Part shown: piece by piece, positions 1-64,000 of the stretch | Numbering within the stretch: position 1 is the stretch's first letter | Layout of the letters: the number at the start of each line of letters is the position of its first letter | Source of the DNA: a virus | IMG/VR virus record: IMGVR_UViG_3300036770_001519 | Coordinates: 3,671-67,670 of that record | Direction: 5' to 3' (one strand) | Length of the DNA: 64,000 nucleotides | Notes under the pieces: model-generated | What the model was told of the DNA's origin: nothing | Seen by the model: only the letters and a program-made list of their open reading frames with translations | Databases searched by the model: none | Made by a program: the position numbers and the translations under genes

Positions 1-639
1 CTAAGCACCGCTGGTCTTCTAGACCCCAAGATGATTGAGGTAATGATCGAAGCCAGCAAGGATACAGCAAACTATACAGACGGTCTTCTGGACGTACAGA
101 AGCTATTCCTGTGGGCAGGAGATTCTCCAGAAAGAATCGAAGCCATCAACAGAATGGGTGCCTACATCAATACCACAAGCCGTCAGACAAACACAGATCC
201 AACCCTGCTGGATCTACGAATCAACCAATCAGCCTATGCCAAGGCATTTGGCGTATTCATGCAGTTCCTACTCAGCCACTCTGTACAGGAGATCGGACGT
301 AGACGCAGATACTCCACTGCCAACTACGGTAAGCACCTAGCTGGCATAATGATCATGGAAGCCCTTACCTACAGTCTAGCCCGTCAGAAGGAAGACGATA
401 AGTGGATATGGGAAGAAGCCCAGGAAAAGCCAATAGACGTAACCCTACGTCTAATGACTGGTATGCCAATGCTTGGCTCCTACCAATACCTAGGCAGTCT
501 TATTCGCCAAATCCTACAGGGAGGATATAACGTAATGCAAGGAGATGAATTTGGTAGAGTACGTCTACCCGATCTCTTCTCTGCACCAGCTGAGAACATT
601 CCTAACAAGGGTTGGGAAGTATTCAGAGACATGTTATAA
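1..639 (+). CDS. C-terminal fragment of a large internal virion (gp16-like) protein, 5'-truncated by the window
   Basis: Frame is open from base 1 (LSTAGLLDPK-MIEV...) to TAA at 637-639. Helical with hydrophobic segments, and last gene before the non-coding region. May be the end of the ORF starting at 55395 if the contig is circularly permuted (inference). Confidence 0.55.
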   Translation, partial: LSTAGLLDPKMIEVMIEASKDTANYTDGLLDVQKLFLWAGDSPERIEAINRMGAYINTTSRQTNTDPTLLDLRINQSAYAKAFGVFMQFLLSHSVQEIGRRRRYSTANYGKHLAGIMIMEALTYSLARQKEDDKWIWEEAQEKPIDVTLRLMTGMPMLGSYQYLGSLIRQILQGGYNVMQGDEFGRVRLPDLFSAPAENIPNKGWEVFRDML

Positions 640-716
640 GCTCATTAGAGCCATTCCTACAGGTTCCCCCTACCCTCGGGTGGGGGAATCTTAGGATAGT
701 CTCTAATAGCCTTATA
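635..716 (+). terminator. Long imperfect stem-loop after the last late gene
   Basis: Nested pairs TATAAG/CTTATA, ATTAGAG/CTCTAAT, TCCTA/TAGGA and AGGTTCCCCC/GGGGGAATCT. Confidence 0.55.
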
Positions 717-816
717 GGAGGTATTTCAATGTGGTTGTTCATACCCCCAAGGTATCGCATCCTGTGTAAGATTCATTATTGTGTGTATTGCATATTCATG
801 CATAATCCCGTCTAGT

Positions 817-832
817 AGGAGACGTATCGTAG
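817..832 (+). promoter_or_regulatory. Repeated motif AGGAGACGTATCGTAG, copy 1 (candidate phage RNAP promoter)
   Basis: Identical 16-mer at 817, 8832 and 23853, same strand, all at or near gene boundaries. Confidence 0.55.
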
Positions 833-1082
833 GAAAGAACAGAAAAGTTTGATCCTGCGGTCGATGGTAAAGACCTAAAATAACAGCAAGCTGTCTTATT
901 AGGGGACAGCTAGCGAAAGATATATAAACATAAACCCCTACAGGAAAGGGGCTAAGGGGCGACCCTACGTTTATAAGCTAGCTATAAGCATTTCACTTTG
1001 GGGTTTGCGTTGGGACAACGCCCGATAGCCTCAGAGTTATCCCTGGGGACATACCCCCGTCTGTATCCTGGGGACCATCTAT

Positions 1083-1113
1083 CCCGCTTCCCCCTAACGG
1101 GGGAGGTGGGGTT
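1083..1113 (+). terminator. Intrinsic terminator-like hairpin
   Basis: CCCGCTTCCCC-TAAC-GGGGGAGGTGGG followed by GTTTC and an AT-rich tract. Confidence 0.4.
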
Positions 1114-1409
1114 TCATATACAAAATAGAAAATAAACTTCCAGATGTAAGAACTTTGGAAGGGGTGTAAAGGTTTTAGGGGTCGGGAATTTACGAGGGGT
1201 ACCCCCTTAATCCCCCGATGTGGCGTTACCCCCCGTACCCCCTGCTGTGAACGGCGAGATACGGACCTGCGTATCCGTGTCTTTGCAGGCATCGTTGGGA
1301 ATCGTCGTGGCGTAGCCTACCTTCGGAGGGACATAGTACCTTCGCCATGGTGGTGAGGGGACCGCGGAGGGTCGTTTACCCTGCCAAGTTTCTTCGGAGT
1401 GTATCGACA

Positions 1410-1772
1410 ATGAATACCATGACAAAGTCTGGCGTGTGTGTCTTCCAGTCTCTCGACTCGCAGATTCGCAAGGCGTGGGACCGTGCGCCGAAGAGTTACG
1501 TTCTGTCGGGAGCGGTTCACGCTCAGAGTGTGCGGGCGTTCGTCACGGGTGATCCGCTCGATCTTTCGAACGGACGACAGGCGACTCTGTTGCAGATTCT
1601 CGCCGCGATGAACGGCATCGACCTGTCCAACGTGTGCTTCCGCTCCTCGCCTTTCGTTGCGGAAGTCATGGAGACTTTCCAGTCGAAGTACCCTGAGTAC
1701 TTTCCCGCGACTGTCCGCACGGCTGCTGTCAAGTCTGCGAAGCGTAACATCGACCTTGCGGATATCCTCTGA
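1410..1772 (+). CDS. First early protein, hypothetical
   Basis: GGAG at ~1396, ATG at 1410, in frame with ORF 1347-1772. Confidence 0.65.
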   Translation: MNTMTKSGVCVFQSLDSQIRKAWDRAPKSYVLSGAVHAQSVRAFVTGDPLDLSNGRQATLLQILAAMNGIDLSNVCFRSSPFVAEVMETFQSKYPEYFPATVRTAAVKSAKRNIDLADIL

Positions 1773-1869
1773 GTATCCGCACGGGATCGACGGAGCAAAG
1801 TGTGTGGGCATGATCGACCATGCCCATACTCTGTGAATCGTCAATCGCAAACCTTACGGAGCGTGTACC

Positions 1870-2055
1870 ATGAAGGTATCGAAGGAAACTGTCAAGGCGG
1901 CTCTATCGTTCGCCCTTGCACACAACAGTGTGGCATCGTGGAATCGGTACTACGATCTCGCCCACAAGTATTGTGAGGGCAAGGTATCCCGCAAGGATAT
2001 CGAAGCCGCAGTCTACGCGAAGTACTTTCGCGGCGCGGTTTCGCCCGTCAAGTGA
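1870..2055 (+). CDS. Hypothetical early protein
   Basis: GGAG RBS upstream; 61 aa ORF. Confidence 0.65.
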   Translation: MKVSKETVKAALSFALAHNSVASWNRYYDLAHKYCEGKVSRKDIEAAVYAKYFRGAVSPVK

Positions 2056-2212
2056 CGGGATAGACGTGCCTTGATGATTCTATGCAGGGCACGTCTGTTC
2101 ACCCACTTGGAGGATGTTTCTTGAAGAAGTCAACGGAGAATGTCGCAGTCGTTGTGATTTGGGTTTGCGCGATCATTGTCGCCATTGTGTTGGTTTGACC
2201 AACGGAGAACAA

Positions 2213-2380
2213 GTGAAGCATCGCAAGTATCGCTCGCAAGGTGTCCAGTCTCAGTCTTTCGCGGCGTGGGCAAAGGCAAACAATCGCACGCTTGTCAATG
2301 GCAAGTATGTGCGTGCCGAAGAGTCTGAGAAGAAAAAGAAGCCGAACAATCCGAAGGTGTCGGTGGAGGTGTCGCTGTGA
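2213..2380 (+). CDS. Small basic hypothetical early protein
   Basis: GGAG RBS then GTG at 2213; stop overlaps the next start (GTGA). Confidence 0.5.
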   Translation: MKHRKYRSQGVQSQSFAAWAKANNRTLVNGKYVRAEESEKKKKPNNPKVSVEVSL

Positions 2381-2697
2381 ACTATCCGCCCAACATCAAT
2401 CGGGTGCTCGATGTCCTGCGGAATGTTCCCGCAGGAAGTGACCTGCTCATCCGTGTCAAGCGGGAAGTTGGACAGCAGTATGTCGGAAAGGGTATGTACC
2501 ATACTCTATTCGAAACGCTGCATGAGTGTCGAGTCTCTTGCGACGATGCGATGGACGTGATGAATCAGGTCGCAACTGTCTTCGGAGGTAACGGGCATGA
2601 TATGCTCGTCAACTATCGGAAGATGGATTGGAATCCTGCGCTCGTGATGATTGACGCGCAAGGTAATGACTGGGTAGTGTCTGTTGACGAAGAGTGA
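2377..2697 (+). CDS. Hypothetical early protein
   Basis: GGAGGT RBS; start overlaps the previous stop. Confidence 0.65.
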   Translation: MNYPPNINRVLDVLRNVPAGSDLLIRVKREVGQQYVGKGMYHTLFETLHECRVSCDDAMDVMNQVATVFGGNGHDMLVNYRKMDWNPALVMIDAQGNDWVVSVDEE

Positions 2698-2814
2698 CAA
2701 GCCAATCAACCGCAAGCAACCGTACCTAGGCGGTATATAAGTAGGGTACAACTGTCAGATTGTTGGTATCCGTGGGTGAAATATCCCACGGATATCTTTG
2801 GCAGATGGGTTTGT
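2697..2814 (+). ncRNA. Candidate structured intergenic RNA (multibranch)
   Basis: Closing stem ACAAGCCAATC/GATGGGTTTGT encloses GTACCTA/TAGGGTAC and CTGTCAGA/TTTGGCAG; the latter contains GGTATCCGTGGG/CCCACGGATATC. Confidence 0.4.
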
Positions 2815-2942
2815 ACATAAGGTAGCCTAGCATGATAAAGCGTCATGCCATGCCCTGCTTGCTTGGCAGTGCTTATGTATTATACGGTTCGACTCCGTAT
2901 ACTGTCTTTCCCAACGCGGCTATGCCGCAGGAGTGTGACACA

Positions 2943-3197
2943 ATGAGTGTGAATGACTTCTGGCTTGACAAGATTGAGGCTGCTATGAACCTCCTTGCTG
3001 CAAAGAGTGCAGAGTTGCGAGAAGAGAACAGGGAACTGTTGCTCTATGTGAAGGGTCTTGAGGAGGCGAATAATCTTCTCGTTTCGCAACGTGACGAAGC
3101 GCGTAGTATGTATTGCCACGCCGTTAGTGGCGGTACTGTGACTCCCGCAAAGATTGCTCACCAGAATGGGTGGGATTGTTTCAACACGGAGGTGTGA
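2943..3197 (+). CDS. Coiled-coil hypothetical early protein
   Basis: AGGAG RBS, ATG 2943, heptad-like region. Confidence 0.65.
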   Translation: MSVNDFWLDKIEAAMNLLAAKSAELREENRELLLYVKGLEEANNLLVSQRDEARSMYCHAVSGGTVTPAKIAHQNGWDCFNTEV

Positions 3198-3198
3198 C

Positions 3199-3612
3199 AT
3201 GAAGACTCTGTACCTGATTCGCGGTGTTCCAGGAAGTGGCAAGTCAACTCTTGCTCAGAAGATGTGCTCTGAGTTGAACATCGACTTCTATGAGGCAGAT
3301 ATGTGGATGAACGATGTTGATGGAAACTATAAGTTCGATCCAACTCGTCTCTCTTTCTGCCACCAGAAGTGTCAGCAAGAAGTTTGTTGGCAAATGATGC
3401 GTGGCAACAGCGTCATTGTGTCCAACACTTTCATCAAGAAGTGGGAGGCAGATGTCTACTACACTCTTGCAAAGGTGTGGGGATACGATGTAAAAGTGAT
3501 TCTGTGCGAGGGTAACTACGCCAATGTGCATGGTGTCCCGCAGGATCGTGTGAATATCATGCGGTCAAACATGGAACCGTATGAGAACCAGACAATCTAT
3601 GTCGGACAATAA
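3199..3612 (+). CDS. P-loop (AAA_33 / polynucleotide-kinase-like) kinase
   Basis: MKTLYLIRGVPGSGKST Walker A; EAD, VIVSNTF and NVHGVP motifs; GGAGGT RBS. Confidence 0.85.
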   Translation: MKTLYLIRGVPGSGKSTLAQKMCSELNIDFYEADMWMNDVDGNYKFDPTRLSFCHQKCQQEVCWQMMRGNSVIVSNTFIKKWEADVYYTLAKVWGYDVKVILCEGNYANVHGVPQDRVNIMRSNMEPYENQTIYVGQ

Positions 3613-3752
3613 GTCCTCAGGTGTACCCTAGGTACTATACCTCGACATCAGTCGAATACGGGGCAATCCGACACTGTGTTGACCGAGCAGTACTATCGGT
3701 CCCTTATAAGATGCACCGTTGTGTAGACGGTGTGCCTTTACGGAGGTGTGCC

Positions 3753-4022
3753 ATGAACTACGTCTACCTGTCAATCTACCGCCAAGAGGGCGGTGAGATG
3801 TATCTGTTGAAGGCTGTGCGTGTGATGGAAGACAATGATGTTTCCATTGCAGAGTGGGTGCTCAGGTATCTCGACACCAACTATATCCGCACGGTTTCCC
3901 TCATGGGTAACGTGAACTGGATAGATAACGGAAGATACATTTCGTTCTGTATCTCTACCGAGGTTGTCACGGTTAGGGATTGTGATGATGAACTGTTGAT
4001 CTGTGCCGAAGGAGAGGTGTGA
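3753..4022 (+). CDS. Hypothetical protein, paralog A
   Basis: GGAGGT RBS; 89 aa; clearly homologous to 4212-4481. Confidence 0.75.
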   Translation: MNYVYLSIYRQEGGEMYLLKAVRVMEDNDVSIAEWVLRYLDTNYIRTVSLMGNVNWIDNGRYISFCISTEVVTVRDCDDELLICAEGEV

Positions 4023-4023
4023 C

Positions 4024-4215
4024 ATGGCAAAGTTTTCTGCGTATAACAAAATGATTAAGACTCTTCTTTGGGTTGGTGTGATTCTGTTTAGTCCAGCCGT
4101 GGTATATGCTGGCTTCATGTATCTTCTTCAAGACTATGTGAGTCCAGTAATTCTTGCTGCTGTTCTTGGTCTTGATCGTAGTCTGTCTTTCTTCTTCAAG
4201 GAAACAAAGCGATGA
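4024..4215 (+). CDS. Small membrane protein
   Basis: Two hydrophobic segments; GAGG RBS. Confidence 0.6.
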   Translation: MAKFSAYNKMIKTLLWVGVILFSPAVVYAGFMYLLQDYVSPVILAAVLGLDRSLSFFFKETKR

Positions 4216-4481
4216 ACCGTATGTACCTGACTGTGTACCGCGAGATTGAAGGTGAGATGGTGATGTTGGAATCACGTCTAATCCCATCGGATATAGTTGT
4301 GTGTGATGCACACTGGGTGCTGGACTATCTTGACCGCACCTATATCCGCACTGTGTCCTTTGCGGGAAACATCAACTGGCAAATCAATGGACGGTATATC
4401 GCGTTCACTGTCAGTCCTGAGGTTGTCACGGTGCGTGACTGTGACGATGACCTGCTAATCTGTGCCGAAGGAGAGGTGTGA
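4212..4481 (+). CDS. Hypothetical protein, paralog B
   Basis: 89 aa; shares YIRTVS..GN.NW..NGRYI.F..S.EVVTVRDCDD.LLICAEGEV with paralog A. Confidence 0.75.
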   Translation: MNRMYLTVYREIEGEMVMLESRLIPSDIVVCDAHWVLDYLDRTYIRTVSFAGNINWQINGRYIAFTVSPEVVTVRDCDDDLLICAEGEV

Positions 4482-4482
4482 C

Positions 4483-4791
4483 ATGCGAGTTGTGGAACAC
4501 AAGATGTTGAACGCAATCAAGTCCCGCAAGTCTATGCGGTGCGACAATACCGAGGTTGTCACGTTCGGGGATGTGTCTGAGGTGTACCTGCATGGCAATA
4601 AGGTTGCGGAGATCTCTCCCAACTATGTGTATGTGCAGGATTGTGGCTGGCAAACTGTCACCACTAAGTCACGTATCAACGCTATCCTGCGTTCATACAA
4701 CCTTGGCAATGTGTCCGCAAAGAAGTTTCAGTGGTATGTCAACGGTGCCAAGTGGCACGGGTCTTTCCTTGGAGAACTGAACAATGCTTAG
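4483..4791 (+). CDS. Conserved phage hypothetical protein
   Basis: VYLHGNK.A and GWQT.TTKSR.NA.L motifs, which I recognise from aquatic phage proteins. Confidence 0.75.
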   Translation: MRVVEHKMLNAIKSRKSMRCDNTEVVTFGDVSEVYLHGNKVAEISPNYVYVQDCGWQTVTTKSRINAILRSYNLGNVSAKKFQWYVNGAKWHGSFLGELNNA

Positions 4792-4972
4792 GGTGACTGT
4801 GTCTGGCAAGGAATCTGAGCATGCTACGGATGACGATTGTGTGTCGTACATTGAATCAATTCTAGACGCAGACGAAGGTCTGCAACTCGACAGTATTGTA
4901 CACAAGGAGTATCTTGTCAGTGTGTACCGAACTACAAAGGGACGAACCATCACCGTCACGCATGTGCCATGA
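4784..4972 (+). CDS. Hypothetical protein
   Basis: GGAG RBS; overlaps both neighbours. Confidence 0.55.
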   Translation: MLRVTVSGKESEHATDDDCVSYIESILDADEGLQLDSIVHKEYLVSVYRTTKGRTITVTHVP

Positions 4973-5168
4973 TTGTGGTGGAACTATAGCCGAAGCACGG
5001 CTTGACTTGTTTCCTCACACGGAATGGTGTGTAAACTGTGCCGACAAGCATACGCCACGGCGTGTGTGTCGGGTTATCTATCCGCACAAGACTGGCGGCG
5101 AGTTGTTTGTTGCCGAAGGTGACGAGAATATTCGTCGCCTTGATAATGAATACAAACGAAAGCGATAA
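4962..5168 (+). CDS. DksA/TraR-type C4 zinc-finger protein
   Basis: CHDCGGTIAEARLDLFPHTEWCVNC matches the C-x2-C-G..I...RL...P....C-x2-C signature. Confidence 0.8.
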   Translation: MCHDCGGTIAEARLDLFPHTEWCVNCADKHTPRRVCRVIYPHKTGGELFVAEGDENIRRLDNEYKRKR

Positions 5169-5170
5169 CT

Positions 5171-5560
5171 ATGCTTGGAATGATTGCTGCATGTGTGATG
5201 ATGGTTCCTCCTCCGCAGGGTACCGATGTCGATGGTATACTGCGAGCCATTGCCAAGGTAGAATCCAACCATAAGGATTCTGCCGTAGGTGACAATGGCA
5301 AGGCTATTGGACGGTATCAAATCCATAAGGTGTACTGGCAGGATGCAGTTAAGTATGATCCATCTATCGGTGGATCCTATAAGGACTGCACCGATCCCGT
5401 CTATGCACGGAAGATTGTGATTGCATATCTCAGCAGGTATGCACCGAACTGGAACATCGAAACCGTAGCAGGTATCCACAATGGAGGACCGAAGGGGTAT
5501 CTCCGTACCGCTACCAAGAACTATCGCCGCAAGGTGATGAAGGAGTACAATGTCAACTGA
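5171..5560 (+). CDS. Lysozyme-fold muramidase, invertebrate-type (destabilase)-like; candidate endolysin
   Basis: AIAKVES, G.YQIH..YWQDA, Y.DC.D..YA, YL.RYA and AGIHNGGP.G motifs; short hydrophobic N-terminus. Confidence 0.75.
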   Translation: MLGMIAACVMMVPPPQGTDVDGILRAIAKVESNHKDSAVGDNGKAIGRYQIHKVYWQDAVKYDPSIGGSYKDCTDPVYARKIVIAYLSRYAPNWNIETVAGIHNGGPKGYLRTATKNYRRKVMKEYNVN

Positions 5561-5876
5561 CAAGATGACCGTCCATAACAGCACGTACTACTCGTTCTCC
5601 TTTATGTGGGGTGAACTGTATTGCTTCGCTGGTTTCTATCGAACGTGTTCCCTTTCTCTCAAGGAGTTCGATGTTGTTCGTCACGATGAATCTCCTACCC
5701 ATTGGGCTGAGATTCGTATGTATCGTGGTGGAGAAAAGGTCAACGAACTGGAGAAGGTGGGTATCACGTATGATGATTACCTCGACCTGCTCTCTCTCAT
5801 GTATGACTCGGATGTTACCGTGTTCATCGAACGTTTCAAGACTATTATTCAGGAGGTTGCCAATGGATCTGTCTGA
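5550..5876 (+). CDS. Hypothetical protein
   Basis: AAGGAG RBS; 108 aa ORF. Confidence 0.65.
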   Translation: MSTDKMTVHNSTYYSFSFMWGELYCFAGFYRTCSLSLKEFDVVRHDESPTHWAEIRMYRGGEKVNELEKVGITYDDYLDLLSLMYDSDVTVFIERFKTIIQEVANGSV

Positions 5877-5994
5877 CATCGACATCGACTACATTCTGTT
5901 CCGTCTGGAGAATGACTACCCGAGTGGGTATGACTACAAGATTCTCCGTGCTGCTGCCGAAGTAATCAAGTTCTATCGGGACAACAATGACTAA
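5863..5994 (+). CDS. Small hypothetical protein
   Basis: AGGAGG RBS; ATG 5863. Confidence 0.55.
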   Translation: MDLSDIDIDYILFRLENDYPSGYDYKILRAAAEVIKFYRDNND

Positions 5995-6134
5995 GCAATA
6001 CTACCTGAAGTGTACCATCGTAATCGACGTGTTCGATGATGAGTGTGTGGAGGAAGTGGCTGATGTTGTTAGCCGCGATGTTGCCGAGTGTCTTGGTCTG
6101 CCTGTCATCCTTGACGATATTGAGGAGAACACCG

Positions 6135-6275
6135 ATGAAGTATGAGATTGTGATTGACTCTGGTTGGTACAATGTACACGTTGACAACAACTTTGTCGAT
6201 GGTTTCATGGAGTATGACGATGCTCTGTCTTATGTCACCTGGCTGAAGGGAGGTACGTGTGAACCTTCTGTCTGA
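6135..6275 (+). CDS. Small hypothetical protein
   Basis: GAGGAG RBS; ATG 6135. Confidence 0.5.
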   Translation: MKYEIVIDSGWYNVHVDNNFVDGFMEYDDALSYVTWLKGGTCEPSV

Positions 6276-6359
6276 ACTGTATCTTCAGGCTGGTGTCATT
6301 GCCATCTTGATTCTTGCGTGTGTGTTTGTCATCGCCTACTATGTGGGACGGAGGTCCAA

Positions 6360-6698
6360 GTGAACGGCTGGTCCAACTATGAGACGTGGAATGTCATCCT
6401 GTGGTTGCAGAATGACGAGTCTTTGTGGCATGAGTTTCGGTCTGCCTGTCGCCCGTTTATTCGGGCGGGTATGCTGAAGGATGATCTTATCTACTGTGCG
6501 AAGGTGTCGTTCATCCGTATGTACGGAACACCTATCACTCCCGATGGTATCTCGTTGAACTCCAATGAGATCAACTGGCGTGAGATCTATGATGCATCGC
6601 TTGAGTGGTTCGATGTTACCGAACCTACGGACGATGTCGTTTCCATCTATGAGGAGTGGGAGAACAGCGATTCTTTCGGAAGGAATATGCATGACTGA
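6360..6698 (+). CDS. Conserved phage hypothetical protein (NGW.NYETW family)
   Basis: GGAGG RBS, GTG 6360; NGWSNYETWNV.LWLQNDE and TPDGI motifs. Confidence 0.75.
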   Translation: MNGWSNYETWNVILWLQNDESLWHEFRSACRPFIRAGMLKDDLIYCAKVSFIRMYGTPITPDGISLNSNEINWREIYDASLEWFDVTEPTDDVVSIYEEWENSDSFGRNMHD

Positions 6699-6864
6699 GT
6701 ATGAGATGAAGTTGCGGCAGATGGACTGGTGGTATCAGTACTCTGATGATGGTCGTGTATGGCGACAGGGTAATGAGGACTATAAGATTCTGGAACAACT
6801 TCAGAAGAGTGTTGATCCAGATAGGATTCTTTGGAACAAGTACTGCCCTTGGGGCAAGGAGTGA
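6691..6864 (+). CDS. Conserved phage hypothetical protein (DW.Y.YSDD family)
   Basis: DWWYQYSDDGRVW motif; AAGGA RBS. Confidence 0.7.
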   Translation: MTEYEMKLRQMDWWYQYSDDGRVWRQGNEDYKILEQLQKSVDPDRILWNKYCPWGKE

Positions 6865-6866
6865 AC

Positions 6867-7259
6867 ATGAATATTGAGACTGCTTTGTGTGAGTTTGTCG
6901 ATGCCCGTATTGCACACCACAATACCGACAAGATTGAGGAGGTCGTTGAGTCCAAGACTGAGGAGTGCATCTCAAACTGGTGCGATCAAAATGCATCGGA
7001 TGAACTTCGGTACTGGTGTGACAACAGCGGAGAGTCTGCCATCACTGATTGGATGGACAACAATGGATCGTATTATCTCCGAGACTGGTGTCGGGATAAT
7101 GTCCACGATATTGTGCGTGACTTTATCGAAGACAGTGATATCTTTGTCTCTGAGATCAAGGCTTATCTCTCGTCTTCTGAGGGACGCAAGTTGATTCTTG
7201 GTACAGTTGCAGACGCTATTAAGAAGGAGGCTGCTAGTGAACAAGCAAGTTCTGTCTAA
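6867..7259 (+). CDS. Acidic helical protein with 12-residue Trp repeats
   Basis: AAGGAG RBS; ISNWCDQN / LRYWCDNS / ITDWMDNN / LRDWCRDN periodicity. Confidence 0.7.
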   Translation: MNIETALCEFVDARIAHHNTDKIEEVVESKTEECISNWCDQNASDELRYWCDNSGESAITDWMDNNGSYYLRDWCRDNVHDIVRDFIEDSDIFVSEIKAYLSSSEGRKLILGTVADAIKKEAASEQASSV

Positions 7260-7587
7260 GTTCTGCGATGTGTTGGAAAGCGAAACGTATTCGCAGACTA
7301 CGGAAGCACTCGCACAGGACGGATGCTTCTGTGCAATGGGTGTGCTGTGTGACATGTACATCAAGGAAGTAAATCCAAACTGCTCTTGGAGAAAGGTACG
7401 TCCTAGCGATAGTCACAAGGCTTTCGTGGACGAGACTGGTTTTGAGTATCTTGAGCCGCCATCCGATGTGCTTGAGTGGGCTGGTCTTGATAAGAAGTAC
7501 ATGAACAAGATCATTGATTGGAATGATACTAGTCAGCTTTCGTTTGACGAGATTGCATACTATATCCGAGAGGACTTTGGACTTTGA
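7237..7587 (+). CDS. Conserved phage hypothetical protein
   Basis: AAGGAGG RBS, GTG 7237; Y.Q...L....FC..GVLCD and ND...SF.EIA motifs. Confidence 0.75.
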   Translation: MNKQVLSKFCDVLESETYSQTTEALAQDGCFCAMGVLCDMYIKEVNPNCSWRKVRPSDSHKAFVDETGFEYLEPPSDVLEWAGLDKKYMNKIIDWNDTSQLSFDEIAYYIREDFGL

Positions 7588-7826
7588 TTACATTTCCATT
7601 CGCGTTCGACGTTAGCCTGTATGGCACGGACTATTCGTTCTTCGGTCTGTGCACTGCAATCGAAGACAACTACTCGTCTTCAATCATTGATGTATACTTC
7701 GTTGATCTTGTCATCGTTGATGTCGATGGCAACGATGTCTACCGCAAGTGTCGTGGAGAGGATGGCAGTCCCTTCCATGAGGCTGTTGCAAAGCACCATC
7801 TAATTAAGGAATACTATGGGTCTTGA
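7584..7826 (+). CDS. Hypothetical protein
   Basis: Start overlaps the previous stop; fills the gap between genes. Confidence 0.55.
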   Translation: MITFPFAFDVSLYGTDYSFFGLCTAIEDNYSSSIIDVYFVDLVIVDVDGNDVYRKCRGEDGSPFHEAVAKHHLIKEYYGS

Positions 7827-8199
7827 TAGTTTCGCTGTGTATGGCAAGGGTCACGACTGTTACATGGAACATGGTGACAACTCAATGCCAGACAATATCT
7901 TCCATCATGTTCCTCTTGTTGGAAGCATGATGACAAGTGGATGTTCGTCTTTCCGTGGCAAGGTGTACGATCAGTATGTCACCTGGGTTACCGATCAGAC
8001 TTTGTATGAGGAGTTCATTGACTCTGATGATGTCAGGGTAATGGCTATCAAGCTGTCTCAGATTACTCCAAACGACTTTGACTTGTTTGTTTCCGAGACT
8101 GGTAATACATATCAGTTGAAGTACATGGATGCTGTCATGCTTGGTGAGTGGTTCGAAGTTCTTGCAGATAACAATGGCTCTCTTGTGGGGTGGTGGTAA
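7816..8199 (+). CDS. Conserved phage hypothetical protein (MGLD...GWW)
   Basis: MGLD start, SFRGKVY, GWW end. Confidence 0.7.
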   Translation: MGLDSFAVYGKGHDCYMEHGDNSMPDNIFHHVPLVGSMMTSGCSSFRGKVYDQYVTWVTDQTLYEEFIDSDDVRVMAIKLSQITPNDFDLFVSETGNTYQLKYMDAVMLGEWFEVLADNNGSLVGWW

Positions 8200-8418
8200 A
8201 TGGATAAGTATACTAACGAACGTCCCGTAATCTTTAACAAGGATCTTCTTCGTGAGCAGTGTGACGTACTCTATGCTATGTCTCTTGATGCACACGATGC
8301 ACAGGATAATGAGCGGTATCGTCTTCTTATGGGTGTTACCAACCTGCTGTATATGCTTGAGTGTGACTACTACAAGGTCACGGAGTCAGATGCATACGGC
8401 AACACAGGAATCTACTGA
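8200..8418 (+). CDS. Hypothetical protein
   Basis: Abuts both neighbours. Confidence 0.6.
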   Translation: MDKYTNERPVIFNKDLLREQCDVLYAMSLDAHDAQDNERYRLLMGVTNLLYMLECDYYKVTESDAYGNTGIY

Positions 8419-8645
8419 TGTGGATCAAGAAGTTCACCGATCTTGAGTATCGACCTGGCTATGTTGCAAGTGGGTGGGTTACATATGAGGATGATCTCCT
8501 CAGTTACCTTGATGTCTATGACTACGATTGGTCATGCACATCCATCGAAGGAAACTTCAGGTGCCCTCTTGACTTGGAACGACAGGCAGAGTATATTGTA
8601 AACGCATTGCTTGAGGAAGGCTACGACGATGCAGAACTCTTTTGA
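8418..8645 (+). CDS. Acidic hypothetical protein
   Basis: TGATG coupling to the previous gene. Confidence 0.6.
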   Translation: MWIKKFTDLEYRPGYVASGWVTYEDDLLSYLDVYDYDWSCTSIEGNFRCPLDLERQAEYIVNALLEEGYDDAELF

Positions 8646-8823
8646 AGAAGGAGAGTATGACGATATGGATGGTTACGATTGGGTCAGTTTCATTGATGAA
8701 TACCATTGCGCTGACTACTGGTATCTTGCGGACGAGTATGATCCCTATGATGCTCCGTCCCGCTATTGCGAGGCAGAGGATGACGATACGGATTTATCGG
8801 ACGGTCCATCGGGGGCGGACTGA
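8629..8823 (+). CDS. Very acidic small protein, possible DNA mimic
   Basis: 64 aa with 22 D/E, 1 R and no K by my count; aromatic-rich. Confidence 0.55.
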   Translation: MQNSFEEGEYDDMDGYDWVSFIDEYHCADYWYLADEYDPYDAPSRYCEAEDDDTDLSDGPSGAD

Positions 8824-8831
8824 CGAGCAAC

Positions 8832-8847
8832 AGGAGACGTATCGTAG
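8832..8847 (+). promoter_or_regulatory. Repeated motif AGGAGACGTATCGTAG, copy 2
   Basis: Intergenic, ~40 nt upstream of the RNAP start. Confidence 0.55.
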
Positions 8848-8885
8848 CATACAGGCTGCCCCGTTGGTAGCCGAAAGGAGTCGAT

Positions 8886-11363
8886 ATGTCTAACTACTGC
8901 AAGGGAAACTGCTGGGATAACCTGTCGTTTGAACAGCGTGAGCAGAGACTTACTCTCAACTCAGTCTTTGAAGAAGACATCTTCAATGAATCCATGCACA
9001 AATACTGGGAGAATTATGAGAAACTCCCAAGCATGTGTGCTCCTGAACAAGCATTGATTTACCGTGTCGTGGATCATATCTCCGATGCGGTCGAACAATA
9101 TCTCTGCGACCTTCAGAAGCGAAACATATCCTGGGTCACGCCGATCTATCTGCTTGGTCCAAGACGTGTTGCTGGTTTGTTGATTACTGTTTGTGCTGAT
9201 ACGATCATCAGCCAGAGACGTAAGTGCATTGAAAGCGATGACCTTGGCAACCGTGTCTATGCTCCTGTTCTACAGCAGGATCTTGCACGTGCAATTGCCA
9301 ACACAATACAGACTGCCGTCAACTATCAGCAGTCTAAGCAAGACAACCCAGGTGCATGGGTACTCGCATCTAGGATCGTCAAGTCTAGGTGGACCAAGAG
9401 ACAGATAAAGGATTTCATCAAGCATCACAAGACGCAAGGTCATATCAAGATGACCAATAAGGAGAGATACTATCTTGGTCTTAATCTCCTGTCCATCCTT
9501 GAACGTGCCGAGATCATACAACTCAACAAGTTCTGGGATGGTCCTGCATCTTCACCTATCGCTGTGTCATTCACCAACCATGTTACCGAGGGATTGACTA
9601 CTGCACACTCAGACTTCCTGACACGTGCCAAGATCAGGTATCGACCTATGATCGTACCGCCATTCAAGCATACGCTTGACATGTCTGGTGGTACCCATAC
9701 CGAACATCTCCGAAAGGGTATGGTCGATAGGGGTTACACGTACTTTCATGGCGAAGACTACGTGACTGAGTTCAAGGGTAGCGAACCATCTCAGGCTGTC
9801 ATTGATGGTCTAAACAGCCTCATGTCAACCGAGTGGACAGTAAACACACGGGTGTACGAGGTGATGGACACGCTGTTCAAGAACAACCTTCGCGTTGCAA
9901 ACCTACCGCCATATGAACTTGATCCTGTTCTAACTCAGGACAGGCTTGATGTCGATGATCCAGCAGAGGTTGAGCGAATCAAGAAGGAACGTTCGGAGCT
10001 GTGGTCAGAGTGGTATCGCAAGGAGAACGAGCGCATACGAATGTGTCTACGGCTAAGTATAGCCCGTGAGATGATTGCGTATGGCTTCTTCTACCATGTG
10101 TATACCTGTGACTTCAGGGGCAGGGCATATACCGTCACCGATCTTCTGTCTCCCCAGTCAGGGGATCACGATAGGTCTTTGATCCTATTTGCCAACCCAA
10201 TGAAGCAGACTGAACGTGGAATGTACTGGCTCAAGGTTCATCTTGCAAACCTGTTCGATCAGGACAAGAAGTCGTTTGCCAAGCGTGTCAAGTGGGTCGA
10301 TGACAACATCGCCATGCTAAGGAAGATCAACGATGATCCTCATGGTACGCTTGACCTATGGGCAGATGACAAGAAGAAGAAGAACCAGTCGTTCCAAAGA
10401 CTGGCTGCTGTGTTCGAACTGTTCCGAAAGGATGGATTGACTCAGCTACCTGTCGGAATGGATGGTTCTTGCAACGGTATCCAGCACTGGGCTGCAATCG
10501 CAAAGGATCCTATCATTGGTCAGATGGTAAACCTTCTGCCATGCGAGGAACCAAACGACGCATATGGTGTCGTTGCTGCTGAGGTAACGCAGTCGATGCT
10601 TCCCTTGAACTACAAGGATCCATGGGTCACCATGTTCCTTGAGCACTGGGAAGGTTCGATCAAGAGATCGGTTGTCAAGAGAGCCGTGATGACAGATCCC
10701 TATGGTGTCACTACAAGGGGTATCACGGATGGTCTGTTGAACGATGGTCACCTCGACTGGATAGACAAGACGGTAAAGGTAAACGCAGCGCGTGAACTTA
10801 CCAAGTATGTTCAGGCTGCTATGAATACGCTGCTCACGATCCCCAACCAAGGCAAGGTGTGGCTCAAGCAGGTATCCAAGGTTGCATCCGAGAAGCAGGT
10901 CCATCTTGAATGGACTACGCCAATTGGATTCAAGGTTCGTCACCAGTACTATGGCAAGACGAACGGTGTTGTAAACCTACAGTCGATGATAACATCCATG
11001 CGCGTTGAGTTCAACGAGTTTGTAAGGGACGAAGTCAATGGACGGGAAGCACAGAACGGCATCTCTCCCAACTTCATCCACTCGCTTGACGCATCGCATA
11101 TGTTTGCTGTCATCATCGGACTGTCGTTGCTTGGTTGTGAATCGTATTCGTTCATCCATGATTCATACGGTGTTCATGCACCATTGGTTGATTCGCTGCG
11201 AGACATAACCAGGCAGGAGTTTGTACGTATTCACGAAGTAAACCAACTTGATCGGCTGCGTCAGCAATTGTCCGAGTATCTTGAGGTTGATCTTCCCAAC
11301 GTTCCGAGCACGGGTTCATTGGACATTACAAAGGTGCTAGAAAGCGAGTACTTCTTTCATTGA
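8886..11363 (+). CDS. T7-like single-subunit DNA-dependent RNA polymerase
   Basis: PMIVPP, DFRGRAY, DGSCNGIQH (motif A), RSVVKRAVMT.PYG (motif B), PNFIHSLDASH, IHDSY (motif C). Confidence 0.98.
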   Translation: MSNYCKGNCWDNLSFEQREQRLTLNSVFEEDIFNESMHKYWENYEKLPSMCAPEQALIYRVVDHISDAVEQYLCDLQKRNISWVTPIYLLGPRRVAGLLITVCADTIISQRRKCIESDDLGNRVYAPVLQQDLARAIANTIQTAVNYQQSKQDNPGAWVLASRIVKSRWTKRQIKDFIKHHKTQGHIKMTNKERYYLGLNLLSILERAEIIQLNKFWDGPASSPIAVSFTNHVTEGLTTAHSDFLTRAKIRYRPMIVPPFKHTLDMSGGTHTEHLRKGMVDRGYTYFHGEDYVTEFKGSEPSQAVIDGLNSLMSTEWTVNTRVYEVMDTLFKNNLRVANLPPYELDPVLTQDRLDVDDPAEVERIKKERSELWSEWYRKENERIRMCLRLSIAREMIAYGFFYHVYTCDFRGRAYTVTDLLSPQSGDHDRSLILFANPMKQTERGMYWLKVHLANLFDQDKKSFAKRVKWVDDNIAMLRKINDDPHGTLDLWADDKKKKNQSFQRLAAVFELFRKDGLTQLPVGMDGSCNGIQHWAAIAKDPIIGQMVNLLPCEEPNDAYGVVAAEVTQSMLPLNYKDPWVTMFLEHWEGSIKRSVVKRAVMTDPYGVTTRGITDGLLNDGHLDWIDKTVKVNAARELTKYVQAAMNTLLTIPNQGKVWLKQVSKVASEKQVHLEWTTPIGFKVRHQYYGKTNGVVNLQSMITSMRVEFNEFVRDEVNGREAQNGISPNFIHSLDASHMFAVIIGLSLLGCESYSFIHDSYGVHAPLVDSLRDITRQEFVRIHEVNQLDRLRQQLSEYLEVDLPNVPSTGSLDITKVLESEYFFH

Positions 11364-11596
11364 AGTCTCCTGTCCTTATCGTAGACAGCGAGGGAGCAAT
11401 CGAAACGGCAGTCAAGATTGTCTACAAGGCAATGAAAGACAAGAAGAAACAGGAAGTGAACCTTCAGTTCCTATGCACATCCGAGTGGATGCATCTCCAG
11501 TTTCTCCAGTACCTCATGTCCTATCTCGCTGCAAAGAAAGCAAAGAAAGTTGAACATGTCAAAATCGACATCTACATCGAGCAAAAAGAAAAGTAA
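11360..11596 (+). CDS. Hypothetical protein
   Basis: Start overlaps the RNAP stop; 78 aa. Confidence 0.6.
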   Translation: MKSPVLIVDSEGAIETAVKIVYKAMKDKKKQEVNLQFLCTSEWMHLQFLQYLMSYLAAKKAKKVEHVKIDIYIEQKEK

Positions 11597-11804
11597 GGTT
11601 GAGCTGAACGGAAGAAGCTACAGGTACGGTGACCTCTATGATTCATGGAACATCCACCAGCAGTCTCATTTCGACGGCACTGGTACGGATGTATACGAGC
11701 CGATACCACAGGAGAATGGCGAACCTCTGCCATCTCTTGCAGACCAATGGAAAGAGGACTATAAGAGAAGGATCAAGAATGGCAAGAGTACTCGTAGTCG
11801 GTGA
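11556..11804 (+). CDS. Hypothetical protein
   Basis: Fills the gap before the phosphoesterase gene. Confidence 0.55.
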   Translation: MSKSTSTSSKKKSKVELNGRSYRYGDLYDSWNIHQQSHFDGTGTDVYEPIPQENGEPLPSLADQWKEDYKRRIKNGKSTRSR

Positions 11805-12438
11805 CCTGCATTGTCCTGCGGTTCATCCGCAATACCTTGAGTTCGTGAAGTCTGTGCGTAAGAAGTACAAGACCGACAGCACTGTGTTCATCGGTGATGT
11901 CGTGGACCATGCGTCCATCTCGTTTCACAAGAAGAATCCCGAGCATCCTGCTGCGCTTGACGAGTATCGTCAGGCAATGGATGCACTCAGTAAGTGGGTA
12001 AAGAACTTCAAGGAAGCAACCATCACCATCGGAAACCATGATGACCGTGTGATTCGAATCGCCGCAGATGCGGGTATTCCATCGCACTATCTCAAGGGAT
12101 ACGAGGAGATGTACAACTCAGCCGAATGGGACTGGGTTCCATCTGTTGAGATCGACGGCGTGTACTACTATCACGGTGTCGGTGCTGGTGGTATGTATCC
12201 CGCCATCAACGCTGCCAAGATGCGGCTACAGTCCGTTGTCATGGGTCACTACCATAGTGTGGCTGGCATCAACTGGATCGTTGGTCCAACCTCACGTATC
12301 TTCGGAATGAATGTCGGGTCTGGTGTTGACCGCTTCCACCCAGCCATGTTGTACGGATCTGCCTACCTCAAGAAGCCTGTGGTTTCCTGCGGTGTGGTGA
12401 TCGACGGTCATCCCTATCTGGAGCTGATGGATCTATGA
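11779..12438 (+). CDS. Calcineurin-like metallophosphoesterase
   Basis: GDLH, GDVVD, GNHD, HG and GHYH motifs in canonical order. Confidence 0.92.
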   Translation: MARVLVVGDLHCPAVHPQYLEFVKSVRKKYKTDSTVFIGDVVDHASISFHKKNPEHPAALDEYRQAMDALSKWVKNFKEATITIGNHDDRVIRIAADAGIPSHYLKGYEEMYNSAEWDWVPSVEIDGVYYYHGVGAGGMYPAINAAKMRLQSVVMGHYHSVAGINWIVGPTSRIFGMNVGSGVDRFHPAMLYGSAYLKKPVVSCGVVIDGHPYLELMDL

Positions 12439-12611
12439 AGCTATACGATGTTGAACTCAGGGAAAAGAGTGTGGACACCTATATCTACAATGTCATTGAT
12501 CGAAACCTTGTATCGGAAAGCTTTCTGATTCAGACAATCAATGGCTTCCTGTCAACACGGGAAGACGGTAAGGCATACGTTGTCATCTCCCAGGTTGAGG
12601 CAAAGGTATGA
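12435..12611 (+). CDS. Small hypothetical protein (58 aa, below ORF-track cutoff)
   Basis: ATGA overlaps at both ends. Confidence 0.55.
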   Translation: MKLYDVELREKSVDTYIYNVIDRNLVSESFLIQTINGFLSTREDGKAYVVISQVEAKV

Positions 12612-13048
12612 ACCTAACTCAGCTCAGGAAAGAAGCCAAGGTATGGCAGAAGAAACTTGGGCTGACTCATTGGAAGATAACCGTGGTGTGGGCTAAGCCA
12701 GATGAACTGAACACCGAGACAGAGAAGGTGTTTGGTCTGAATGCATATGATCCAAACCACATGGAGTCTACGATAAAGATCCTGAATCCCAAGTACGAGG
12801 ACTACAATGTTCTCAATACCCTGGTGCATGAGCTGCTGCACCTGTATATGTTTCCGCTGGAATCCGCAGCAGGTTTCAGCATTAAGCCACCGACAGACCA
12901 ATGGGAGACTGCAATGGAGCAGACTATCAATCGGCTGTCAGAACTATTAATGGAGAATCGCAATGGAAGAAATGACCGAAGAGAAGATCAAGATCGTAAA
13001 GGCAGAGGAAGTAATCAAGTACCTGGAGACGGTGGTGATGTACCTTGA
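12608..13048 (+). CDS. Small zincin-like metallopeptidase
   Basis: WQ..LGL..W.I N-terminus, TLVHELLHL (HExxH), distal E..IN.L. Confidence 0.75.
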   Translation: MNLTQLRKEAKVWQKKLGLTHWKITVVWAKPDELNTETEKVFGLNAYDPNHMESTIKILNPKYEDYNVLNTLVHELLHLYMFPLESAAGFSIKPPTDQWETAMEQTINRLSELLMENRNGRNDRREDQDRKGRGSNQVPGDGGDVP

Positions 13049-13107
13049 AGCCGTGCAGCAGGACATGATTGCCAACATCAACAAGCTCAACGAGGAGAAC
13101 AATACGA

Positions 13108-13656
13108 ATGGCTGAACGTATCAAGAATGTCATCACCCCGCCTGTCGAAGTCAAGTGGTCCAACCTAATCAAGCCAGACACGATGTTTGGCGAGGGTTCT
13201 GCCAACCACAACATCACCGTTGTGCTTACTCCAGAGCTTGAGGGTATCCTTGGTACCATCTCCAAGGAGCATGGTGCCAAGAAGATCAACGGTGTGTATG
13301 AGAAGGATGGTGTCAGGACCGTCAAGTTCAAGAGCAAGTCGTATGTCAGCAAGGGTGCATTCCCGTGTCAGGACAGCACTGGCAACTATACCGATGTCGT
13401 TCCATTCGGTACAGATGTTGTCCGTCTCAAGCTTGCTCCCGCACTTGTCGTAAAGGGTGCTGCCAAGTCCATGTCGTTCTACTTGAATGGCGTTCAGATC
13501 GTACAGAAGAACTCAGCTGGTCTTCAGCAGCGTGTCAATGGGTTCGACGCAATTGAGGGAGGGTATGTCGGCAACCATGTTGACCGACCTGCAAAGTCTG
13601 AGGCTGTAGAAGCCCAGTCTTCCCCAGCGATTACTGATTCGGACATTCCCTTCTAA
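13108..13656 (+). CDS. Single-stranded DNA-binding protein (T7 gp2.5-like)
   Basis: ITP....W..L.KPD, S.YLNGVQI, acidic tail ending DSDIPF; position in the replication module. Confidence 0.8.
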   Translation: MAERIKNVITPPVEVKWSNLIKPDTMFGEGSANHNITVVLTPELEGILGTISKEHGAKKINGVYEKDGVRTVKFKSKSYVSKGAFPCQDSTGNYTDVVPFGTDVVRLKLAPALVVKGAAKSMSFYLNGVQIVQKNSAGLQQRVNGFDAIEGGYVGNHVDRPAKSEAVEAQSSPAITDSDIPF

Positions 13657-14021
13657 TGAAGTGGAAGTTCCCCATCTCTCCTGTGGCTGCAAGTAGACCA
13701 CGGGTTACAAAGTGGGGTACATACTTTACTGGCACATACAAGGACTTTCGTAGCGAGGCAAAGCACGTTGTCCTTGATGTGGTTAAGAACTGGAAGCCTA
13801 CGGATAAACAGCTGAAGGTTTGGATTGAGATAGCACCAACCAAACCAAAGACCAGTAAGCTGATGTATCCCAGACCTGATGTTGACAACTACATCAAGTC
13901 GGTCTTCGATCTATGCAACGGCATCATATGGGACGATGATGTTCAGATTGTATACGTCGAGGCAAGCAAGGCGTGGGCAAAGGGAAACGGTTACTTTACC
14001 GTAGAAATAGAGGAACTATGA
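13656..14021 (+). CDS. rusA: RusA-family Holliday junction resolvase
   Basis: RPR, PDVDNYIK..FD..NG..W.DD.QI catalytic motif. Confidence 0.9.
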   Translation: MKWKFPISPVAASRPRVTKWGTYFTGTYKDFRSEAKHVVLDVVKNWKPTDKQLKVWIEIAPTKPKTSKLMYPRPDVDNYIKSVFDLCNGIIWDDDVQIVYVEASKAWAKGNGYFTVEIEEL

Positions 14022-14251
14022 ACAACTGTTTTAACAGTCACAATTACGCAACAGATGCATCTCGCAACTTTGAGTTGAGTGGAAGTCTTGTATCACCAGA
14101 CTCAATGGGAATGGTGATTGAGATGAGAACTAGCGATGCAACGGATCACGTTGTCGTTACCTTGGATCTAGACAGCGGACGTTACGCTGCCAAGTTCGAC
14201 AAGAATGCACTGAGAAACCTTATCCTGAGGATGACACATGAAGTTTACTAA
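14018..14251 (+). CDS. Hypothetical protein
   Basis: ATGA coupling; GAGGA RBS. Confidence 0.6.
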   Translation: MNNCFNSHNYATDASRNFELSGSLVSPDSMGMVIEMRTSDATDHVVVTLDLDSGRYAAKFDKNALRNLILRMTHEVY

Positions 14252-14573
14252 GGCAAATATCAAGAAGATCGTCAAGCAAACCAAGGAGATCACCGCAGGT
14301 GACTTCGCAATGGTTCAGGTCACGCTTACCTTCCCCGTTATGACTTCTTGCTTCGACAAGACTTCGGTTGTGGCACAGCTTAACTGTGCTGCCGACGAGG
14401 TTGAGTGCGACGAGAACTACGAGGGTTGGGTTGACATCTCAACGTCTCCTGTTACTACAAAGGAACTCAAGGAGTTTGCTGCAAAGAACAAGGACTGGTA
14501 TGTTTACAACGACAGCAACTACGGTGACGAGGATGACTTCCTCCTGTCGGATGTGACCGACAAGCTCAAGTAA
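14238..14573 (+). CDS. Hypothetical protein
   Basis: GAGGA RBS; 111 aa ORF. Confidence 0.65.
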   Translation: MKFTKANIKKIVKQTKEITAGDFAMVQVTLTFPVMTSCFDKTSVVAQLNCAADEVECDENYEGWVDISTSPVTTKELKEFAAKNKDWYVYNDSNYGDEDDFLLSDVTDKLK

Positions 14574-14580
14574 CAAACAC

Positions 14581-14643
14581 TGGTGGCAAGGGTCTGAGAG
14601 ATAAACAGACAGCCTGTGGAATACTGCAACGTATTCCCCACCA
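14581..14643 (+). ncRNA. Three-way-junction structured element ending in CCA, at the head of the tRNA cluster
   Basis: TGGTGG/CCACCA closing stem with GTCTG/CAGAC and GGAATAC/GTATTCC hairpins. Confidence 0.4.
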
Positions 14644-14647
14644 TTAT

Positions 14648-14738
14648 GGGCGTTTAGCATCTGGGTATGCAATCCTGCTTATAACAGGACTTAGTGGCCG
14701 ATTACCGCGAGAGGTGGGTTCGATTCCCTCAACGCCTA
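14648..14738 (+). tRNA. tRNA-Ile(TAT) with long variable arm
   Basis: Acceptor GGGCGTT/AACGCCT, D stem GCAT/ATGC, anticodon stem TCCTG/CAGGA with loop CT-TAT-AA, ~24-nt variable region, T loop TTCGATT. Confidence 0.75.
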
Positions 14739-14742
14739 TTAT

Positions 14743-14815
14743 GCCAAGGTAGACCAACGGCAGAGTCAACGCTCTCAAAATGCGTTAAGTGTGGGTTCGA
14801 ATCCCATCCTTGGTA
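14743..14815 (+). tRNA. tRNA-Leu(CAA) with short variable loop
   Basis: Acceptor GCCAAGG/CCTTGGT, anticodon loop CT-CAA-AA (T-T mismatch next to the loop), T arm GTGGG-TTCGAAT-CCCAT. Confidence 0.8.
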
Positions 14816-14819
14816 CTAA

Positions 14820-14892
14820 GGTTTCGTAACTCAGTTGGTAGAGTAGTGGACTTTTAATCCATAAGTCGTGGGTTCAAGTCCCACCGAAACCA
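14820..14892 (+). tRNA. tRNA-Lys(TTT)
   Basis: Canonical cloverleaf: GGTTTCG/CGAAACC, GTGGA-CTTTTAA-TCCAT, TTCAAGT. Confidence 0.93.
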
Positions 14893-14896
14893 TCAT

Positions 14897-14969
14897 ATTC
14901 CTGTAGCTCAACGGATAGAGCATCAGCCTTCTAAGCTGGTGGTTGGTGGTTCGAATCCACCCAGGAATG
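14897..14969 (+). tRNA. tRNA-Arg(TCT)
   Basis: Canonical cloverleaf: ATTCCTG/CAGGAAT, TCAGC-CTTCTAA-GCTGG, TTCGAAT. Confidence 0.93.
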
Positions 14970-14986
14970 TTAAAGGAGGATAGCAA

Positions 14987-15316
14987 GTGAATAATGAATA
15001 CGATAATATCACGAAAGATCCATTTCTTGACGAATACTACAAGATCCTAAATGGATTTGGTCAGCCTGAGATCATCGACAAGATGATCTACGAACGCCAC
15101 GATCAGCGCAACTGTTCTCCACGTATTCAGGATGCCATCTTGGATGCGGCATGGCAGATCAAGAACAAGTGGATAAAAGAAGAGACACGTGAGTTCGTGC
15201 TGCGTATGTCATGGCACATCCTGCACCTTGAGGAAACACTCAAGCGGAACAACATTGACCACGAACAATACCGTAGTTACTACAGAATGCCAAAGGAAGA
15301 TTCAAATGAATCGTGA
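14987..15316 (+). CDS. Hypothetical protein
   Basis: AAGGAGG RBS; GTG start. Confidence 0.7.
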   Translation: MNNEYDNITKDPFLDEYYKILNGFGQPEIIDKMIYERHDQRNCSPRIQDAILDAAWQIKNKWIKEETREFVLRMSWHILHLEETLKRNNIDHEQYRSYYRMPKEDSNES

Positions 15317-15569
15317 ACGCTACATCGAACTTGACCGATCAGGAACAGGACTCACCAAGGAAGAGTGGGAGCAGGGTTGGCATTGGTGCAACGAATGGGA
15401 TGGAATGCTTGTCGGTCCAAACACCAATGAAGCACTAGTCTGTTCCTGTAGTCATCCTGTCATCGAAGCATGGAAGGAATCGGAAGAGGGCAAGAAGATG
15501 CAGAAGGATCTTGACGAGCGATTTGAAAAACTCACCGAGAAAAACTTCTTGATGGAAGACGGCAAGTGA
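15306..15569 (+). CDS. Hypothetical protein
   Basis: AAGGA RBS; GWHWC.EWDG...C.C motif. Confidence 0.65.
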   Translation: MNRERYIELDRSGTGLTKEEWEQGWHWCNEWDGMLVGPNTNEALVCSCSHPVIEAWKESEEGKKMQKDLDERFEKLTEKNFLMEDGK

Positions 15570-16090
15570 AATCCATTCCAACAGAACCTAGTATTGTTGT
15601 ATTCAACGGCGGACCAAAGGATGGAACTACCATACCTTACAAGTTTTCCATGTATCCAGAATACAAGGCTGCAAATAACCCATGCTATAGTATTGGAAAT
15701 TACTATACCGACAGTGATCCCCTGCCCTTTGAAGCTATTAAGTGGGTTCGATATGAACTAAAGAAGGCAGTACGCCACGTCATTGAACCGCGTAAGCATG
15801 TGGAAATCAATCCAGAATACGCCAAAGATAAGTATACCGTTACAATCTATCACCTGCATCATGCTGATTTTGCCTACGTCTACCAACTTGAAGGTAGCCA
15901 AGACAAGCCTATTGTTCCAGAAGAAGCATGGTTTGGTCGGATAACCGAAAAGGAATTGATTGATTCCTTTCAGAACAGCAATGATGATGCCTATCTTGCT
16001 TGGATATATGAAGAAGAAATGAGAAAACAAAATGAAACCAGGATATCAAACGACAGAGTTTTGGACAGCAATCGCACCAATCGTCGGTAG
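15566..16090 (+). CDS. Hypothetical protein
   Basis: GTGA coupling; GGP.DG motif. Confidence 0.65.
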   Translation: MKSIPTEPSIVVFNGGPKDGTTIPYKFSMYPEYKAANNPCYSIGNYYTDSDPLPFEAIKWVRYELKKAVRHVIEPRKHVEINPEYAKDKYTVTIYHLHHADFAYVYQLEGSQDKPIVPEEAWFGRITEKELIDSFQNSNDDAYLAWIYEEEMRKQNETRISNDRVLDSNRTNRR

Positions 16091-16223
16091 TCTTACCGTC
16101 AAGGATGCGGCAAATCAGGATCTTCTAATCATATGCGGAGCAGCATTGGCTGGTCTGTATATCATATCACGAACACTCGTAAAGTACAAGGAGCCGCCGA
16201 GTGCCAAAAATGTGGATGGGTGA
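16032..16223 (+). CDS. Small two-TM membrane protein, holin-like
   Basis: MKPGYQTTEFW start, two hydrophobic helices, charged C-terminus. Confidence 0.55.
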   Translation: MKPGYQTTEFWTAIAPIVGSLTVKDAANQDLLIICGAALAGLYIISRTLVKYKEPPSAKNVDG

Positions 16224-16866
16224 CGAACCCGAACTTGTTCAGTATGTGGATCACATGGGTGATGACGATGCCGTGTGTGATGCAGCACGTGTATCGATGG
16301 CAAAGACATCGGACCTGTTCACCGTAAACCAGAACCACAGGCTCATTGCCTATCTTGCCAAGCACAATCACTGGAGTCCATTCAGTCATTGTCAGGTTAA
16401 GTTCAGGTTCAAGGCACCGATCTTCGTTGCCCGTCAACTTCAGAAGCATCAGGTTGGATTCTCATGGAACGAGGTGTCTCGTCGCTATGTGAACGAGGAG
16501 CCTGAGTTCTGGATGCCGCTTAACCTTCGCCCTAAGGCTGACAACGTTAAGCAAGGATCAAGCGATGCGGTTCATCCCGCGTCGGATCTCTACAAGCTTG
16601 ACCTAGACAACATGTACCACTATGCGACAAGCGTGTATTCGCAGATGGTTGCAGAAGGTATCTGTGCTGAACAGGCACGGGCAGTACTGCCACAAGCCAT
16701 GATGACGGAGTGGATCTGGACTGGAAGTCTGTATGCGTGGGCACGTATGTATGCCCTTCGCAGTGAATCACACGCACAGCGTGAGGTTCAGTTCTATGCA
16801 AGCCGAATAGATGAGGAGATGACCAGGCTGTTTCCAATCAGCTGGTCTGCGCTTAAAGATGTATGA
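16201..16866 (+). CDS. thyX: Flavin-dependent thymidylate synthase
   Basis: AARVS, HWSPF.H, APIFVARQL.KHQ, WNEVSRRY, EQAR.VLPQ, LR....AQ.E. Exact start uncertain (16201-16216). Confidence 0.95.
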   Translation: MPKMWMGDEPELVQYVDHMGDDDAVCDAARVSMAKTSDLFTVNQNHRLIAYLAKHNHWSPFSHCQVKFRFKAPIFVARQLQKHQVGFSWNEVSRRYVNEEPEFWMPLNLRPKADNVKQGSSDAVHPASDLYKLDLDNMYHYATSVYSQMVAEGICAEQARAVLPQAMMTEWIWTGSLYAWARMYALRSESHAQREVQFYASRIDEEMTRLFPISWSALKDV

Positions 16867-17218
16867 TTATCTCGTAGAGGCAGCAAGATTCAACACCAAG
16901 AACATAGACCGAACGCACTACAGCTTTATTCTCAAGAAGAACAAGGTGCTTGCGGTTGGTCAGGAGCAGCGTGGCAAGACTCACCCTCTTGCACTCAAGT
17001 ATGGATACAAGTATCCAACTATACACTCCGAGCTTGATGCCTTTAGACAACTGCACAAGTCGGACATCCGTGACTCTCTTGTGTTGGTTAACGCAAGAAT
17101 CACGACCACTGGTGTGGTTGGGATGTCCCGTCCATGCAAGTACTGCATCGGGTGGGTCACGGAAATCTTCGATGAGATCTGGTATACGAATCAAGAAGGG
17201 ATTCTAGTGAAGCTATGA
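16859..17218 (+). CDS. Zn-dependent cytidine/deoxycytidylate deaminase-family protein
   Basis: HSE (HxE) followed by SRPCKYC (PCxxC). Confidence 0.8.
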   Translation: MYDYLVEAARFNTKNIDRTHYSFILKKNKVLAVGQEQRGKTHPLALKYGYKYPTIHSELDAFRQLHKSDIRDSLVLVNARITTTGVVGMSRPCKYCIGWVTEIFDEIWYTNQEGILVKL

Positions 17219-17397
17219 GACGAGTGAAGATTGATATGAATGAACTTCGGCAGCAGCTTGAGCTTGTTGATATCGCATCGGATACCGCAACAGAAGATGA
17301 GCAGGTTCTGTTGGATGGTCTTGGTAACCTGCTAGACAAGATCCTGCATGGAGAAGTAGTATGCTTCTACAAGGAATTAAATGGAACACTTGAGTGA
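17215..17397 (+). CDS. Hypothetical protein
   Basis: ATGA coupling to the previous gene. Confidence 0.55.
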   Translation: MRRVKIDMNELRQQLELVDIASDTATEDEQVLLDGLGNLLDKILHGEVVCFYKELNGTLE

Positions 17398-19111
17398 ATC
17401 CAGTGTTATTCGTAGAGAGCGTTGCCCTAAGTGTGCATCGCATGGTAACGACAATAGCGGTGACAATCTTGCTGTGTATTCAGACAATCATGTACACTGC
17501 TTCAGTTGCGGATATCACAGAGGAGGAAACGGAATCGTGACAGAACAACCACCTAGCAAGCTAGACAAGCCATTGTATGGATCGTATGCCGACCTGTCTC
17601 ATCGTCGCATTGACGAGAAGACATGCCGACAGTACGGTTACAAGATGGCAAACGTGAACGGCAAGGAAGTTGAGATCGCTGATTACTTCGATCAGTCCAA
17701 CGAGTTGATCGCTCAGCATGTGCGTGGACCAGATAAGCAGTTCGTTTGGAAGGGTTCGCCCAGACAGGTGCAACTGTTTGGTCAGCATCTGTGGAAGATG
17801 GGTGGCAAGCGTCTTGTAATCACCGAGGGAGAGATCGACTGCATGACTGTGTGCCAGCTTCTTGGCGGTACATGGCCTGTAGTATCCCTGCCTAACGGTG
17901 CACAGTCTGCCGTCAAGTCAATCAAGGACAACCTTGAGTTCGTGTCTTCCTATCAGGAAGTCGTGATCTGCTTCGACATGGACGATGCAGGTCAGTCTGC
18001 CGCAAAGGCTGTCAGCGAGATCCTTCCACCTGGAAAGTGCAAGATCGCCAAGCTTCCACTCAAGGATGCCAACGAATGTCTTGTCAGCAACAACGGCAAG
18101 GCTGTCGTGTCTGCAATCTGGGAGGCTCAGGTCTACTCGCCAGACGAGATCCTGCATATCTCCCGCATCGCAGACAACGTAGACATTTTGTCTAGCCGTG
18201 TGTATCCATTTCCGTTCGACAAGCTTAGCGAGTTCCTCATTGGTCAGCGATCTGGCGAGATCAGCCTGTGGGCTAGCGGTACTGGTTCTGGCAAGTCAAC
18301 TATTCTTCGTGAGCTGATGCATCATCATCTTGAGGAGGGCAGATCGGTTGGCGCAATCATGCTTGAGGAATCTCCTCAGGAAACCATGGATGACATGATT
18401 TCCCTGATGATTAACAAGCCAGTGCGAGCCATCCGTGCAGCGCAGATGATGAACGAGCTTCGCGTCAAGATGGGCAAGCATCCAATCGACATCGACTTTG
18501 TCAACGAGTTCAGCGATGATGAGTATGCAGATGCAAAGAAGCGGTTGTGCCAAACCAATCTGTTTATCTACGATCACCTTGGCAACAACGCAATGCAGAA
18601 TCTGTTGGCACGAATGGAGTACATGGCAGTCAGCCTCAAGGTTGACGTAATCATCCTCGACCATATCACCGCTGCTGCGGCGGGTCTTATGGGTATGTCC
18701 GACAAGGATGTTGAGGGTGGCAGCAGCGAGCGTCTTATCATCGACACGTTGATGAAGGAGCTTCGTTCACTGGCTGTTCGTACTGGTGTTCACGTTGACA
18801 TTGTGTCGCAGCTAAAGAAGACCGACAAGGCATACGAGGAGGGTGACCGTATCACCCTTCAGGATCTACGTGGATCTGGTGCCCTTGCATCGGTACCAAA
18901 CACGGTCATTGCACTTGAGCGTGACCGTCAGAATCCAGACGCAACAATAGCGAACACGACAATCGTCCGTGTTCTCAAGAACAGACTCACTGGACGGGCA
19001 GGTGTTGCGACTGCCCTTTACTATGACAGGTCCAGTGGTAGACTTAGGGAAGTGGATGTAGCCTTCAATGACGAAGGCTTTCCAATCCTGAATCCAGAGG
19101 AGGTCAAATGA
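17381..19111 (+). CDS. DNA primase-helicase (T7 gp4-like)
   Basis: Zn ribbon CPKC...HCFSC; TOPRIM ITEGEID, FDMDDAG, KDAN; Walker A GTGSGKST; ILDHI, LRGSG, KNR.TG. Confidence 0.97.
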   Translation: MEHLSESSVIRRERCPKCASHGNDNSGDNLAVYSDNHVHCFSCGYHRGGNGIVTEQPPSKLDKPLYGSYADLSHRRIDEKTCRQYGYKMANVNGKEVEIADYFDQSNELIAQHVRGPDKQFVWKGSPRQVQLFGQHLWKMGGKRLVITEGEIDCMTVCQLLGGTWPVVSLPNGAQSAVKSIKDNLEFVSSYQEVVICFDMDDAGQSAAKAVSEILPPGKCKIAKLPLKDANECLVSNNGKAVVSAIWEAQVYSPDEILHISRIADNVDILSSRVYPFPFDKLSEFLIGQRSGEISLWASGTGSGKSTILRELMHHHLEEGRSVGAIMLEESPQETMDDMISLMINKPVRAIRAAQMMNELRVKMGKHPIDIDFVNEFSDDEYADAKKRLCQTNLFIYDHLGNNAMQNLLARMEYMAVSLKVDVIILDHITAAAAGLMGMSDKDVEGGSSERLIIDTLMKELRSLAVRTGVHVDIVSQLKKTDKAYEEGDRITLQDLRGSGALASVPNTVIALERDRQNPDATIANTTIVRVLKNRLTGRAGVATALYYDRSSGRLREVDVAFNDEGFPILNPEEVK

Positions 19112-19437
19112 TGGACATTGTTATTATTATTCTTCTTACAATTGCAACAGGTACTTGGGTGTGGACGTACTGGACATTCCTAAAGAACATCGACAAGTGC
19201 ATGAACGACATCAAGTGGTGCACCGAGGAGATTGAGAACCTGAACAACAAGTGCAATGACTGTCGGTTCTACTCCGACATCATCATGCGAGACATGCCAG
19301 ATATCAAGGTCAAGATGAACGACATCCATGACAACCTAAGTGGTATCATTGAGGTCGAGCGTCGTAAGCTTCTGCACAAGAAGTACAAGGATATGGCAGC
19401 ACGTTACACGCAGCTTGCCAAGGAATATGCTAAGTGA
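19108..19437 (+). CDS. Membrane-anchored coiled-coil protein
   Basis: N-terminal TM helix; GGAGG RBS. Confidence 0.65.
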   Translation: MMDIVIIILLTIATGTWVWTYWTFLKNIDKCMNDIKWCTEEIENLNNKCNDCRFYSDIIMRDMPDIKVKMNDIHDNLSGIIEVERRKLLHKKYKDMAARYTQLAKEYAK

Positions 19438-19660
19438 ATTTGAGCAGCAGTTTCTGCTGCTTCGGGCATCGGCGTGGGATATGTACGCAAGTGCCGCATT
19501 GTCAATGTCCTTGCATCCTGGTACTACCAGAGACAAGGCGACTCCGCGAACTGCGGAAGAGATAGCAATCATTGCCGACAATCTGTTGGCAGAAAGAGAC
19601 AAGCGATATGGATTTAATAAACCTAGCCCTGATGGCGACATCCCCAATGGTTGTGAATGA
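19427..19660 (+). CDS. Hypothetical protein
   Basis: AAGGA RBS; WD.Y...LHPG...AD..L.ER motif. Confidence 0.6.
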   Translation: MLSEFEQQFLLLRASAWDMYASAALSMSLHPGTTRDKATPRTAEEIAIIADNLLAERDKRYGFNKPSPDGDIPNGCE

Positions 19661-20261
19661 GCTTGTAAATGTACAGGTTGTTGCAACTGCATCCGATACT
19701 CAGCAGAGAATCTTCAGTACGGACCTTGTGTTCGGCTGGGATCCGACAGTGCTTGAGTTTATAGGAATCGACAACACAGGTACTCTTGCCAATACCAACC
19801 TATCGTTCCTAGCAACTGGAACGTGGGACTTCTACGGTATCAACGAGACTATGCCACCAGCAGATGGCAATGGTCTGTACTTCTGGCTAACTCCACTAAC
19901 TGGAATGCCTGTATATGTTCAGAATACAGGAAACCTGCTGACCACCCTGAAGTTCAGAGTTCTTCAGCCTGTTTCTACAACGGTCGAGATCATTCCTAAG
20001 CTAACTGTGAATGCGCCAGCAACTACCGTGATCTACGGTAGTGACATTCCAGGAATGTCTGTGACTGGTACGTTTACCAATGCAGAACTGTCGTGCAAGA
20101 CTGGTGACTTTAACTGCGACGGTATCACGGGATCTGCCGACATGGGTCTTCTGCTTAGCGAGTGGAACAACTCTACGTTCACAGATAGTCCGCTTGATCT
20201 CAACGGCAACGGTGTCGTTGATGCGGGTGACCTTTCAATTCTGCTAGACAACTGGGGATAA
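19608..20261 (+). CDS. Cohesin-like beta-sandwich plus dockerin/EF-hand-like tandem repeat protein
   Basis: N-terminal V.V.V.A...DLVFGWDPTVLEF.G...LLTTLKFRVL; C-terminal CKTGDFNCDGITGSADMGLLLSEW and DLNGNGVVDAGDLSILLDNWG. Confidence 0.75.
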   Translation: MDLINLALMATSPMVVNELVNVQVVATASDTQQRIFSTDLVFGWDPTVLEFIGIDNTGTLANTNLSFLATGTWDFYGINETMPPADGNGLYFWLTPLTGMPVYVQNTGNLLTTLKFRVLQPVSTTVEIIPKLTVNAPATTVIYGSDIPGMSVTGTFTNAELSCKTGDFNCDGITGSADMGLLLSEWNNSTFTDSPLDLNGNGVVDAGDLSILLDNWG

Positions 20262-20262
20262 A

Positions 20263-21978
20263 ATGCAACTGATAATCGATATTGAGTCCGATGCCCTTAT
20301 GGAGCTGACGTTAGACAGCAAGGGCAATCCAAACAAGGAGTGCAGCAAGGTACACTGCGTTGTGACCAAGGACATTGCGACCAATATCGTCCACGTGTGG
20401 CATGGCTCAGACCTTGGCAAGCCATTCCTTGACTATCTGTCCAAGGCTACGATGCTGATTGGTCACAACCTGTACGGGTTCGACCTTGAGTGTCTGAGGA
20501 GAATGCTTGGATACAACGGCAACGCCGAGATCTACGACTCTCTGATCGTCAGCAAGCTGATGTATCCAGACCTTCAGAACCACCCTCTGGGTGGCAACTC
20601 ACTCAGTGACTGGGGCAAGTACCTTGGCAACGAGAAGATCAACTACACTGGTACGTGGTCTGAGCTTACTCTTGAGATGATCGACTACTGCATTCAGGAT
20701 GTACATGTCGCACATGATATCTACAAGAAGCAGCAGGAGTGGCTGGCTTCAAAGCCAGAGTATTCCAAGGTCGTGAAGCTTGAGCATCTAGCAACGGAGA
20801 TCATCAACCAACAGCAGGTCAATGGATTCAACTTCGATCTGCCAGCTGGCGAACAACTGATGCACGAACTACTGCACACAAAGGCGCAGATAGAAGACGA
20901 GATGCGTGTCATCTTTCCAGACAAGGTTCATGTCAGGTTCTCAGACAAGACTGGCAAGCGTCTCAAGGACAAGGTTGAGGTGTTCAATCCTGGTTCACGC
21001 AAGCAGATTGCTGAACGACTGTACGAGAAATACGGGTGGACAGCACCAGAGACTGAGGCTGGCAATCCAAACGTTGACTCCTCCGTTCTAGGAGAGCTTG
21101 ACTATCCCGAGGCAAAGAAGCTTGTCGAGTACTTCGACATCATCAAGCTCATGGGTCAGGTCGAGGACTGGACTGTTCGTGCAACCAACAGCAGGGACGG
21201 CAAGGTTCACGGCTTTGTTAACGTGCAGGGTGCGGCAACTGGTCGATGCACACACTCTCAGCCGAATCTGGCTCAGGTGTCTGGCGACCACCGTGCCCGT
21301 GCCTTGTGGGTACCGCATGCAGGAGACGTATTGTTAGGATCAGACCTAAGCGGTCTTGAGCTGAGAATGCTTGCCCACTACATGCATGACTACGATGGTG
21401 GTGCATATGCCGATGTCATTCTCAACGCAGACATCCACCTTCACAATCAGGAGAAGGCTGGATTGCCCACACGCAATAATGCCAAGACATTCATCTATGG
21501 CTTTCTGTATGGTGCGGGTGATGCAAAGATCGGCAAGATCGTCAACGGTTCATCCAAGCAGGGTGCAGCACTTAAGGAGAAGTTCCTTCGTGAGCTACCT
21601 GCACTAGCCAAGGTAAAGCAGTGGGTCGAGTTCCAGGTTGCAAAGTCTGGAACAATCAGTCTAGTCGATGGTCGCAAGGCACCAGTACGTAGCAAGCATG
21701 CTGCACTTAATACTCTATTGCAGGGTAGCGGAGCGGTCGTGTCCAAGTACTGGATGATCCTTGCATGTCGCAATCTAACAAAGCGTTACGGTGCAAACAA
21801 GGTAAAGCAGGTAGCCTATGTGCACGATGAACTTCAATTCTCCTGCCCACCAGACATTGCCGATGAGGCTGGTAGGATCATAACGGATTCGGCAATAGAG
21901 GCAGGGAAGCGTCTTGGAATCAAAATGCCAATCAATGCGGAATTTAAAGTTGGAAGAAACTGGTCGGAGACTCACTAA
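20263..21978 (+). CDS. Family A DNA polymerase (T7 gp5-like) with 3'-5' exonuclease
   Basis: DIESD, GHN...FD, YC.QD (exo); TGR.THS.PN, DLSGLELR, AKTFIYGFLYG, VHDE. Confidence 0.97.
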   Translation: MQLIIDIESDALMELTLDSKGNPNKECSKVHCVVTKDIATNIVHVWHGSDLGKPFLDYLSKATMLIGHNLYGFDLECLRRMLGYNGNAEIYDSLIVSKLMYPDLQNHPLGGNSLSDWGKYLGNEKINYTGTWSELTLEMIDYCIQDVHVAHDIYKKQQEWLASKPEYSKVVKLEHLATEIINQQQVNGFNFDLPAGEQLMHELLHTKAQIEDEMRVIFPDKVHVRFSDKTGKRLKDKVEVFNPGSRKQIAERLYEKYGWTAPETEAGNPNVDSSVLGELDYPEAKKLVEYFDIIKLMGQVEDWTVRATNSRDGKVHGFVNVQGAATGRCTHSQPNLAQVSGDHRARALWVPHAGDVLLGSDLSGLELRMLAHYMHDYDGGAYADVILNADIHLHNQEKAGLPTRNNAKTFIYGFLYGAGDAKIGKIVNGSSKQGAALKEKFLRELPALAKVKQWVEFQVAKSGTISLVDGRKAPVRSKHAALNTLLQGSGAVVSKYWMILACRNLTKRYGANKVKQVAYVHDELQFSCPPDIADEAGRIITDSAIEAGKRLGIKMPINAEFKVGRNWSETH

Positions 21979-22435
21979 GTACCCATGCTATCTTGGATTC
22001 TACGACTTCACGAATGTACAAGGACGTATGCTTGGGTGGTTGGTGAAGCTGACAGGGCTGAGCCAAGTAACTCATGTTGGTCCGATCATCACGGTACCTG
22101 GCGTTGGTGACATGACTATTACCATCTGTCAGGCGCGGCATGGAAACAAAAGATATTCAAGCGTCGCAAAGATCCACACGAAGGATGCCCTGAATAAACT
22201 GGGTGTCCGTCTTATTCACAAGGCATACGTCGGTGACATAAGCATGGATCTTTCTGAGACAATAGTCAAGGCTCACAACTACACGGATGTCGGTCCATGG
22301 GATCTGATCTTCCACCAGTTCGTGGGCAGATTCATCGGTCTGACAAGACCACGGGCATGTGCATCGTATGTGTGCAGCCTATTTGATTTAGAGGACACGT
22401 GGCACCCAGCTACACTATACAGGAGATACAGATGA
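21914..22435 (+). CDS. Permuted papain-like (NlpC/P60 superfamily) protein
   Basis: THVG followed ~80 aa later by CASYV and HP..L (His before Cys). Start uncertain, possibly TTG at 21950. Confidence 0.5.
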   Translation: MESKCQSMRNLKLEETGRRLTKYPCYLGFYDFTNVQGRMLGWLVKLTGLSQVTHVGPIITVPGVGDMTITICQARHGNKRYSSVAKIHTKDALNKLGVRLIHKAYVGDISMDLSETIVKAHNYTDVGPWDLIFHQFVGRFIGLTRPRACASYVCSLFDLEDTWHPATLYRRYR

Positions 22436-23142
22436 TCACTTTACTGTTGGCAGGTCAGGCACGTGTCGGAAAGACAACCGCTGCAAACTACATCGCCAAG
22501 TATGCCAAGGCTCAGGAATACAAGCCAGTCATTCTTCCATTTGCTCAGGCAATCAAGGAAGAAGCCAAGAGGGCTGGACTTACCAAGGAAGACAACCCCA
22601 AGGAGTACAGGGCTTTCTGTCAGGAGATAGGCGAGGGTAGACGCAAGGAGAATCCAGACCACTGGATCAATCAATTCAAGGAGAAGTGGCTTGAACTATA
22701 CAGGAAAGACAACGAAGCAGCTCAGTGCGAAGACAAGATCTGGAAGGAGACGGTCGTTATTGTTGATGACTGTCGCTATCTTAATGAGCTTAACTTTGGC
22801 AAGTCGATTGGTGCCAAGACAATCTTCATTAGCCGTGGGTCCAGAAAGCTTCAGGACCAAACAGCCGATTGGAGAAAGCACGAATCAGAATCAATGGCAA
22901 ACAACTATGAGGGTGGAGTAAAAGACTATCAGGACATCTTCGACTTCATCATAAAGAACGAGGAAACCGAAGATGTCTTCTTAGCAAAGCTCAAGGACAG
23001 ACTGCCAAACTGGCTTGATGCCACGCCGTATGCATATGTTGCATGCGACTGTCTTGCTTGCAAGAAGATGAAGAAGGATGAACCGATGAAACTTGAGGAG
23101 TTCTTCAAGGATCTATTCATGGATGGAGACGATGATGACTGA
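22432..23142 (+). CDS. Deoxynucleoside monophosphate kinase-like P-loop kinase
   Basis: AGQARVGKTT, FA..IK, R...Q..GE..R, W, DDCRYLNE, HESE. Confidence 0.85.
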   Translation: MITLLLAGQARVGKTTAANYIAKYAKAQEYKPVILPFAQAIKEEAKRAGLTKEDNPKEYRAFCQEIGEGRRKENPDHWINQFKEKWLELYRKDNEAAQCEDKIWKETVVIVDDCRYLNELNFGKSIGAKTIFISRGSRKLQDQTADWRKHESESMANNYEGGVKDYQDIFDFIIKNEETEDVFLAKLKDRLPNWLDATPYAYVACDCLACKKMKKDEPMKLEEFFKDLFMDGDDDD

Positions 23143-23854
23143 AACAGCCGTACTGGACGGAGACATCCTTGCATATAGGGCTGCATTCTGGGCTGATGCC
23201 GAGGGTGGAGAATGGCTTGAGGACCGTCTTATTGATGATCTAAAGCGATGGTGTCCACCTACATGCAGCAAGATACTTGTTGCCCTTTCATGCAGACGGG
23301 AAGACAACTTCAGACGTAAGTGGCTACCGTCCTACAAGGAACACAGAAGTGACAGACCCAAACCAGACCTTCTCCCAGATGCGATGCAGTTCCTACGGGA
23401 CAACTGCACGTGTCTTGAGGATGATGGTCTGGAGGCTGATGACCTGATGGGTATGTACAAGTCATCCCTTCGGGCTGTCTGTGTCACCATTGACAAGGAT
23501 CTACAGCAGGTTCCTGGTTATTGGTGGTATCCTCCAGTAGATCCAGACTCCCCAGTAGGGGATGTACAGTATACCACCGTGGAACAGGCTGATTATTGGT
23601 TCCACAGACAGTGGATTACTGGGGATAGTACCGATAATATCCCTGGTATTTGGAAGCTAGGTCCAAAGAAGGCAGAGGCTTTACTTAGCCAAACCCTACC
23701 TAGAAACCACACACCCCTAGTCCTTTCCCTGTATGAACGCAGGGCAACGAAGGATGGCGGCATCTATACCTACGATGATGCCGTGGCTATGGGCGTAGCC
23801 GTCAGGATCCTAAGAGATGGGGAATCTCCCCTATCCTGGCTTGACGGCGAGTAG
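23132..23854 (+). CDS. 5'-3' exonuclease (T7 gp6-like)
   Basis: LDGDILAY, NFR...P.YK..R, LEADD, DKDL.Q.PG, GDSTDNIPG. Confidence 0.93.
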   Translation: MMTETAVLDGDILAYRAAFWADAEGGEWLEDRLIDDLKRWCPPTCSKILVALSCRREDNFRRKWLPSYKEHRSDRPKPDLLPDAMQFLRDNCTCLEDDGLEADDLMGMYKSSLRAVCVTIDKDLQQVPGYWWYPPVDPDSPVGDVQYTTVEQADYWFHRQWITGDSTDNIPGIWKLGPKKAEALLSQTLPRNHTPLVLSLYERRATKDGGIYTYDDAVAMGVAVRILRDGESPLSWLDGE

Positions 23855-23868
23855 GAGACGTATCGTAG
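23853..23868 (+). promoter_or_regulatory. Repeated motif AGGAGACGTATCGTAG, copy 3
   Basis: At the exonuclease stop, upstream of dut-nrdJ and the structural genes. Confidence 0.55.
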
Positions 23869-23879
23869 AGGAACAAAGA

Positions 23880-24395
23880 ATGAAGAATGAATATAAAACT
23901 GACACTTCGCTGTGGTCAAACCCCAGCACACTGGTAGCAAATACCTTCAACTATGACTTTCCAAATCAGGTAAAGATCAAAGCTAGCAAGCACGGCTTAC
24001 CTAAGAAAGCTACCCGAGGTTCGGCTGGTCTTGACCTTAGAGCAGACATCCTCAACAATATTACAATAAACCCAGGAGAAACCGTAATGGTATCTACTGG
24101 AATGTGCATGGAGATTCCCGAGGGAGTCTGTGCATTCATCATGCCGCGTTCTGGCTTGGCTTACAAGCATGGCATCACAATCCCAAATACACCAGGTCTA
24201 ATTGACTCTGACTATAGGGGAGAAATCTGCGTCATCCTCAAGAACGGAGGAACGGAACCCTTTACGATTGAGGACGGTGATCGTATTGCACAGATGCTTA
24301 TTGTGTCTTTTATTACACCGTCGTTTGTAGAAGTCGATGAACTTGGCTACAGTACCCGCAGTATTGGTGGCTTTGGATCGACAGGCATAGGATAA
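23880..24395 (+). CDS. dut: Trimeric dUTPase
   Basis: SAGLDL, PRSGLA, GLIDSDYRGE, GDRIAQ, R..GGFGSTG. Confidence 0.96.
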   Translation: MKNEYKTDTSLWSNPSTLVANTFNYDFPNQVKIKASKHGLPKKATRGSAGLDLRADILNNITINPGETVMVSTGMCMEIPEGVCAFIMPRSGLAYKHGITIPNTPGLIDSDYRGEICVILKNGGTEPFTIEDGDRIAQMLIVSFITPSFVEVDELGYSTRSIGGFGSTGIG

Positions 24396-24397
24396 GA

Positions 24398-26278
24398 ATG
24401 AATACTTTTGAAAACTTTATTGCTCTCAGTCGGTACTCAAGATGGCTTGAGTCAGAGGGTAGACGCGAGACTTGGGAGGAAACGGTGGATCGTTGGTGGA
24501 ATTACTTTTCCTCCAAGGAGCCAGCTCTCCTAGAGCGTCCCGACATCAAGCAAGCAGTACTTGCACGGGAAGTATTCCCAAGCATGCGAGCACTGATGAC
24601 AGCTGGTCCCGCACTTGATCGGGATCACACCGCACTATATAATTGCAGCTACCTTGAGATCGATTCAGTCGAGTCATTCTCAGAGCTGCAGTACATCCTC
24701 ATGTGCGGTACTGGCGTTGGATATTCCGTAGAGAGACGCTGCGTAGAGAAGCTACCGCAGGTTCCTTCGGAGATCCGAAGAGTAGACAACATCAAGATCA
24801 TCGTCCCAGACTCACGCGAGGGATGGTGCGATTCACTTAAGAACCTGCTGATCGACCTATACGGAGGCATCCATCCAACATGGGATATGTCTCTGGTCAG
24901 ACCCGCAGGTGCAAGACTCAAGACATTCGGAGGCAGAGCCTCTGGTCCTGGTCCCCTTGAGGCTGTGTTCAAGTTCATCGTCAACACCTTCTACAAGGCA
25001 CGTGGACGAAGACTTACTAGCCTTGAGTGCCATGACATCTGCTGCGTCATTGCTCAGTCGGTCATTGTCGGTGGCGTTCGTCGCTCCGCTATGATCTCAC
25101 TGAGTGATCTTGACGATCAGTCGATGGCAACTGCCAAGTCAGGAAACTGGTGGGAGAATCACTCATATCGTGCACTTGCAAACAACTCTGCGGTCTATAC
25201 CGAGAAGCCAAGCATGGGCAAGTTCCTTCAGGAGTGGACATCGCTGTACAATTCATTCAGCGGTGAACGTGGAATCCTGAATAGACAGGCACTGAACAAT
25301 GTGTGCAGTCGGGCTGGACGTTCTGTTCCAGAAGGCTGTTCGCTAGGTACGAACCCATGCTCTGAGATCATCCTCAGACCAAATGAGTTCTGCAACCTAT
25401 CGACCATCGTCATTCGTGAGAACGACAGCAAGATGGACATCCGTAGAAAGCTTGAGATGGCTACGATTCTTGGAACAGTACAGTCCAAGTTCACGTACTT
25501 CCCCTACCTCAGAAAGCAGTGGCAGGAAAACTGCGAGGAGGAGAGACTGCTGGGAGTAAGCATGACTGGTATCTTCGACAACGCATTCACTTGCGGTCGA
25601 ACCTCACCATACGAGCTTATCCAATTCCTTCAGGATCTTCGTGATGTATCTCAGGAAGTAAACCTTGAGTGGGCAGACAAGATCGACACGGCACCTTCGC
25701 GTTCGATCACCTGCGTGAAGCCAGAGGGAACCACCAGCTGTCTAGCTGGATGTGCCTCAGGACTTCATCCGCAGTATGCACCATTCTATATCCGTCGAGT
25801 TCGGCTCGACAAGAAGGATCCCCTGTATCAGCTGATGAAGGATCAAGGAGTGCCATGCGAGGACTGCGTAATGAACCCAGCTTCTACCGCAGTGTTCTCA
25901 TTCGCAATGGCTGCACCTATGGGTGCGAAGACTACACAGAACCTTGATGCGGAGACGCATCTTATCCTGTGGAGAATATATGCTGATTACTACTGCGAGC
26001 ACAAGCCCTCAGTGACAATCAACTATACAGACGCAGAGTTCCTGCGTCTTGGCGCGACCGTATACGAGCAGTTCGATCACATCTCAGGTGTGTCGTTCTT
26101 GCCCAAGGCAGAGCATACCTACCAGCAAGCTCCTTTCGAGGAGATAACGGAAGAGCAATACATTGCCTTCCCCAAGATCAATGTTGACTTCAGCTTGCTC
26201 AAGATGTACGAGCAGGAAGACACCACAAAGGCTTCACATGAGCCAGCTTGCACAGCAGGAGGTTGTACAATTCTATGA
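24398..26278 (+). CDS. nrdJ: Class II (adenosylcobalamin-dependent) ribonucleotide reductase
   Basis: PSMRAL, YNCS, TNPCSEI, FCNL, TCVKPEGT, C-terminal ACTAGGC; no beta-subunit gene nearby. Confidence 0.92.
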   Translation: MNTFENFIALSRYSRWLESEGRRETWEETVDRWWNYFSSKEPALLERPDIKQAVLAREVFPSMRALMTAGPALDRDHTALYNCSYLEIDSVESFSELQYILMCGTGVGYSVERRCVEKLPQVPSEIRRVDNIKIIVPDSREGWCDSLKNLLIDLYGGIHPTWDMSLVRPAGARLKTFGGRASGPGPLEAVFKFIVNTFYKARGRRLTSLECHDICCVIAQSVIVGGVRRSAMISLSDLDDQSMATAKSGNWWENHSYRALANNSAVYTEKPSMGKFLQEWTSLYNSFSGERGILNRQALNNVCSRAGRSVPEGCSLGTNPCSEIILRPNEFCNLSTIVIRENDSKMDIRRKLEMATILGTVQSKFTYFPYLRKQWQENCEEERLLGVSMTGIFDNAFTCGRTSPYELIQFLQDLRDVSQEVNLEWADKIDTAPSRSITCVKPEGTTSCLAGCASGLHPQYAPFYIRRVRLDKKDPLYQLMKDQGVPCEDCVMNPASTAVFSFAMAAPMGAKTTQNLDAETHLILWRIYADYYCEHKPSVTINYTDAEFLRLGATVYEQFDHISGVSFLPKAEHTYQQAPFEEITEEQYIAFPKINVDFSLLKMYEQEDTTKASHEPACTAGGCTIL

Positions 26279-26496
26279 ATAAGATAATCGAACCAACACT
26301 ACAGGTAAAGCTAGACAAGGGACTTCCCTTGACTGCACCTGAATTCGGTAGGCTTGCAAGACAGCTTGCAACCTATGTAATGGAACTTGAAAAGGAAATC
26401 AATGAACTCAAAATATCCGTATCTAGATCCAGAGTGGATCCCGATAATGAAGGAGTGGGTTCAGCCGCCAAGCTACGAACAAAACCAAACCAGTGA
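26275..26496 (+). CDS. Hypothetical protein
   Basis: ATGA coupling to nrdJ. Confidence 0.5.
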   Translation: MNKIIEPTLQVKLDKGLPLTAPEFGRLARQLATYVMELEKEINELKISVSRSRVDPDNEGVGSAAKLRTKPNQ

Positions 26497-26593
26497 AACG
26501 CTGGCTAGAAACCTTGCGTATGTAGCTGGAAAGCTGGACCTGATATCTAAGCTAGACACAATAGTAAAGCTTCAGGAGAAAAAGAATGGCTGA
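26402..26593 (+). CDS. Small protein, possibly T7 gp6.5-like
   Basis: AAGGA RBS; P.LD.E...AY.AG...I..L pattern; position before the head genes. Confidence 0.5.
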   Translation: MNSKYPYLDPEWIPIMKEWVQPPSYEQNQTSETLARNLAYVAGKLDLISKLDTIVKLQEKKNG

Positions 26594-27197
26594 AACAAAC
26601 AGACAGGCCATCTACAGGGAAGCAGCTCGCATTCGCTCGCGTCAGTTTGCAAACGAGGAACTAGGCAGCGTCGGTAGGTACTACAAGGATACCGCCGCTG
26701 CCTACGAGAAGAAGATGCAGGATGCGCTAAAGGCACAGGAAGAAATCAACAAGTTATGGGATGACAGGTTTAAGCGAGCCGAAGAAGCATATGCTTCTTG
26801 GAAGGCAAGCACAAAGAGAACCATCTTTGCACCGACCATCTCGTTGTATGGAGATGACAGACCAAACAACAAGGTAGTTGACATCTTCAAGCTCGTAGAT
26901 GAGCAAGGAAGACGCAGGACAATGGAGCAGATTGAGAAGATGGGTACATCCAAGTACGGCTATCAGTTCAGGTTGGGCGAAGAAGCAAGCCAAGCACAGC
27001 TGAACAAGATGGACGTGGATGAATACACATCCTCATTCAGCACATACAATACACGATATCAAGAGGAACTTGCCGACCTTGAGCGTCGAAACGCAGAGGC
27101 ACGGAAGAAGTTCTACGAAGATAAGCAAAGACAGCTAGCAGCTGCTGAGTCTATGTCTGCTTATCGTGGACCAACATATCAAGAGAAACCACTGTAA
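26586..27197 (+). CDS. Hypothetical helical protein, possibly virion-associated
   Basis: AGGAG RBS; 203 aa ORF. Confidence 0.7.
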   Translation: MAETNRQAIYREAARIRSRQFANEELGSVGRYYKDTAAAYEKKMQDALKAQEEINKLWDDRFKRAEEAYASWKASTKRTIFAPTISLYGDDRPNNKVVDIFKLVDEQGRRRTMEQIEKMGTSKYGYQFRLGEEASQAQLNKMDVDEYTSSFSTYNTRYQEELADLERRNAEARKKFYEDKQRQLAAAESMSAYRGPTYQEKPL

Positions 27198-27206
27198 GGA
27201 GACAAC

Positions 27207-27545
27207 ATGGGATCACCAACTGTTTCAGGCGGCATGACAGCTGCCGAGCAAAGATCACTGCTGGCAGAGGAGCGCGCCTTCCAGCAGGAGCAGGAAGACA
27301 AGAGACGCGCACAGATGCTTGAAGACGAGCGTAGACGCGAGGAACAGGCAGAGGCTGAGCGACAGAGAATCGCAGCAGAGGAAGCCGAAAGACTTGCAGA
27401 GATAAACGAGGCAGAGCAAGCCGTCATCGAAGAGGAAGAGGAGCAGACCAAGAAGACCAAGTCTGATCTTGGCAAGGTTTCCTTCTACGATGCACTTGGT
27501 CGCGGAGTAATAAACCAACCAACGATGGCTGAGAAACCAAGATGA
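27207..27545 (+). CDS. Charged coiled-coil protein before portal (gp7.3-like position)
   Basis: AAGGAG RBS; E/R-rich; directly precedes the portal gene. Confidence 0.65.
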   Translation: MGSPTVSGGMTAAEQRSLLAEERAFQQEQEDKRRAQMLEDERRREEQAEAERQRIAAEEAERLAEINEAEQAVIEEEEEQTKKTKSDLGKVSFYDALGRGVINQPTMAEKPR

Positions 27546-29140
27546 TGCTACAAGAACGCTTTCGCATACTCGACGGCAACCGTCAGAGCAAACTTGAGAG
27601 AGCGAGATATTGTTCATCACTTACGATTCCAACCATTCTTCCACCAGAATCATGGGATGAAGGCAGAACACTGCCTCAACCATACAGTTCGGTGGCAAGC
27701 AGGGGAGTAACATCCCTTGCAAGCAGGATGCTCAGTGCATTGATCCCGCTAAACGATGCACCATTCTTCAGGTTCTCACTGAAGGATGGATCATTCGTTC
27801 CGCATGAGATCGACCAGTACCTTGAGACGCTTGCGTATCAGGTGTACAGAAAGCTGACATCAACGAATCTACGTGAGTCCGTATATCAGGCTCTACAGCA
27901 TCTCATCATCACAGGCGATGTCCTTATGATGATGGATGAAAACTATTACTTTACAAACTACAGACTGGATCAATACGTTGTACAGCGCAACGTGATGGGC
28001 GAGGTAATCGAGGTTGTACACCTTGAGTACGAAGCCATCGATCCAGATGATATTCGGTGGGATCAATCATCCATTGAATACAGAGAGGGATTCTGCACGT
28101 ACTACTGCCAGTATCTTCGTCAGGAAGATGGTACATGGTACTACCGAAAGGAACATGCCAACGGAGACTTGGTTTCCGATGGCGTGTATGTCATTCCTCC
28201 ATTTGCCGTACTAAGATGGTTCAGCATTCCAGGCGAGAACTACGGCAGATCACACTGCGAGGATATCCTTGGAGATCTTCGCTCACTTGAATCATACACA
28301 AAGGCACAGATCGAAGGTCTTGCTGCAGCCAGTGCATTTTGGATTGCAATAGATCCAGGTGGCGTTACCGAAATAGATGACGTTGCGCTTATGCGTAACG
28401 GTTCATTCGTGTCGGCACGTCAGCAGGATGTGTTCACCATTTCTCCAGCGGCTACCATGAATCCCCAGATTCAAGCGGCATCTGCTGCTGTCGAGACAAT
28501 GCGTAGGGAGATTGGTCAGGCGTTCCTAATGACTGGTCAGGCACTTCCATCTGGAGACAGAGTGACGGCTACGGCTGTCAGAATGATCGGATCGGAACTT
28601 GAGACGGTTCTTGGTGGTGCGTTCAGCTCCATTGCAAGAACACTTATGCAGCCAATCGTCAACAGATGCATTGTTCAGATGCTTGCTGACGAGCTTCTTG
28701 AGGAAGGTCTTGAGGAGCAGTTTTTTGAGGAGGACGGCACACTTACCCTACATATTATCACTGGTCTTCAGGCACTTAGCAGGGATTCAGACCTGCAGAA
28801 GCTGATGCAGCTAGGTGAGATGGTAAGAAACCTGCCACCAGAAGCAGTATCTACATTCAAGTGGGATGCCTATGCATCTCAACTCATCACATCCCTTGGC
28901 TTCGATCCACGACAGTGGGTACGTGGCGAGGAGGAGGTGCGTGAGATGCAGCTCCAGCAACAGGCTCAGGCAGCGCAGCAAGCCACGGCACAGACCACAG
29001 CGGGGGCAATCGGCTCAAGCATGGCTCAGGCCGCAGGTAACGCAGCAAGCACTGCCCTTCAGTCTCCTGAGGTTCAGGCTCAAGCGCAGCAAGCACTTGG
29101 CAACATCGACCTATCGGCTCTAACTGGAGGAATGCAATGA
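27542..29140 (+). CDS. Head-tail connector (portal, T7 gp8-like)
   Basis: S..SRGV..LAS, PFFR, GENYGR, RVTAT.VR, LGG.FS, TGL.AL.R; Gln/Ala-rich tail. Confidence 0.95.
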   Translation: MMLQERFRILDGNRQSKLERARYCSSLTIPTILPPESWDEGRTLPQPYSSVASRGVTSLASRMLSALIPLNDAPFFRFSLKDGSFVPHEIDQYLETLAYQVYRKLTSTNLRESVYQALQHLIITGDVLMMMDENYYFTNYRLDQYVVQRNVMGEVIEVVHLEYEAIDPDDIRWDQSSIEYREGFCTYYCQYLRQEDGTWYYRKEHANGDLVSDGVYVIPPFAVLRWFSIPGENYGRSHCEDILGDLRSLESYTKAQIEGLAAASAFWIAIDPGGVTEIDDVALMRNGSFVSARQQDVFTISPAATMNPQIQAASAAVETMRREIGQAFLMTGQALPSGDRVTATAVRMIGSELETVLGGAFSSIARTLMQPIVNRCIVQMLADELLEEGLEEQFFEEDGTLTLHIITGLQALSRDSDLQKLMQLGEMVRNLPPEAVSTFKWDAYASQLITSLGFDPRQWVRGEEEVREMQLQQQAQAAQQATAQTTAGAIGSSMAQAAGNAASTALQSPEVQAQAQQALGNIDLSALTGGMQ

Positions 29141-29844
29141 CCTATAAGGCAGCTGGTGCAAGCAATCCAAACATAAAAAATGTAAATTCAATTACATATT
29201 GGGTTGAAACAAACGGAACAACTACCGTTAAAGTAAACCAAACCCAGTATGTGGGAAGATATCCAACACTAGATAATGCAAAAGATGCGGTAGCAGGCAT
29301 CTTAATCAAGTTAGGTAACAAGGATCCAGTCACAAGATTGGCACAAATTCTAACAGTTACCAACATTATTCCTAATAATGATGTACCTATGCCTCCAGCT
29401 AATGCCGATGTTACCCCAAACGCATTAGATTGGTATGATATTACTCATATAAGAACCTTTATACGGGATAGTCAGACTGGTGAAGATATATCACAAGAAG
29501 ATTCCTTCTCAAGTTTTTTACAACAAGTAACAGGAATAGACACGAATATTATTCTTGTTCCCACTTTTACAAGTTCAACGCTTCAACTTTGGTATAGAAA
29601 AGCAAACTTTCCATTTGCTTCTCAACAAGCATATCCACCTAACTTAGAACCAGGCTATGTACAAATAGCATCTGGTGATCAAATTATTGTTGCTCCAAAT
29701 GAGTACATTAGGTTTAAATGTTTTTTTCCATTGCCAACAGGAAGAGTAAATCCAATTAATATTGATATTACAAACAGTTCAGATGGTAATGCACTTCTAG
29801 ATACATTTACTATGGCGTATGGTCAATCTTTCACATACGTTTGA
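29137..29844 (+). CDS. AT-rich hypothetical protein between portal and scaffold
   Basis: GGAGG RBS; visibly more AT-rich codons than the flanks. Confidence 0.7.
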   Translation: MTYKAAGASNPNIKNVNSITYWVETNGTTTVKVNQTQYVGRYPTLDNAKDAVAGILIKLGNKDPVTRLAQILTVTNIIPNNDVPMPPANADVTPNALDWYDITHIRTFIRDSQTGEDISQEDSFSSFLQQVTGIDTNIILVPTFTSSTLQLWYRKANFPFASQQAYPPNLEPGYVQIASGDQIIVAPNEYIRFKCFFPLPTGRVNPINIDITNSSDGNALLDTFTMAYGQSFTYV

Positions 29845-29858
29845 AATTAAGGAAAAAC

Positions 29859-30758
29859 ATGTCAGACACACAAGAACCAACGACTCCACCAGTGGTGGAA
29901 CAATCTGCGGTTACAGCGGATCCCGTCACTGCCCGTGAATCACAGGCTTTCGAGACTTATGTAAACGCAAACAACGTCCAGGTACCAGGAAACTTCAAGT
30001 CCGTAGGTGACTGGTTCAGCGCGCTTAAGTCAGCCCAAGGCGAATACACCAAGGCTAGACAGGAAATATCAGAACTAAAGAAGCAGATTCCACAGCAGCC
30101 AGCTGTCGAGAAGGTAGCTCAGGAGCAACCTAAGGAACAACCAGTTCCTAAGATTCCAGAGGAACTACGCATTCCTGACAAGCCAGCAGTAACGGAGCAA
30201 CCTGCTACGCAAGCAGCACAAAATTTATTGACTCAAGAAGAGTGGTCAAAATACTCGACCGAGTTCAGCGTGAACGGCAATCTTTCAGAAGAATCTCGTT
30301 CAGCGATCAAGGCAAAGTTGAATGTACCAGACTTCGTGATCGATGATTTTATGCAGGGACAGAAGGCTCGCTTGCAGAACGCATACAACGAGGCGGCTCA
30401 GAGAGTAGGTGGCAAGGATACCCTTGCGCGTGTATTCGACTGGGCAAGCAAGAACCTGACCGCACAGGAACAGGCTAATGTAAACGCAGCGTTGGCGACA
30501 CCTTCATGGGAAGTTACCTTGCTAGGACTGAAGACCAAGTATGAGTCTTCGCTGGCAAGTAAGATTACTTCTCAGGAACCAGCCAAGACTGGGGCTACAA
30601 AGGTAGGATCTTCTGTTACACAAGTTAACAACCTACCCTATGCATCCAAGGCTGAGTTCTACACAGAGCGTTCGGATCCACGCTTTAAGAATGATCCAAA
30701 ATTTAGACAAGCCGTAGAGTTACGGATGTCTAAGACAAACTTCAATAATCTAAGATAA
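29859..30758 (+). CDS. Capsid assembly scaffolding protein (gp9-like)
   Basis: VGG......WA..NL, DPRF..DP.FR..VE motif; position before the capsid gene. Confidence 0.85.
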   Translation: MSDTQEPTTPPVVEQSAVTADPVTARESQAFETYVNANNVQVPGNFKSVGDWFSALKSAQGEYTKARQEISELKKQIPQQPAVEKVAQEQPKEQPVPKIPEELRIPDKPAVTEQPATQAAQNLLTQEEWSKYSTEFSVNGNLSEESRSAIKAKLNVPDFVIDDFMQGQKARLQNAYNEAAQRVGGKDTLARVFDWASKNLTAQEQANVNAALATPSWEVTLLGLKTKYESSLASKITSQEPAKTGATKVGSSVTQVNNLPYASKAEFYTERSDPRFKNDPKFRQAVELRMSKTNFNNLR

Positions 30759-30770
30759 GGAATATAAATT

Positions 30771-32111
30771 ATGGCAGTAACAGGCGATCTAGCAGCAACA
30801 GATCTAGTTTACAGAACAGACGTAGCAGCAGGGCTTTCAGGCCCACTCGCAGGTGCAAACAAGCTTTGGCTCAGCATCTGGAGCGGTGAAACCATTCACG
30901 CTTACGACGAGTACAACATGTTTGAGTCCCTTGTTGACTCAAAGACCCTCAGCAACGGCGTTGCTATGGAGTTCCCAATCACTGGTACCGTTGCGCTAAA
31001 GACCGCATGGAACGCTGGTGTAGAGCTTGTTGGCGGCGATGCTACCTCAACCACCATCGCAGTCAAGCTTGACAAGCGTCCAATCGCAGCACACTTCGAA
31101 ATCGACAATGTCGATCTCATGCAGACCCAGTGGGAGTTCCGTTCGGAGCTTGCACGTCAGGCTGGTCTAACTCTCGCCAATGCACGTGACAAGCAGATCG
31201 CTGCTTACATTGCAAGAGCAGCAGTTGAAGACCTAACCTGGAGCGGTTCAGCTACTGCTGGTTCAACCAATCTAGCTCTCGACCCAAGAGCAATTCCAGC
31301 TGGTCCAGTATTCCTCTCAGCAAAGTTTAAGAATCTTGGCGCAACCATCAACGCTGCTGCTACTCAGGCAGAAAGATCTGAAGCAGCACTTGATGCCCTC
31401 AAGGCTTGCGAGGACTTCGTTGTATACCTCCAGACCATCAATGCACCAACCGATGGCGTATACCTTGCCGTTACCCCACGCGCATTCCAGGATATTCGCG
31501 CACTCGGTGTTGCCAGAACACATGATCAGGCAGTCAGCACCCAGCCACTCTTCGGTGGCGTTGCCGCTGCTGGTGGTCTTGGCGCAGCTCTAACTCAGGG
31601 CATGAATAACCTCACCGACTCGCTTGAGTACATGGGCGTTCGAATCATCAAGAGCAACCACCTCCCAATCGGTGACTGGGATACCGCCGCAAAGAACATC
31701 GGTGAGGCACGTTACAACCTCGCATTCGATGATGCTGGTGTAGTCGGTCTTCTCTTCCAGAAGAACGCAGTTGCCTCTCTCAAGCTTCAGGGTCTAAAGG
31801 TTGACACTGTTGATGACGTTCGTCGCAACACAACCTTCACCGTTGCAAGCATGATGGCTGGTACTGGCGTTCTCCGTCCAGAGTGTGCTGCACTTCTCGT
31901 TGGTGCTACAACTGCAAACTCAGCTGCATCCTATTCCAAGGGTACTGGTAAGCTTTATGCTTCCGCAGGTACCGTACTTGCTGATGTTGATGCAGCAAAC
32001 GTCGGTGGCGCAGAAGCAGCCCTTGCAAGAAACGAACTTCGCGTTCTTTTCGGCGCAAACTTCACCAGAGAAATGCTCCCAACCGTATCCGATGGCTTCC
32101 CATACGCCTAA
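30771..32111 (+). CDS. Major capsid protein (gp10-like)
   Basis: WSGE, FP.TG, R.EL..Q.G..LA...D, G..I.KSNHLP, G.GVLRPEC. Confidence 0.95.
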   Translation: MAVTGDLAATDLVYRTDVAAGLSGPLAGANKLWLSIWSGETIHAYDEYNMFESLVDSKTLSNGVAMEFPITGTVALKTAWNAGVELVGGDATSTTIAVKLDKRPIAAHFEIDNVDLMQTQWEFRSELARQAGLTLANARDKQIAAYIARAAVEDLTWSGSATAGSTNLALDPRAIPAGPVFLSAKFKNLGATINAAATQAERSEAALDALKACEDFVVYLQTINAPTDGVYLAVTPRAFQDIRALGVARTHDQAVSTQPLFGGVAAAGGLGAALTQGMNNLTDSLEYMGVRIIKSNHLPIGDWDTAAKNIGEARYNLAFDDAGVVGLLFQKNAVASLKLQGLKVDTVDDVRRNTTFTVASMMAGTGVLRPECAALLVGATTANSAASYSKGTGKLYASAGTVLADVDAANVGGAEAALARNELRVLFGANFTREMLPTVSDGFPYA

Positions 32112-32224
32112 TTAAATTAGCGTTTGGGATCGTAATTCTTTGTTTTAGTTCCACAAAGACTTTAGCCAGAAGGGTTGCGGTGATCAAACATCTCCTCCAT
32201 ATGCCCCAGCATGTGGTTGTATAC

Positions 32225-32258
32225 GCCCATTCCCCCTTAGTTGGGGGAGTGGGTTTTT
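32225..32258 (+). terminator. Intrinsic terminator after capsid gene (T-phi equivalent)
   Basis: GCCCATTCCCCC-TTAGTT-GGGGGAGTGGGT followed by a T tract. Confidence 0.85.
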
Positions 32259-32287
32259 CATTTATCCCCAACAGAAAGGAATCATCT

Positions 32288-32932
32288 ATGGGATATCTAT
32301 CAAAGCTTGATGCAGTTAATATGATGATGCTTAGTGCTGGGGAAAGCCTGGTGGCTGACCTACAGGAAGCATCGGGCATCGACACAGGCATAGCAGAATT
32401 CCTGCTTGACCAATACAGCATGGAGCATCAGCTCCGTGGAATCGCAGAAAACAAGATAGTCAAGAAGGTAAGACCAGACGAGAATGGTCACATTCTACTT
32501 GGCTATCCAAACAACGACTACCTTGGAGTGATCGAAGCATCGCTGCTATCGTCCCACTACAATGAAGAGAGAATGTACATTCGCGCACGTGCAACCGAAA
32601 CCAATCCACCTCGCCTATTTAATATGACAGACGAGACAGACGTTTGGGAGGACGAGGAATACCATGTCTCCATCACGGCATTGCTTAGATGGGAACAGCT
32701 TGACACGACAACCCAACGTGCAATACTTGGAAGTGCAATGCGGAAGTACCAGCTTCTAACCCAAGGTGACAGAACACTTGATGCTGTTCTTGCTCAGGAT
32801 GAAATGCTCAGTCGTATTCGTGCACGTTCAAACGACATCACGGACAAGAAGAGAAACATCCTGATGAACTCAGACGCAGCCAACAGATGGCCTTACTTTG
32901 TAAATAGAAGACTCTGGAATGGAGGCTTCTGA
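32288..32932 (+). CDS. Tail tubular protein A (gp11-like)
   Basis: LDAVN.M....GE N-terminus; AAGGA RBS. Confidence 0.85.
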   Translation: MGYLSKLDAVNMMMLSAGESLVADLQEASGIDTGIAEFLLDQYSMEHQLRGIAENKIVKKVRPDENGHILLGYPNNDYLGVIEASLLSSHYNEERMYIRARATETNPPRLFNMTDETDVWEDEEYHVSITALLRWEQLDTTTQRAILGSAMRKYQLLTQGDRTLDAVLAQDEMLSRIRARSNDITDKKRNILMNSDAANRWPYFVNRRLWNGGF

Positions 32933-35607
32933 TGGCAGACAAGCAGATAATCCCCATCTATACACTCAGCGGTGGAGTATCGCGTCAACCTGCCAGCAAG
33001 AGAACCCCATTCCAAGCCGAGAACCTAGACAATTGTCTTGTATCTTTGGAAAGATCGGTTGAGAAAAGACCAGGATTCTCAATGCTAAGCGGCGTTGGAA
33101 CCTTTGATCTTTCATTTCTTCCACTCAATGCCCAGCCATACTTCGTGTGGTACCAGCTTGACAGGGACAACCGATTTCTAATCATCCTAGACAGAGCAGC
33201 GACTTCGGCAACAGCCACGTTGTTCTACGTCCTTAAGGTTACAGCCGATGGCTGGACCGATCAGACACCAACCACACAGTGGGATCCGCTTGATCCAGTG
33301 TTGGTATGGAATGGAACTGATTCAATCTCTGGAGATGATCCAAGATGGGAGATCTACAAGACGGTTCAGGGATCAAACGACATACTCAATGACTACAATG
33401 CCAAGAAGGCACTAGGTATTGTAGATAGAAACACAAGAAACTACATGGTGTATGGATCTGGCAAGCCACGCGAGTTGCTTAGAAACTGCCAGATCGGCAC
33501 CAACATCTTCTTCCTGAATACTTCGGTCTATGCTGGATTTACATCTGGCACAGGAGAAAAGACAGTAGGTCTTAATGGTCTTGAAACTGAGACAACCGAT
33601 GACATCGGTGGCAAGATAACCTACTATACGGCTACAAGAATCATTAAGACATCTGATGGTAGGATGTATCCTCAGGGATATACCCTGCGTGATGGCGAGG
33701 AATACGATTCAGAATGGAATGCACAGTTCATCCCAGCTGAGGATTATGTATTCGGTGATTTTGAAAAGCCATGGCTTGGTCAATCAGTCAGAAACTTTGG
33801 TGAACTTCGGTTTCCACCAGACAACAACGACTGGCTTGCAAACAACTCAAACGCCGACATCTCTCCAATAGATGATTCGGCACGGGACATGCTAAAGATC
33901 CTATATGATCCAAGCACTCCCTTCTACAACACAACTACAGAGACATCTCCAGCAGATGGTCGTGGCAAAATCTACTTCTGCGATGCACCTTATCTATCTC
34001 TTGATGCTGGCTTCTACAGGATCGTGTCCTTCCCAGAGGGACAGACCTACAGCCAAGGCGCAGTAACACAAGATGGTGCTGGAAAACCATATACCCAGAA
34101 GGTACGCACACCAGACTATTGCTCGGTTCTAGACAAGAACAGAATGCCACAGCGGCTTCTCTACAGCAATGGCACATGGTCGTTCAAGCCAATCGACTGG
34201 GCACCAAGAACGGTAGGAGACAGGGTTACAAACCCAGGTCCATCTCCGTTCCTAACGCCAAGTGGAGAAGCAAGACACGTACAGCTATCGTCTCTTGCCA
34301 ATTTCAGAGACAGGTTGTTCTTCTCCTCAGGAGACGTTATCTTCTCATCTCAGCTTGGCATCCTTGAGGATCTTTGGATAAAGGATCCATCAAACGTAAC
34401 GGTATCGGATCCAATCGATGTCCGCGCAGCAAGCAACAGCTACGCTGAGATCACGGCAATGATTCCGTTCAACACATATCTATTCATCAACACACGTGGC
34501 GGGGTCCAGTTTGAACTTAAGGGTGAGAACAACCTCATATCTCCGCTTACCGCAGAGATCTCAAGTACCACGTTCTACTCAACCGCAGACCTCGTAGATC
34601 CACAGACACTTGGAAGCCAGATCTATTTCTTCGACAAGGAAAGACTGTACATCTATCTTAACGAGGACAGCAGGGAATTCAACACAGCTGTTGAGCTAAG
34701 CAATACGGTTCGTGGATACCTTCCAGAAAACTATCAGGACGTAGCCACCGCCGTAGCCCAGAACTATCTTCTTGCAGTTGACGAGGATGAAAAGAACAAC
34801 ATCTACGTATACTGCAATAGATTTGATGGAAACCAATTGATTCAATCATCGTTCTGGAGATATGTTCTTTCATCAAATGACGAGGTATACGGTCTTCGTG
34901 TATGGGACAACAACATGTTCGTTGTCACCAAGAGAAACAACACTGGCGGTTCAGCCTGGTATCTCATGGTAAATCATCTTGAGCAGGAATCGTTCGACAT
35001 TCCAAGAATGGACGCACGTTACAAGCTTCAGATAACAAGCGAACTTGTTTCGGCACGTGCCGTAGAGACTGAGATTACTGTTCCATACATCATGCCAACA
35101 GCAGACACCTACGTGGTTCTGTCCGATGGCTTTGGTGTAAACGCTGGATCCGTATTCAAGGCAACCTACGTTCAGCCACAGGGTTCCCAGACGGTTGTAA
35201 AGATCTCTGGCATAGACCTGACCGAGCACATCGGAAAATACATCTACATTGGAACAGCTTTCTCAATGGTTGTCGAGTTGTCACCACAATACATTCGGGA
35301 CAACGGCAACAACATCATCGAAGGCAGTCTAAACCTAAAAACCCTACAGTTGCGTCATAGCCAGACGGGTTACTACAGGGTGGAGGTTACGCGAAGAGGA
35401 AGACCAAGCAAGCTTGTGTCCGAGTTCTCCGCAACCAACACCGAAAACACCGACATCTTGAACAAGGATGGAGTGTTTGTCGCAAAGATCTTCGGCTTCT
35501 CTGACGAGACAAAGGTCGAGATCATCAACGACAAGCTCGCTCCATGCAACATCACGCAAATGGAGTTCAAGACGGTATTCAACAGAAACAACTCATCGTT
35601 GAGATAA
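32932..35607 (+). CDS. Tail tubular protein B (gp12-like)
   Basis: L.GGVSRQP, KRPG, W..R.VGD...NP.PSF, FRDRL.F. Confidence 0.92.
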   Translation: MADKQIIPIYTLSGGVSRQPASKRTPFQAENLDNCLVSLERSVEKRPGFSMLSGVGTFDLSFLPLNAQPYFVWYQLDRDNRFLIILDRAATSATATLFYVLKVTADGWTDQTPTTQWDPLDPVLVWNGTDSISGDDPRWEIYKTVQGSNDILNDYNAKKALGIVDRNTRNYMVYGSGKPRELLRNCQIGTNIFFLNTSVYAGFTSGTGEKTVGLNGLETETTDDIGGKITYYTATRIIKTSDGRMYPQGYTLRDGEEYDSEWNAQFIPAEDYVFGDFEKPWLGQSVRNFGELRFPPDNNDWLANNSNADISPIDDSARDMLKILYDPSTPFYNTTTETSPADGRGKIYFCDAPYLSLDAGFYRIVSFPEGQTYSQGAVTQDGAGKPYTQKVRTPDYCSVLDKNRMPQRLLYSNGTWSFKPIDWAPRTVGDRVTNPGPSPFLTPSGEARHVQLSSLANFRDRLFFSSGDVIFSSQLGILEDLWIKDPSNVTVSDPIDVRAASNSYAEITAMIPFNTYLFINTRGGVQFELKGENNLISPLTAEISSTTFYSTADLVDPQTLGSQIYFFDKERLYIYLNEDSREFNTAVELSNTVRGYLPENYQDVATAVAQNYLLAVDEDEKNNIYVYCNRFDGNQLIQSSFWRYVLSSNDEVYGLRVWDNNMFVVTKRNNTGGSAWYLMVNHLEQESFDIPRMDARYKLQITSELVSARAVETEITVPYIMPTADTYVVLSDGFGVNAGSVFKATYVQPQGSQTVVKISGIDLTEHIGKYIYIGTAFSMVVELSPQYIRDNGNNIIEGSLNLKTLQLRHSQTGYYRVEVTRRGRPSKLVSEFSATNTENTDILNKDGVFVAKIFGFSDETKVEIINDKLAPCNITQMEFKTVFNRNNSSLR

Positions 35608-35609
35608 AC

Positions 35610-36515
35610 ATGGCAACAAACCAGACTACAGTAACGGTATCAAGAGATACCACATATAGCTTGCCTATTTCATATTCCTCACTTACGATGGTGACGGGAG
35701 TTGATCAGCAGGAGCAGTTGCTTCTGTTTAGAAACGACATTGAGACAATCTATGGATCCTCGCTATCCCTTCGGGAATACAGAGGTCTTGGTCAGATCGC
35801 ATCTGATTGGCTTGTCTTGGATGAGATCAATAGAAACATTACGGCAATTAACATTCCAGCAAACGCAACGTTTGTCTTGGATAGCGGCACAGCGGTTGCC
35901 GTTCCAGCTCTTCAGGCTGGAGAATCAATCACGGTAAAGCGGGTAAACATCGTATCCGAGCCATACGTCACGTGGACAGCTGGCTCAAAGATCACCGCAG
36001 ATCAGCTTAACTTAAATACATCCCATCTTCTTGGTCTTATTCAAGAAGCAAAGAACGACATTTCAAATGCAATCCTACGAACGGATTCCGATTCAGTCGT
36101 GAATCCGCTTGAGGGTAACATTGATGCCAACGGATTCAAGGTTACCAACCTTGCCACGCCAACGGCTAATACCGATGCAGCAACCAAGGCATATGTCGAT
36201 GCGGCTATTCAGACCGCAGTCACAAGCAAGCTTGGCGTTGCAAACGGAATTGCAACACTTGATGCGGTTGGAATCCTGCAGACAAGCCAGAGATTCCTTC
36301 AGCTTGGCGTACTGCCAAGATCGTTCTTTGCACAGGGCACGGCACCAGTCCGCACCACGGCTGGTCAGGGTCTATACGGCTGGGGTTCGTTGTGGTACAA
36401 CACGACAAACGGTAGACTATTTGTCTACATCGCAGACGATAGATACGCGGGTGCAACAGAAACACAGGAAGGCGACATTGGCTATTGGGTCGATGTATCT
36501 GCCCCAGCACAATGA
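35610..36515 (+). CDS. Tail fibre / adaptor protein with T7 gp17-like N-terminal domain
   Basis: GS.IT...LN....L...QE motif; NLA.P....DAATK.YVD repeat. Confidence 0.8.
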   Translation: MATNQTTVTVSRDTTYSLPISYSSLTMVTGVDQQEQLLLFRNDIETIYGSSLSLREYRGLGQIASDWLVLDEINRNITAINIPANATFVLDSGTAVAVPALQAGESITVKRVNIVSEPYVTWTAGSKITADQLNLNTSHLLGLIQEAKNDISNAILRTDSDSVVNPLEGNIDANGFKVTNLATPTANTDAATKAYVDAAIQTAVTSKLGVANGIATLDAVGILQTSQRFLQLGVLPRSFFAQGTAPVRTTAGQGLYGWGSLWYNTTNGRLFVYIADDRYAGATETQEGDIGYWVDVSAPAQ

Positions 36516-36523
36516 GGTAAATA

Positions 36524-37930
36524 ATGCCAATTAACTTTCCTAATAATCCACAAAACAATGATACATATGTAGACGGAACCACAACGTGGCGTTACTCGAC
36601 AGCTGATAACAGCTGGCTTGTGACAACGTTTGGAAATCCTGGTCTGCAGAACCAGACAGATCTGGATAATACACTTGTAGGTCTTAATAGAGAAAACAAT
36701 CTCAACGTACAAGTACCAGCAATTGGTCTTGAGTTTGATCCTGGTGTTCGTACCCTCAAGGTACGTTCACTGGGAACACAACTTCAAAACCTGATTACGT
36801 TAGTAGATAGCACAAACAATCAGTTGAATGCTTTCAATCAAAGAGGTGTTCTATTAAAGGCTGGTATGGTCTATCACGGAGCATCTCAACCAACTGGTCT
36901 AGATGCTGCAGACGCTGGACAACTATGGTTCAACACAAGTGACAACGGTCTATATGCTTGGAGCAGTGGTGGCTGGATTCCAGCTGGTAGCGGAGTAACG
37001 CTTACCACCAACCAAGTTATCTCTGGCGCAAAGACCTTCAGCAACAATATTCTACTAAGCTCGACCGCAAGAATCCTTGGCGAAGGCGCAAGCAAGTCGA
37101 TCAGTCTTGCACCAACAGATGCATCCTCAGTTGCTGCAAACGCACTGACGGTTGCATTTGACGGAGCTACGTTTGCCGTTCCTGTTACCTTGAGTGAAGT
37201 AACTGCAACAACCAAGACGGTTCTTGCAACCCTTGCTGATAGCCAGACAATCAGCGGACTAAAGACATTCACGGCAGGAATCAAGCTTGGAGATGCAAAT
37301 AGCACAAGCCGAATCTATTCCTCAAGCAGCACTGTTGGATACGATCCAAGTGATGACATCTCAATTCAACCCAATCTTTCAACAGCTGGTAGATATATCA
37401 AGCTGTTCAAGAACTCAGATGGTATTGAGACAAACGGAATCACCATCAGACCAAGAAACAGCGACAATCAGGGCGCACTTAACGTAGATGGCAACCAGAG
37501 AATCAACGGAAACCTCACGGTCGTTGGAAACATCACATCTACTAATGCCATTGCAGCTGTTACAACCGTATACGGTAGCATGAATCAAAGCAACGTAAAC
37601 GTTGCTCCTCTACCGCTTGGTCTTCTTACCTTTACAGTAGACACTTCTGCTCCCGCTATAAACGATAGAGGCATTCGTGTAACCAATGCCTCGGCATCGA
37701 CCGTAAAGGTATATGTAAAGAGAGAGCAGGTTCAGGGTACTGCGTATGTGTATGGTATTCGATTGATTACAATCGGACCAAGTAGCAGTTATCTTCAGAA
37801 AGTTTCAAGTGGAACACCAGCAAATATAACTGGAACAGTAACTGATTCAGCAATATCTGCAACAGGTGGTTCAATTACCCTTGCAAGCGGTTCTGATCCA
37901 TGTACCTTTACCTTTACTCTGGCAGGTTAA
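36524..37930 (+). CDS. Tail fibre protein
   Basis: MPINFP..P N-terminus, GQLWFN, Q.ISG.KTF repeated twice; Thr/Ser/Gly-rich. Confidence 0.8.
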   Translation: MPINFPNNPQNNDTYVDGTTTWRYSTADNSWLVTTFGNPGLQNQTDLDNTLVGLNRENNLNVQVPAIGLEFDPGVRTLKVRSLGTQLQNLITLVDSTNNQLNAFNQRGVLLKAGMVYHGASQPTGLDAADAGQLWFNTSDNGLYAWSSGGWIPAGSGVTLTTNQVISGAKTFSNNILLSSTARILGEGASKSISLAPTDASSVAANALTVAFDGATFAVPVTLSEVTATTKTVLATLADSQTISGLKTFTAGIKLGDANSTSRIYSSSSTVGYDPSDDISIQPNLSTAGRYIKLFKNSDGIETNGITIRPRNSDNQGALNVDGNQRINGNLTVVGNITSTNAIAAVTTVYGSMNQSNVNVAPLPLGLLTFTVDTSAPAINDRGIRVTNASASTVKVYVKREQVQGTAYVYGIRLITIGPSSSYLQKVSSGTPANITGTVTDSAISATGGSITLASGSDPCTFTFTLAG

Positions 37931-37931
37931 C

Positions 37932-38216
37932 ATGGCACCAGTAGCAAACCCACTCACAGTAGAGCAGTTACTATTGGTTATCAGCGCACTTATCATTCCA
38001 GCGGGAGGATGTGTGTACTGGTTGGCTACTAAGATATCGTCATTGGAATCAGAGATCAAGGCAATGCGGGATATCAAGACGGTTGAACATGAAGCCGTCC
38101 TAAACCGCGTTGAAAAGCTTGAAAGACACGTTCACGAGATCCGCAATGTACTTCAGACACTTACTCTTGCAATGGTAAGGAGTGGAATCCATGTGGATAA
38201 GAACGATCTGTCTTAG
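37932..38216 (+). CDS. Single-TM coiled-coil protein (holin/lysis-associated candidate)
   Basis: Hydrophobic LLLVISALIIPAGGCVYWLA followed by a coiled coil. Confidence 0.6.
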   Translation: MAPVANPLTVEQLLLVISALIIPAGGCVYWLATKISSLESEIKAMRDIKTVEHEAVLNRVEKLERHVHEIRNVLQTLTLAMVRSGIHVDKNDLS

Positions 38217-38715
38217 TCTAGCAATGCTTGGCTGCTCTTCAGTCGAGCAAATTCAGAAAAACTCAAATGAAATTCGTAGTTTAGCACAGGAATCCAAGCA
38301 ACTATTTGAGAAAATACATGAAGCAGCAACAGTCTACCCCCCGAGAATCCACGAAATCACGCAAAGATCCAATCAAGGGATTTCGAAACAGACCGCTATT
38401 ATTGCGGAAACCGAAGGAATCATCGAAGCGACTTCGGGGGTAGTAGATACGGTACCGTGGTGGGCACATACAATAGAGATCTCAATGATTGCGTTGGGAA
38501 TTCTTGGTGTTGTTGGCTTGCTCTGGTATACTGGAGTTGGTTCTTTGATACGAAAACTAATAGGATTCGTACCAGAAGCCAAGCAACAGGAAGCAAAGCT
38601 GCTTGATGAAACCTTGAGTGGAAACACATCACTTAGGGAAACGATTGCATTCCTCAGAGCTAAGGATCCAGATCTGGATTCTGCCTTTAAGAAGAGGAAA
38701 AATGCCGAACTATAA
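38191..38715 (+). CDS. Lipoprotein with additional TM helix (spanin-like topology)
   Basis: MWIRTICLSLAMLG-C lipobox, helical middle, TM ISMIALGILGVVGLLWY. Confidence 0.6.
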   Translation: MWIRTICLSLAMLGCSSVEQIQKNSNEIRSLAQESKQLFEKIHEAATVYPPRIHEITQRSNQGISKQTAIIAETEGIIEATSGVVDTVPWWAHTIEISMIALGILGVVGLLWYTGVGSLIRKLIGFVPEAKQQEAKLLDETLSGNTSLRETIAFLRAKDPDLDSAFKKRKNAEL

Positions 38716-38974
38716 ACGAGTAATACCGCGAACACCCACCGTACAAGGTGGTGGCATTGTTCGCATGTATGTTAATGCCAACGGAGATCTCGTAGCCGAA
38801 TACGCTTCAGGAAACATTCAGGTACTGGACATAGCAGGTGGAACACCACCTGGTCCTCTGGTTATTGATGGTGATTTTGCACCCAATACCCAGACCATAG
38901 TACGTGATGGTGGAAACGCTGGAGTGATAGGAGACAACGACATCAATGCAGGTGGCGCACTACTTTCACTATAA
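38702..38974 (+). CDS. Small tail-associated hypothetical protein
   Basis: GAGGA RBS; DGG/AGG motifs; precedes the large fibre gene. Confidence 0.6.
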   Translation: MPNYKRVIPRTPTVQGGGIVRMYVNANGDLVAEYASGNIQVLDIAGGTPPGPLVIDGDFAPNTQTIVRDGGNAGVIGDNDINAGGALLSL

Positions 38975-38986
38975 GAGGAGATATTG

Positions 38987-41900
38987 ATGCCATTCGATAT
39001 CATTAGGATACGAAGAGATACCTTCGCTAACTGGGAATCAGTCAACCCAACACTTGCATTGGGCGAGATTTCTTACGATTTGACCAATGATCAGATCAGA
39101 GTTGGCGACGGTACAAACCTATGGTTGGATCTTCCAGCTATCGGTAATTCAGTTATTTCAGATGGAGACAAGGGAGACATCGTAGTATCTAGTAACGGTA
39201 CAACGTGGTCACTTGATCCAGCTCTCATTAATACAATCAATAACAAACTGGATCAAGGACCGCTTGATGGCGGTACTCCATCAACCCCAGACCAGATACT
39301 TCAGATCCGCAGAGGAAATACACTCAGCTGGGCTGGAGTAGTTCTAGGTTCTGGAGAAGTTGGATATGATTCAGACGTAAATGAAATAAGAATAGGTGAT
39401 GGTCTTTCTACCTGGGACAATCTAGATCCAATTGGATTCTTCAAGGTACAGAATATCAACTTACAGCAGCTTGGAGACGTAGACTATCCAACTCCGCTTC
39501 TAGCTGGTCAGGTTCTAACATGGGATGGAAACACATGGGTAAACGATGTAGTTCCAGAGCCAACATACAATCTGAATGCACTTACAGATGTTGTCATCAC
39601 GACTCCATCCAACACCCAGGTTCTACAATACAACGGAACCAACTGGGTAAACGCAACAGTCCAGCAGGGTGCTGGAGTTACAACTGGTTCAAAGAACGAG
39701 ATAACCGTCGTAGCAGAGAACGACTGGCAGATAAACCCAGGTGTCATCGAACAGACAAATCTCAATCTATCCACACCAGTAAACCCACAGGATGCTGCGA
39801 CAAAAGACTATACGGATCAGACGATTGGTCTTGCAATTACGGCAAACGTGATTGATGAACTGGATCAACCAAATGGTCTAGCTGTCTTGAATAGCAACAG
39901 ATACATTGCCACCAACAGACTTGGTAGCGGTACAGCAGATAGCACCACATACCTTCGTGGAGATGGTACTTGGAATGTTGTTACATCTGGCATAACAGAT
40001 CACGGAGAATTGAATGGTCTTTTGGATGATGATCACACTCAGTATCACACAGATGCTAGAGGAGATGCAAGATATTCTCAGCTTGGTCATACTCACACAA
40101 TCTCCAATATTACAAATCTTCAAACCTCACTAGACAATAAACAAAATCTTGATCCAACATTAAGTGGTCTTGCAAATACAGCAATTGTCGGTGCTGATCG
40201 TCTAATCTATTCTACAGGTAACGATGCATTTACAACAACAACAATTACATCATTAGCTAGAAATCTGTTGGATGATACGACAACAACACAAATGCAGACT
40301 ACACTAGGTCTTGGTGGTGTTCTTGGAACATCTCCAATTCTCCGTAGCGATCTAGACCTAAGTACTTACCCAACTGGACAAGCACTTGGAACTCTTGGTG
40401 ATGGTCTTCTTAAGAATACAACATCTCTTGGTGTTGGAACACTAAGTATTGCAACTGGTTCTGATCTTCCAAACCACACACACGCAGTTTCTAATCTACT
40501 TCAGAGTGGTGCAATTACTGGCGATGTAATCAAATGGAACGGAACCACATGGGCACCAGCCACCGACAATACCAATATAGGTATAACCGATGGAGACAAG
40601 GGTGATATTCTTGTTTCCAATAGCGGAGCCACTTGGACTATAGAAACAGCTAACAACGCTGCAATCTCTGGTGGCACAGTAACCAATACAAGCCTTGTTA
40701 CTGGTACATACAGTAGTCCTCTTGGTGAAACAGTAATGAAGAAAGTGTTTAATAACACTGGTTCTCCATTCACCAAGGGTCAAGTTGTATATGTAGTTGG
40801 ATCACAAGGAGACAATCTTACGGTTGCCCTAGCTGATGCAGATGCAGAAATTACAGCCGCAACAACCATTGGTGTTGTAGCAGAAAGTATTGCAGATCAA
40901 GCAACGGGTTACATCATAACCCAAGGTCCACTGACTGAACTTTCTGGAATAACAACCCCATTTGTTAACGGAGATGCCTTGTGGCTTGGTTCCACACCAG
41001 GAACATTTACAAGAACAAGACCAACGCAACCAGCACACGGCGTTAGCCTTGGTTGGGTTGTTCGGACAAGCAATGGTAATGCTGGCATTATCTATGTAAA
41101 GGTTACTAATGGTCAGGAACTTGAAGAGTTACACGATGTAAAAATCACAACACCTGTCGATGGTCAAATAATCAAATACGATGCTACTACATCGCTTTGG
41201 ACCAACCAGACAAATGAACTTGTTCGGTACTGGGATTTTGAACTTGATTCAAATATGGGAATTATCGGTAGAGGAGATTGGTGCGAAGGACCATCTACAA
41301 CGGGTGACTCATACTACTACGCTGGTGGAATGGCAACAATCACCTTATCCGATACTTATCCAGGCGCAAGAGGTTGGTTGAAGTCAACTGGTCAGGGATT
41401 GCCAACAACAGGTGCTGGTTCTCCAAGCGTAGAAATTGACGAATATGACCTCGTATTCTCATTCAAAGGATTCGCAGATACGCTCCTGAGTGACAATACA
41501 ACCTGTGTTGGTTTTTTCCGCACTCATGGCGGCATTGATGAAACCGATGTCTACGAGCGACTTATAGGATTCTACAACGATAGAACAACTGGTCAGTGGA
41601 AAGCAGCAATATGGAAAATCTTTCCAGCAGGAACTGGTACACCATATGTTGAGGTCTGGACATCGCAAAAGAGCACTGGAGCCTATGCCGATGCTCCCGC
41701 ACAACTTGAAGTAATCATCACAGAACGTGGTCAGAAAGCATTGTTCTATGCTGACAAAAAACTCATTGGTGAAGCACCAGCGAGTGCAATGCCAGCACCA
41801 AACGATAGTCCAACTGGTATCGGGGATAAGTTGCTATGGGGTGTTGCCACCAGAGATTTGAATGATACGACAAATCCAAGCGGTGTGTTTACATTCAATA

Positions 41901-44311
41901 TTATGCACATGACTTGCCGACAATACAAGGTCGGTTCATTGGCACAGTATTTCAAGAATAATCTAAATGATTTGCTTGATGTTGATTCTGCTAACATTGA
42001 CACAGATACGGTACTTCGGTGGAATGGCAACGTATGGGAATATACTTTCCCAAGAGAAACCATAGCAAATATGTTGGATGTTAAGAGCTTCCCAGTACCA
42101 AACAATGGAGATATTCTAATATGGGATGCATCAACACTCCTATGGACTCCAGGTTCTCTAAGCGGTTTTGCTCCAATTTCTGCATCCTATATTGTAAAAA
42201 CACCAAATGCTACTTTAACAAATGAATTTGCCCTCTCCACTTTAAATACTGGATTGCTTAAGGTAACCAACGGTACTGGAGATCTCAGTATTGCTACTGG
42301 ATCAGACCTTCCACTACACACGCATTCAGTATCAGACATCACTGGTCTTGGTACTCTTGCAACGCTTAACTCTGTTGGAAGTGCACAGATTACAGATTTA
42401 AGTGTAGGTACACCAGAGTTAGCAGCTGGTGCTGTTACTGGTGTTAAAATAGCTAACAATACAATTAATTTTGCAAATAAAGTTTCAACTACAGGAATAC
42501 CACTAAGTTTTTACATCTCAGATGCAACAAACGGATCAACGTGGCAACTTGCAGAATTCAATTCAGATACTTTCCAATTAACCGAATTGTTAGATCTTGT
42601 TGATCTTGGTGTTCCGCTTGGAAAACTAAGTAGTGGTGGAGCAACAGGTGGGCAGGTCATAAAATGGAACGCTATTGCAAATCAGTGGGTTGCTGCTGAT
42701 GAACAAGCAGCAAACCTAACTGGTCTTGCACCAGACAGCGCAACTTATATTGTAAAGACACCAAACGAAACACTCACAAGTGAGTTTGCGTTGTCAACGC
42801 TTGGCACTGGTTTACTAAAGAATACGACTGGAACTGGTGATCTTAGCATTGCTACTGGATCAGACCTTCCATCGCACACTCATGTAGTTACAGATATTTC
42901 TGCAACTGGTACACCAAGCAATACAACATTCCTAAGGGGAGATGGTGCGTGGGCAACACCAAGCGGTGGTGGAAGTGGAACACCAGCTGGAACAACTGGA
43001 CAAGTTCAGTTTAACGACGCTGGAGCATTTGGTGCCGATGATGGATTTATATATGATTCAGCTACTGAAAAACTAGTTGTTGGTAGTGGCACAAACAAGT
43101 TCCAAACCTACAGCGATGTTTATCAAACCTTCATAGCTCCTGTTGGTGGTGCACTTAGAATACGACACCCTACTGGTGGTTACATTACAGTTGGTGATTC
43201 AAGTGCAACTGGACCAATCGGTACAGGAACGCATATTCTTGTTTCAGCTAACGACGCGAGTATTACAAATAACGCGCAGTTGATATGGAATCGAGCACCG
43301 CTTCTACAAGAACAGCTGGCAACGTTTCAAGCAAATGTAAACCTACAAGCTGGTTTACTATTAAACAACTCCCAAGGAACCAGTGGACAGGTCTTAACTT
43401 CAACTGGAACGGGAGTTCAGTGGGCTACACCAAGTGGTGGTGGTGGTGGTGGGTTTACTCCAATTCGTCAAGCATATACAACCTCAACAAGCAACATTGC
43501 AATTCCAGTTGGAGCATCTAAACTAAGGATTCTCGCATGGGGTGGCGGTGGTGGAGGTGGTGGCGGTGCACTCAACACCGCAGGTCTAAATCGTTGCGGT
43601 GGTGCTGGTGGTGGTGGTGCTGCTGCTTTAATCTATGAATATCCAGTCTCACTGTTGTCTGGAACCTTATCAGTTACAATTGGTGCAGGTGGAACTGGAG
43701 GAAATGGTGCAACAACGTCTGGTGGTACACCACAATCAGGAACCGCTGGTGGTACGACCTCGGTAACGGGAACATTAAACGGTGTTTCCATGCGTCTATG
43801 CTATGGTATGCAGGGATTTGGTGGTGGAGTAAATGCAACAGGTACTACTTCAACTCCTGGTGGTGGTGGACCTCAAGGATATCCTGGCGGGCAGGGCGGC
43901 GGTGGCACCAGCACTTCAGGTGGCATAGGAGCGCAAACTTCTGCAACTGGTTTTAATATCTCTGGTCACGGCGGCGGTGGTGGTGGTGGAGTCAATACTT
44001 CAAATGTTAATGCGACTGGCGGCATAAGTTTTGGTTCATACGTTCCTCCAGATAACAATGTAAGCGGTGGTTTAGCTGGTGGAGGAAATGGAGATAGTGA
44101 GTCAGCAGGACGTGGAACCAATTGGGATTTTTCTCGCGCTGGCGGTGGTGGCGGTGGTTCAAATAACGCTGGAAGCGGTGGAAACGGTGGAAACGGTGGA
44201 TACGGTGCTGGAGGTGGTGGCGGTGGTGCAGGCACAAATCTAGGAAGCGGTGAAACAGGTGGTAAGGGAGGCAATGGAGGTCAGGGTCTAGTGATCCTGT
44301 ATTGGAGTTAA
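38987..44311 (+). CDS. Large tail fibre / receptor-binding protein with two Mtd_N-like domains and Gly-rich C-terminus
   Basis: IRIRRDT..NW...NP.LA.GE..YD....RVGDG occurs twice; repeated L.DV/WN/HTH fibre motifs; Gly-rich end. Confidence 0.85.
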   Translation: MPFDIIRIRRDTFANWESVNPTLALGEISYDLTNDQIRVGDGTNLWLDLPAIGNSVISDGDKGDIVVSSNGTTWSLDPALINTINNKLDQGPLDGGTPSTPDQILQIRRGNTLSWAGVVLGSGEVGYDSDVNEIRIGDGLSTWDNLDPIGFFKVQNINLQQLGDVDYPTPLLAGQVLTWDGNTWVNDVVPEPTYNLNALTDVVITTPSNTQVLQYNGTNWVNATVQQGAGVTTGSKNEITVVAENDWQINPGVIEQTNLNLSTPVNPQDAATKDYTDQTIGLAITANVIDELDQPNGLAVLNSNRYIATNRLGSGTADSTTYLRGDGTWNVVTSGITDHGELNGLLDDDHTQYHTDARGDARYSQLGHTHTISNITNLQTSLDNKQNLDPTLSGLANTAIVGADRLIYSTGNDAFTTTTITSLARNLLDDTTTTQMQTTLGLGGVLGTSPILRSDLDLSTYPTGQALGTLGDGLLKNTTSLGVGTLSIATGSDLPNHTHAVSNLLQSGAITGDVIKWNGTTWAPATDNTNIGITDGDKGDILVSNSGATWTIETANNAAISGGTVTNTSLVTGTYSSPLGETVMKKVFNNTGSPFTKGQVVYVVGSQGDNLTVALADADAEITAATTIGVVAESIADQATGYIITQGPLTELSGITTPFVNGDALWLGSTPGTFTRTRPTQPAHGVSLGWVVRTSNGNAGIIYVKVTNGQELEELHDVKITTPVDGQIIKYDATTSLWTNQTNELVRYWDFELDSNMGIIGRGDWCEGPSTTGDSYYYAGGMATITLSDTYPGARGWLKSTGQGLPTTGAGSPSVEIDEYDLVFSFKGFADTLLSDNTTCVGFFRTHGGIDETDVYERLIGFYNDRTTGQWKAAIWKIFPAGTGTPYVEVWTSQKSTGAYADAPAQLEVIITERGQKALFYADKKLIGEAPASAMPAPNDSPTGIGDKLLWGVATRDLNDTTNPSGVFTFNIMHMTCRQYKVGSLAQYFKNNLNDLLDVDSANIDTDTVLRWNGNVWEYTFPRETIANMLDVKSFPVPNNGDILIWDASTLLWTPGSLSGFAPISASYIVKTPNATLTNEFALSTLNTGLLKVTNGTGDLSIATGSDLPLHTHSVSDITGLGTLATLNSVGSAQITDLSVGTPELAAGAVTGVKIANNTINFANKVSTTGIPLSFYISDATNGSTWQLAEFNSDTFQLTELLDLVDLGVPLGKLSSGGATGGQVIKWNAIANQWVAADEQAANLTGLAPDSATYIVKTPNETLTSEFALSTLGTGLLKNTTGTGDLSIATGSDLPSHTHVVTDISATGTPSNTTFLRGDGAWATPSGGGSGTPAGTTGQVQFNDAGAFGADDGFIYDSATEKLVVGSGTNKFQTYSDVYQTFIAPVGGALRIRHPTGGYITVGDSSATGPIGTGTHILVSANDASITNNAQLIWNRAPLLQEQLATFQANVNLQAGLLLNNSQGTSGQVLTSTGTGVQWATPSGGGGGGFTPIRQAYTTSTSNIAIPVGASKLRILAWGGGGGGGGGALNTAGLNRCGGAGGGGAAALIYEYPVSLLSGTLSVTIGAGGTGGNGATTSGGTPQSGTAGGTTSVTGTLNGVSMRLCYGMQGFGGGVNATGTTSTPGGGGPQGYPGGQGGGGTSTSGGIGAQTSATGFNISGHGGGGGGGVNTSNVNATGGISFGSYVPPDNNVSGGLAGGGNGDSESAGRGTNWDFSRAGGGGGGSNNAGSGGNGGNGGYGAGGGGGGAGTNLGSGETGGKGGNGGQGLVILYWS
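42180..42885 (+). repeat. Internal ~50-codon duplication in the tail fibre
   Basis: YIVKTPN.TLT.EFALSTL.TGLLK.T.GTGDLSIATGSDLP.HTH at ~42180-42327 and ~42738-42885; partial third copy at ~40385-40485. Confidence 0.8.
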
Positions 44312-44312
44312 A

Positions 44313-44717
44313 ATGAAACTTGCACTTATTGATACAACAAATACGGTTATTAATGTTATAATCAGCGATTTTGATGTTGTTGAAAACAATATCTACTCTG
44401 TTCGTTTAGAAGATGATGAGGTTTGTGAAATTGGCTGTATATACAATCAAAACGAAATACCAAGATTTACAAGACAACCACAAACATACACACAGAAGTG
44501 GACATCGTATGAGTTTCTACTTAGGTTTACAGCCGAAGAACGTTCAGCATTTCGTGCTGCCTCGTTAACTGATTCTATGGTAGCTGACTTTCAGCAACTA
44601 GCTCAAGCAGCTCAGGAAATAATCAACACAGATCCAATGACAGTTGCTGGTATGAACTACCTAGTTAGCGTTGGGTTGCTCACTGAGCAAAGAAAAACAG
44701 AAATACTAGGAGTTTAA
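44313..44717 (+). CDS. Tail fibre-associated/assembly protein
   Basis: A.ID...V.NVI N-terminus and F..RFT.EE....GLLT..R..EIL C-terminus, typical of genes following Gly-rich fibres. Confidence 0.6.
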   Translation: MKLALIDTTNTVINVIISDFDVVENNIYSVRLEDDEVCEIGCIYNQNEIPRFTRQPQTYTQKWTSYEFLLRFTAEERSAFRAASLTDSMVADFQQLAQAAQEIINTDPMTVAGMNYLVSVGLLTEQRKTEILGV

Positions 44718-46202
44718 ATGGCAAACCCATTATTCACGGTAGATAGAAGACCTTGTGTTCACCTAGCACAGACTATATCTCAAGTTACAGACAGTACGTG
44801 GTCCAGCAATCCAGACTTCTGCGAGGCAATCATAGACGATGCCACTGGCAATAGGCTTCCTGGATACGATCAGACAACAAACAAGGGTGTTCAGGTGATG
44901 ATAAACACAATGCAGTATCACTATGACCGTGGTATTCGTCGGTTTATCATAAACACACCGTGTGGAACTTTGGAGAACGGTCAAGCGTCTGTTGCTTACA
45001 GCGGCATTTGGTCGCCAATGCAGCAGAGAAAGATTGCAAAGAGCGATGGCACCTTCGTAGTAAACCCCTACAAGGGGTGCTGGAAGGCAAACGGATACAA
45101 CGTACCAGACCTTGCTAGTGTCGATTCTGCGCCTTTTATCTCTGTCGGCAAGACGGCTGAATATTTTCAGTTGCTTCGAAGCTGGCTTACTGGTGGCATG
45201 GGATGGACAGGAAACAAACTTGGTCAGGATCCCGTCGAGATATACATCTATACCTCGCACGTGATTCCGCTTACTTCATCTGGTCAACCAGATTATACGA
45301 AGAACTGGGTTAGATATCCAGGAAACACCGTTAACGTAACCTGGCAAAACCAACCAAACGGTTTTGCAATGCCAGATCCCGAATCGGTTGCAGCACACCA
45401 GTCATACCTTCAGTCAGAAATGAGAAAGTGGTATGAGATTGGTGTATGTGGTTTTGGTGCTGACGTTGGTCTGTTTGCGTGGAACCACCGAAAGGGTGAT
45501 TGGATCTACACTAACAACCCAGCAAAGCCAGCAAACTACGATTCGCCTGTAACGAACATGCGACGGTGGTTTGAACGGGATTACTTTGCACTTCCAGTTG
45601 GTCAGGCTCCAAACCAGAGATTCAACCCAACGACAAAGTTCACGTACTTCCAGGAAATCCATCCGTGGGATCAGGATCCAAACAAGATAACGAATCGCAC
45701 CACAAGCAACTCTTTCCCAACGGCTAATACGAACGAGGCATACTCGTTCTACGATCCTTGGGGAAGCAATGGCGATTCTAACTCGACTGCCTACAAGGGC
45801 AGCTGGCAGCACTACAGTCCATACATCATTGGTCTTACCAACATGAACACATGGATTAACGGCAACTGGGAAAATCCAACCAACCAATACAACGGTGCTG
45901 ACCCAAACAGAAAGTGGGAGTTTGACAAGACGAACACGGAGATCCATCTCCTTGTAACCCAACTTGCCAGACCCTACACGGATACATCAAATACATTACT
46001 TACACAACTGTCAAACAACATCAATGATCCAGCAACACAGACAATCATAAACGACTGTGCCAACTGGTACATGGATTACTTTGACAGAGGTTATGTATAT
46101 CAGCCAGTTCTCTACCATAACTCGTATCAGGTAGAGAAGGAAATCCACAAGAAAATCATGCAGAATCTCGGGTACTGGCCCCAGTCAAATCCTGCAGCAT
46201 AA
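44718..46202 (+). CDS. Hypothetical protein, aromatic/Asn-rich, possible carbohydrate-active enzyme
   Basis: 494 aa ORF rich in W/Y/N/P; function inferred only from composition and position. Confidence 0.7.
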   Translation: MANPLFTVDRRPCVHLAQTISQVTDSTWSSNPDFCEAIIDDATGNRLPGYDQTTNKGVQVMINTMQYHYDRGIRRFIINTPCGTLENGQASVAYSGIWSPMQQRKIAKSDGTFVVNPYKGCWKANGYNVPDLASVDSAPFISVGKTAEYFQLLRSWLTGGMGWTGNKLGQDPVEIYIYTSHVIPLTSSGQPDYTKNWVRYPGNTVNVTWQNQPNGFAMPDPESVAAHQSYLQSEMRKWYEIGVCGFGADVGLFAWNHRKGDWIYTNNPAKPANYDSPVTNMRRWFERDYFALPVGQAPNQRFNPTTKFTYFQEIHPWDQDPNKITNRTTSNSFPTANTNEAYSFYDPWGSNGDSNSTAYKGSWQHYSPYIIGLTNMNTWINGNWENPTNQYNGADPNRKWEFDKTNTEIHLLVTQLARPYTDTSNTLLTQLSNNINDPATQTIINDCANWYMDYFDRGYVYQPVLYHNSYQVEKEIHKKIMQNLGYWPQSNPAA

Positions 46203-46213
46203 GGAGATACCAC

Positions 46214-46333
46214 ATGGTATTAGCAAGCATTGAGTCATTTCTAGGTTCGATCTGGTTCGCTGGCATGGCTGCTGTAGTCGGCTATGTAGTTGGACACGTA
46301 TTCCCAATTACGAGTCTGATCAAGAAGAAGTAA
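46214..46333 (+). CDS. Small single-TM protein (39 aa)
   Basis: AAGGAG RBS; MVLASIESFLGSIWFAGMAAVVGYVVGHVFPITSLIKKK. Confidence 0.6.
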   Translation: MVLASIESFLGSIWFAGMAAVVGYVVGHVFPITSLIKKK

Positions 46334-46336
46334 ACT

Positions 46337-46468
46337 GTGCCATTCAAAAGCAAGGCACAACAGGGTTTCATGTTCGCAAAGCATCCGAAGATCGCAAAGC
46401 GATGGGCAGCTGAAACTAAAAATATGAAGAAACTGCCAAAGAAGAAAACTAAGAAAGGAAGTAAGTAA
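46337..46468 (+). CDS. Small basic protein (MPFKS.AQ family)
   Basis: MPFKSKAQQGFMFAKHPKIAKRW..., a pattern I recognise from phage small proteins. Confidence 0.65.
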   Translation: MPFKSKAQQGFMFAKHPKIAKRWAAETKNMKKLPKKKTKKGSK

Positions 46469-46469
46469 T

Positions 46470-46574
46470 ATGAAGGGCATGAAGAAGAAGCCAATGATGG
46501 GCAAGATGATGGACAAGAAGATGATGGATAAGAAGAAGCCAGCCGCCAAGAAGGGCTACGCAAAGAAGAAGTGA
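46470..46574 (+). CDS. Lys/Met-rich peptide (34 aa)
   Basis: AAGGA RBS; MKGMKKKPMMGKMMDKKMMDKKKPAAKKGYAKKK. Confidence 0.55.
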   Translation: MKGMKKKPMMGKMMDKKMMDKKKPAAKKGYAKKK

Positions 46575-46963
46575 GTACGGCTAAGAAGAAGAATCCAGCC
46601 AAGTGGAAGCAGATCGTTTCCAAGGTAAAGGCTGGATCGAAGGGTGGAGACGCTGGAGAATGGTCCGCTAGAAAGGCACAGCTTGCTGTAAAACTGTACA
46701 AAGATTCTGGCGGTACCTACTCTGGCTCCAAACCTGCATCCAACAGCTTGGCAAAGTGGACAAAGCAGGATTGGAGAACCAAATCTGGCAAGCCTTCAAA
46801 GGAAACTGGAGAACGGTACCTACCATCCAAGGCGATAAAGGCATTGTCTTCGTCGGAGTATGCAGCTACATCCGAAGCAAAGAGAAAGGGAACACGGGCT
46901 GGAAAGCAGTTCGTTTCCCAACCAAAGGCAATCGCAAAGAAAACAGCAAAGTATAGGAAATAA
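46571..46963 (+). CDS. Basic conserved phage protein (WSARKAQ family)
   Basis: GEWSARKAQL...YK..GG.Y, L.KWT.QDW.T, RYLP..A motifs. Confidence 0.75.
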   Translation: MSTAKKKNPAKWKQIVSKVKAGSKGGDAGEWSARKAQLAVKLYKDSGGTYSGSKPASNSLAKWTKQDWRTKSGKPSKETGERYLPSKAIKALSSSEYAATSEAKRKGTRAGKQFVSQPKAIAKKTAKYRK

Positions 46964-46964
46964 C

Positions 46965-47297
46965 ATGGCAAAGAAACCATCCGTTAGCATGACCAAGAAG
47001 GATAAGAACCCCAAGGGTGGGCTTACTCAGTCTGGTCGAAACAAGTACAACAAGGCTACTGGCTCTAACCTAAAGGCACCCGTAGGTCGTGCTCCCAAGA
47101 CTCCAGAGGAGATGCGCCGTCAAGGCTCGTTCCTCGTAAGAATGGGGTCAGCGGCTGGTCCTCTCAAGGATGACAAAGGTCGTAAGACGCGCCTTAAGCT
47201 GAGCCTGGAGGCTTGGAACCACTACGGTGACAAAGCCTCTGCAGTCTCCAAGGGTCGGCGTTTGCTGGAGAGATACCAGAACAAAAAGAAGAAGTGA
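46965..47297 (+). CDS. Basic conserved phage protein (KNP.GGL..GR family)
   Basis: KNPKGGLT..GR..YN..TGSNLKAPV, SF..RM, TR....L.AW motifs. Confidence 0.75.
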   Translation: MAKKPSVSMTKKDKNPKGGLTQSGRNKYNKATGSNLKAPVGRAPKTPEEMRRQGSFLVRMGSAAGPLKDDKGRKTRLKLSLEAWNHYGDKASAVSKGRRLLERYQNKKKK

Positions 47298-47300
47298 CAC

Positions 47301-47501
47301 ATGAACAACATAGACACCCTTAAGGAACTATTGATTGACTGCTTGGTAGAAGATCTAATGGATCCTGAGAAAAGGAGTCCAGGTCTGTATCAGGTAGTCG
47401 CCAGAGTTATATCGGACAACAAGCCCAACAAGGAAGAATCTACGAACATTCGTACTGACATCCTCAAGGAAGTTGCTCCGTTCAAGCTCAAGAAAGCATG
47501 A
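47301..47501 (+). CDS. Terminase small subunit (gp18-like), probable
   Basis: 66 aa helical protein with VA...I.DN motif and PF near the end, directly before terL. Confidence 0.6.
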   Translation: MNNIDTLKELLIDCLVEDLMDPEKRSPGLYQVVARVISDNKPNKEESTNIRTDILKEVAPFKLKKA

Positions 47502-47509
47502 CACAGAAC

Positions 47510-47661
47510 ACCTCCACATAGACATGCCCTAACAGGCATGGGAGGTTACGCTAGCCGCACACGGTAGAAATGCCGTGTGGCATTACGGCTGCCATCCATC
47601 GGGCATTTATGCGCCAGTGGAATTTCGCTACGCCCACCTTGGCTGATGGGTCAAGGTGGGT
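47510..47661 (+). ncRNA. Candidate structured RNA (four tandem hairpins) between terminase genes
   Basis: ACCTCC/GGAGGT with CATGCC/GGCATG; TAGCCG/CGGCTG with CACACGGTA-GAAA-TGCCGTGTG; TCCA..GCAT/ATGC..TGGA; GCCCACCTTGGC/GTCAAGGTGGGT. Confidence 0.5.
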
Positions 47662-47678
47662 ATTGAAAGGAGGTACCC

Positions 47679-49349
47679 ATGAAAGTACCAGAAGAAGTAC
47701 TTGAGGATTTCAGGAACCATTTGTTCTTCTCCTTCAAGTATCTAGGACTCGGGGAACCTTCTCCCCTGCAATATGCAATTGCAAACAAGATCCAGCACGG
47801 ACATCGGGACTTCCAGCTTCAGGCGGGAAGAGGAGCTGGAAAGTCAACCATCATGGCGGTGTTCGCCAGCTGGTTATTACTAAAGGATCCTGACACGACG
47901 ATCATGGTTGTTTCGGCAGGTGCCGACAAAGCCATCAAGTTCATCTCGCAGGTCAGGCAGGTTCTAAGCGTGGTCCCCTACATGGGACATCTAACCCCAC
48001 GGGACTTCGATAAGGACAACGCATTTGGATTTAACGTCGCTGCAAGGACCAAGAAGGGTCAGGATCTGTCCTGCTACGCCAAGGGCGTTACAGGTCAATT
48101 AACTGGCTCCCACGCGGACTATATCCTGCTGGATGACATTGAGATCGAAAAGAACTCGGACACGCCCTCAGCCAGAAGCAAGCTGCTTGACAGGCTGACG
48201 GAACTTGAACAGATCAGAAACCCCGTCGAGCATGGAAGAATCATCTTCCTTGGTACATACCAGAGCACGGATTCGATCTACCTTAGGTTACCATACCCAA
48301 TCGTCAAGTTCCCAGCGGTGATGCCAGACCCAGACATTGAAAGCCAGATGCTTCATGTGGATGAATATATCCTCAACATGGATGCAGAACCTGGGTTCTC
48401 CGTGGATCCAATGAGATTCCCGCAGCACGTTCTTGACGAACGTCTTGCCAAGATCGGACCACGGCACTTTGCCCTGCACTATCTGCTGGACCCAACCCTA
48501 AGCGATGCATCCAAGTATCCTCTGAGATTGGAAGATCTCATTGTGATGGATGTTCCAGTCGGTGTGTTTCCAGAGAAGGTCGTATGGGCTAGGGGAACAC
48601 CACTGAAGATACCGACACACGGTCTTAACAACGACTTCATGTATGCACCAATGTGGAAATCACCCACCATGGTCGAGTACAACGAGACTGTTGTGTTCGT
48701 TGATCCCTCTGGTAGAGGTGCCGACGAGACGGCTGTGTGCGTTGCATCGTTCGTCAACGGATACGTTGTCGTTCATGCACTGGTCGGTCTTGAGGGTGGA
48801 TACGACAGTACAACCCTACTGAAGATTGCAAAGCTTGCAAATGCATACGATGCAAGCAGGATCATGGTCGAATCCAACTACGGTGATGGCATGTTCTCGT
48901 CATTGCTAAGACCAATAGTCGCATCTGCCTGTGGCAGAGTAGGCATAGATGAGTTCAAGGTAAGCGGAAACAAGGAGAGAAGAATCCTTGATACGCTTGA
49001 ACCGATCATGTCCCAGCACAGGCTCGTATTCGACACGTCGGCTATCAAGGACAAGGAGAATCAGATCCAGATTACAAGAATGCAGGAAAGACGCGGCGCA
49101 CTCAAGCACGATGACCGCATCGATATTCTTGCAAGCGCGGTAAAGAACTGGTCTGAGGAACTTGTAATTGATCCTGATAGGTTGGTGGAAAGAAACAAAG
49201 AACGAGAACACCAGAATCTAGTCAAGGACTGGATGGGAAACAAGAGAATATCCGTACTACTTGGAGACAGGTATTACGGTCAAAACGAACTTACAAACAC
49301 CCCCAAGAAGCGGGGTCATAACGTATTGGACAACTACTACAGGAGATAA
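47679..49349 (+). CDS. terL: Terminase large subunit (gp19-like)
   Basis: AGRGAGKS Walker A, GQLTGS.AD...DDIE, DPSGRG.DET, ESNYGDGM, HDDR.D. Confidence 0.96.
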   Translation: MKVPEEVLEDFRNHLFFSFKYLGLGEPSPLQYAIANKIQHGHRDFQLQAGRGAGKSTIMAVFASWLLLKDPDTTIMVVSAGADKAIKFISQVRQVLSVVPYMGHLTPRDFDKDNAFGFNVAARTKKGQDLSCYAKGVTGQLTGSHADYILLDDIEIEKNSDTPSARSKLLDRLTELEQIRNPVEHGRIIFLGTYQSTDSIYLRLPYPIVKFPAVMPDPDIESQMLHVDEYILNMDAEPGFSVDPMRFPQHVLDERLAKIGPRHFALHYLLDPTLSDASKYPLRLEDLIVMDVPVGVFPEKVVWARGTPLKIPTHGLNNDFMYAPMWKSPTMVEYNETVVFVDPSGRGADETAVCVASFVNGYVVVHALVGLEGGYDSTTLLKIAKLANAYDASRIMVESNYGDGMFSSLLRPIVASACGRVGIDEFKVSGNKERRILDTLEPIMSQHRLVFDTSAIKDKENQIQITRMQERRGALKHDDRIDILASAVKNWSEELVIDPDRLVERNKEREHQNLVKDWMGNKRISVLLGDRYYGQNELTNTPKKRGHNVLDNYYRR

Positions 49350-49351
49350 AC

Positions 49352-50014
49352 ATGCCCTTTATTGTAGGCGGTTTAGCAGCAGCTAGTTCTATCATGTCTG
49401 GTATTGGCGGCGCATCACAGAGCAAGGCAAATGCCATTGCAGCCAGGATGCAGCAGGACCAGCAGAACTTCCAGAATAAATGGCAGAATGAAGCTCAGAA
49501 TAGAAACCTACTGAGACAATGGGAGGCTCAGTATTTCATCAACAAGCAAATTGAACGAGGCGCAAACCAACAGCTCACGATGGGCAAGGTCTACGCCAGA
49601 GACTCCTATAAGAATGAAGCATCGCTTCTATCAAAACAAACAAGACAGGCAAACAATGCATTTCTTGGCTCCGTAAGTGCCAAAGGAATGTCGTTGGATT
49701 CTGCTTCTGCAAGAGCACTCCTAAGACAAAGTGTCGAGGAGTCCCAGACAATCAGCAGAACAATGAGAACAAACTTTGAAAACCAGATGCGTGATCTTGA
49801 GACAAACTATCAGAATGTTATTTCTGGCAGAGATCTCAATGTACCAGAACAGCAGACATTGCTTACCAGCAAGGCTGTTGTTGCAGATGCATCTTCAAGC
49901 ATGCTTATGACTGGTATTGCTACTGGTCTACTTAGCGGAGCCTCAGCTGGTATTGGAGCTTATAGCGAATACGGCTGGGATAAGTCGGTATCAGGAAGGC
50001 TATCTGGAAAATAA
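49352..50014 (+). CDS. Internal virion protein (gp14-like)
   Basis: Ala/Gly-rich hydrophobic ends, Gln-rich coiled middle, ~220 aa; first gene of the ejection-protein block. Confidence 0.65.
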   Translation: MPFIVGGLAAASSIMSGIGGASQSKANAIAARMQQDQQNFQNKWQNEAQNRNLLRQWEAQYFINKQIERGANQQLTMGKVYARDSYKNEASLLSKQTRQANNAFLGSVSAKGMSLDSASARALLRQSVEESQTISRTMRTNFENQMRDLETNYQNVISGRDLNVPEQQTLLTSKAVVADASSSMLMTGIATGLLSGASAGIGAYSEYGWDKSVSGRLSGK

Positions 50015-50016
50015 CA

Positions 50017-51006
50017 ATGCTAAATACTGATAAACTAAACAAGCTGTATAAACTGGCTACTGGTAATAAATCAGAACAAGCAACACCAAAGAGCAAGGAT
50101 AGACTAAAGCTTGACAAGGCAGAGAAAAGCCTTAGAAGCTATAGAAGCGCATACTCAGATCCCGTAGATGCGTGGTCCAAGTGGGTTGCAGAACAAGATC
50201 AAAACATCGATGCAGACAACGCAGATGATGTTTGGAACATGGCTGAAAAAGAGTTTCCTGGTTCTCAGGAACAAGCAAGAGATCAGATTCGAAATCAGAT
50301 TAGATCACGAATCTCGTCTAACGATCCATCTATACGAGAACAGCAGCTTAGAAACACCATGATTAAATCACCATCGTGGTTGAATCAAGAACTTGAGGAA
50401 GAACTAAGGACCGCGTCTACAGTCTCTTCCAATCAGAACTTATTCAAGTCAAAGTCTGTATACCTAAAATCTCTTGAGCAAAAACTTGGAAAGTTTAACT
50501 TCCAGGAACTTGACCCAGACGTTCCAGCTGATGTTCACGTCATGGAAGCTGTAAAGCTTGAGGCACTTGGTCTTCTGGATACTGCAAAGATTGTTAATGG
50601 AAGATTTGTTGTCATGGGTAAAGGCGGCTCAATTCAGCCAGCCTTCTCCGTAACACAAGAAGCAGAGCTGTCTGGAGAACTCAACACGGAATCTCCAGAG
50701 ATACAGATGATTATGCAGCTAGCTCCTTCCATTGTAAAGAAGTACGTGGAACCAGCCATGCAGTCAACTCAGGGAATTATGTCCATGGAAAACAGGGCAT
50801 CAAGAGGTGCTGCGCTTCAGATGCTTCGGGGAGGATCTCTTCCCGTTGATCGCTGGGGTGAGGCACTGTCCCTACTAAATGAAAATCAGGGTGCTGGAAT
50901 CAACGAAGGCATAGCTGGACTTGCTGAACAGAACCCAAACATGAACGAAGAAGATGCTGCCAAGTACAGCATGGATATCATTAGTAATTACGGAGGTATG
51001 GTTTGA
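50017..51006 (+). CDS. Probable internal virion protein
   Basis: Helical 329 aa ORF within the ejection-protein block. Confidence 0.55.
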   Translation: MLNTDKLNKLYKLATGNKSEQATPKSKDRLKLDKAEKSLRSYRSAYSDPVDAWSKWVAEQDQNIDADNADDVWNMAEKEFPGSQEQARDQIRNQIRSRISSNDPSIREQQLRNTMIKSPSWLNQELEEELRTASTVSSNQNLFKSKSVYLKSLEQKLGKFNFQELDPDVPADVHVMEAVKLEALGLLDTAKIVNGRFVVMGKGGSIQPAFSVTQEAELSGELNTESPEIQMIMQLAPSIVKKYVEPAMQSTQGIMSMENRASRGAALQMLRGGSLPVDRWGEALSLLNENQGAGINEGIAGLAEQNPNMNEEDAAKYSMDIISNYGGMV

Positions 51007-54000
51007 GTAGAATTGAAACACAAGGACCACAGGCGTTCCTCATGCCTTCGCAGAAGCCAGCTCTATATCAGGAAAGTGCAACGATCTTTCCTCAGCCTAG
51101 AGTTGACATAGCCGAGGGCATCGACATCGGTGCTATTGGCAAGGCTGCATATGGTTTGGGTGCAGAGATCGTAGATGCAACAACAAAGTATAGATTTAAT
51201 AAGACTCAAACCGCACTTGATTCCTATACCATTGCATCAGAGGCAGCTCTAAAAGCTTTTGCGGACAATGGACAATTCGACAAGTACAAGCAAGAGCAAG
51301 AAAACTACCGAAAGCAAGTAAGAGAACTTCTTGGCTTTGATCCAGAAAAGGACGAGCCATTTGGAAACCAGCAACAAAGACTAAAGGCAAGTGCAACAAA
51401 GGCAATAGCAACCTTTGATAATAACCTTGGAGTTGCTCAGGGAGAATACGAGCAACTGGTAGAGCTTGATACATTTGAATCAATGGCAAATAAGCTTGAG
51501 GTTGAACTACAATTACAACCAACAGCTGAAGATAGAATTAGATACATCAATGAGACAATGCGACCAGGAATAGCTGGCGTGTTTAAGACTAGTTTTGGAT
51601 CTGATATCTTTACGCTTGATCCAAAATTACCAATGTCTAAGCAAAAAAGAGCATTGGCAAGAACCATAGAGGCTGCTTGGCTTAAGCTTCAAAACGAAAT
51701 TGACAGATCTGAAAATGAAATAGCCAATAGAAAAGAAGATAAGATTGTGTTTCCAGAACTTGATACCAATCAAGCAAGAAACAACATTAAAATAGGAAGA
51801 GATAACGTATCAAGTGCAAGTCAGGCACTTGATCTTTTACGTGACGCACTTCCAGGTATTAAAAAGGATGACATACCTCTTAGTTCCTTACCACAGGATC
51901 AACAAGTAGCTATAAATTCAGCTGGTAAAAGCGTTGCATCTGCTCTTAACTATTATAGAAGAGCGGTTGGTGATTTGCTTACACAAGCTTGGGAAATTAA
52001 CAGCGGTCCCATGGGTCCACTGCTTCCTTTTGAGGATAGTCCCTATGCCGAAGTAGATCCACTAAGCGATGAGGCACTGACTATTATTGCAGACTCACCA
52101 GGCGTAAAGCCTGAAGACATGAGCGAGCTTACACAGTTTAGAAAAGAACTAAGAGATTTTGAATTCTCGGCAATGAAAAGCGTTGTGGGTGTGCAAACCA
52201 GCATACTAGACGCTGCTATTGAAAAAAGAAAAAGAATTGCACAGGGTCTATTTGAGCAGACTTCAGCAAGGGTTGCTCTTATTGATCGTGACGCAGCAGT
52301 AAATCCAGAAGCGGCTACACTTGAAAGAGAGCGAATATCACAGGAGTTTGAAGCTCAACTTACAGCACTTCTTTCAAACGCATCTCCATACAGTCAGTCT
52401 GATTTTCTAGCTAACTTCAGAAAAAAGAAGATAACATCTTCTACAGACTTAATAATGGCTGTAAGAGAATCCGTTCCACCAACATTCAGTCTATCCGTTT
52501 TTGGAAACCTAATGGACAGCCGACTGGATTCAACTCCTAGATTCAGGGAAGAGTTTAATACATTCCTTGATTTTAACATGCGGCTTCAAAAGCAAATCTA
52601 TGGCGATCAAAAAGCAACCATAGGATCTGCACTAGACGCAACAAGAAGACAGTCTGAAAAGTTTTTAAAGGACCAAGAAAAACGAAGAAGACTTTTAAAC
52701 ATAATAGCATACGAACAGGGTGGAACAAAGGAAACTTTAGAACCTGAAAAAGTAACTCAAGCTGAAAAAAGAGAAGCTGCGTTTCTTGCTATTCAGATGA
52801 AACTTCCAGCTGGTTCCAGCTTGTATGATGACAATGGAAACCTAAAGGAACTTTCCGTTATATCGGAAGAACTCAGCAGGGGCAACCAATCAGTTCCTCT
52901 TCCTCTTTCGCTGCTGATGGAAACACCATACTGGCAGCACATGCTTTCTGATGTGCAGAATTCAAAAACACCAGAAGACACCCTAAAGAGGCTTTTTGCT
53001 CCATTCATCAGTGGTCCAGAAGGTGGTGGTGGAATAAGCTGGGATGATATCAAGAGATCCAATACCTATACCCTGAGATCACCCGATATCTCCGATAATG
53101 CTTCTGACGCTATTATGGAGGGCTTGAAGTCTTCCAACCCAGGAAGAACCCAAGCAACAATGGCAACTTTTCTAATGTATCCAGAGGATACTAGAAAGCA
53201 GTTTCTTGCTAGACTTGATACTGCTATTGAAGCGGAAACAGATCCCCTTACCAAACATTCCTTAAGTATTCGTAGGGCAAGATTAACAGCCTTTAACAAC
53301 ACATATAAGAATGAGAACCCATTTGAGTTTGTTAAAAACGAAATTAATGTAATTCCAGATGAGCAGGTTGTTCTATACGATAGACTAAAGAGAACACTAA
53401 CAGGGTTAGCTGGTGGTCGTATTTCTGAAGCTCAAAAGGAAGGTATTGAAAAAGCAATATCAGAAGGAAGAGCTACACAAAAGTCTGAAGAGCTTGCAGA
53501 ACTTCAAAGACTAATGCCAATGTTTGCCTCTGTATATGAAAATATTCAGATTGGAAACGGTACTGAACTTTCAGACGATGGCAAAACAACTGTAGAAGAT
53601 CGCTTTAGAAAACTATTGTCTGATCCTTCAGATGAAGAACTATTAGACAGAAGAACTGCTGCTAGTATTGTTGATCAGGTAATACTTGATGAATACTTTG
53701 AATCTCGCTGGGCGCATCCAGCATTAGATCCTAACTCCGATGATTTCTCAGACATTTTAACAAAACGAGTAAACGATAAACTCTCATCATTTGCGTGGAA
53801 AACACGTGTTCTTGATCCAAACTTTGGAAATACAAAAGCATCTAAGCCACGTGAAAAAACAACAATGCCATCTCACATCTCTACAAGAGGTGGTGTCGAT
53901 GGATTGTTTACCACCGAACAGGCAGTAATGTCCTCTAACCCGCTTGTAATGGGTTTTGCGGATGACATGACTGCAAAGACTGTGGTTGGTCAGTTTCTTC

Positions 54001-55328
54001 CAGCAAATGCTGAAGCAACTGCGGCAATAAAAAGCATGCCAAACCAACACGCAGCTCTTGCAGCTGTAGCAGCAGCTAGTAATATTCCACCTTATGTGGT
54101 GGGCATTTCAAGAGACAGCCCAGCAAAGATGGCTTACTATCTTGCAGAGGCTGCATTGAATGGAAAAACAGATGCAGCTGCAATACTTGCAGCACAGGCT
54201 ACTCTTTCCATGATGCCAGAAGTATCGTCAGAAGACGATGCGAGAAAGAAGGCTGCATCTCTTGGAGCAAGAATACGCTCGCAAATTCTTGATGGTACTT
54301 TAAAGATGGAGACTGAGGCCCATCCCTCGTTCATGAGTGAAGATAGTCTTGTTCCAACCTATGTACTCTACGTAAACGGAAAGAAGGTTGCATCCATGCA
54401 ACCAAATTCCAACAGCGTTACAGAGAACCTCAAGGACAATCCAGTATATGTCGAGAGACTTAAGAAGACATCTTCAAGAGAAATATCAGACATATACAAC
54501 AGTGATTCTTTTACGGCTGACAAGGAGCAAGACTTCTCCATGCCAACAAAAAGAGACATGCTTGTAAAAGATTGGTTGATGGCACAGGAAGAACCAAACC
54601 TTCTTATCAGGCCTTATATCCACAGCGATACCGCAACATTCTCACACAACCTGTGGGATGAAGCGTGGGCTTTTAGAAAGAAGACCATGCCAGATGGTAC
54701 TGTTGTGGTTGAGAAGGTAAAGCAGATAAAGCAATATAAGAAGGAAGACGGTTCCTTTAGCTCTACTCCACGCTGGGCTGACTATACCGAGGTATACGAT
54801 CCAGCACTATATGGTGGCGTAGAAAGAAAGCGATTTAGAACAAGCGAAACATCGTCACGTCTTAAGTTTGTAGAATCGCCAGGTCTTCCACTACACAGAC
54901 CAGTTCTTCTTGAGACAAGAAGACCTGAAAGATATCTTGATGATCCAAACATTGCCACTGGAGAATCGCTTGTGTACAGTCCAGAGAGACTTGCAGAAGA
55001 CGAGCAAAACCTGTTGATGCTTGAAGAACCAAGCAACGTCAGGGAAATCTTTGTAAATACCAGAGGCAATAGACGATATTCATCCGAGTTTGAAAATCTT
55101 GGTAAGAAGGATGAATCCATCAATAGACTGTTGAATTCCGATGACACGACCCTAACGGTTGCAGAAGTATCGGAAGACACAAGAGACTTCACAAGGTTTG
55201 TTTCGACCTTTGTCAAGTTCCAAGATCCACTGACGAAACAACTGAAGATAATGCGATATACCACAATGACGGCTGGTCCATGGAAGCAATCCTATGATCC
55301 AATCATTGTATACTCTGCGGATGAGTAA
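51003..55328 (+). CDS. Large internal virion protein (gp15-like position)
   Basis: 1441 aa helical ORF; GGAGG RBS; position between gp14-like and gp16-like genes. Confidence 0.65.
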   Translation: MSRIETQGPQAFLMPSQKPALYQESATIFPQPRVDIAEGIDIGAIGKAAYGLGAEIVDATTKYRFNKTQTALDSYTIASEAALKAFADNGQFDKYKQEQENYRKQVRELLGFDPEKDEPFGNQQQRLKASATKAIATFDNNLGVAQGEYEQLVELDTFESMANKLEVELQLQPTAEDRIRYINETMRPGIAGVFKTSFGSDIFTLDPKLPMSKQKRALARTIEAAWLKLQNEIDRSENEIANRKEDKIVFPELDTNQARNNIKIGRDNVSSASQALDLLRDALPGIKKDDIPLSSLPQDQQVAINSAGKSVASALNYYRRAVGDLLTQAWEINSGPMGPLLPFEDSPYAEVDPLSDEALTIIADSPGVKPEDMSELTQFRKELRDFEFSAMKSVVGVQTSILDAAIEKRKRIAQGLFEQTSARVALIDRDAAVNPEAATLERERISQEFEAQLTALLSNASPYSQSDFLANFRKKKITSSTDLIMAVRESVPPTFSLSVFGNLMDSRLDSTPRFREEFNTFLDFNMRLQKQIYGDQKATIGSALDATRRQSEKFLKDQEKRRRLLNIIAYEQGGTKETLEPEKVTQAEKREAAFLAIQMKLPAGSSLYDDNGNLKELSVISEELSRGNQSVPLPLSLLMETPYWQHMLSDVQNSKTPEDTLKRLFAPFISGPEGGGGISWDDIKRSNTYTLRSPDISDNASDAIMEGLKSSNPGRTQATMATFLMYPEDTRKQFLARLDTAIEAETDPLTKHSLSIRRARLTAFNNTYKNENPFEFVKNEINVIPDEQVVLYDRLKRTLTGLAGGRISEAQKEGIEKAISEGRATQKSEELAELQRLMPMFASVYENIQIGNGTELSDDGKTTVEDRFRKLLSDPSDEELLDRRTAASIVDQVILDEYFESRWAHPALDPNSDDFSDILTKRVNDKLSSFAWKTRVLDPNFGNTKASKPREKTTMPSHISTRGGVDGLFTTEQAVMSSNPLVMGFADDMTAKTVVGQFLPANAEATAAIKSMPNQHAALAAVAAASNIPPYVVGISRDSPAKMAYYLAEAALNGKTDAAAILAAQATLSMMPEVSSEDDARKKAASLGARIRSQILDGTLKMETEAHPSFMSEDSLVPTYVLYVNGKKVASMQPNSNSVTENLKDNPVYVERLKKTSSREISDIYNSDSFTADKEQDFSMPTKRDMLVKDWLMAQEEPNLLIRPYIHSDTATFSHNLWDEAWAFRKKTMPDGTVVVEKVKQIKQYKKEDGSFSSTPRWADYTEVYDPALYGGVERKRFRTSETSSRLKFVESPGLPLHRPVLLETRRPERYLDDPNIATGESLVYSPERLAEDEQNLLMLEEPSNVREIFVNTRGNRRYSSEFENLGKKDESINRLLNSDDTTLTVAEVSEDTRDFTRFVSTFVKFQDPLTKQLKIMRYTTMTAGPWKQSYDPIIVYSADE

Positions 55329-55350
55329 CGGTAATTGCAATTGAAAACAA

Positions 55351-55383
55351 GGGGAGGGGAGTAACTTCCCCTCCCTTACTTTA
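55351..55383 (+). terminator. GC hairpin before the giant gene
   Basis: GGGAGGGGA-GTAACT-TCCCCTCCC followed by TTACTTT. Confidence 0.5.
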
Positions 55384-55394
55384 AAAGGAAAAAC

Positions 55395-58300
55395 ATGTCA
55401 GGTATTGATCCATTTAAGCTTCTCCAAGATGTGTTTGAATCAAACAAACAGCTTGCTTCGGAGCGAGATCCAGATACAAAACCACTTTTTGCACAGTATG
55501 CTGGACTAGAAAACAGCATTTCAGAGTCGGCAGTACAACCTACGCTAGCCGCACAACGTGCAGAGAGAGCACAGTTTGATAGAGAATACGTTGGCTTAAG
55601 CACTCTTAAGGCATTTGATAATCTTAAATTCAACGTTGTAGATGACAACGGTTCGCGGTTTAATCGCGGCTACTCAGCAATGAAGGATACCGTACAGACG
55701 GCATCTTCGCAGGGTTGGGGTGAACGAAATATCTTTAGAGAGAGACAGCGTTTAAACATGTCGAAGGGACAGGCTTCTGGTTTCATCAAGACATCCGATG
55801 AAATGGGAAGCTGGAGAGATAGAAGAGAAGGAATCTCACAATGGTACGATGGTGTAGTAGAGCACTTTGAAAAGTGGTTCCACACTACCGAGCTTGAGGG
55901 AGATTACCAGAAACTCAAGTGGCAGCTGTCACAACCAGACAGTAGCTGGACAGAGGCTAGAAAGTATGAAGCTCTTTCCAATTGGCAAGAGCAGAACAAG
56001 GAAGCCTATGACTACATAAGACGGGCTGGCGTTGACTTCAATACGTTTGTCGGACCAACGGTAAACGAAACTGGATTCAATGTAGCTATGATGGAAGCCG
56101 CAAAGCAAGCGGTTCTAAATCGAAGAATGCGTCTTTGGGAAGAAGACAACGGTGCAGTACTGAAGTTTGTTGCATCGGCTGCAGAAAGTTTCAAGGATCC
56201 TGCCATGATGCGGGATATCCTTCTTACTACAGCCCTAACAATGGGACTTGCAACGCCACAGGTCATAGGCACAAGACTAGGTGTCAACGGTCTTCAGGTT
56301 TCCCAGTCAGCACTGGCTTCAGCACGTCTGTTGCAGTTGACAGGACCAATGACTGGTCTTATTGAAGGACCAGTATATGCAGCTTTGCGTGGCACCATTC
56401 TGAATCAAGCAGGACGCAGGGCAACCGATACGATGGTTGCCCGTGGTCTTGCTATGTTTACTGAAGGTGCTGTTGCGGGAACTGTTGCATCTCTTGCAGA
56501 TCAACGTGATGACTACGAGTGGAGATCACTTGTATTCAAGGATACCGACAAGGTGTTCAAGTATGACTTCAAGAACGCAATTACAGAGGGTGTCTACAGC
56601 GGTACGGGAGCAATGACCATGCTTGGTCTAATGCGCTTCGGTCTTGGTGCCCTTGGTGACTTCAAGTACTACAGCAAGGGTGACTGGAACAACTGGGGAC
56701 GAAGCATTGCCAACTCCCTTGACACATGGGCAGAAACAAAGGAAGGTCTTACCGTATTCGGAGAACAACTAAGCGATGGTCGCGGAATGTTCTTTGGAGA
56801 TCTTATCGACAGATACATGAAGGGTAAGGACGGTAGGGATTTTGCAAACATAATGTTGAATGGAAGCCGTCTATTTGGTCGGCTTGATCCAGTAATTGCT
56901 GGACGCTTGAACTTGGATACAAAAGAAGTTCTTGAAGTAGCTGAGGAATTTGAAAAGATAACTGGAGTGGCTGGTGAAGCTGCAATGAGACGCCTTGATG
57001 GTGTCGATCCAGATCTAAGCAATACCTTCATGCTAATGCTTAACAAGAAGTTCCTTGAGTCCCAGGATCTAAGCTACCCAGAAGTAGCAGGTCTTCTAAA
57101 GGACTTCTCAAGCTATTCGTCTGGAAAGGGAATGCTTCCTCTTCCAGAGACTGGCGAAGGTAGATTCCTAAGAGCCGTGAAAAAGGATCCAGCAAGAACA
57201 TCGCAGCAACTCAGACGCTTGCTTGACCTCAGAATTCTCGACAAGAAGCTGAACAAGTATGGTGTCTCAAGTGTTGTAGCTCTGGCAGATGCAGAGAATG
57301 CCCTTGGTCGCAGACTGGATCTCATGGAAGACAACGACTATAGATCCTATAGAATGGCTGCTGCATTTGCCGAGGGTTCACAAAAGGAACAGGCAGTTGT
57401 CTCTTCGCTATCAACGCTACTTAGTACAACTGATGAAATGGTAAACATTGGCGGCAGAGAAATTCCAACAGAGGTTGCACGGCAAGCCGTAAGAACCTCA
57501 CTTGGTCTTGACGGTCGCAAGGAATTGCTTTACCTGAACGACGCTGGAGAAGCCGACAGAGCCACATTCATGGTTATGATCGACCCAGCAACCAACGAGG
57601 TTCTTCGAACTAGACGGCAGCTTACCGTTGGCAAGGATGGATCTCTTGAGATCTCATTCGCTGCCAAGGAAAATGCTTCCTATAAGCCAGAGAATATAAT
57701 CTCAACGGTCGAGTTCAAGGAAAAGATAGAGGAAATAAACAACAAGATCCGCGAAGGTTGGCTTGATTGGACAAAGAAGAATATCAAGAAGGCCATCGAA
57801 GGAGTTAAGGATCCAGTAAAGAAGAAGGAAATTGAAAAGACGTTTGACGATCTATTCAACGAGGGTAAGGAACCAACGATTGAAAACATCTCGCGTATCT
57901 TCAGCATGAACAAGACGGAGGCAACAGTCTCCCAGATAATCATGCGTTCTCTTGGTTACGATCCAAATGAAAAGATGTTGAGAATTGCAAGAGGTTCCGT
58001 AGACGAGGGTGCAACTGGAAACATCATTCTTGCTGGAACACAGGCACTTATCAACGCAACAAAGGCATCCGACATCGGAACAGTCGCACATGAGATGGGA
58101 CACTATAATAGGTTCATCTTTGGTCAAGACACCGAAGACTCACGTGCAGCTCGTCATGCCATTGGAATTACCGATGACATGTGGGATAAGTTCAAGGACT
58201 GGTGCGGTGTAAAGGATGGCAACTGGACACTAGCGGCAGAGGAGAAGTTTGCAAACGGCTGGGCTTATTACATCAGAAATGTAATGCAAGGCAATGGCAA

Positions 58301-61300
58301 GGCTCCAACTACCTCTATCCAGCGGCTCTTCCACAGACTTGGAGATCACCTAGGAAACGTAGGAGAAAACTTCAAGACTCAAGAAGCACTTGAAGCTGGT
58401 CTTGCTCTTTCACCAGTTGCAGAAGAAGTGTTTGAAAAGCTACTGATCAGAAGCAATGACAAGATCAGCGAACTATTTGACATCAGCTATCATAGAATCT
58501 TCAAGAGACTTCCAGCCGACAAACGAAATGAAATCGGCGTTGAGATTCTTGGAGAGATGGCGTGGAATGACTATAAGGCAAAGCTGGAAAAGTCAACGGC
58601 AGAAGCAAGAGTCAAGACTGATCCTATACTTGCAGGAGCAGCTGCTCCGCGTGTAAGGGTATCTGATGTTGTCAATGACATTGCAGCAGTAGCCGCAGGA
58701 ACAGCTACAAAGAAGACAATCAGAGAAGCACTAAAAGCTGGCTTGACCAAAGATCAAATTTTAAGTAAGCTTAAAGAGTTTGGTGCTCTTACAGCTAAAT
58801 CACTTGGGACTTATCTTCCAAAAGATCGTGATGCAACACCATATACTTTTGTAAAAACATACAAGCATAGTAAGTTACCATTTCACGCTGATACAACACT
58901 AGAAGTTATAGATGAAAAAATAGCTAGAGAGGGTAAAGACACTAAAATAAATTATGTTGTTGATACCCGTATTTCACTTACTGGTTCAGAACTAGAAATA
59001 CTTCCAATTTTTTACTCTATTAGTTTAGAAGATCTACGAGCAGAGTTTGTAAGACGGTCTGGAGAAAAAACAGAAGCTCCAGAAGTTTCAGAAACCGAGA
59101 TTCTAGAGGCTATTGATGCCTTGAGCACCTCAACTGGCTTCGTAGATTCCGATGGTCTTGCTGTAGAGCTAACATCAACAGAAGCTGTTGTAGCCACAAT
59201 GCGGGCTGTAGAAGCTGCTGAAACAAGAGCTGTAGCTGAAAGAGCTGCGGCAACAGCAGACGAACTATCGACAAGAACCGATGAGGAAATGCTTGGATAT
59301 TCTCCAGACACTTCCGTATCTACGGCTGGTGTTGAGGTTCTGTCTGCTTCTGAAATCAATGTTGAGACTGAGGTACCAACACCAGCAGCACTGGGTGTAA
59401 CAAATACACTTGCACGTCTTACAACAGTAAGAAACAATGCAGAAAGAGTATCTCAGGAGCTTCCTGAAACAGCGCGAAGACAGCTGGCTGCGTTTGCATC
59501 ACTGGCTGTTTCAAACCCAGAAAGAACGGCTGAGCTTGTAAAAGCTTGGCGTGAGTATCAGACTAATAACGTACAGACCGCTCCAAGGGCTGCAGAGGAA
59601 TATCTTGTTGCAGAGATGCGAAACATCATTGCACGGGATACAATTGAAACCCTTACTGGAATGTCGGATGAGGCATTGACCCAGTTTGTTAGATTGCGAA
59701 AATTCGTTGAAGAGTTTTCGGATACTCCAGAGTATGACAAGCTTATTATCAACAATGATTTTGAAGGCTTCATTGAAAAGCATCCAGAATTCTCAAGAGA
59801 ACAGCTTCAACTATACTTGCTTGGTCTTTCTCACATTCAGTCTCAGCTTTCACGTGCTGAGTTCATGTCGGCATCTCGTACCCTTAGAAGGGATGCTGCA
59901 GCATACGATGCCGCAGTTGCGTATGTAAAGGAAAACGAAGAGGCATATGCCAAGGCTCTTGAAACAAAGAGCGATGCTGACAAGGATCTGATCAAGAAAG
60001 TAAAGGCAAGCAAGACCATAATCACAAACTATGAGAACGCACAAAAGCGTGTTCAGATGGGTGTGCTTGGCAACGAGATCGTTGACCAGGGAGTGGTTGA
60101 GTCCGTAACAAAGACAAGAACATTCGACATTGAAAACCTTGCCAACTACCGCAGGGTCTACGATATCTACCAAGGTGTCGAGGACGTGCTGAACAACAAG
60201 GGTATTTCGGTTGACATCAGTGTGCTTGATCTTCTTGAGGAGTTCGACAAAGACAACAAGCTTATCAGCAGCATTGCCGAAAGACTTGGCGTTTCCGATG
60301 AGGAAAACCAAAGAGAGGCTGTGCTTGAGTGGGCTTCAGGAAAAGACGAGTACAACAACAACAAGTTCTCCAAGGAGAATCTTGCCTCAGCCAAGGCTTA
60401 TGTACGAGGTGTAGTAAAGAAGCTGAACGAAAAGCAGCAGTCAAAGGGAACAAAGAAGCAGGTTGGCAGCTTTGAGGTTGTATCGGGAGGAACCACTACG
60501 GATCTATCCGCTGGTCTTACCTCCACCAACCGAGAGACAAAGACGCTAAGCAAGCTCGCTGCAAACAACGAAAGCAATCTTCTTCTATTTACCACCTCTG
60601 TTCTCTATGAAAGACTAAAGAACAATGGAGAGGTTGAGCTTGCAGAATACCTTGCTGCAAGACGGGCAACTCACTGGTTGCCTGGAAACAGAGAAGACAA
60701 TATTAGGTCTGCATTTGAGCTTCGTCAAAACGAACTTGGCTTGAATGCACTGACCAAAGCAAGCATCGACGCACTTGAGCAAAAACTTGTCAGAAGAATT
60801 GGAGAGTTTGCACGGGAGCTTAAGACGCTTGGTCTTGGTGAAGCAGCCGAGATCATAACAACAACAAAACTTGGAATGGACGAGACGGTTGTATTCAACC
60901 AAGGTCCGATTGATCTACAGTTGGAACAGCTTGCCGAGAAGGTAGCCCTGTCAATGGATGTAACACCATCCCGTCTTATTCCAGTTGAAAGACAGTTGAT
61001 GTCTGCAATGGCTAATGCCCGTAGACTGGAAGAAGAAGAAATGTCAATGGACTTCAAGAATCTCATTCTTGATATTCAGATTGGAGAGATCAAGACAGCC
61101 AAGGAGCTTATCCAGCGTCTTGCATCCTTCAAGAACGACGCACAGGGAGTTGCGAAGCAGATTGCTAAAAACGACTTCCTTCTTTCTGTTCTTGATTCGA
61201 CAACACTCATGCTTGTTCTTGACAAGTATGCTGTTGCTGCATATAGTCCAAGACACAACATCTTGGCTATCAATCCATTTCAGGCACAACATCCAAACAC

Positions 61301-64000
61301 CTTGCTGCATGAGGTATATCATGCAATGACATCGGCTACTATCTTCAACATGCTTGGAGAAAGAAACCTAGATGTCGGTGAAGACTATTTATCAAGTCTT
61401 GTTGAGCTGCGTGAAACAGTTAGTGAAGACCTTAGAATACTTATTGACATGTACCTAAAGTACGTCAATGAAAAGGTTCCACCAGGTCTGCGCGGAGCAA
61501 TTAACGATACCAAGATGTTTGAGGAAATGATGGCAGCTAATCCCGAAGCTGGTAGATACTACGCGGGATTCTCTCTAGATGAGTTTGTTGCCGAAGGTCT
61601 TACAAATCCATCTGTGGTCAAGGATCTACTTACGTTGGATTCCGACGATATCGTAGATACTGGTGCATACAGGGACATGATAGAGGCAACCCTAAGAATG
61701 GTTGGAATCAAGCCAACGGAAGAAACATTCTCAGTTGCATCTGGAAAGGCTTTTACAAACCTGTCAGCAACCACGATGAACATTGCAAATGACCTTGAGT
61801 CTGCGTTTGGAATCATCGGTATGGTTCATACCTTGGAAGATCTTCTTCCAACATCTCCATCCTACTCATCAGCTGACATTATGTTCAGAATGCGTGGGTC
61901 GCAGATTCAACCAATCTCTGCGTTTGTACATGCTGGAAAGGATCCTAGAAAGACTGCTGTTGTATACAACCAGGCTTTCGTAAATCCTGCTGAAAAGGAA
62001 CAGTTAAAGCTAAGAGCTGATCTTTCAGCTGCAAAGGGCCGTCTTCACAAGAAGTATAAAATCTTCAATCAAGACTCCGTACATCTGGAAAAACTTGAGG
62101 AAAACAAGTTTACGGTTGTTGGCGGTCAGCTTGGATCGAACCAAGCAAAACAACTTGTAGATGAATCTGGAAAGAAGTTCTACCTAAAGAAAGCAAAGTC
62201 AAAAAGCCATGCTGAAAACGAGATACTTGCACAAGTACTCTATGGTGCACTTGGTATCAAGTCGGTAAAGTCCGTAAAGGTAACTCAAGATGCCTTCGGA
62301 ATGTCTGGTCCACTGCTAATGTCATCGTGGCTGGATAATGTTGTTTCATTTGACAAGAACAACCCAGACCACATCAAGGCTGGGCATGAGGTATTCATGG
62401 CATCGGCTTGGCTAGCTAACTGGGATGTAGCTGGTGGTCCAGGATCTCCATACGACAATACGGATGGCAATGGTGTAATCCTAGATACTGGTGGATCTCT
62501 TAAGTGGAGAGCCATGGGTAGTCCTAAGGGTACTGCATTTGGTCCAGAAGTTACGGAGCTTGACAAATTCCTAGATCCATATACAAACCCAACGGCAGCA
62601 AACATGTTTGCAAACCTAACGGATGCAGACAAGCTAGAACAAGCGGCTAATCTTGTTGGAACAATGACCAATAGTCTAATCAAGGATCTTGTGTTCACCA
62701 TTATAACGGATAATGCAGAAGCCAAGGAAATTTCCAACATACTGATTGCGCGAAGAAACTATATTTCCAATAAGTTCCTTGGCACAATAAAGAGTATTGA
62801 AGTTTCAAAGGAGAATGCCGACTGGTCTATTAAGTCAATCATTGATCAGGAAGAACCAGATCTTGCTGAAATTCCAGCAAAGGAATCTTCTCTATATCAA
62901 GAAATTGCTTTAAATGATGCAGTAACTAATTTGTTTTATAAAGTATATCCTACCGTTAACACATCTATGTTAAACGAGGTTCAGGAGTGGGTAGTCAATG
63001 AAGTATTGACAGGATCTGCTTTTAACACCATGTTACTAGCAGTACAAGAAGTTTCTAACGACCTTGAGCCAGGTTGGGTATACAGCGTTGATGTCTTGAA
63101 GAAGAAAATTATCAGTACATTTGATGAACTTATTCTTACAACACCAGTAATAAACTCCGTAAACTCTGTTGTAGAAGATACAGCAGACGGTGCTGCGGTT
63201 GCAATTGAAAATCCACTTGTACCCTTTATTGCAAACAAGATAAAGAATCCAGACTCTAAGTTTAAATGGGAAGATTGGCACTCTTTGAATCCCAAGCTAC
63301 CACAGTCATTATGGGAAAATCTATTCGATTCTTATAATCTTTCATTTGACGATGTGTGGAAAACACATCTTTACGATCTACTCCAAAAAATGGACGAAGA
63401 TAGTAGAGTCGATGCACAAACCAAAGCAGCCGAATATGCAGTATGGTTTGCAGCTAAAGGATACATTATACCAGAAGCTACCGCGCTATTTCTCACCATC
63501 AAAAATCAGTGGCCTGCTGTAGCCGCATACACTTCATATATGAAAGATGATGAAGTTATTTTTGACTGGACAAGTAACTGGACTATATACTCACCTACTA
63601 GTGATGATCTTCTTACTTTCTTAAATAGTAATCATGGCGATAGCCTTGATATATCAGAAGAATTTAAGACATTTGGAATTAGCTCAGAAGCTCAGGTTAA
63701 ACTTACTGGTTTATGTTATACTCTTGAAAGTTTAGGTTTTAGTGAACACGGTTGGTCTATAGAAAATTATGTTGCTACGAAAGTAGACAACATTATGATG
63801 TCAAACGAATCTGGAGAATTTACTTCAGATGATTTTAATACTTTAGCTAATGCTTTAAGTCTCCAGTTTACGCTATCAGCTAGTTCGTTGAAGAAGGTAA
63901 TTGATCAAAAGGCTAGTTCTATAGTAGCAGTAGAGGATGCAAATCTTAGTGCTATAAAGCCTTCTGTAGTTTCTGAAAATGCTTTTCAAAAAGCATTTGC
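55395..64000 (+). CDS. Giant internal virion / polyvalent protein (>2868 aa, 3'-truncated) with two zincin motifs and a kinase-like domain
   Basis: AAGGA RBS and ATG 55395. No in-frame stop (absent from the ORF track; frame spot-checked). HEMGH 58089-58103, HEVYH 61308-61322 with DEFVAE 61578-61595, kinase motifs ~62100-62770, all in frame. Confidence 0.85.
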   Translation, partial: MSGIDPFKLLQDVFESNKQLASERDPDTKPLFAQYAGLENSISESAVQPTLAAQRAERAQFDREYVGLSTLKAFDNLKFNVVDDNGSRFNRGYSAMKDTVQTASSQGWGERNIFRERQRLNMSKGQASGFIKTSDEMGSWRDRREGISQWYDGVVEHFEKWFHTTELEGDYQKLKWQLSQPDSSWTEARKYEALSNWQEQNKEAYDYIRRAGVDFNTFVGPTVNETGFNVAMMEAAKQAVLNRRMRLWEEDNGAVLKFVASAAESFKDPAMMRDILLTTALTMGLATPQVIGTRLGVNGLQVSQSALASARLLQLTGPMTGLIEGPVYAALRGTILNQAGRRATDTMVARGLAMFTEGAVAGTVASLADQRDDYEWRSLVFKDTDKVFKYDFKNAITEGVYSGTGAMTMLGLMRFGLGALGDFKYYSKGDWNNWGRSIANSLDTWAETKEGLTVFGEQLSDGRGMFFGDLIDRYMKGKDGRDFANIMLNGSRLFGRLDPVIAGRLNLDTKEVLEVAEEFEKITGVAGEAAMRRLDGVDPDLSNTFMLMLNKKFLESQDLSYPEVAGLLKDFSSYSSGKGMLPLPETGEGRFLRAVKKDPARTSQQLRRLLDLRILDKKLNKYGVSSVVALADAENALGRRLDLMEDNDYRSYRMAAAFAEGSQKEQAVVSSLSTLLSTTDEMVNIGGREIPTEVARQAVRTSLGLDGRKELLYLNDAGEADRATFMVMIDPATNEVLRTRRQLTVGKDGSLEISFAAKENASYKPENIISTVEFKEKIEEINNKIREGWLDWTKKNIKKAIEGVKDPVKKKEIEKTFDDLFNEGKEPTIENISRIFSMNKTEATVSQIIMRSLGYDPNEKMLRIARGSVDEGATGNIILAGTQALINATKASDIGTVAHEMGHYNRFIFGQDTEDSRAARHAIGITDDMWDKFKDWCGVKDGNWTLAAEEKFANGWAYYIRNVMQGNGKAPTTSIQRLFHRLGDHLGNVGENFKTQEALEAGLALSPVAEEVFEKLLIRSNDKISELFDISYHRIFKRLPADKRNEIGVEILGEMAWNDYKAKLEKSTAEARVKTDPILAGAAAPRVRVSDVVNDIAAVAAGTATKKTIREALKAGLTKDQILSKLKEFGALTAKSLGTYLPKDRDATPYTFVKTYKHSKLPFHADTTLEVIDEKIAREGKDTKINYVVDTRISLTGSELEILPIFYSISLEDLRAEFVRRSGEKTEAPEVSETEILEAIDALSTSTGFVDSDGLAVELTSTEAVVATMRAVEAAETRAVAERAAATADELSTRTDEEMLGYSPDTSVSTAGVEVLSASEINVETEVPTPAALGVTNTLARLTTVRNNAERVSQELPETARRQLAAFASLAVSNPERTAELVKAWREYQTNNVQTAPRAAEEYLVAEMRNIIARDTIETLTGMSDEALTQFVRLRKFVEEFSDTPEYDKLIINNDFEGFIEKHPEFSREQLQLYLLGLSHIQSQLSRAEFMSASRTLRRDAAAYDAAVAYVKENEEAYAKALETKSDADKDLIKKVKASKTIITNYENAQKRVQMGVLGNEIVDQGVVESVTKTRTFDIENLANYRRVYDIYQGVEDVLNNKGISVDISVLDLLEEFDKDNKLISSIAERLGVSDEENQREAVLEWASGKDEYNNNKFSKENLASAKAYVRGVVKKLNEKQQSKGTKKQVGSFEVVSGGTTTDLSAGLTSTNRETKTLSKLAANNESNLLLFTTSVLYERLKNNGEVELAEYLAARRATHWLPGNREDNIRSAFELRQNELGLNALTKASIDALEQKLVRRIGEFARELKTLGLGEAAEIITTTKLGMDETVVFNQGPIDLQLEQLAEKVALSMDVTPSRLIPVERQLMSAMANARRLEEEEMSMDFKNLILDIQIGEIKTAKELIQRLASFKNDAQGVAKQIAKNDFLLSVLDSTTLMLVLDKYAVAAYSPRHNILAINPFQAQHPNTLLHEVYHAMTSATIFNMLGERNLDVGEDYLSSLVELRETVSEDLRILIDMYLKYVNEKVPPGLRGAINDTKMFEEMMAANPEAGRYYAGFSLDEFVAEGLTNPSVVKDLLTLDSDDIVDTGAYRDMIEATLRMVGIKPTEETFSVASGKAFTNLSATTMNIANDLESAFGIIGMVHTLEDLLPTSPSYSSADIMFRMRGSQIQPISAFVHAGKDPRKTAVVYNQAFVNPAEKEQLKLRADLSAAKGRLHKKYKIFNQDSVHLEKLEENKFTVVGGQLGSNQAKQLVDESGKKFYLKKAKSKSHAENEILAQVLYGALGIKSVKSVKVTQDAFGMSGPLLMSSWLDNVVSFDKNNPDHIKAGHEVFMASAWLANWDVAGGPGSPYDNTDGNGVILDTGGSLKWRAMGSPKGTAFGPEVTELDKFLDPYTNPTAANMFANLTDADKLEQAANLVGTMTNSLIKDLVFTIITDNAEAKEISNILIARRNYISNKFLGTIKSIEVSKENADWSIKSIIDQEEPDLAEIPAKESSLYQEIALNDAVTNLFYKVYPTVNTSMLNEVQEWVVNEVLTGSAFNTMLLAVQEVSNDLEPGWVYSVDVLKKKIISTFDELILTTPVINSVNSVVEDTADGAAVAIENPLVPFIANKIKNPDSKFKWEDWHSLNPKLPQSLWENLFDSYNLSFDDVWKTHLYDLLQKMDEDSRVDAQTKAAEYAVWFAAKGYIIPEATALFLTIKNQWPAVAAYTSYMKDDEVIFDWTSNWTIYSPTSDDLLTFLNSNHGDSLDISEEFKTFGISSEAQVKLTGLCYTLESLGFSEHGWSIENYVATKVDNIMMSNESGEFTSDDFNTLANALSLQFTLSASSLKKVIDQKASSIVAVEDANLSAIKPSVVSENAFQKAF

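Follow-up and report, generated by a model that had tools for sequence, protein, structure and literature searches.

A phage-borne protein family joining a cohesin fold to a dockerin, with predicted docking to host surface proteins

In bacterial cellulosomes, cohesin-dockerin pairs serve as the classic high-affinity connectors, and protein engineering makes wide use of them. The phage protein P0001 combines both modules in one short chain, and it belongs to a compact cohesin-plus-dockerin protein type now established as a gene family of phages, present in several phage backbones, exchanged as a cassette among near-identical phages, and variable in its export signal. P0001 is predicted to dock to cohesin- or dockerin-bearing proteins on the surface of the host, a reading to which we give a probability of about 70%. 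If P0001 does dock to such modules, it would be a case of viruses using these connectors to attach or to exclude, and the family would be a source of naturally diversified, small, and orthogonal cohesin-dockerin pairs. It would also make a testable marker of phages that infect Planctomycetota-like lake hosts; to our knowledge, few such phages have been described. In a literature search, no account of a cohesin-plus-dockerin family in phages was found; the nearest report, in its accessible part, goes no further than to mention dockerin domains on a single viral contig (PMC13452462).

The gene and its two modules

The gene of P0001 is located between those of a T7 gp4-like primase/helicase and a family A DNA polymerase (table 1), the position assigned to it by the first-pass annotation, which had been made from the letters of the window alone (the window is the whole stretch of 64,000 nucleotides that was analyzed). 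The stop codon is separated by a gap of 1 nt from the start of the polymerase gene, and no promoter or terminator belonging to the gene itself was detected. If translation began instead at a TTG codon at 19572, the protein would have 229 aa. The strings quoted in the annotation, DLVFGWDPTVLEFIG and TTLKFRVL, are present in the window, and the translation contains the repeats DFNCDGITGSAD..LLLSEW and DLNGNGVVDAGD..LLDNWG. Searches of PHROGs, of NCBIfam at E ≤ 0.1, and of GenBank phages by tblastn returned no match to P0001.

Table 1. Positions of the cohesin-dockerin gene, its modules, the divergent segment, and the flanking genes in the window
Feature	Position	Strand	Details or support
T7 gp4-like primase/helicase gene, upstream flank	17381..19111	+	phrog_239, E 6e-163
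Cohesin-dockerin ORF (P0001)	19608..20261	+	217 aa; stop-free translation; homologue support
Cohesin-fold domain, residues 1-160 (predicted)	19608..20087	+	AlphaFold2; Foldseek PDB; sub-cut-off Pfam
Divergence island / swapped cassette	19619..20186	+	nucleotide comparison with L004 and L020
Dockerin repeat 1, residues 165-187	20100..20168	+	calcium loop D167-D178, then helix
Dockerin repeat 2, residues 195-217	20190..20258	+	calcium loop D197-D208, helix, LLDNWG end
Family A DNA polymerase gene, downstream flank	20263..21978	+	

By structure prediction, the N-terminal domain of P0001 has a cohesin fold. An alignment of 17 members of the family was the input to AlphaFold2, and the resulting model (mean pLDDT 83.2, pTM 0.77) has the fold of cohesins, a nine-stranded beta-sandwich (jelly-roll). 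With Foldseek, 86 PDB matches were found at E ≤ 0.001, and those listed at the top are cohesin modules or complexes that contain cohesin (best match 5lxv_A, E 1.5e-8; 6kgc_A, TM 0.79 normalised to the target). Sequence identity between P0001 and solved cohesins is 9-19%. Among the viral structures of BFVD there are eight matches at E ≤ 0.001, the best being a 243-aa protein (4.3e-6). The assignment is decided by the fold; the Pfam match to Cohesin (PF00963; E 0.0016, 19.1 bits, residues 16-123) is, taken alone, below its gathering cut-off of 24.1. Within the domain, residues 74-91 hold a signature of the family, D-F-Y-G-I-N-E ... P-P-A-D-G-N-G-L-Y. A beta-rich domain of ~170 aa had been proposed from the sequence; its beta-rich nature and cohesin fold were recovered, and its size is closer to 160 aa.

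The C-terminal 53 residues are two repeats of a calcium loop followed by a helix, the two-segment organization of a type I dockerin, and both calcium loops are intact. Each 12-residue loop has the canonical spacing D-x-N-x-[DN]-G-x5-D, and all 17 family members have the aspartates D167, D178, D197, and D208. The model places helices at residues 176-184 and 206-214, as a dockerin should have. Sequence searches detect the domain at low significance: Pfam Dockerin_1 (PF00404) matches residues 166-212 with an E of 0.0016 and 19.0 bits, under a gathering cut-off of 22.9, and the best matches of the C-terminal part to PDB sequences are dockerins with weak E of 0.019-0.27. The GC-type dockerin of NCBIfam (NF041540) is unmatched by P0001; the homologues P0013 and P0026 score 17 bits, where the cut-off is 29. 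The fold and the calcium-loop motifs thus bear out the original description of a phage-encoded cohesin-like plus dockerin-like protein.

P0001 lacks an N-terminal signal peptide, as was also the first impression. Judged by eye and from the alignment, its N-terminus has no basic residues and its start aligns with the first cohesin strand, directly after the signal peptide of longer homologues. The latter have ~25 additional N-terminal residues of the type M-K/R, a hydrophobic stretch, and A-Q-T-D-P-N.

In architecture, P0001 is comparable to adaptor scaffoldins, such as ScaA of Acetivibrio cellulolyticus and ScaA of Ruminococcus flavefaciens. Like them, it has a cohesin beta-sandwich followed by a two-repeat, calcium-binding dockerin in one polypeptide, and cohesin structures of the adaptor type (3l8q, 5lxv, and 4uyq) are among its fold matches. 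Unlike them, it is encoded by a phage, has a single cohesin, has no signal peptide by eye, and is without carbohydrate-active cargo. Neither cargo nor anchor proteins are found in its own genome; Phycisphaerae genomes do encode them. The cohesin of Archaeoglobus fulgidus (PDB 2xdh; fold match rank 43, E 7.2e-6), whose parent protein also carries a dockerin, is likewise non-cellulosomal, but it is archaeal, cellular, and unrelated to P0001 by sequence search.

A phage gene family with exchanged alleles

The window covers bases 3671-67670 of a 67,670-bp IMG/VR record with a CheckV completeness of 100%. Every large ORF of this phage is on one strand. In addition to the helicase and polymerase that flank P0001, it encodes a single-subunit RNA polymerase, a ThyX-type thymidylate synthase, a dNMP kinase, an exonuclease, a dUTPase, and a ribonucleotide reductase. 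Also recognized are a portal, a scaffold, a major capsid protein, the tail tube proteins A and B, a terminase, and a gp14-like internal protein, together with a T7-type fibre N-terminus and a fibre of 1775 aa that includes an Mtd_N domain. The gene set corresponds to that of T7-like phages (podoviruses with a single-subunit RNA polymerase), and identity to cultured phages is no more than 27-43% for the polymerase, the portal, and the RNA polymerase. Judged by its genes, the carrier is a T7-like phage, large in size and very divergent.

P0001 has 16 homologues at E ≤ 0.001 in a word-indexed search, with identities of 96-39%. Precomputed Pfam assignments label eight of these as Dockerin_1 and one (P0006) as Cohesin, and seven as neither. 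Alignment of the 17 family sequences has 29 invariant columns. When 1.84 billion representatives were searched exhaustively with HMMER, 1498 proteins matched at E ≤ 0.001, of which 177 are at ≤ 1e-10 and eight at ≤ 1e-30. In IMG/VR, 22 of 65 pattern matches were confirmed as family loci; a scan of JGI metagenomes confirmed 26 of 176, at least four of them on the same contigs as viral loci.

The 22 viral loci are distributed over at least four phage backbones. In close kin of the carrier (L003/L004 and L020), the gene occupies the same slot between helicase and polymerase, and in L094, whose helicase is 94% identical, the slot contains an allele with 33% identity over the 90 residues present. 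A second T7-like lineage comprises L001, L002, and, by gene neighbors, four of the five contigs L072-L076. This lineage has the alleles nearest to P0001 (52-57% by tblastn, 60% over cohesin columns), located at the end of a fibre-like cluster with the portal gene on one side and the scaffold gene on the other, and overlapping the stop of a homologue of the window gene at 44313-44717. The third context is L022, a T7-like phage of 58% GC with the gene between those for scaffold and major capsid. The fourth consists of larger phages with ribonucleotide reductase and ThyX, some of which also have tubulin-like, RuvC-like, and nuclease genes. Signal peptides were recognized by eye in 15 of the 22 viral versions, including most of those from large phages; six versions, all T7-like, lack one, and the remaining version is cut by a contig end.

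Next to the gene, sister phages encode a protein, c6, with a signal peptide and a PEP-CTERM-like tail, and it was rejected as a candidate cohesin partner. The structures matched by its model (pLDDT 83.3) are beta-sandwiches of a generic viral or CBM-like kind, with no cohesin among them, and comparison of its tail to the PEP-CTERM model gave no match.

Alleles in the slot next to the polymerase differ far more than the genes around them. Between the carrier and L003/L004 or L020, the helicase is 90% and the polymerase 84-86% identical, whereas the cohesin-dockerin proteins are only 38-39% identical in amino acids. At the nucleotide level, comparison to L004 and L020 delimits, with sharp breakpoints, an island in which identity is 37-53%, versus 69-90% in flanks that correspond to the helicase, a short ORF just upstream of the P0001 gene, and the polymerase; identity recovers from position 20187. 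The difference is uneven across the protein. Relative to the L003/L004 allele, the cohesin is 38%, the first dockerin repeat 48%, and the second repeat 83% identical. This suggests that the conserved second repeat may address a constant partner and the divergent cohesin a variable one. Fast turnover of alleles beside conserved flanks is typical of genes for host interaction.

The phylogeny of the cohesin domain differs from that of the phages. A maximum likelihood tree was computed for 80 cohesin domains (quick search, LG+G4, with SH-aLRT as the sole support measure). In it, P0001 joins L001/L002 with 97% support, apart from its genomic kin L003/L020, which indicates that alleles travel between phage backbones. 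All 19 distinct viral sequences are in one group of 29 rows with 99% support, and all 18 Planctomycetota sequences are outside of it, across a split supported at 98%; the tree is unrooted and does not give the direction of transfer. The gene had been regarded as a captured host module. As a recent event this does not agree with a family of 22 viral loci that forms a separate group in the tree. Recent capture from a high-GC host was likewise rejected because the GC content of the gene (47.9%) equals that of the phage (46.6%).

Predicted role at the host surface

We suggest that P0001 is a minimal adaptor of one cohesin and one dockerin that would long have been resident in phages; the role of decoy or adaptor put forward in the first-pass annotation is plausible. 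Its partners would have to be cohesin or dockerin proteins of the host surface, or P0001 itself, since the phage has no other such module: HMMs of the family's half-domains, searched in six frames, found no second cohesin or dockerin in the whole 67.7-kb genome, and Pfam found neither in ten large carrier proteins that are structural or of unknown function. Host partners are assumed here. Calcium is required for dockerins to fold and the missing signal peptide excludes Sec export; because of both, the protein is predicted to act outside the cytoplasm, either carried on the virion or freed at lysis. A role inside the cytoplasm was rejected on the calcium dependence known for dockerins as a family.

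Among the ways in which docking could serve the phage, we tentatively favor one as an adsorption aid, with P0001 bridging the phage to a surface display network of the host similar to the 'planctosome'. As presented in the accessible part of its source, the planctosome is a hypothesis for the freshwater Phycisphaerae family Nemodlikiaceae/CL500-3, in which non-cellulosomal cohesins and dockerins are connected by an adaptor with both modules (Andrei et al. 2019, PMC6461901). P0001 resembles that adaptor in having both modules in one protein, and its cellular relatives come from a similar setting, Phycisphaerae genomes rich in dockerin-tagged proteins. The planctosome adaptor, as far as the same part describes it, differs in being cellular and in having a signal peptide and a hyaline-repeat domain (PMC6461901).

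The adsorption aid is preferred because the nearest alleles are in clusters of fibre or capsid genes and because alleles are swapped like those of receptor-binding genes; swapped alleles would then match differing variants of the host surface. In the carrier itself, the gene belongs to the replication module and directly precedes the polymerase, and it is thus without a tie to the virion. Moreover, location of alleles in structural modules is weak evidence because morons land there too, and the frequency of signal peptides among the viral versions makes export from the infected cell a better fit than a role on the virion.

These same features bear on the main rival, receptor masking or superinfection exclusion, already raised in the first-pass annotation, which we consider unlikely for P0001. 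Here, the protein would saturate cohesin or dockerin sites of the host surface that are used as receptors. Versions with a signal peptide would do so on the infected cell, whereas P0001, having no export signal, could mask only after lysis, on debris and neighboring cells. Progeny would be spared futile adsorption, or competing phages would be blocked. Consistent with masking, the signal-peptide-like homologues (recognized by eye) are found among ribonucleotide reductase, ThyX, and nuclease genes and adjoin other exported proteins, the P0001 gene is in a replication module of middle genes, and rapid turnover of alleles suits exclusion genes as well. The location of the nearest alleles within fibre or capsid gene clusters argues against it. 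The versions with signal peptides are fit better by masking or exclusion than P0001 is.

A further alternative, which seems improbable, is that P0001, acting like an auxiliary gene product, rewires the host surface as an additional adaptor scaffoldin, with changes in the display or cross-linking of dockerin-tagged enzymes or adhesins that could keep infected cells or virions on particles where hosts are dense. The adaptor-like architecture of P0001 suits this possibility, as do related cellular proteins, which combine a cohesin with a dockerin or a PEP-CTERM tail, and the adhesion context in which the accessible part of one report places dockerin domains on a viral contig (PMC13452462). Against it, P0001 lacks the signal peptide that would take it to the cell surface while the infected cell is alive, infections by lytic T7-like phages are short, and neither the family HMMs nor Pfam identified a cargo gene nearby.

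Self-assembly is less probable still. In this case, the dockerin would bind the cohesin of the next molecule to form head-to-tail chains, for example a calcium-triggered glue or lattice at lysis, or the monomer would close on itself. Both modules are in one chain in a phage that has no other partner for them, and the pTM of the model makes the relative placement of the domains somewhat confident. But conservation of the second dockerin repeat next to a fast-changing cohesin argues for separate partners. Prediction of a complex between the cohesin half (residues 1-160) and the dockerin half (161-217) had a score of 0.01 and a mark of 0.32, in a run without controls, and gave no answer in either direction.

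Returning to the adsorption aid, a broader version holds that the cohesin-dockerin pair is the host-recognition interface of a phage lineage, in which a free or virion-bound adaptor would make a receptor of the host's planctosome-like display network and exchangeable alleles of the adaptor would set the host range. We regard this version as quite unlikely. If true, it would be a new principle of adsorption and the first molecular handle on phages of abundant, uncultured freshwater Phycisphaerae.

Cellular relatives and the host

A host in the Planctomycetota is slightly favored for the carrier, and a link to Phycisphaerae, proposed from the start, is suggestive. A motif scan across 185,579 species, each represented by a single genome, yielded 46 candidate stretches, four of which were confirmed. 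All four are in Planctomycetota (two Phycisphaeraceae, one Phycisphaerales, and one 'Planctomycetales'), with 27-38% identity; the scan used the narrow phage alignment, which distant cellular relatives in other phyla could escape. With a broader profile, each of these four genomes has 1-4 small ORFs containing a cohesin, and the total matches per genome are 18, 79, 35, and 16, mostly dockerins alone at the C-terminus of large ORFs (up to ~75 such C-terminal matches per Phycisphaerae genome). In a sample of 301 Phycisphaerae genomes, at least 45 have matches at E ≤ 1e-15 and, among the matches listed, at least 27 of the 45 have one that spans the cohesin; both counts are lower bounds since nine candidates were scored per genome. 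The abundance of this C-terminal pattern, stated in the first-pass annotation for Phycisphaerales, is thus borne out for large proteins of Phycisphaerae genomes.

Small uncharacterised proteins of Planctomycetota (e.g., P0026, P0130, and P0131) are among the closest counterparts. They share with P0001 a homologous cohesin, including the PPxDGxGLY signature, a similar size, and a dockerin that ends in LLxxWG. They differ in having signal peptides (by eye), in being rich in G/A/R/P (high GC), in many having a WGPCP or PEP-CTERM end, and in being on the opposite side of the 98% split. By a crude heuristic, many representatives on the cellular side start like a signal peptide and end in a dockerin or a tail resembling PEP-CTERM, for which P0130 and P0131 score above the cut-off; these relatives are apparently secreted proteins of surface display.

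Alternatively, the host is from another diderm phylum with cohesins and dockerins, such as Latescibacterota, and the likeness to Planctomycetota reflects only distant common ancestry. This alternative is well worth weighing, if somewhat doubtful. In the ESM Atlas, the cluster at rank 1 (204 aa) is mostly Latescibacterota, with phylum known for 14 of 52 members, and it is probably P0001's own cluster since the Atlas version of P0001 starts at residue 14. The GC content of the phage is below that of the Planctomycetota loci (53-74%), and identity to the relatives in this phylum is low. In a sample across the phylum, the narrow, phage-type profile matches only three of 401 genomes at E ≤ 1e-10. 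CRISPR-spacer matching, which had been recommended for identifying the host, gave no match: a search of 20 kb of the window (20001-40000) against the 301 Phycisphaerae genomes found neither spacer-like matches nor traces of prophages. It returned imperfect matches of 24-84 nt in 13 genomes, and no CRISPR repeat arrays are present at the three short-match loci that were checked.

The same search also produced evidence against a host outside of Planctomycetota, as five of the 15 short DNA matches listed fall on the 150 nt that code for the dockerin. In most loci compared, dockerin repeats of the phage are 43-54% identical to the C-terminal repeats of Phycisphaerae, and Planctomycetota are the sole cellular source recovered with the motifs of the family. 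In addition, the four tRNAs of the phage (Ile-TAT, Leu-CAA, Lys-TTT, and Arg-TCT) would read A/U-rich codons that are rare in high-GC genomes, which is what a host of higher GC would lead one to expect. The proposal of a Phycisphaerae host retains its basis in the cellular relatives, while their low identity, the lack of CRISPR-type matches to the 20 kb searched, and the Latescibacterota label count against it.

The DNA of the carrier is present in runs labeled as freshwater metagenomes from five studies, with word shares of 0.26-0.50, and also in subsurface runs of one study, possibly the one from which the record came; this habitat call is based on runs other than X12-X20, which have a share of < 0.2 and wetland, lake, or aquatic labels. 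The freshwater habitat was counted toward a Planctomycetota host.

Neighbours of the cohesin-dockerin gene

In the larger sister phages, a conserved gene for a 224-aa protein lies directly 5' of a cohesin-dockerin gene that bears a signal peptide (table). The 224-aa protein comprises a signal peptide, a beta-sandwich domain with the fold of a generic jelly roll, and a tail in which P-x-P-G is followed by a hydrophobic stretch and RRRR. This tail is PEP-CTERM-like in appearance and gave no match to the PEP-CTERM model; none of the protein's 120 homologues carries a precomputed Pfam domain. Genes for an outer-membrane-barrel-like protein and a tubulin/FtsZ-like protein are also found near the cohesin-dockerin gene in larger phages. 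The former protein ends in F at its C-terminus and has a weak match to the Opacity family.

Within the T7-like phage itself, the short ORF upstream of the cohesin-dockerin gene retains 83-88% nucleotide identity in the close kin phages L003, L004 and L020, and this conservation extends exactly to the point where the swapped cassette begins to diverge. The metagenome contig L094, from a window-like phage, has another cohesin-dockerin allele in the same slot (33% identity over 90 residues, up to the contig end). In the second T7-like lineage (L001, L002 and L072), the immediate predecessor of the cohesin-dockerin gene is a homologue of the 134-aa protein gene that, in the window, comes next after the fibre gene. 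The fibre gene contains internal repeats, both of 197 nt and of glycine codons.

Location of features in the window and in related loci
Feature	Location	Remark
224-aa protein gene	L005 3202-3876; L006 6893-7567; L009 6875-7549; also L019, L021, L078	conserved
Outer-membrane-barrel-like and tubulin/FtsZ-like protein genes	L007 3050-3844 and 5138-6331; L008 6801-7556	
Short ORF	window 19427-19660	end overlaps first 53 nt of cohesin-dockerin gene
Window-like phage fragment	L094 1-2076	helicase 94% identical over 435 aa
1775-aa fibre protein gene	window 38984-44311	two Mtd_N, phage tail repeat, glycine-rich C-terminal domain
134-aa protein gene	window 44313-44717	
Giant ORF	window 55395-64000; may resume at record start, L048 2-4306	open at window's end
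Clustered tRNA genes (Ile-TAT, Leu-CAA, Lys-TTT, Arg-TCT)	window 14647-14970	four genes
Motif ending in AGGAGACGTATCGTAG	window 809-832, 8824-8847, 23845-23868	three copies

Record ends and the giant ORF

The first 50 nt of the whole record (L048) recur at about 67,473, and the phage record is therefore probably circularly closed. A giant ORF spans 2868 aa inside the window, a part in which Pfam found no match, and 2878 aa inside the record, while base 2 of the record opens an ORF of 1435 aa. If the record is circular, the giant ORF may run through the joined ends and reach a total of about 4,250 aa.

tRNA genes and a candidate regulatory motif

All four clustered phage tRNAs read A/U-rich codons, a set that may hint at a host with higher GC than the phage. 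The motif ending in AGGAGACGTATCGTAG may represent a promoter or another regulatory element; one of its copies is directly 5' of the RNA polymerase gene.

Follow-up and report, generated by a model that had tools for sequence, protein, structure and literature searches.

The locus at the 3' end of the window (the whole stretch of 64,000 nucleotides that was analysed, i.e. bases 3671-67670 of a 67,670-bp contig) raised the question of whether a very long open frame running into its last bases is a single genuine gene and, if so, what kind of protein it encodes. The frame (55395..64000, plus strand, coding to 63998) starts with an ATG at 55395, about 7 nt downstream of a Shine-Dalgarno-like AAGGA motif. 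It covers the N module of the protein, the left border of a variable slot, a kinase-like domain and the first part of a cassette, before overrunning both the window and the contig end. As stated in the original prediction, it is a single open frame of more than 2868 codons; re-translation of codons 1-2868 displayed no in-frame stop up to the window end.

The giant gene and its genomic setting

The contig termini overlapped by 198 nt with one mismatch, indicating a circular assembly, and the giant ORF therefore continues past window position 64000. Across the junction, the frame occupies contig positions 199-4309 and reaches its stop at window position 639. Codons 2869-4026 correspond to contig bases 199-3670, outside the window, while the last 212 codons and the stop, read across the 198-nt overlap, lie at 1..639 (plus strand) and form the end of the conserved C module. 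Extended to its stop, the gene encodes a protein of 4,238 aa (473 kDa), longer than first seen, in a frame intact across 12.7 kb. The join across the contig ends is real since homologue P0006 (4,236 aa) is collinear with both parts: identity was 55% with the N part and 68% with the C part over 1,330 aa, to the final residue. Contigs from three other runs, belonging to three studies, span the giant ORF at 95-100% identity. Collinearity with P0006 and coverage by these independent contigs ruled out an assembly chimera. Among the differences listed between the independent contigs and the giant ORF, the sole indel was an in-frame 3-nt deletion at 61039, and 26 of the 32 in-ORF substitutions listed (212 further ones exist beyond these) fell at codon position 3. 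The giant open frame is a genuine coding gene. When the ORF was divided into 30 bins, 12 carried metatranscriptome contigs (X10), which is no proof of transcription, empty bins being uninformative.

The source phage is an uncultured, deep-branching, T7-like short-tailed freshwater phage with a genome of about 67.5 kb, 19% of which is taken up by the giant gene. All genes are on one strand in a T7-like order (RNA polymerase, primase/helicase, DNA polymerase, portal, scaffold, capsid, tail tube A/B, fibres, terminase), and the RNA polymerase, of the T7 single-subunit type, is encoded by its own separate gene (825 aa). Fibre functions were assigned to three genes after tail tube B, including one whose 1,775-aa product carries Mtd_N, PTR and Gly-rich domains. 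The giant gene is the last of the late block, after the portal, capsid, tail, fibre and terminase genes, a position kept in related loci. Between it and the gene for the large terminase subunit (47679..49349) lie three genes, likewise on the plus strand, for proteins of 220 aa (49352..50014), 329 aa (50017..51006; 326-365 aa in relatives) and 1,441 aa (51003..55328; a conserved upstream neighbour of 1,383-1,634 aa in relatives). The block thus directly follows the terminase gene and not tail tube B. Its succession (terminase, ~220, ~330, ~1400-1600, giant) was conserved in the seven IMG/VR loci listed out of nine. In locus L010 the contig ends within the giant gene, and in locus L007 early genes and the RNA polymerase gene come after it.

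The 220-aa protein displayed a weak, full-length match to Pfam T7_gp14 (PF24072; E 2.3e-4, 21.6 bits, profile positions 10-176 of 187), short of the 27-bit cut-off. Three of its six orthologues also matched this profile weakly (14-17 bits, against 160 bits for T7 gp14 itself), and hhalign comparison of the 220-aa family with gp14 gave P 0.025 (0.1 for the reversed control). The 329-aa and 1,441-aa proteins had no family match and showed no sequence or profile link to T7 gp13-16 references with hhalign, nor did the latter have a tblastn match against cultured phages. From its position, the 1,441-aa protein is a candidate internal core protein, and no further large unassigned gene able to supply the internal core was found in the genome. 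A G+C-rich 12-bp hairpin (55350..55377, plus strand) separates the 1,441-aa gene from the giant gene, just 5' of the ribosome-binding site of the latter. A hairpin of different sequence occurred at the equivalent place in five of the six related loci looked at. Such conservation fits lowered expression of a low-copy product.

Conserved modules, zincin sites and a variable slot

About 40 relatives displayed conserved N (aa 1-2220) and C (aa 3250-4238) modules flanking a slot. This scaffold (N and C modules together, about 3,200 aa) constitutes a family of its own, for which 1.84 billion proteins yielded only 41 representatives, and conservation was concentrated in the two modules, not in the cassette between them. 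Three Gly/Ala-rich segments (aa 275-293, 347-369 and 405-423, within 56217..56663, plus strand, aa 275-423) lie where the N module is best conserved and stay under the usual transmembrane threshold. The highest Kyte-Doolittle 19-residue mean across the giant protein was only 1.48, so that it contains no classical membrane helix; the Ala/Gly-rich hydrophobic helices that had been predicted are present as segments, though moderately hydrophobic ones.

Searches of Pfam, PHROGs and NCBIfam with the whole giant protein and with 24 overlapping 360-aa pieces gave nothing above cut-off, and no fibre, spike, collagen or beta-helix family was matched. PDB sequence and profile searches with P0001, P0003, A2, A3, A5 and A6 yielded chance-level matches only. 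When the N and C parts were compared with 50,697 cultured-phage records (tblastn), no similarity appeared save for the kinase-like domain of the N part. As for mid-sized proteins sharing the C module, only fragments turned up, and the weak matches of 950-1,680 aa recorded among representatives (P0060-P0066) were unnamed in Pfam and PHROGs. Among named Atlas clusters, LPD39, ART-PolyVal and LPD38 came nearest to the C module, at 0.92-0.93, which is a lead only.

HExxH motifs were found at aa 899 and 1972, with 0.04 expected from composition, and both were invariant in all 22 family members, bearing out the two in-frame zincin motifs of the original prediction. At least two such motifs also occurred in 13 of 15 more distant full-length relatives. 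The first, putative site (57942..58694, plus strand, aa 850-1100) combines HEMGH at aa 899 (nt 58089-58103) with a conserved downstream EEKFANG helix. It was recognised solely by these motifs: it had no family or profile match, and hhalign gave no match at the motif with either the N4 MPTase or the second zincin.

The second zincin-like domain (61062..61814, plus strand, aa 1890-2140), with HEVYH at aa 1972 (nt 61308-61322) and a downstream DEFVAEG helix, aligned with a six-sequence profile of N4-type virion RNA polymerase (vRNAP) metallopeptidases over 104 columns (hhalign E 3.8e-8, probability 95%; E 0.12 for the reversed control). Both the HExxH helix and the downstream NEF-A-GL helix were included in the alignment. 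Against N4 gp50 alone the match was retained (E 3.8e-5, at N4 aa 2223-2241), and it was the sole one among 15 sliding windows of the giant protein compared with full-length N4 gp50. Pfam MPTase-PolyVal found no match in the genome even at E 10. Judged from the profile alignments, zincin 2 and the metallopeptidase domain of N4-type virion RNA polymerases are homologues. This provides the first homology link between a protein of this kind and the encapsidation-linked peptidase domain of the N4 enzyme. According to excerpts of PMC5512222, N4 packages its vRNAP and injects it, and encapsidation requires the metallopeptidase region of the enzyme (aa 2130-2448).

The slot was defined as the stretch between K[AGS][AGS]KGR and QKRA and was compared in 22 family members. 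In the source phage, its left border (62025..62078, plus strand, aa 2211-2228) displays a conserved SAAKGR motif followed by KIFNQD, and its right border, RILNQKRA (aa 3250-3257, around contig 1343-1366), lies outside the window. The slot was empty (5-10 aa) in seven members, which therefore function without cargo. It measured 375-485 aa and held ART-PolyVal in four, and reached 888-1385 aa with an NWD kinase-like motif in the remaining 11, including the source phage, whose cassette is about 1,030 aa long. Pfam ART-PolyVal (PF18760, cut-off 31.2 bits) was passed by P0016 (67.7 bits), P0020 (65.8) and P0009 (41); the fourth member with a 375-485-aa slot, P0017, carries a precomputed ART-PolyVal label, and P0037 passes the model as well.

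Within the source-phage cassette, the part that follows the kinase-like domain in the window (62805..63998, plus strand, aa 2471-2868) is low in GC, has no assignable domain and is common to the closest relatives only. The GC content of the cassette was 39.1% (GC3 32%), versus 48.0% (GC3 52%) in the C module, and this low-GC, swappable cassette looks like acquired cargo. No DNA-level repeat was found at the slot borders, the best match being 8 of 11 bases. ART-PolyVal had no match at E 10 in the source genome and none in the 360-aa pieces. At aa 3077-3143, a weak hhalign match (E 0.014) was obtained with the ART-PolyVal regions of P0016, P0020 and P0025, the candidate catalytic positions of this stretch varying among close relatives. 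It weakly suggests that the cassette may end in a divergent ART-PolyVal-like stretch.

A kinase-like domain shared with other phage proteins

The first part of the cassette (62088..62804, plus strand, aa 2232-2470) displayed, in order, the motifs GSN, K, NE, NWDV-G-DN and D-GG. The residues G, S, E, N-W-D-V, N, D and G-G were invariant in all eight aligned kinase-like sequences; the Lys is outside this invariant list and requires a local shift in one sequence. The spacing of the motifs presumably matches that of canonical kinases. From motif order and conservation, we infer that aa 2232-2470 form a protein-kinase-like domain. It gave no match to Pfam (in pieces), Kinase-PolyVal (whole genome, E 10), PDB sequences, HipA or T7 gp0.7. 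The kinase-like domain announced by the original prediction was thus found as a conserved domain with kinase-like motif order, to which no library or solved structure gives a name.

The domain is 29-42% identical (about 33%) to domains in gp129 of Yersinia phage fHe-Yen8-01, a 2,146-aa protein annotated as 'phage particle associated protein' and ending in a C-terminal ADPrib_exo_Tox domain. It was also found in a 3,289-aa protein of Actinomycetia phage DSL-LC01, encoded between the portal and the maturation protease, and further matches were to proteins carrying ART or NUDIX domains. This flags an unnamed kinase-like domain which, in the virion proteins of cultured phages, accompanies ART and NUDIX domains.

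Relation to known systems and proposed role

Polyvalent proteins were described by Iyer, Burroughs, Anand, de Souza and Aravind (2017, J Bacteriol, PMC5512222), and the giant protein is probably a very large new example of this established class. As far as excerpts of that paper describe them, the two have in common a very large single chain encoded among late or virion genes, more than one zincin-like site (HExxH plus Glu) between other domains, candidate effector-type domains of unrelated chemistry in one chain, with zincins and Pfam-level ART-PolyVal joined in relatives of the giant protein, and predicted packaging, injection and self-processing. Dissimilarities were also observed. The giant protein matches no Pfam PolyVal or LPD model, it holds its cargo in one defined slot instead of the free domain string seen in those excerpts, and it belongs to a T7-like virus that encodes a single-subunit RNA polymerase of its own.

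N4 gp50 (3,500 aa; Schitoviridae) is likewise a giant late-gene product with a homologous metallopeptidase region. It has an RNA polymerase module, in contrast to the giant protein, and identity as an N4-like virion RNA polymerase was rejected on the absence of that module.

The other obvious reference is T7 gp16 (internal virion protein D, 1,318 aa) with the gp16-type proteins of Autographiviridae (phiKMV gp37, SP6 gp37 and LUZ100 gp47, among others). Like them, the giant protein is the largest product of a gene run that opens with a weakly gp14-like gene in a T7-like genome, and its Gly/Ala-rich, moderately hydrophobic segments are a further likeness to T7 gp16, recorded as a low-copy core component (about three copies). 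It is, however, 3.2 times as long, T7 gp16 being under a third of its size and not about half as initially estimated, and its block follows the terminase gene whereas T7-type core genes follow tail tube B. Homology with gp16 was sought and not found: PHROGs returned no family for the giant protein, no sequence or profile link to T7 gp13-16 references was seen, and hhalign of six giant modules against gp16 references of one, four and eight sequences gave no robust match, which still leaves room for remote homology. The lone gp16 match (P 0.0026, four-sequence reference) was lost with the eight-sequence reference (P 0.2). No SLT domain was present in the giant protein or its pieces, in a scan that recovered the one of T7 gp16 at E 1.7e-31, nor any peptidoglycan hydrolase domain such as those carried by T7 gp16 and phiKMV gp36.

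The third comparison concerns fHe-Yen8-01 gp129, also called 'ADP-ribosyltransferase toxin', which shares the kinase-like domain and pairs it with an ART domain. This phage differs in morphology and genome (about 92 kb), and the rest of gp129 is unrelated to the giant protein. The ART-like stretch of the latter is divergent and only a candidate when set against the ART proteins gp129 and T4 Alt, of which T4 Alt is packaged in the head and injected, according to excerpts of PMC9503650 and PMC5512222. Literature searches on internal virion and polyvalent proteins, fHe-Yen8-01 and giant T7-like ejection ART proteins returned nothing relevant.

On balance, we favour the view that the giant protein is a phage-type polyvalent protein, probably packaged in the virion and ejected, serving as a carrier of cargo that acts on the host. 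Made late, it would be packaged in the head alongside the proteins from the rest of the post-terminase four-gene block (gp14-like, 329 aa, 1,441 aa and giant), a block that would replace the T7 gp14-15-16 internal core. Ejection into the host would follow, with the DNA or ahead of it. One or both zincins may cleave the polypeptide, self-processing being the zincin role proposed for polyvalent proteins in excerpts of PMC5512222. Since the giant gene is late and probably the last to enter the cell, the cargo enzymes would modify host proteins as soon as infection begins. Virion presence, ejection, enzyme activity and an anti-defence or takeover role are all predicted in this scheme. Of the injected multi-enzyme protein first proposed, the late block, the ART-PolyVal domains in the relatives' slot, the zincin 2 homology and the recurrence of the kinase-like domain in a particle-annotated protein are in favour; the absence of T7 gp16 homology and of an SLT domain, and a kinase assignment at motif level only, are against.

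A more restricted role, in which the protein is packaged as an internal-core or ejection scaffold helping to build the DNA channel, with enzyme motifs serving self-maturation or being relics and no host effector involved, is rather unlikely. It would agree with the empty slot of seven of the 22 members, with conservation residing in the N and C modules, with the lack of family-level backing for the kinase-like and ART-like calls, and with the zincin self-processing put forward in PMC5512222, as excerpted. Yet every kinase-type motif position is intact in the eight aligned sequences (the Lys after a local shift in one), bona fide ART-PolyVal domains occupy the equivalent slot in relatives, the kinase-like domain accompanies ART and NUDIX effector domains in unrelated proteins, and the low-GC, swappable cassette resembles acquired cargo. 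Quite improbable is a late multi-enzyme polyprotein that stays, unpackaged, in the cytoplasm of the producing cell, for instance to shut off the host, exclude superinfecting phages or aid assembly. It would suit this reading that the searches linked the giant protein to no known internal virion protein and that the post-terminase position is atypical of T7-like core genes. Against it, the phage would be left with no candidate to encode the internal core on which T7-like phages depend, and the giant gene is tightly linked in an operon with the gp14-like gene. Moreover, zincin 2 has a homologous domain in a packaged protein, the kinase-like domain occurs in a protein annotated as particle-associated, and phage polyvalent proteins are typically encoded among late virion genes (PMC5512222, excerpts).

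Large size and a late-operon position might also be those of a component used on the outside of the tail or in adsorption, such as a giant fibre, a spike or a surface-degrading enzyme. This is very improbable: the three genes after tail tube B already serve as fibres, none of the fibre-type families searched was matched, and zincins together with ART and kinase-like domains are what injected proteins, not fibres, typically contain, as excerpts of PMC5512222 indicate.

The preferred reading, a packaged and ejected cargo carrier, would bring the polyvalent injected-protein theme to freshwater and subsurface phages of a deep-branching T7-like lineage. The family further offers a natural experiment, with one scaffold displaying an empty slot, an ADP-ribosyltransferase or a kinase-like cassette between sharp borders, which makes cargo delivery and zincin processing directly testable.

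An unlikely elaboration of this reading is that the carrier unloads itself, a peptide at the slot borders being the recognition site of the built-in N4-type zincin as well as a docking site. After ejection, the zincin would cut the border sites and free the kinase/ART cassette, perhaps with the peptidase, into the cytoplasm, the N and C modules remaining with the DNA channel. If so, the peptide would be a universal docking site into which new cargo is swapped by recombination. The peptide itself (hydrophobic-hydrophobic-N/A-Q-K/L) occurred at both borders in the source phage, as KIFNQD (left) and RILNQK (right), and once, as VYAQ[LM]RA, in empty-slot relatives. A similar peptide, VVFNQG, was found just before zincin 2, where it was conserved in 20 of 21 sequences.

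Extent of the giant gene

The open frame originally predicted from the ATG at 55395 to the window end was confirmed upon re-translation (2,868 codons, no stop), and its ATG is preceded, at a distance of a few bases, by an AAGGA motif. The window corresponds to bases 3671-67670 of a single virus contig of 67,670 bp (CheckV completeness 100 in the IMG/VR record), whose first and last 198 nt are identical except for one mismatch (contig 1-198 versus window 63803-64000). This overlap implies a circular assembly of 67,472 unique bp. Past the contig junction, the frame runs on through contig 199-4309 to a stop at window position 639. The complete gene thus comprises 4,238 codons (19% of the genome) and its product has a mass of 473 kDa, a pI of 5.3 and 3 cysteines. 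The overlap falls inside this gene, i.e. the circular assembly was cut within a gene, although the record is labelled 'linear, no end repeats'; the single mismatch between the two copies amounts to one residue change (Leu/Ile).

An assembly artefact at the join was ruled out by the metagenomic homologue P0006 (4,236 aa, on a 67,295-bp contig), which aligned with both sides: 55% identity with the N part and 68% over 1,330 residues with the C part, reaching the common C-terminal end. Three further public runs, from three studies of subsurface and freshwater metagenomes, provided contigs which, compared over 55000-64000, covered the ORF at 95-100% identity. Among the differences listed, the sole indel was a 3-nt in-frame deletion at 61039, and the 32 in-ORF substitutions fell at codon position 3 (26), position 1 (5) or position 2 (1). 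The gene is real and subject to purifying selection. The 61039 deletion, close to where the zincin 2 region begins, came from one freshwater run (X3) and represents natural length variation.

Modules, zincin sites and cargo slot

A word-indexed search recovered 21 full-length relatives (3,127-4,548 aa), all metagenomic. Only 41 proteins among 1.84 billion representatives matched the C-module profile at E<=0.001; 32 of these, at E<=1e-30, combined full-length relatives measuring 2,586-4,538 aa with shorter fragments, and the weaker matches (P0059-P0067) measured 172-1,683 aa. The giant family itself is new, without cultured relative or library coverage.

Conservation was followed in a 22-sequence alignment. 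The N module (aa 1-2220) displayed peaks at aa 250-550 and 850-1100, the variable region covered aa 2250-3250, and conservation was highest in the C module (aa 3250-4238), where 50-74% of the residues in each 50-residue bin were shared. The variable region forms a single, sharply bordered slot, located after K[AGS][AGS]KGR (SAAKGR here, aa 2211-2216) and before QKRA (aa 3255). This slot was empty (5-10 residues) in seven of the 22 members, held ART-PolyVal (375-485 residues) in four and a kinase-like cassette (888-1,385 residues) in 11, this phage included. Three of the four ART-PolyVal members were scanned with Pfam and scored 67.7 (P0016), 65.8 (P0020) and 41 bits (P0009) for a cut-off of 31.2; the fourth (P0017) was assigned from a precomputed label. 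The NWD motif of the kinase-like domain was present in 11/11 members of the largest slot group and in 0/11 of the others. Both slot borders share a similar short peptide (KIFNQD left and RILNQK right in this phage), of which empty-slot members display a single copy, VYAQ[LM]RA. The peptide recurs a third time N-terminal to zincin 2, as a conserved VVFNQG (aa 1833, 20/21). DNA repeats were looked for at the slot borders and none was found. Such a clean empty/ART/kinase-like series with a repeated border peptide is new. The GC content of the cassette is 39.1% (GC3 32%), versus 44-46% in the N module, 48.0% (GC3 52%) in the C module and 46.7% in the genome; window 62000-64000 and contig 199-3000 (GC 37.5-41.5%, GC3 29-36%) form a compositional island within one ORF. 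The low cassette GC fits a later acquisition.

The two in-frame zincin motifs of the original prediction were found as HExxH at aa 899 (zincin 1) and aa 1972 (zincin 2), for 0.04 expected from composition. Both were invariant in 22/22 members and followed by conserved Glu-bearing stretches (EEKFANG and DEFVAEG, respectively), and at least two HExxH motifs were present in 13 of 15 more distant full-length relatives. PMC5512222 defines the polyvalent-protein metallopeptidase by the same two helices, HExxH and a Glu-bearing one, and names aa 2130-2448 of the N4 virion RNA polymerase as an example. Compared with a reference alignment of this region from six phages (N4, JWAlpha, RiverRider, Gutmeister, ort11 and vB_RpoP-V14), zincin 2 (aa 1890-2140, family alignment) reached an hhalign probability of 95% (E 3.8e-8, 104 columns), with the HExxH and NEF-A-GL helices both aligned (reversed control E 0.12). 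Against N4 gp50 alone, only the zincin 2 window matched (E 3.8e-5, gp50 aa 2223-2241), the other 14 windows of the giant protein giving no match (0.019-0.43). By profile comparison, zincin 2 is an N4-type metallopeptidase domain, and its homology with the N4 polymerase peptidase is new. Zincin 1 obtained no hhalign support against the N4 metallopeptidase and stands as a motif; Pfam MPTase-PolyVal did not match the genome.

The kinase-like domain occupies aa 2232-2470. A tblastn search of 50,697 phage records with the giant N part matched 20 records, every one through this domain alone. The best-annotated match was gp129 of Yersinia phage fHe-Yen8-01 (2,146 aa), annotated as 'ADP-ribosyltransferase toxin; phage particle associated protein' and with an ADPrib_exo_Tox domain at its C-terminus. 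The domain was also found in a 3,289-aa protein of Actinomycetia phage DSL-LC01, encoded between portal and maturation protease, and together with ART or NUDIX domains in four further proteins. Invariant positions in an 8-sequence alignment included G-S(N), E (in NE), N-W-D-V, G, N (in DN) and D-x-G-G, and the Lys in Y-[VL]-K was conserved once one sequence was shifted locally. In order and spacing, these motifs resemble those of a kinase (Gly loop, Lys and Glu, followed by the catalytic loop and DFG). What had been announced as a kinase-like domain is a conserved domain with kinase-like motif order, for which family libraries and solved structures gave no confirming match.

The stretch immediately preceding the C module (aa 3077-3143), a place taken by ART-PolyVal in relatives, was weakly similar to ART-PolyVal regions over their first half (hhalign E 0.014, reversed control 0.69), and Pfam returned no match there. 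Candidate catalytic positions of this stretch vary among the closest relatives and its activity is doubtful. No assignable domain was found in aa 1-850, 1100-1890, 2470-3060 or the C module. The closest Atlas neighbours of the C module were unnamed viral clusters (0.96); among named ones, LPD39, ART-PolyVal and LPD38 came nearest (0.92-0.93) and provide a lead only. The Ala/Gly-rich helices expected near the N-terminus correspond to Gly/Ala-rich segments at aa 275-423 and also 3830-3848, which are only moderately hydrophobic (Kyte-Doolittle 19-residue means 1.0-1.5); no classical membrane helix was found in the giant protein on this scale.

Gene order and the case for ejection

All sizeable ORFs are located on the + strand. 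PHROGs assigned, by window start, a T7-type RNA polymerase (8886), primase/helicase (17381), DNA polymerase (20263), exonuclease (23093), portal (27542), scaffold (29841), major capsid (30771), tail tubes A (32180) and B (32932), fibre genes (35544 and 38984) and large terminase (47679). Internal-core genes come after tail tube B in T7, RHEph01, CRP-114, LUZ100, phiKMV, P-SSP7 and SP6, whereas here the fibres directly follow it. The only large unassigned genes (220 aa, 329 aa, 1,441 aa and giant) all lie 3' of the terminase, almost without spacers. Their order was kept throughout the seven IMG/VR loci listed of nine found, in which a terminase of ~560 aa precedes products of ~220, 326-365, 1,383-1,634 and, for the giant gene, 3,176-4,007 aa (cut by the contig end in L010). 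In locus L007, small genes and the RNA polymerase follow the giant gene. The 220-, 329- and 1,441-aa genes (within 47679-55328) are presumed to be the internal-core block, displaced to after the large terminase. A T7-like lineage with such a displacement is new, as is the size of the giant protein.

The 220-aa product displayed a weak full-length match to Pfam T7_gp14 (E 2.3e-4, 21.6 bits for a cut-off of 27), as did three of its six orthologues (E 0.007-0.04). Internal-virion PHROGs matched none of the phage ORFs. Since Pfam models recognise neither T7 gp15 nor gp16 outside its SLT part, the lack of Pfam or PHROG matches says little about the larger block proteins. The 1,441-aa protein (51003-55328) gave a weak NCBIfam trypsin-like serine endoprotease match at aa 574-633 (E 0.0011, 18.8 bits for a cut-off of 200), probably by chance. 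When six modules of the giant protein, along with the 220-, 329- and 1,441-aa families, were compared by hhalign with T7 gp13-16 references of one, four and eight phages, a single match appeared (giant aa 210-348 with gp16 aa 237-369, P 0.0026). As it vanished with the broader gp16 reference (P 0.2), membership of the gp16 family is not established.

A 12-bp G+C-rich hairpin (55350-55377, + strand, -21.9 kcal/mol, z -2.9) separates the 1,441-aa gene from the ribosome-binding site of the giant gene. Hairpins with different stem sequences occupied the equivalent place in five of six related loci (L005, L007, L008, L010 and L011), the sixth not being evaluable. The hairpin may be an attenuator/terminator or a processing (RNase III-type) site lowering the amount of giant product, which would fit the low copy number given for gp16 in the T7 record.

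The giant gene is the last of the late operon and the early region comes next on the circular map; from this position we infer that its enzymes would act early only if brought in as protein. A class of polyvalent injected proteins is already described in PMC5512222 and PMC9503650. The giant protein would be packed into the head and then ejected into the host; its zincins may process it themselves, and the cargo, possibly a kinase judging from its motifs, would act on host proteins ahead of phage gene expression.

The arguments for ejection are position, elimination, the N4 zincin link and the particle-associated kinase-like and ART links; taken together, they make a packaged, ejected and cargo-carrying protein the probable reading. 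A packaged scaffold without host-directed cargo, for which the empty slots speak, is considered unlikely. A late protein that is not packaged, against which the N4 and particle-associated links speak, is somewhat less likely still. An external tail part seems very improbable.

Lineage and other genome features

The RNA polymerase and terminase displayed 27-30% and 38-40% identity, respectively, with their best cultured Autographiviridae counterparts, and blastn with portal-capsid DNA gave no match. On these comparisons, the phage belongs to a deep-branching T7-like lineage, and its genome exceeds the usual size by about 25 kb. This unusually large genome (67.5 kb) is accounted for by a ribonucleotide reductase, a metallophosphoesterase and three giant genes. 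The former two (24398-26278, + strand, assigned by PHROGs, and 11629-12438, respectively) are held in the replication module.

Window 640-1350, 3' of the stop codon of the giant gene, lacks long + strand ORFs and is followed by small early genes. It is a likely place for the physical genome ends or for early promoters; a simple promoter/terminator scan of this interval revealed nothing distinctive on the + strand. The 1,775-aa fibre-like protein (38984-44311) begins with an Mtd_N domain (E 2.6e-19), as in the BPP-1-type major tropism determinant; no reverse transcriptase was noticed, so that nothing pointed to diversity-generating machinery. The same protein also has a phage tail repeat and, at its C-terminus, a glycine-rich domain.

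Follow-up and report, generated by a model that had tools for sequence, protein, structure and literature searches.

Within the window analyzed here, i.e., a 64,000-nucleotide stretch of a viral record, lies a segment of about 235 amino acids which, as supported by structural modeling, is an atypical protein-kinase-like domain of the PKL fold superfamily. The domain forms part of a giant protein and, to judge from the Lys/Glu/Asp/Asn/Asp set that it keeps, appears to be catalytically intact. It is probable, on balance, that this is a working kinase-like domain of a late, capsid-packed, injected giant protein, one which phosphorylates host proteins. The source is an uncultured, T7-like podovirus of 67.5 kb in which the giant gene is the last of the late (structural) block. 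The domain family, in turn, is large, uncurated, and seemingly undescribed.

Table 1. Features of the giant open reading frame and its surroundings (window positions; residues are numbered along the giant protein)
Feature	Position	Strand	Basis or remark
Tail tube B	32932-35607		
TerL (large terminase)	47679-49349		
Three ORFs, 220, 329, and 1441 aa	49352..55328	+	Between TerL and giant ORF
Giant ORF, N-terminal 2868 codons	55395..64000	+	ORF list and translation; 3'-open at window and record end
Giant ORF, last 212 codons and stop	1..639	+	5'-open in window
First HExxH, HEMGH, aa 899, possible zincin metallopeptidase site	58089..58103	+	Motif
Second HExxH, HEVYH, aa 1972	61308..61322	+	Motif
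Kinase-like domain as modeled, aa 2226-2472	62070..62810	+	AlphaFold2
Homology core, aa 2237-2461	62103-62777	+	HMMER homologue alignment
Gly-rich loop GGQLGSN, G2243-N2249	62121..62141	+	Between strands 1 and 2
Lys2265 (aag) of FYLK, ATP-anchoring Lys equivalent	62187..62189	+	End of strand 3
Glu2276 (gag) of HAENE, alphaC Glu equivalent	62220..62222	+	Helix after strand 3
Catalytic-loop equivalent, WLANWD (Asp2344) to YDN (Asn2355)	62424..62459	+	Position, conservation
Asp2344 (gat)	62424-62426	+	
Asn2355 (aat)	62457-62459	+	
DTGG, with Asp2364 (gat; 62484-62486) as DFG-Asp equivalent	62484..62495	+	Directly after two short strands
Invariant C-lobe residues Arg2372, Lys2378, Glu2388, Arg2453	62508..62753	+	169-copy alignment

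Boundaries and Fold of the Domain

A preliminary description of this DNA had quoted five kinase-like peptides, and all five are found in one plus-strand frame, inside the giant open reading frame (ORF). The limits then proposed, 62100-62770, agree with the homology span of 62103-62777. An antisense ORF of 151 aa (62285..62740) also falls inside the kinase-like segment; nothing supports it, and it is in all likelihood spurious.

The AlphaFold2 model covers 247 residues, of which residues 4-240 are ordered (pLDDT 88.9, pTM 0.88). Its elements succeed one another in kinase order, that is, strands 1-3 with the Gly-rich loop, helix C, strands 4-5, a hinge, and then a helical C-lobe. Strands are seen at model residues 14-18, 26-31, 36-41, 128-131, and 134-137, with a helix at 45-60 and with the helices that come after the DFG-like Asp at 163-237.

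The kinase fold itself, as earlier proposed, is upheld by a Foldseek check against the PDB, in which all 17 matches at E<=1e-3 are of kinase fold, CtkA coming first (E 1.2e-5, TM 0.56-0.58). Structural comparison by VIA-align against 48,161 chains likewise yields kinase folds in 50/50 of the best 50 matches listed. The top match there is CotH (Z 15.1, 219 residues aligned, rmsd 3.2), followed by CtkA (Z 14.7), PI4KII-alpha (Z 12.8), and HipA (Z 11.7, and also 10.5), with further matches to MavQ (Z 11.6), Fam20 (11.5), HipT (10.2), class I-III PI3K (9-10), WaaP (8.3), and APH and MPH (both about 8). The fold class that the model indicates is that of CotH, CtkA/HipA, and PI4KII. The designation 'HipA/PI3-4K-like atypical kinase', as previously given to the segment, holds for the fold, with HipA, CtkA, PI4KII, and PI3K among the best structural matches, but does not hold as sequence membership in HipA_C or PI3_PI4_kinase, nor is HipA the structural top match, which instead is CotH.

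Active-Site Residues

Key codons were checked by hand on the DNA and conservation was followed over 169 aligned copies of the domain, with catalytic residues assigned from sequence position together with predicted secondary structure. The window copy has all five core residues, in an order that fits the secondary-structure elements of the model. The residues named at the outset as catalytic Lys, alphaC Glu, loop Asp/Asn, and DFG-like Asp are, across the family, near invariant: Lys2265 is K in 167/169 copies, Glu2276 is E in 166/169, Asp2344 is D in 166/169, Asn2355 is N in 168/169, and Asp2364 is D in 166/169, with the GG that follows kept in 165/169 and 167/169, respectively. Conservation in the C-lobe is comparably high for Arg2372 (162/169), Lys2378 (167/169), Glu2388 (169/169), and Arg2453 (169/169).

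The lineage of the window copy also has peculiarities. Where the family consensus for the Gly-rich loop reads GGQxGSNxGG, this lineage has Ala-Lys for the last Gly-Gly, and near the active site it has Ser for Asp2337 along with two short inserts relative to that consensus. The catalytic-loop equivalent of the window copy contains a 3-residue insert that is common to only 4/169 copies. Loss of the second Gly pair and of Asp2337 might be viewed as the mark of a pseudokinase, i.e., of a module with a role in structure or binding, part of a protein internal to the capsid, in which the fold is merely kept. One of the five full-length relatives, which in the alignment seems to be without the catalytic-loop Asp-Asn, so that its Asn may be missing, could be viewed similarly. 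The five core residues nevertheless are kept both here and in 166-168 of the 169 copies despite identities, among aligned homologues, of 32-55%. As such constraint is unexpected for a dead enzyme, a pseudokinase is very improbable.

A different possibility is a packaged, active domain that is no protein kinase, one which instead phosphorylates a lipid, a sugar of the envelope, a nucleotide, or some other small molecule, or which performs a different ATP-dependent transfer, e.g., AMPylation, whereby it may help ejection or disarm a host defense signal. The strong structural matches to lipid kinases (PI4KII-alpha, MavQ) are in keeping with this, as are those to sugar/glycan kinases (Fam20, WaaP) and to antibiotic kinases (APH, MPH), and Arg2372, Lys2378, Glu2388, and Arg2453 are invariant residues with no role as yet assigned. 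Against this, both CotH and CtkA, which match best, are protein kinases, as are HipA and HipT, and the frequent partner domains within the family are protein-modifying ADP-ribosyltransferases (ARTs). A substrate other than protein is, on this evidence, rather unlikely.

Homologues and Their Protein Contexts

A HMMER scan finds 3479 representative homologues at E<=1e-3, 1993 at E<=1e-10, and 61 at E<=1e-30, where what is counted is representative proteins of clusters formed at 50% identity, and hence at least 3479 clusters. Given these counts, along with the near-invariant motif residues, homology of the domain is far beyond chance. The window copy nonetheless has no match among the curated families HipA_C, PI3_PI4_kinase, CotH, and Kinase-PolyVal, or in NCBIfam or PHROGs, and the family profile has none among PDB sequences.

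The family is found almost only in giant proteins of phages and prophages, and the frames that hold the relatives have a median length of about 2040 aa. The taxa represented are Proteobacteria, Actinomycetota, and Dehalococcoidia, with their phages, as well as uncultured aquatic podoviruses. Domain-bearing ORFs from viral contigs (n=27) matched 13 families in all at E<=1e-4, these including ADPrib_exo_Tox in 13 ORFs, Phage_portal_3 in 5, Phage_Mu_F in 4, DUF2213 in 3, and Peptidase_S78 in 1. As seen with an R-S-E ART HMM of our own, an ART domain accompanies the kinase-like domain in 85/181 proteins, and structural look-alikes in BFVD include proteins labeled 'Phage portal protein, HK97' and 'ADP ribosyltransferase'. 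Yersinia phage fHe-Yen8-01 encodes a 2146-aa protein which has the domain and which is annotated as 'phage particle associated protein', a label that is the depositor's own and for which no supporting paper was found. Such contexts agree with the published concept of polyvalent proteins as effectors that are packed in the capsid and injected.

The Giant Gene and Its Setting

The giant ORF extends beyond the window. Its last in-frame codon there ends at 63998 (ORF 55395..63998), and the remaining C-terminal portion, apart from that at the window's start, is supplied by record bases 1-3670, outside the window. Record bases 2-4309 give a stop-free translation of 1435 aa for the C-terminal part. 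The record's two ends share a 198-nt overlap (65 aa) with one mismatch, and the reading frame runs on across the junction; as so joined, the whole protein would be of about 4238 aa. Five full-length relatives of 4007-4538 aa are alignable over the N-terminal part, the kinase-like domain, and the C-terminal part, four of them on contigs that reach 64-67 kb and the fifth on a single 24-kb contig, and one related contig has the same gene order. With five independent full-length relatives and this shared gene order, the giant ORF can be regarded as a real gene.

All large ORFs are carried by one strand. The giant ORF lies downstream of the portal, capsid, tail, and TerL genes, the order being TerL, three unassigned ORFs, the giant gene, and then small early ORFs, ahead of which the giant gene is the last. 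Polyvalent proteins are recognized in part by being encoded among virion or late genes, which is where the giant ORF is found. The three ORFs preceding it have no match in a PHROG search, tblastn of the 1441-aa ORF against phages gave none, and between tail tube B and TerL no gp14-16-like genes were found. By elimination we infer that these three ORFs and the giant ORF are candidate internal-core or ejection proteins.

As to the rest of the giant protein, it has no PHROG or Pfam match and no MuF or portal domain, aa 1-2185 and the C-terminal 1435 aa have no tblastn match in phages, and neither the R-S-E ART model nor ART-PolyVal matches the ORF, with an ART-like fold in the protein being weakly supported (best Z 5.9). 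Both HExxH motifs are conserved in 5/5 full-length relatives, the first at an equivalent place, and the region of HEMGH matches no family (Pfam, MPTase-PolyVal). Within the giant protein the kinase-like domain is firm and the HExxH sites are putative.

Proposed Packaging, Delivery, and Action

The favored explanation would proceed as follows. The giant protein would be a late product that enters the capsid to serve there as an internal or ejection protein, and at infection would be threaded into the cell in the manner of T7 gp16, N4 vRNAP, or T4 Alt. There the kinase-like domain would use ATP to phosphorylate host proteins, most likely on Ser/Thr, ahead of any phage gene expression, and would take over the role of T7's early kinase, gp0.7. 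Cleavage of the polyprotein into working pieces may fall to the two conserved HExxH motifs.

Delivery along with the DNA is plausible, and we infer packaging and kinase activity for the window protein. At the level of the family, packaging is circumstantially supported by analogy, that is, by relatives in which the domain is fused with portal, MuF, or prohead-protease modules together with the particle-associated relative. The window protein has neither a MuF nor a portal domain, and the argument for its own packaging therefore is one of analogy and position.

The giant protein could instead go unpackaged, with an active kinase-fold enzyme remaining in the cytoplasm late in infection, there acting in assembly or lysis, phosphorylating phage or host proteins, or excluding superinfecting phages. 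No part of the giant ORF, after all, has virion-protein homology, its lack of a MuF, portal, or protease fusion is unlike what is seen with many relatives, and 4238 aa is a very large cargo for a T7-sized capsid with 67.5 kb of DNA. Yet the vRNAP that phage N4 packages is itself about 3500 aa long, no internal core proteins, which T7-like phages require, were found elsewhere in the genome, and the family's repeated portal, MuF, and prohead-protease fusions, as well as its particle-associated member, point to the capsid. We consider an unpackaged enzyme to be unlikely. The earlier remark that no gp0.7-like gene is seen is consistent with what is found: positions 640-8886 are without a plus-strand ORF of at least 155 aa, and among the 28 larger ORFs scanned with PHROGs none matched a protein-kinase family. 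One of these 28, ORF 22399-23142, matches a deoxynucleoside monophosphate kinase.

A bolder version may be put forward tentatively, one in which we place appreciably less confidence. This domain would then supply, from a T7-like phage, the founding example of a very large CotH/CtkA/HipA-like kinase family that serves as a main enzymatic 'warhead' of capsid-packaged effectors, often in tandem with ADP-ribosyltransferases. A ready-made kinase, injected with the DNA, would rewire or disarm the host before transcription, thereby substituting for gp0.7 and perhaps acting in counter-defense.

Significance

A search of the literature found no experimentally demonstrated virion-delivered protein kinase for any phage, and Kinase-PolyVal, the only family of kinases predicted for injected polyvalent proteins, is a different one. 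A second, much larger family with intact catalytic residues, and which frequently is coupled to ADP-ribosyltransferases, would add to the means by which phages are known to take over the host at the immediate-early stage. For a T7-like phage that lacks gp0.7, it is a possible route to kinase activity at time zero. The domain limits, together with residues K2265, D2344, and D2364, make for a concrete, testable candidate. With regard to annotation, many giant phage proteins labeled 'ADP-ribosyltransferase' or 'hypothetical' may hold an unrecognized kinase domain.

Comparison with Known Systems

CotH of Bacillus cereus (PDB 5jda) and the window domain as modeled have in common an atypical kinase fold whose C-lobe is compact. 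Identity between the two is 15%, however, and the segment has no match at E<=1 to the CotH family of Pfam (PF08757). CotH, furthermore, is a stand-alone bacterial protein whereas the window domain is found inside a giant phage protein.

The toxin kinases CtkA (JHP940, of Helicobacter pylori) and HipA/HipT also are structurally like the window domain, and CtkA is reported to sit on a mobile element. To HipA_C (PF07804) the window segment has no match at E<=1; four relatives reach 16.4-23.6 bits against a cut-off of 30.5, with matches covering the Gly-loop to alphaC, and hhalign of the family alignment with the single sequence of E. coli HipA gives a probability of 0.2 over 27 columns, at the helix-C 'NE' motif. 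The HipA toxin has an N-terminal HipA domain and a HipB/HipS antitoxin neighbor, whereas the window domain is without both; that is, being embedded in a 4238-aa ORF, it has no HipA-type antitoxin arrangement. The PI3/PI4-kinase family (PF00454) likewise gives no Pfam match at E<=1, the segment reading NWD...YDN and DTGG rather than DRHxxN and DFG.

Phage T7's gp0.7 is an early gene product, that is, one synthesized after entry. What the window domain would share with it is a proposed role, namely to phosphorylate proteins of the host as soon as infection begins. The window domain instead is encoded in the last late gene, and the segment has no PHROG match.

Closest in setting is Kinase-PolyVal (PF18762). 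Iyer et al. 2017 describe polyvalent proteins as injected with the DNA, with kinases among them likened to T7 gp0.7 (PMC5512222). Kinase-PolyVal is a kinase of giant, multi-enzyme phage proteins that are predicted to be packaged and injected, and as described there it is without the entire C-terminal subdomain and occurs mainly in Verrucomicrobia, Chlamydia, and Bacteroidetes (PMC5512222). The window domain by contrast has a helical C-lobe in its model, and its family is one of Proteobacteria, Actinomycetota, Dehalococcoidia, and their phages. At E<=1 PF18762 matches nothing anywhere in the 67.7-kb record, and it is absent from the 13 families matched by the 27 domain-bearing viral ORFs.

With T4 Alt and MuF-fused toxins, lastly, it is the logic of delivery that would be shared, i.e., an enzyme that is carried within the phage head and injected together with the DNA (PMC5512222, PMC9503650). 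Their chemistry, NAD-dependent ADP-ribosylation, is unlike that expected of the window domain.

Genome setting

The virus record is 67,670 bp in length, with the window corresponding to its bases 3671-67670 (IMG/VR), and PHROG scans describe a T7-like gene layout that lies entirely on the + strand. The capsid protein shares only ~25% identity with its counterparts in cyanopodoviruses, pelagiphages, and roseophages, and this therefore is a distant, uncultured T7-like phage. The 1775-aa ORF has a tail-fibre or ‘hyaluronidase’ PHROG match that is limited to its first ~60 residues, and probably represents a long fibre or spike whose N-terminal adaptor is of the T7 type. Within the replication-gene region, four tRNA genes form a tight cluster.

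That no gp0.7-like gene is present, as the preliminary description had proposed, fits with what is seen here. That is, + strand ORFs of at least 155 aa are absent from positions 640-8886 (ORF list), and among the 28 larger ORFs scanned none matched a PHROG protein-kinase family. One ORF matched deoxynucleoside monophosphate kinase.

Features of the phage genome (window positions, except for those prefixed L005, which are in the numbering of the record's own sequence)
Feature	Position	Strand	Basis
Single-subunit RNA polymerase	8886-11363	+	PHROG
tRNA genes Ile(tat), Leu(caa), Lys(ttt), Arg(tct)	14647-14970		
Gp2.5-like SSB, primase/helicase, DNA polymerase		+	PHROG
Exonuclease, dUTPase, thymidylate synthase, ribonucleotide reductase		+	PHROG
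ORF matching deoxynucleoside monophosphate kinase	22399-23142		PHROG
Portal	27542-29140	+	PHROG
Scaffold		+	PHROG
Major capsid protein	30771-32111	+	PHROG
Tail tube A and tail tube B; fibre-like ORFs		+	PHROG
1775-aa ORF	38984-44311		PHROG
Large terminase	47679-49349	+	PHROG
ORFs of 220, 329, and 1441 aa	between terminase and giant ORF	+	ORF list
Giant ORF	from 55395; still open at window end	+	ORF list
HExxH motif (HEMGH)	58089-58103		
HExxH motif (HEVYH)	61308-61322		
Kinase-like domain	62070-62810	+	
Antisense ORF, 151 aa	62285-62740	-	
Poorly aligning region, aa ~2480-2990	~62830-64000 and L005:~200-560		
End repeat, 198 nt	63803-64000 and L005:1-198		
Putative ART-like segment, aa ~3058-3253	L005:764-1351 (outside window)		

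The giant gene

Record bases 1-4309 are a single open frame, one which ends at window position 639, and the record's final 198 nt are the same as its first 198 nt except for 1 mismatch. This end repeat, which is found inside of the giant gene, encodes 65 aa that differ by a single Leu/Ile exchange, with the frame continuing through it. Given both the repeat and the continuous frame, the record, though ‘linear’ in IMG/VR, therefore is a circular or permuted assembly of ~67,472 unique bases that has been cut inside of coding sequence, i.e., opened within the giant gene. Joining of the frame across the record ends results in a protein of ~4238 residues.

The giant gene is real. The possibility that its ORF is an assembly chimera was considered and then rejected, as five relatives share its length. 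These relatives, at 4007-4538 aa, can be aligned with it along 2460 residues at the N-terminus, along the kinase-like domain, and along 1250 residues at the C-terminus. Contigs of four of the full-length relatives reach 64-67 kb, while the single contig of the fifth, P0004, is 24 kb. Gene order also matches in L009, one of these full-length relatives, i.e., large upstream ORF followed by giant ORF followed by small ORFs. In the phage considered here, the giant gene is the final gene ahead of the small early ORF block which precedes the RNA polymerase gene. Full-length relatives show little or no alignment over the stretch separating the kinase-like domain from the conserved C-terminal part, and by sequence this stretch looks like a variable cassette region.

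Pfam returned chance-level rows only for the giant ORF, PHROGs and NCBIfam returned none, and tblastn against the phage collection returned nothing for giant-protein aa 1-2185, for its C-terminal 1435 aa, or for the 1441-aa ORF upstream. A Kyte-Doolittle scan of the giant ORF and of the three ORFs before it yielded no transmembrane-like segments.

Conservation of the kinase-like domain

All of the motifs quoted in the preliminary description are found in the giant ORF frame, their codons having been checked against the DNA. A full HMMER scan with aa 2186-2485 as query, against 1.84 billion representatives, matched 3479 proteins at E<=1e-3, of which 1993 reach E<=1e-10 and 61 reach E<=1e-30, with the matched core consisting of query residues ~52-276, that is, aa 2237-2461. 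Conservation was then judged from 168 local domain rows (i-E<1e-10, core covered), out of 192 in the 150 matches listed from those 3479, along with the query, for 169 copies in total. Near-invariant among these are G2247-S-N of the Gly-rich loop, H2272, N2275-E2276 (the Glu in 166 of 169), the AWLANWD block (D2344 in 166/169), D2354-N2355 (the Asn in 168/169), D2364-x-G-G (the Asp in 166/169), R2372, and K2378. K2265 is kept in 167/169, while E2388 and R2453 are each present in 169/169.

The window copy possesses every near-invariant position of the family alignment. Together with its closest relatives it nevertheless departs from the consensus, with Ala-Lys replacing the second Gly pair following GSN, Ser found in place of Asp2337, and two short inserts. 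In one homologue, P0020, the catalytic-loop Asp-Asn is seemingly missing in the alignment.

Word-index searching for short relatives of the kinase segment gave none. Hits of 260-300 aa were rejected as proof of free-standing forms, the three looked up (P0083, P0085, P0091) being on contigs of 912-2965 nt and so possibly fragments. An antisense ORF, lying wholly within the kinase-coding segment, is without support and probably is a by-product of coding-strand codon usage.

Predicted fold and family membership

An AlphaFold2 model, with an alignment of 16 short family members plus the window segment as input (A1), has a mean pLDDT of 88.9 and a pTM of 0.88. The order of its elements is that of a kinase core: three strands, with the Gly-rich loop between strands 1 and 2 and the Lys ending the third; a long helix with the Glu; two further strands and then helices; a loop with Asp...Asn; two short strands with the DTGG Asp immediately after; and a helical C-lobe. 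A Foldseek search of the PDB returned 17 matches at E<=1e-3, all 17 kinase-fold, with Helicobacter pylori CtkA at the top (E 1.2e-5, TM 0.56-0.58) followed by NahK, CotH, aminoglycoside phosphotransferase, RIO1, VPS34, and HipT. VIA-align, which is independent of Foldseek, was run against 48,161 representative chains, and 50 of 50 among the matches listed are kinase-fold, including CotH (Z 15.1; 219 aligned, rmsd 3.2), CtkA (14.7), PI4KII-alpha (12.8 and 12.5), HipA (11.7), MavQ (11.6), Fam20 (11.5), and actin-fragmin kinase (11.4). As modelled, then, the domain folds like a kinase, with the catalytic residues all kept in its sequence, and a non-kinase fold, the outcome named in advance as refuting, was not what either structural search returned.

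Sequence comparison is a different matter. With Pfam the kinase segment had no match at E<=1, PHROGs and NCBIfam gave no match, and no kinase was found among PDB sequences whether by phmmer with the segment, by profile with A1, or by profile with A4, the alignment of the whole giant-protein family. Against HipA_C, four relatives score 16-24 bits versus a cut-off of 30.5, and over the Gly-loop to helix-C part only. Against Escherichia coli HipA (one sequence rather than a family alignment), hhalign of A1 gave an insignificant probability of 0.2, with helix C alone aligned. Judged by sequence, the kinase-like domain is in no curated family. The original assignment as a HipA/PI3-4K-like kinase thus holds at the level of fold, as based on the Z-scores for HipA and PI4KII-alpha, but not at that of sequence.

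Distribution and domain partners

Among GenBank phages, tblastn found the domain in 20 records, including Gordonia phages, Actinomycetia phage DSL-LC01 (within a 3289-aa protein), and ~90 kb phages of Pseudomonas, Aeromonas, and Yersinia (within proteins annotated ‘ADP-ribosyltransferase’). Cultured phages with a giant protein of this kind include Dolphis and Jeremy of Pseudomonas putida and Sixama of Gordonia. The 2146-aa protein of Yersinia phage fHe-Yen8-01 is annotated ‘ADP-ribosyltransferase toxin ... phage particle associated protein’. A literature search found no paper naming that phage behind the particle-associated annotation, and the protein goes unmentioned in the Mecenats66 paper. 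With a single peptide pattern, 478 of 496 IMG/VR stretches were confirmed, as too, with a narrow pattern, were 151 of 165 from bacterial genomes. Bacterial carriers include Endozoicomonas, Rhodobacter capsulatus, Streptomyces, Nonomuraea, and Dehalococcoidia MAGs, among others. Endozoicomonas has several copies per genome, on separate contigs (L090, L103, L106, L110, L112-L115, L118), with E. atrinae supplying four of the 80 loci kept from that bacterial search.

In the 80 loci kept from IMG/VR, the domain sits in a stop-to-stop frame of ~2040 aa at the median (range 645-5865), and 65 frames are closed at both ends. A Pfam scan of 27 of these frames, complete and non-redundant, identified as partners ADPrib_exo_Tox (13 of 27 ORFs), Phage_portal_3 (5), Phage_Mu_F (4), DUF2213, NUDIX, and ART (3 each), and Zeta_toxin and Peptidase_S78 (1 each). 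Relatives of the domain, that is, are fused to head-targeting domains. BFVD look-alikes, at TM 0.73-0.83, include ‘Phage portal protein, HK97’ and ‘ADP ribosyltransferase’.

Using a home-made R-S-E type ART model, over two rounds, such an ART was found as well in 85 of 181 kinase-bearing proteins, with 29 of 108 kinase copies no more than 100 residues from one. The two domains are adjacent in many relatives (e.g., P0007, P0009, P0012), sometimes as two kinase-ART pairs per protein, as in a 2491-aa Streptomyces protein. This adjacency hints at a functional dyad.

Other putative domains of the giant protein

All 5 of the full-length relatives keep both HExxH motifs at equivalent positions. The two motifs, whose regions returned no protein-family match, may be peptidase sites of the zincin type.

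A C-terminal segment, aa ~3058-3253, is conserved, with an invariant Arg in F-[HY]-R-G along with VA-x-DY and PH-x-QW. Its AlphaFold2 model (6 sequences) has a pLDDT of 81, and nearly every top structural match is to a toxin of ADP-ribosyltransferase fold or to a PARP, though these matches are weak (best Z 5.9, to a diphtheria-toxin homologue; best Foldseek E 0.13). It matches also a domain of the cyanophage A4 pre-ejectosome (9k3a_B, Z 4.2). The segment, going by this model, may be a divergent ART-like domain. No short relatives were found by word-index search, and the ESM Atlas provided weak leads only, i.e., a cluster in which 24% of members carry ART-PolyVal (score 0.90) and LPD22 (0.87).

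A proposed packaged kinase

The domain resides within a real, late protein of 4238 aa. T7-like phages need equivalents of gp14-16. PHROG scans found none between tail tube B and the terminase, and so the four ORFs following the terminase are candidates. The giant protein, we infer, would be one of this phage's capsid-internal proteins and would enter the cell by ejection, either before the DNA or together with it, with the domain then phosphorylating host proteins using host ATP. In a T7-type infection, entry and expression of the giant gene both come last, and therefore an early role is possible only if the protein is pre-packed. The late-gene position supports the logic of a pre-packed kinase, rather than being proof of one. 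The two HExxH motifs may process the polyprotein, such processing having been proposed for metallopeptidase domains of polyvalent proteins in the text of PMC5512222.

Counting against packaging, the giant protein outside of the kinase domain matched no known virion protein, and it is without a MuF or portal domain. This lineage's atypical Gly-rich loop would count against an active kinase, while the several strong structural matches to lipid or sugar kinases, as obtained with the model, would count against a protein kinase specifically.

Comparison with known systems

Polyvalent proteins are described in the text of Iyer et al. 2017 (PMC5512222) as giant multi-enzyme phage proteins, often tied to MuF or portal, for which packaging in the head and injection along with the DNA are predicted. 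The setting of the kinase-domain family follows that pattern, and a kinase in an injected giant phage protein was already predicted there, so the kind is known. The article texts searched do not describe the family itself.

In short, the domain resembles, in its modelled look and predicted working, an atypical kinase of the CotH/CtkA/HipA/PI4KII type, and yet is a family of its own, apart both from those and from Kinase-PolyVal. PF18762 (Kinase-PolyVal), like PF18760 and PF18818, has no match anywhere in the record, and Kinase-PolyVal as described in the article text (PMC5512222) is without the C-terminal subdomain, which is present in this domain's model. Unlike the published Kinase-PolyVal, this family is missing from Pfam, NCBIfam, and PHROGs in the scans made, is much larger, and occurs here in a T7-like podovirus.
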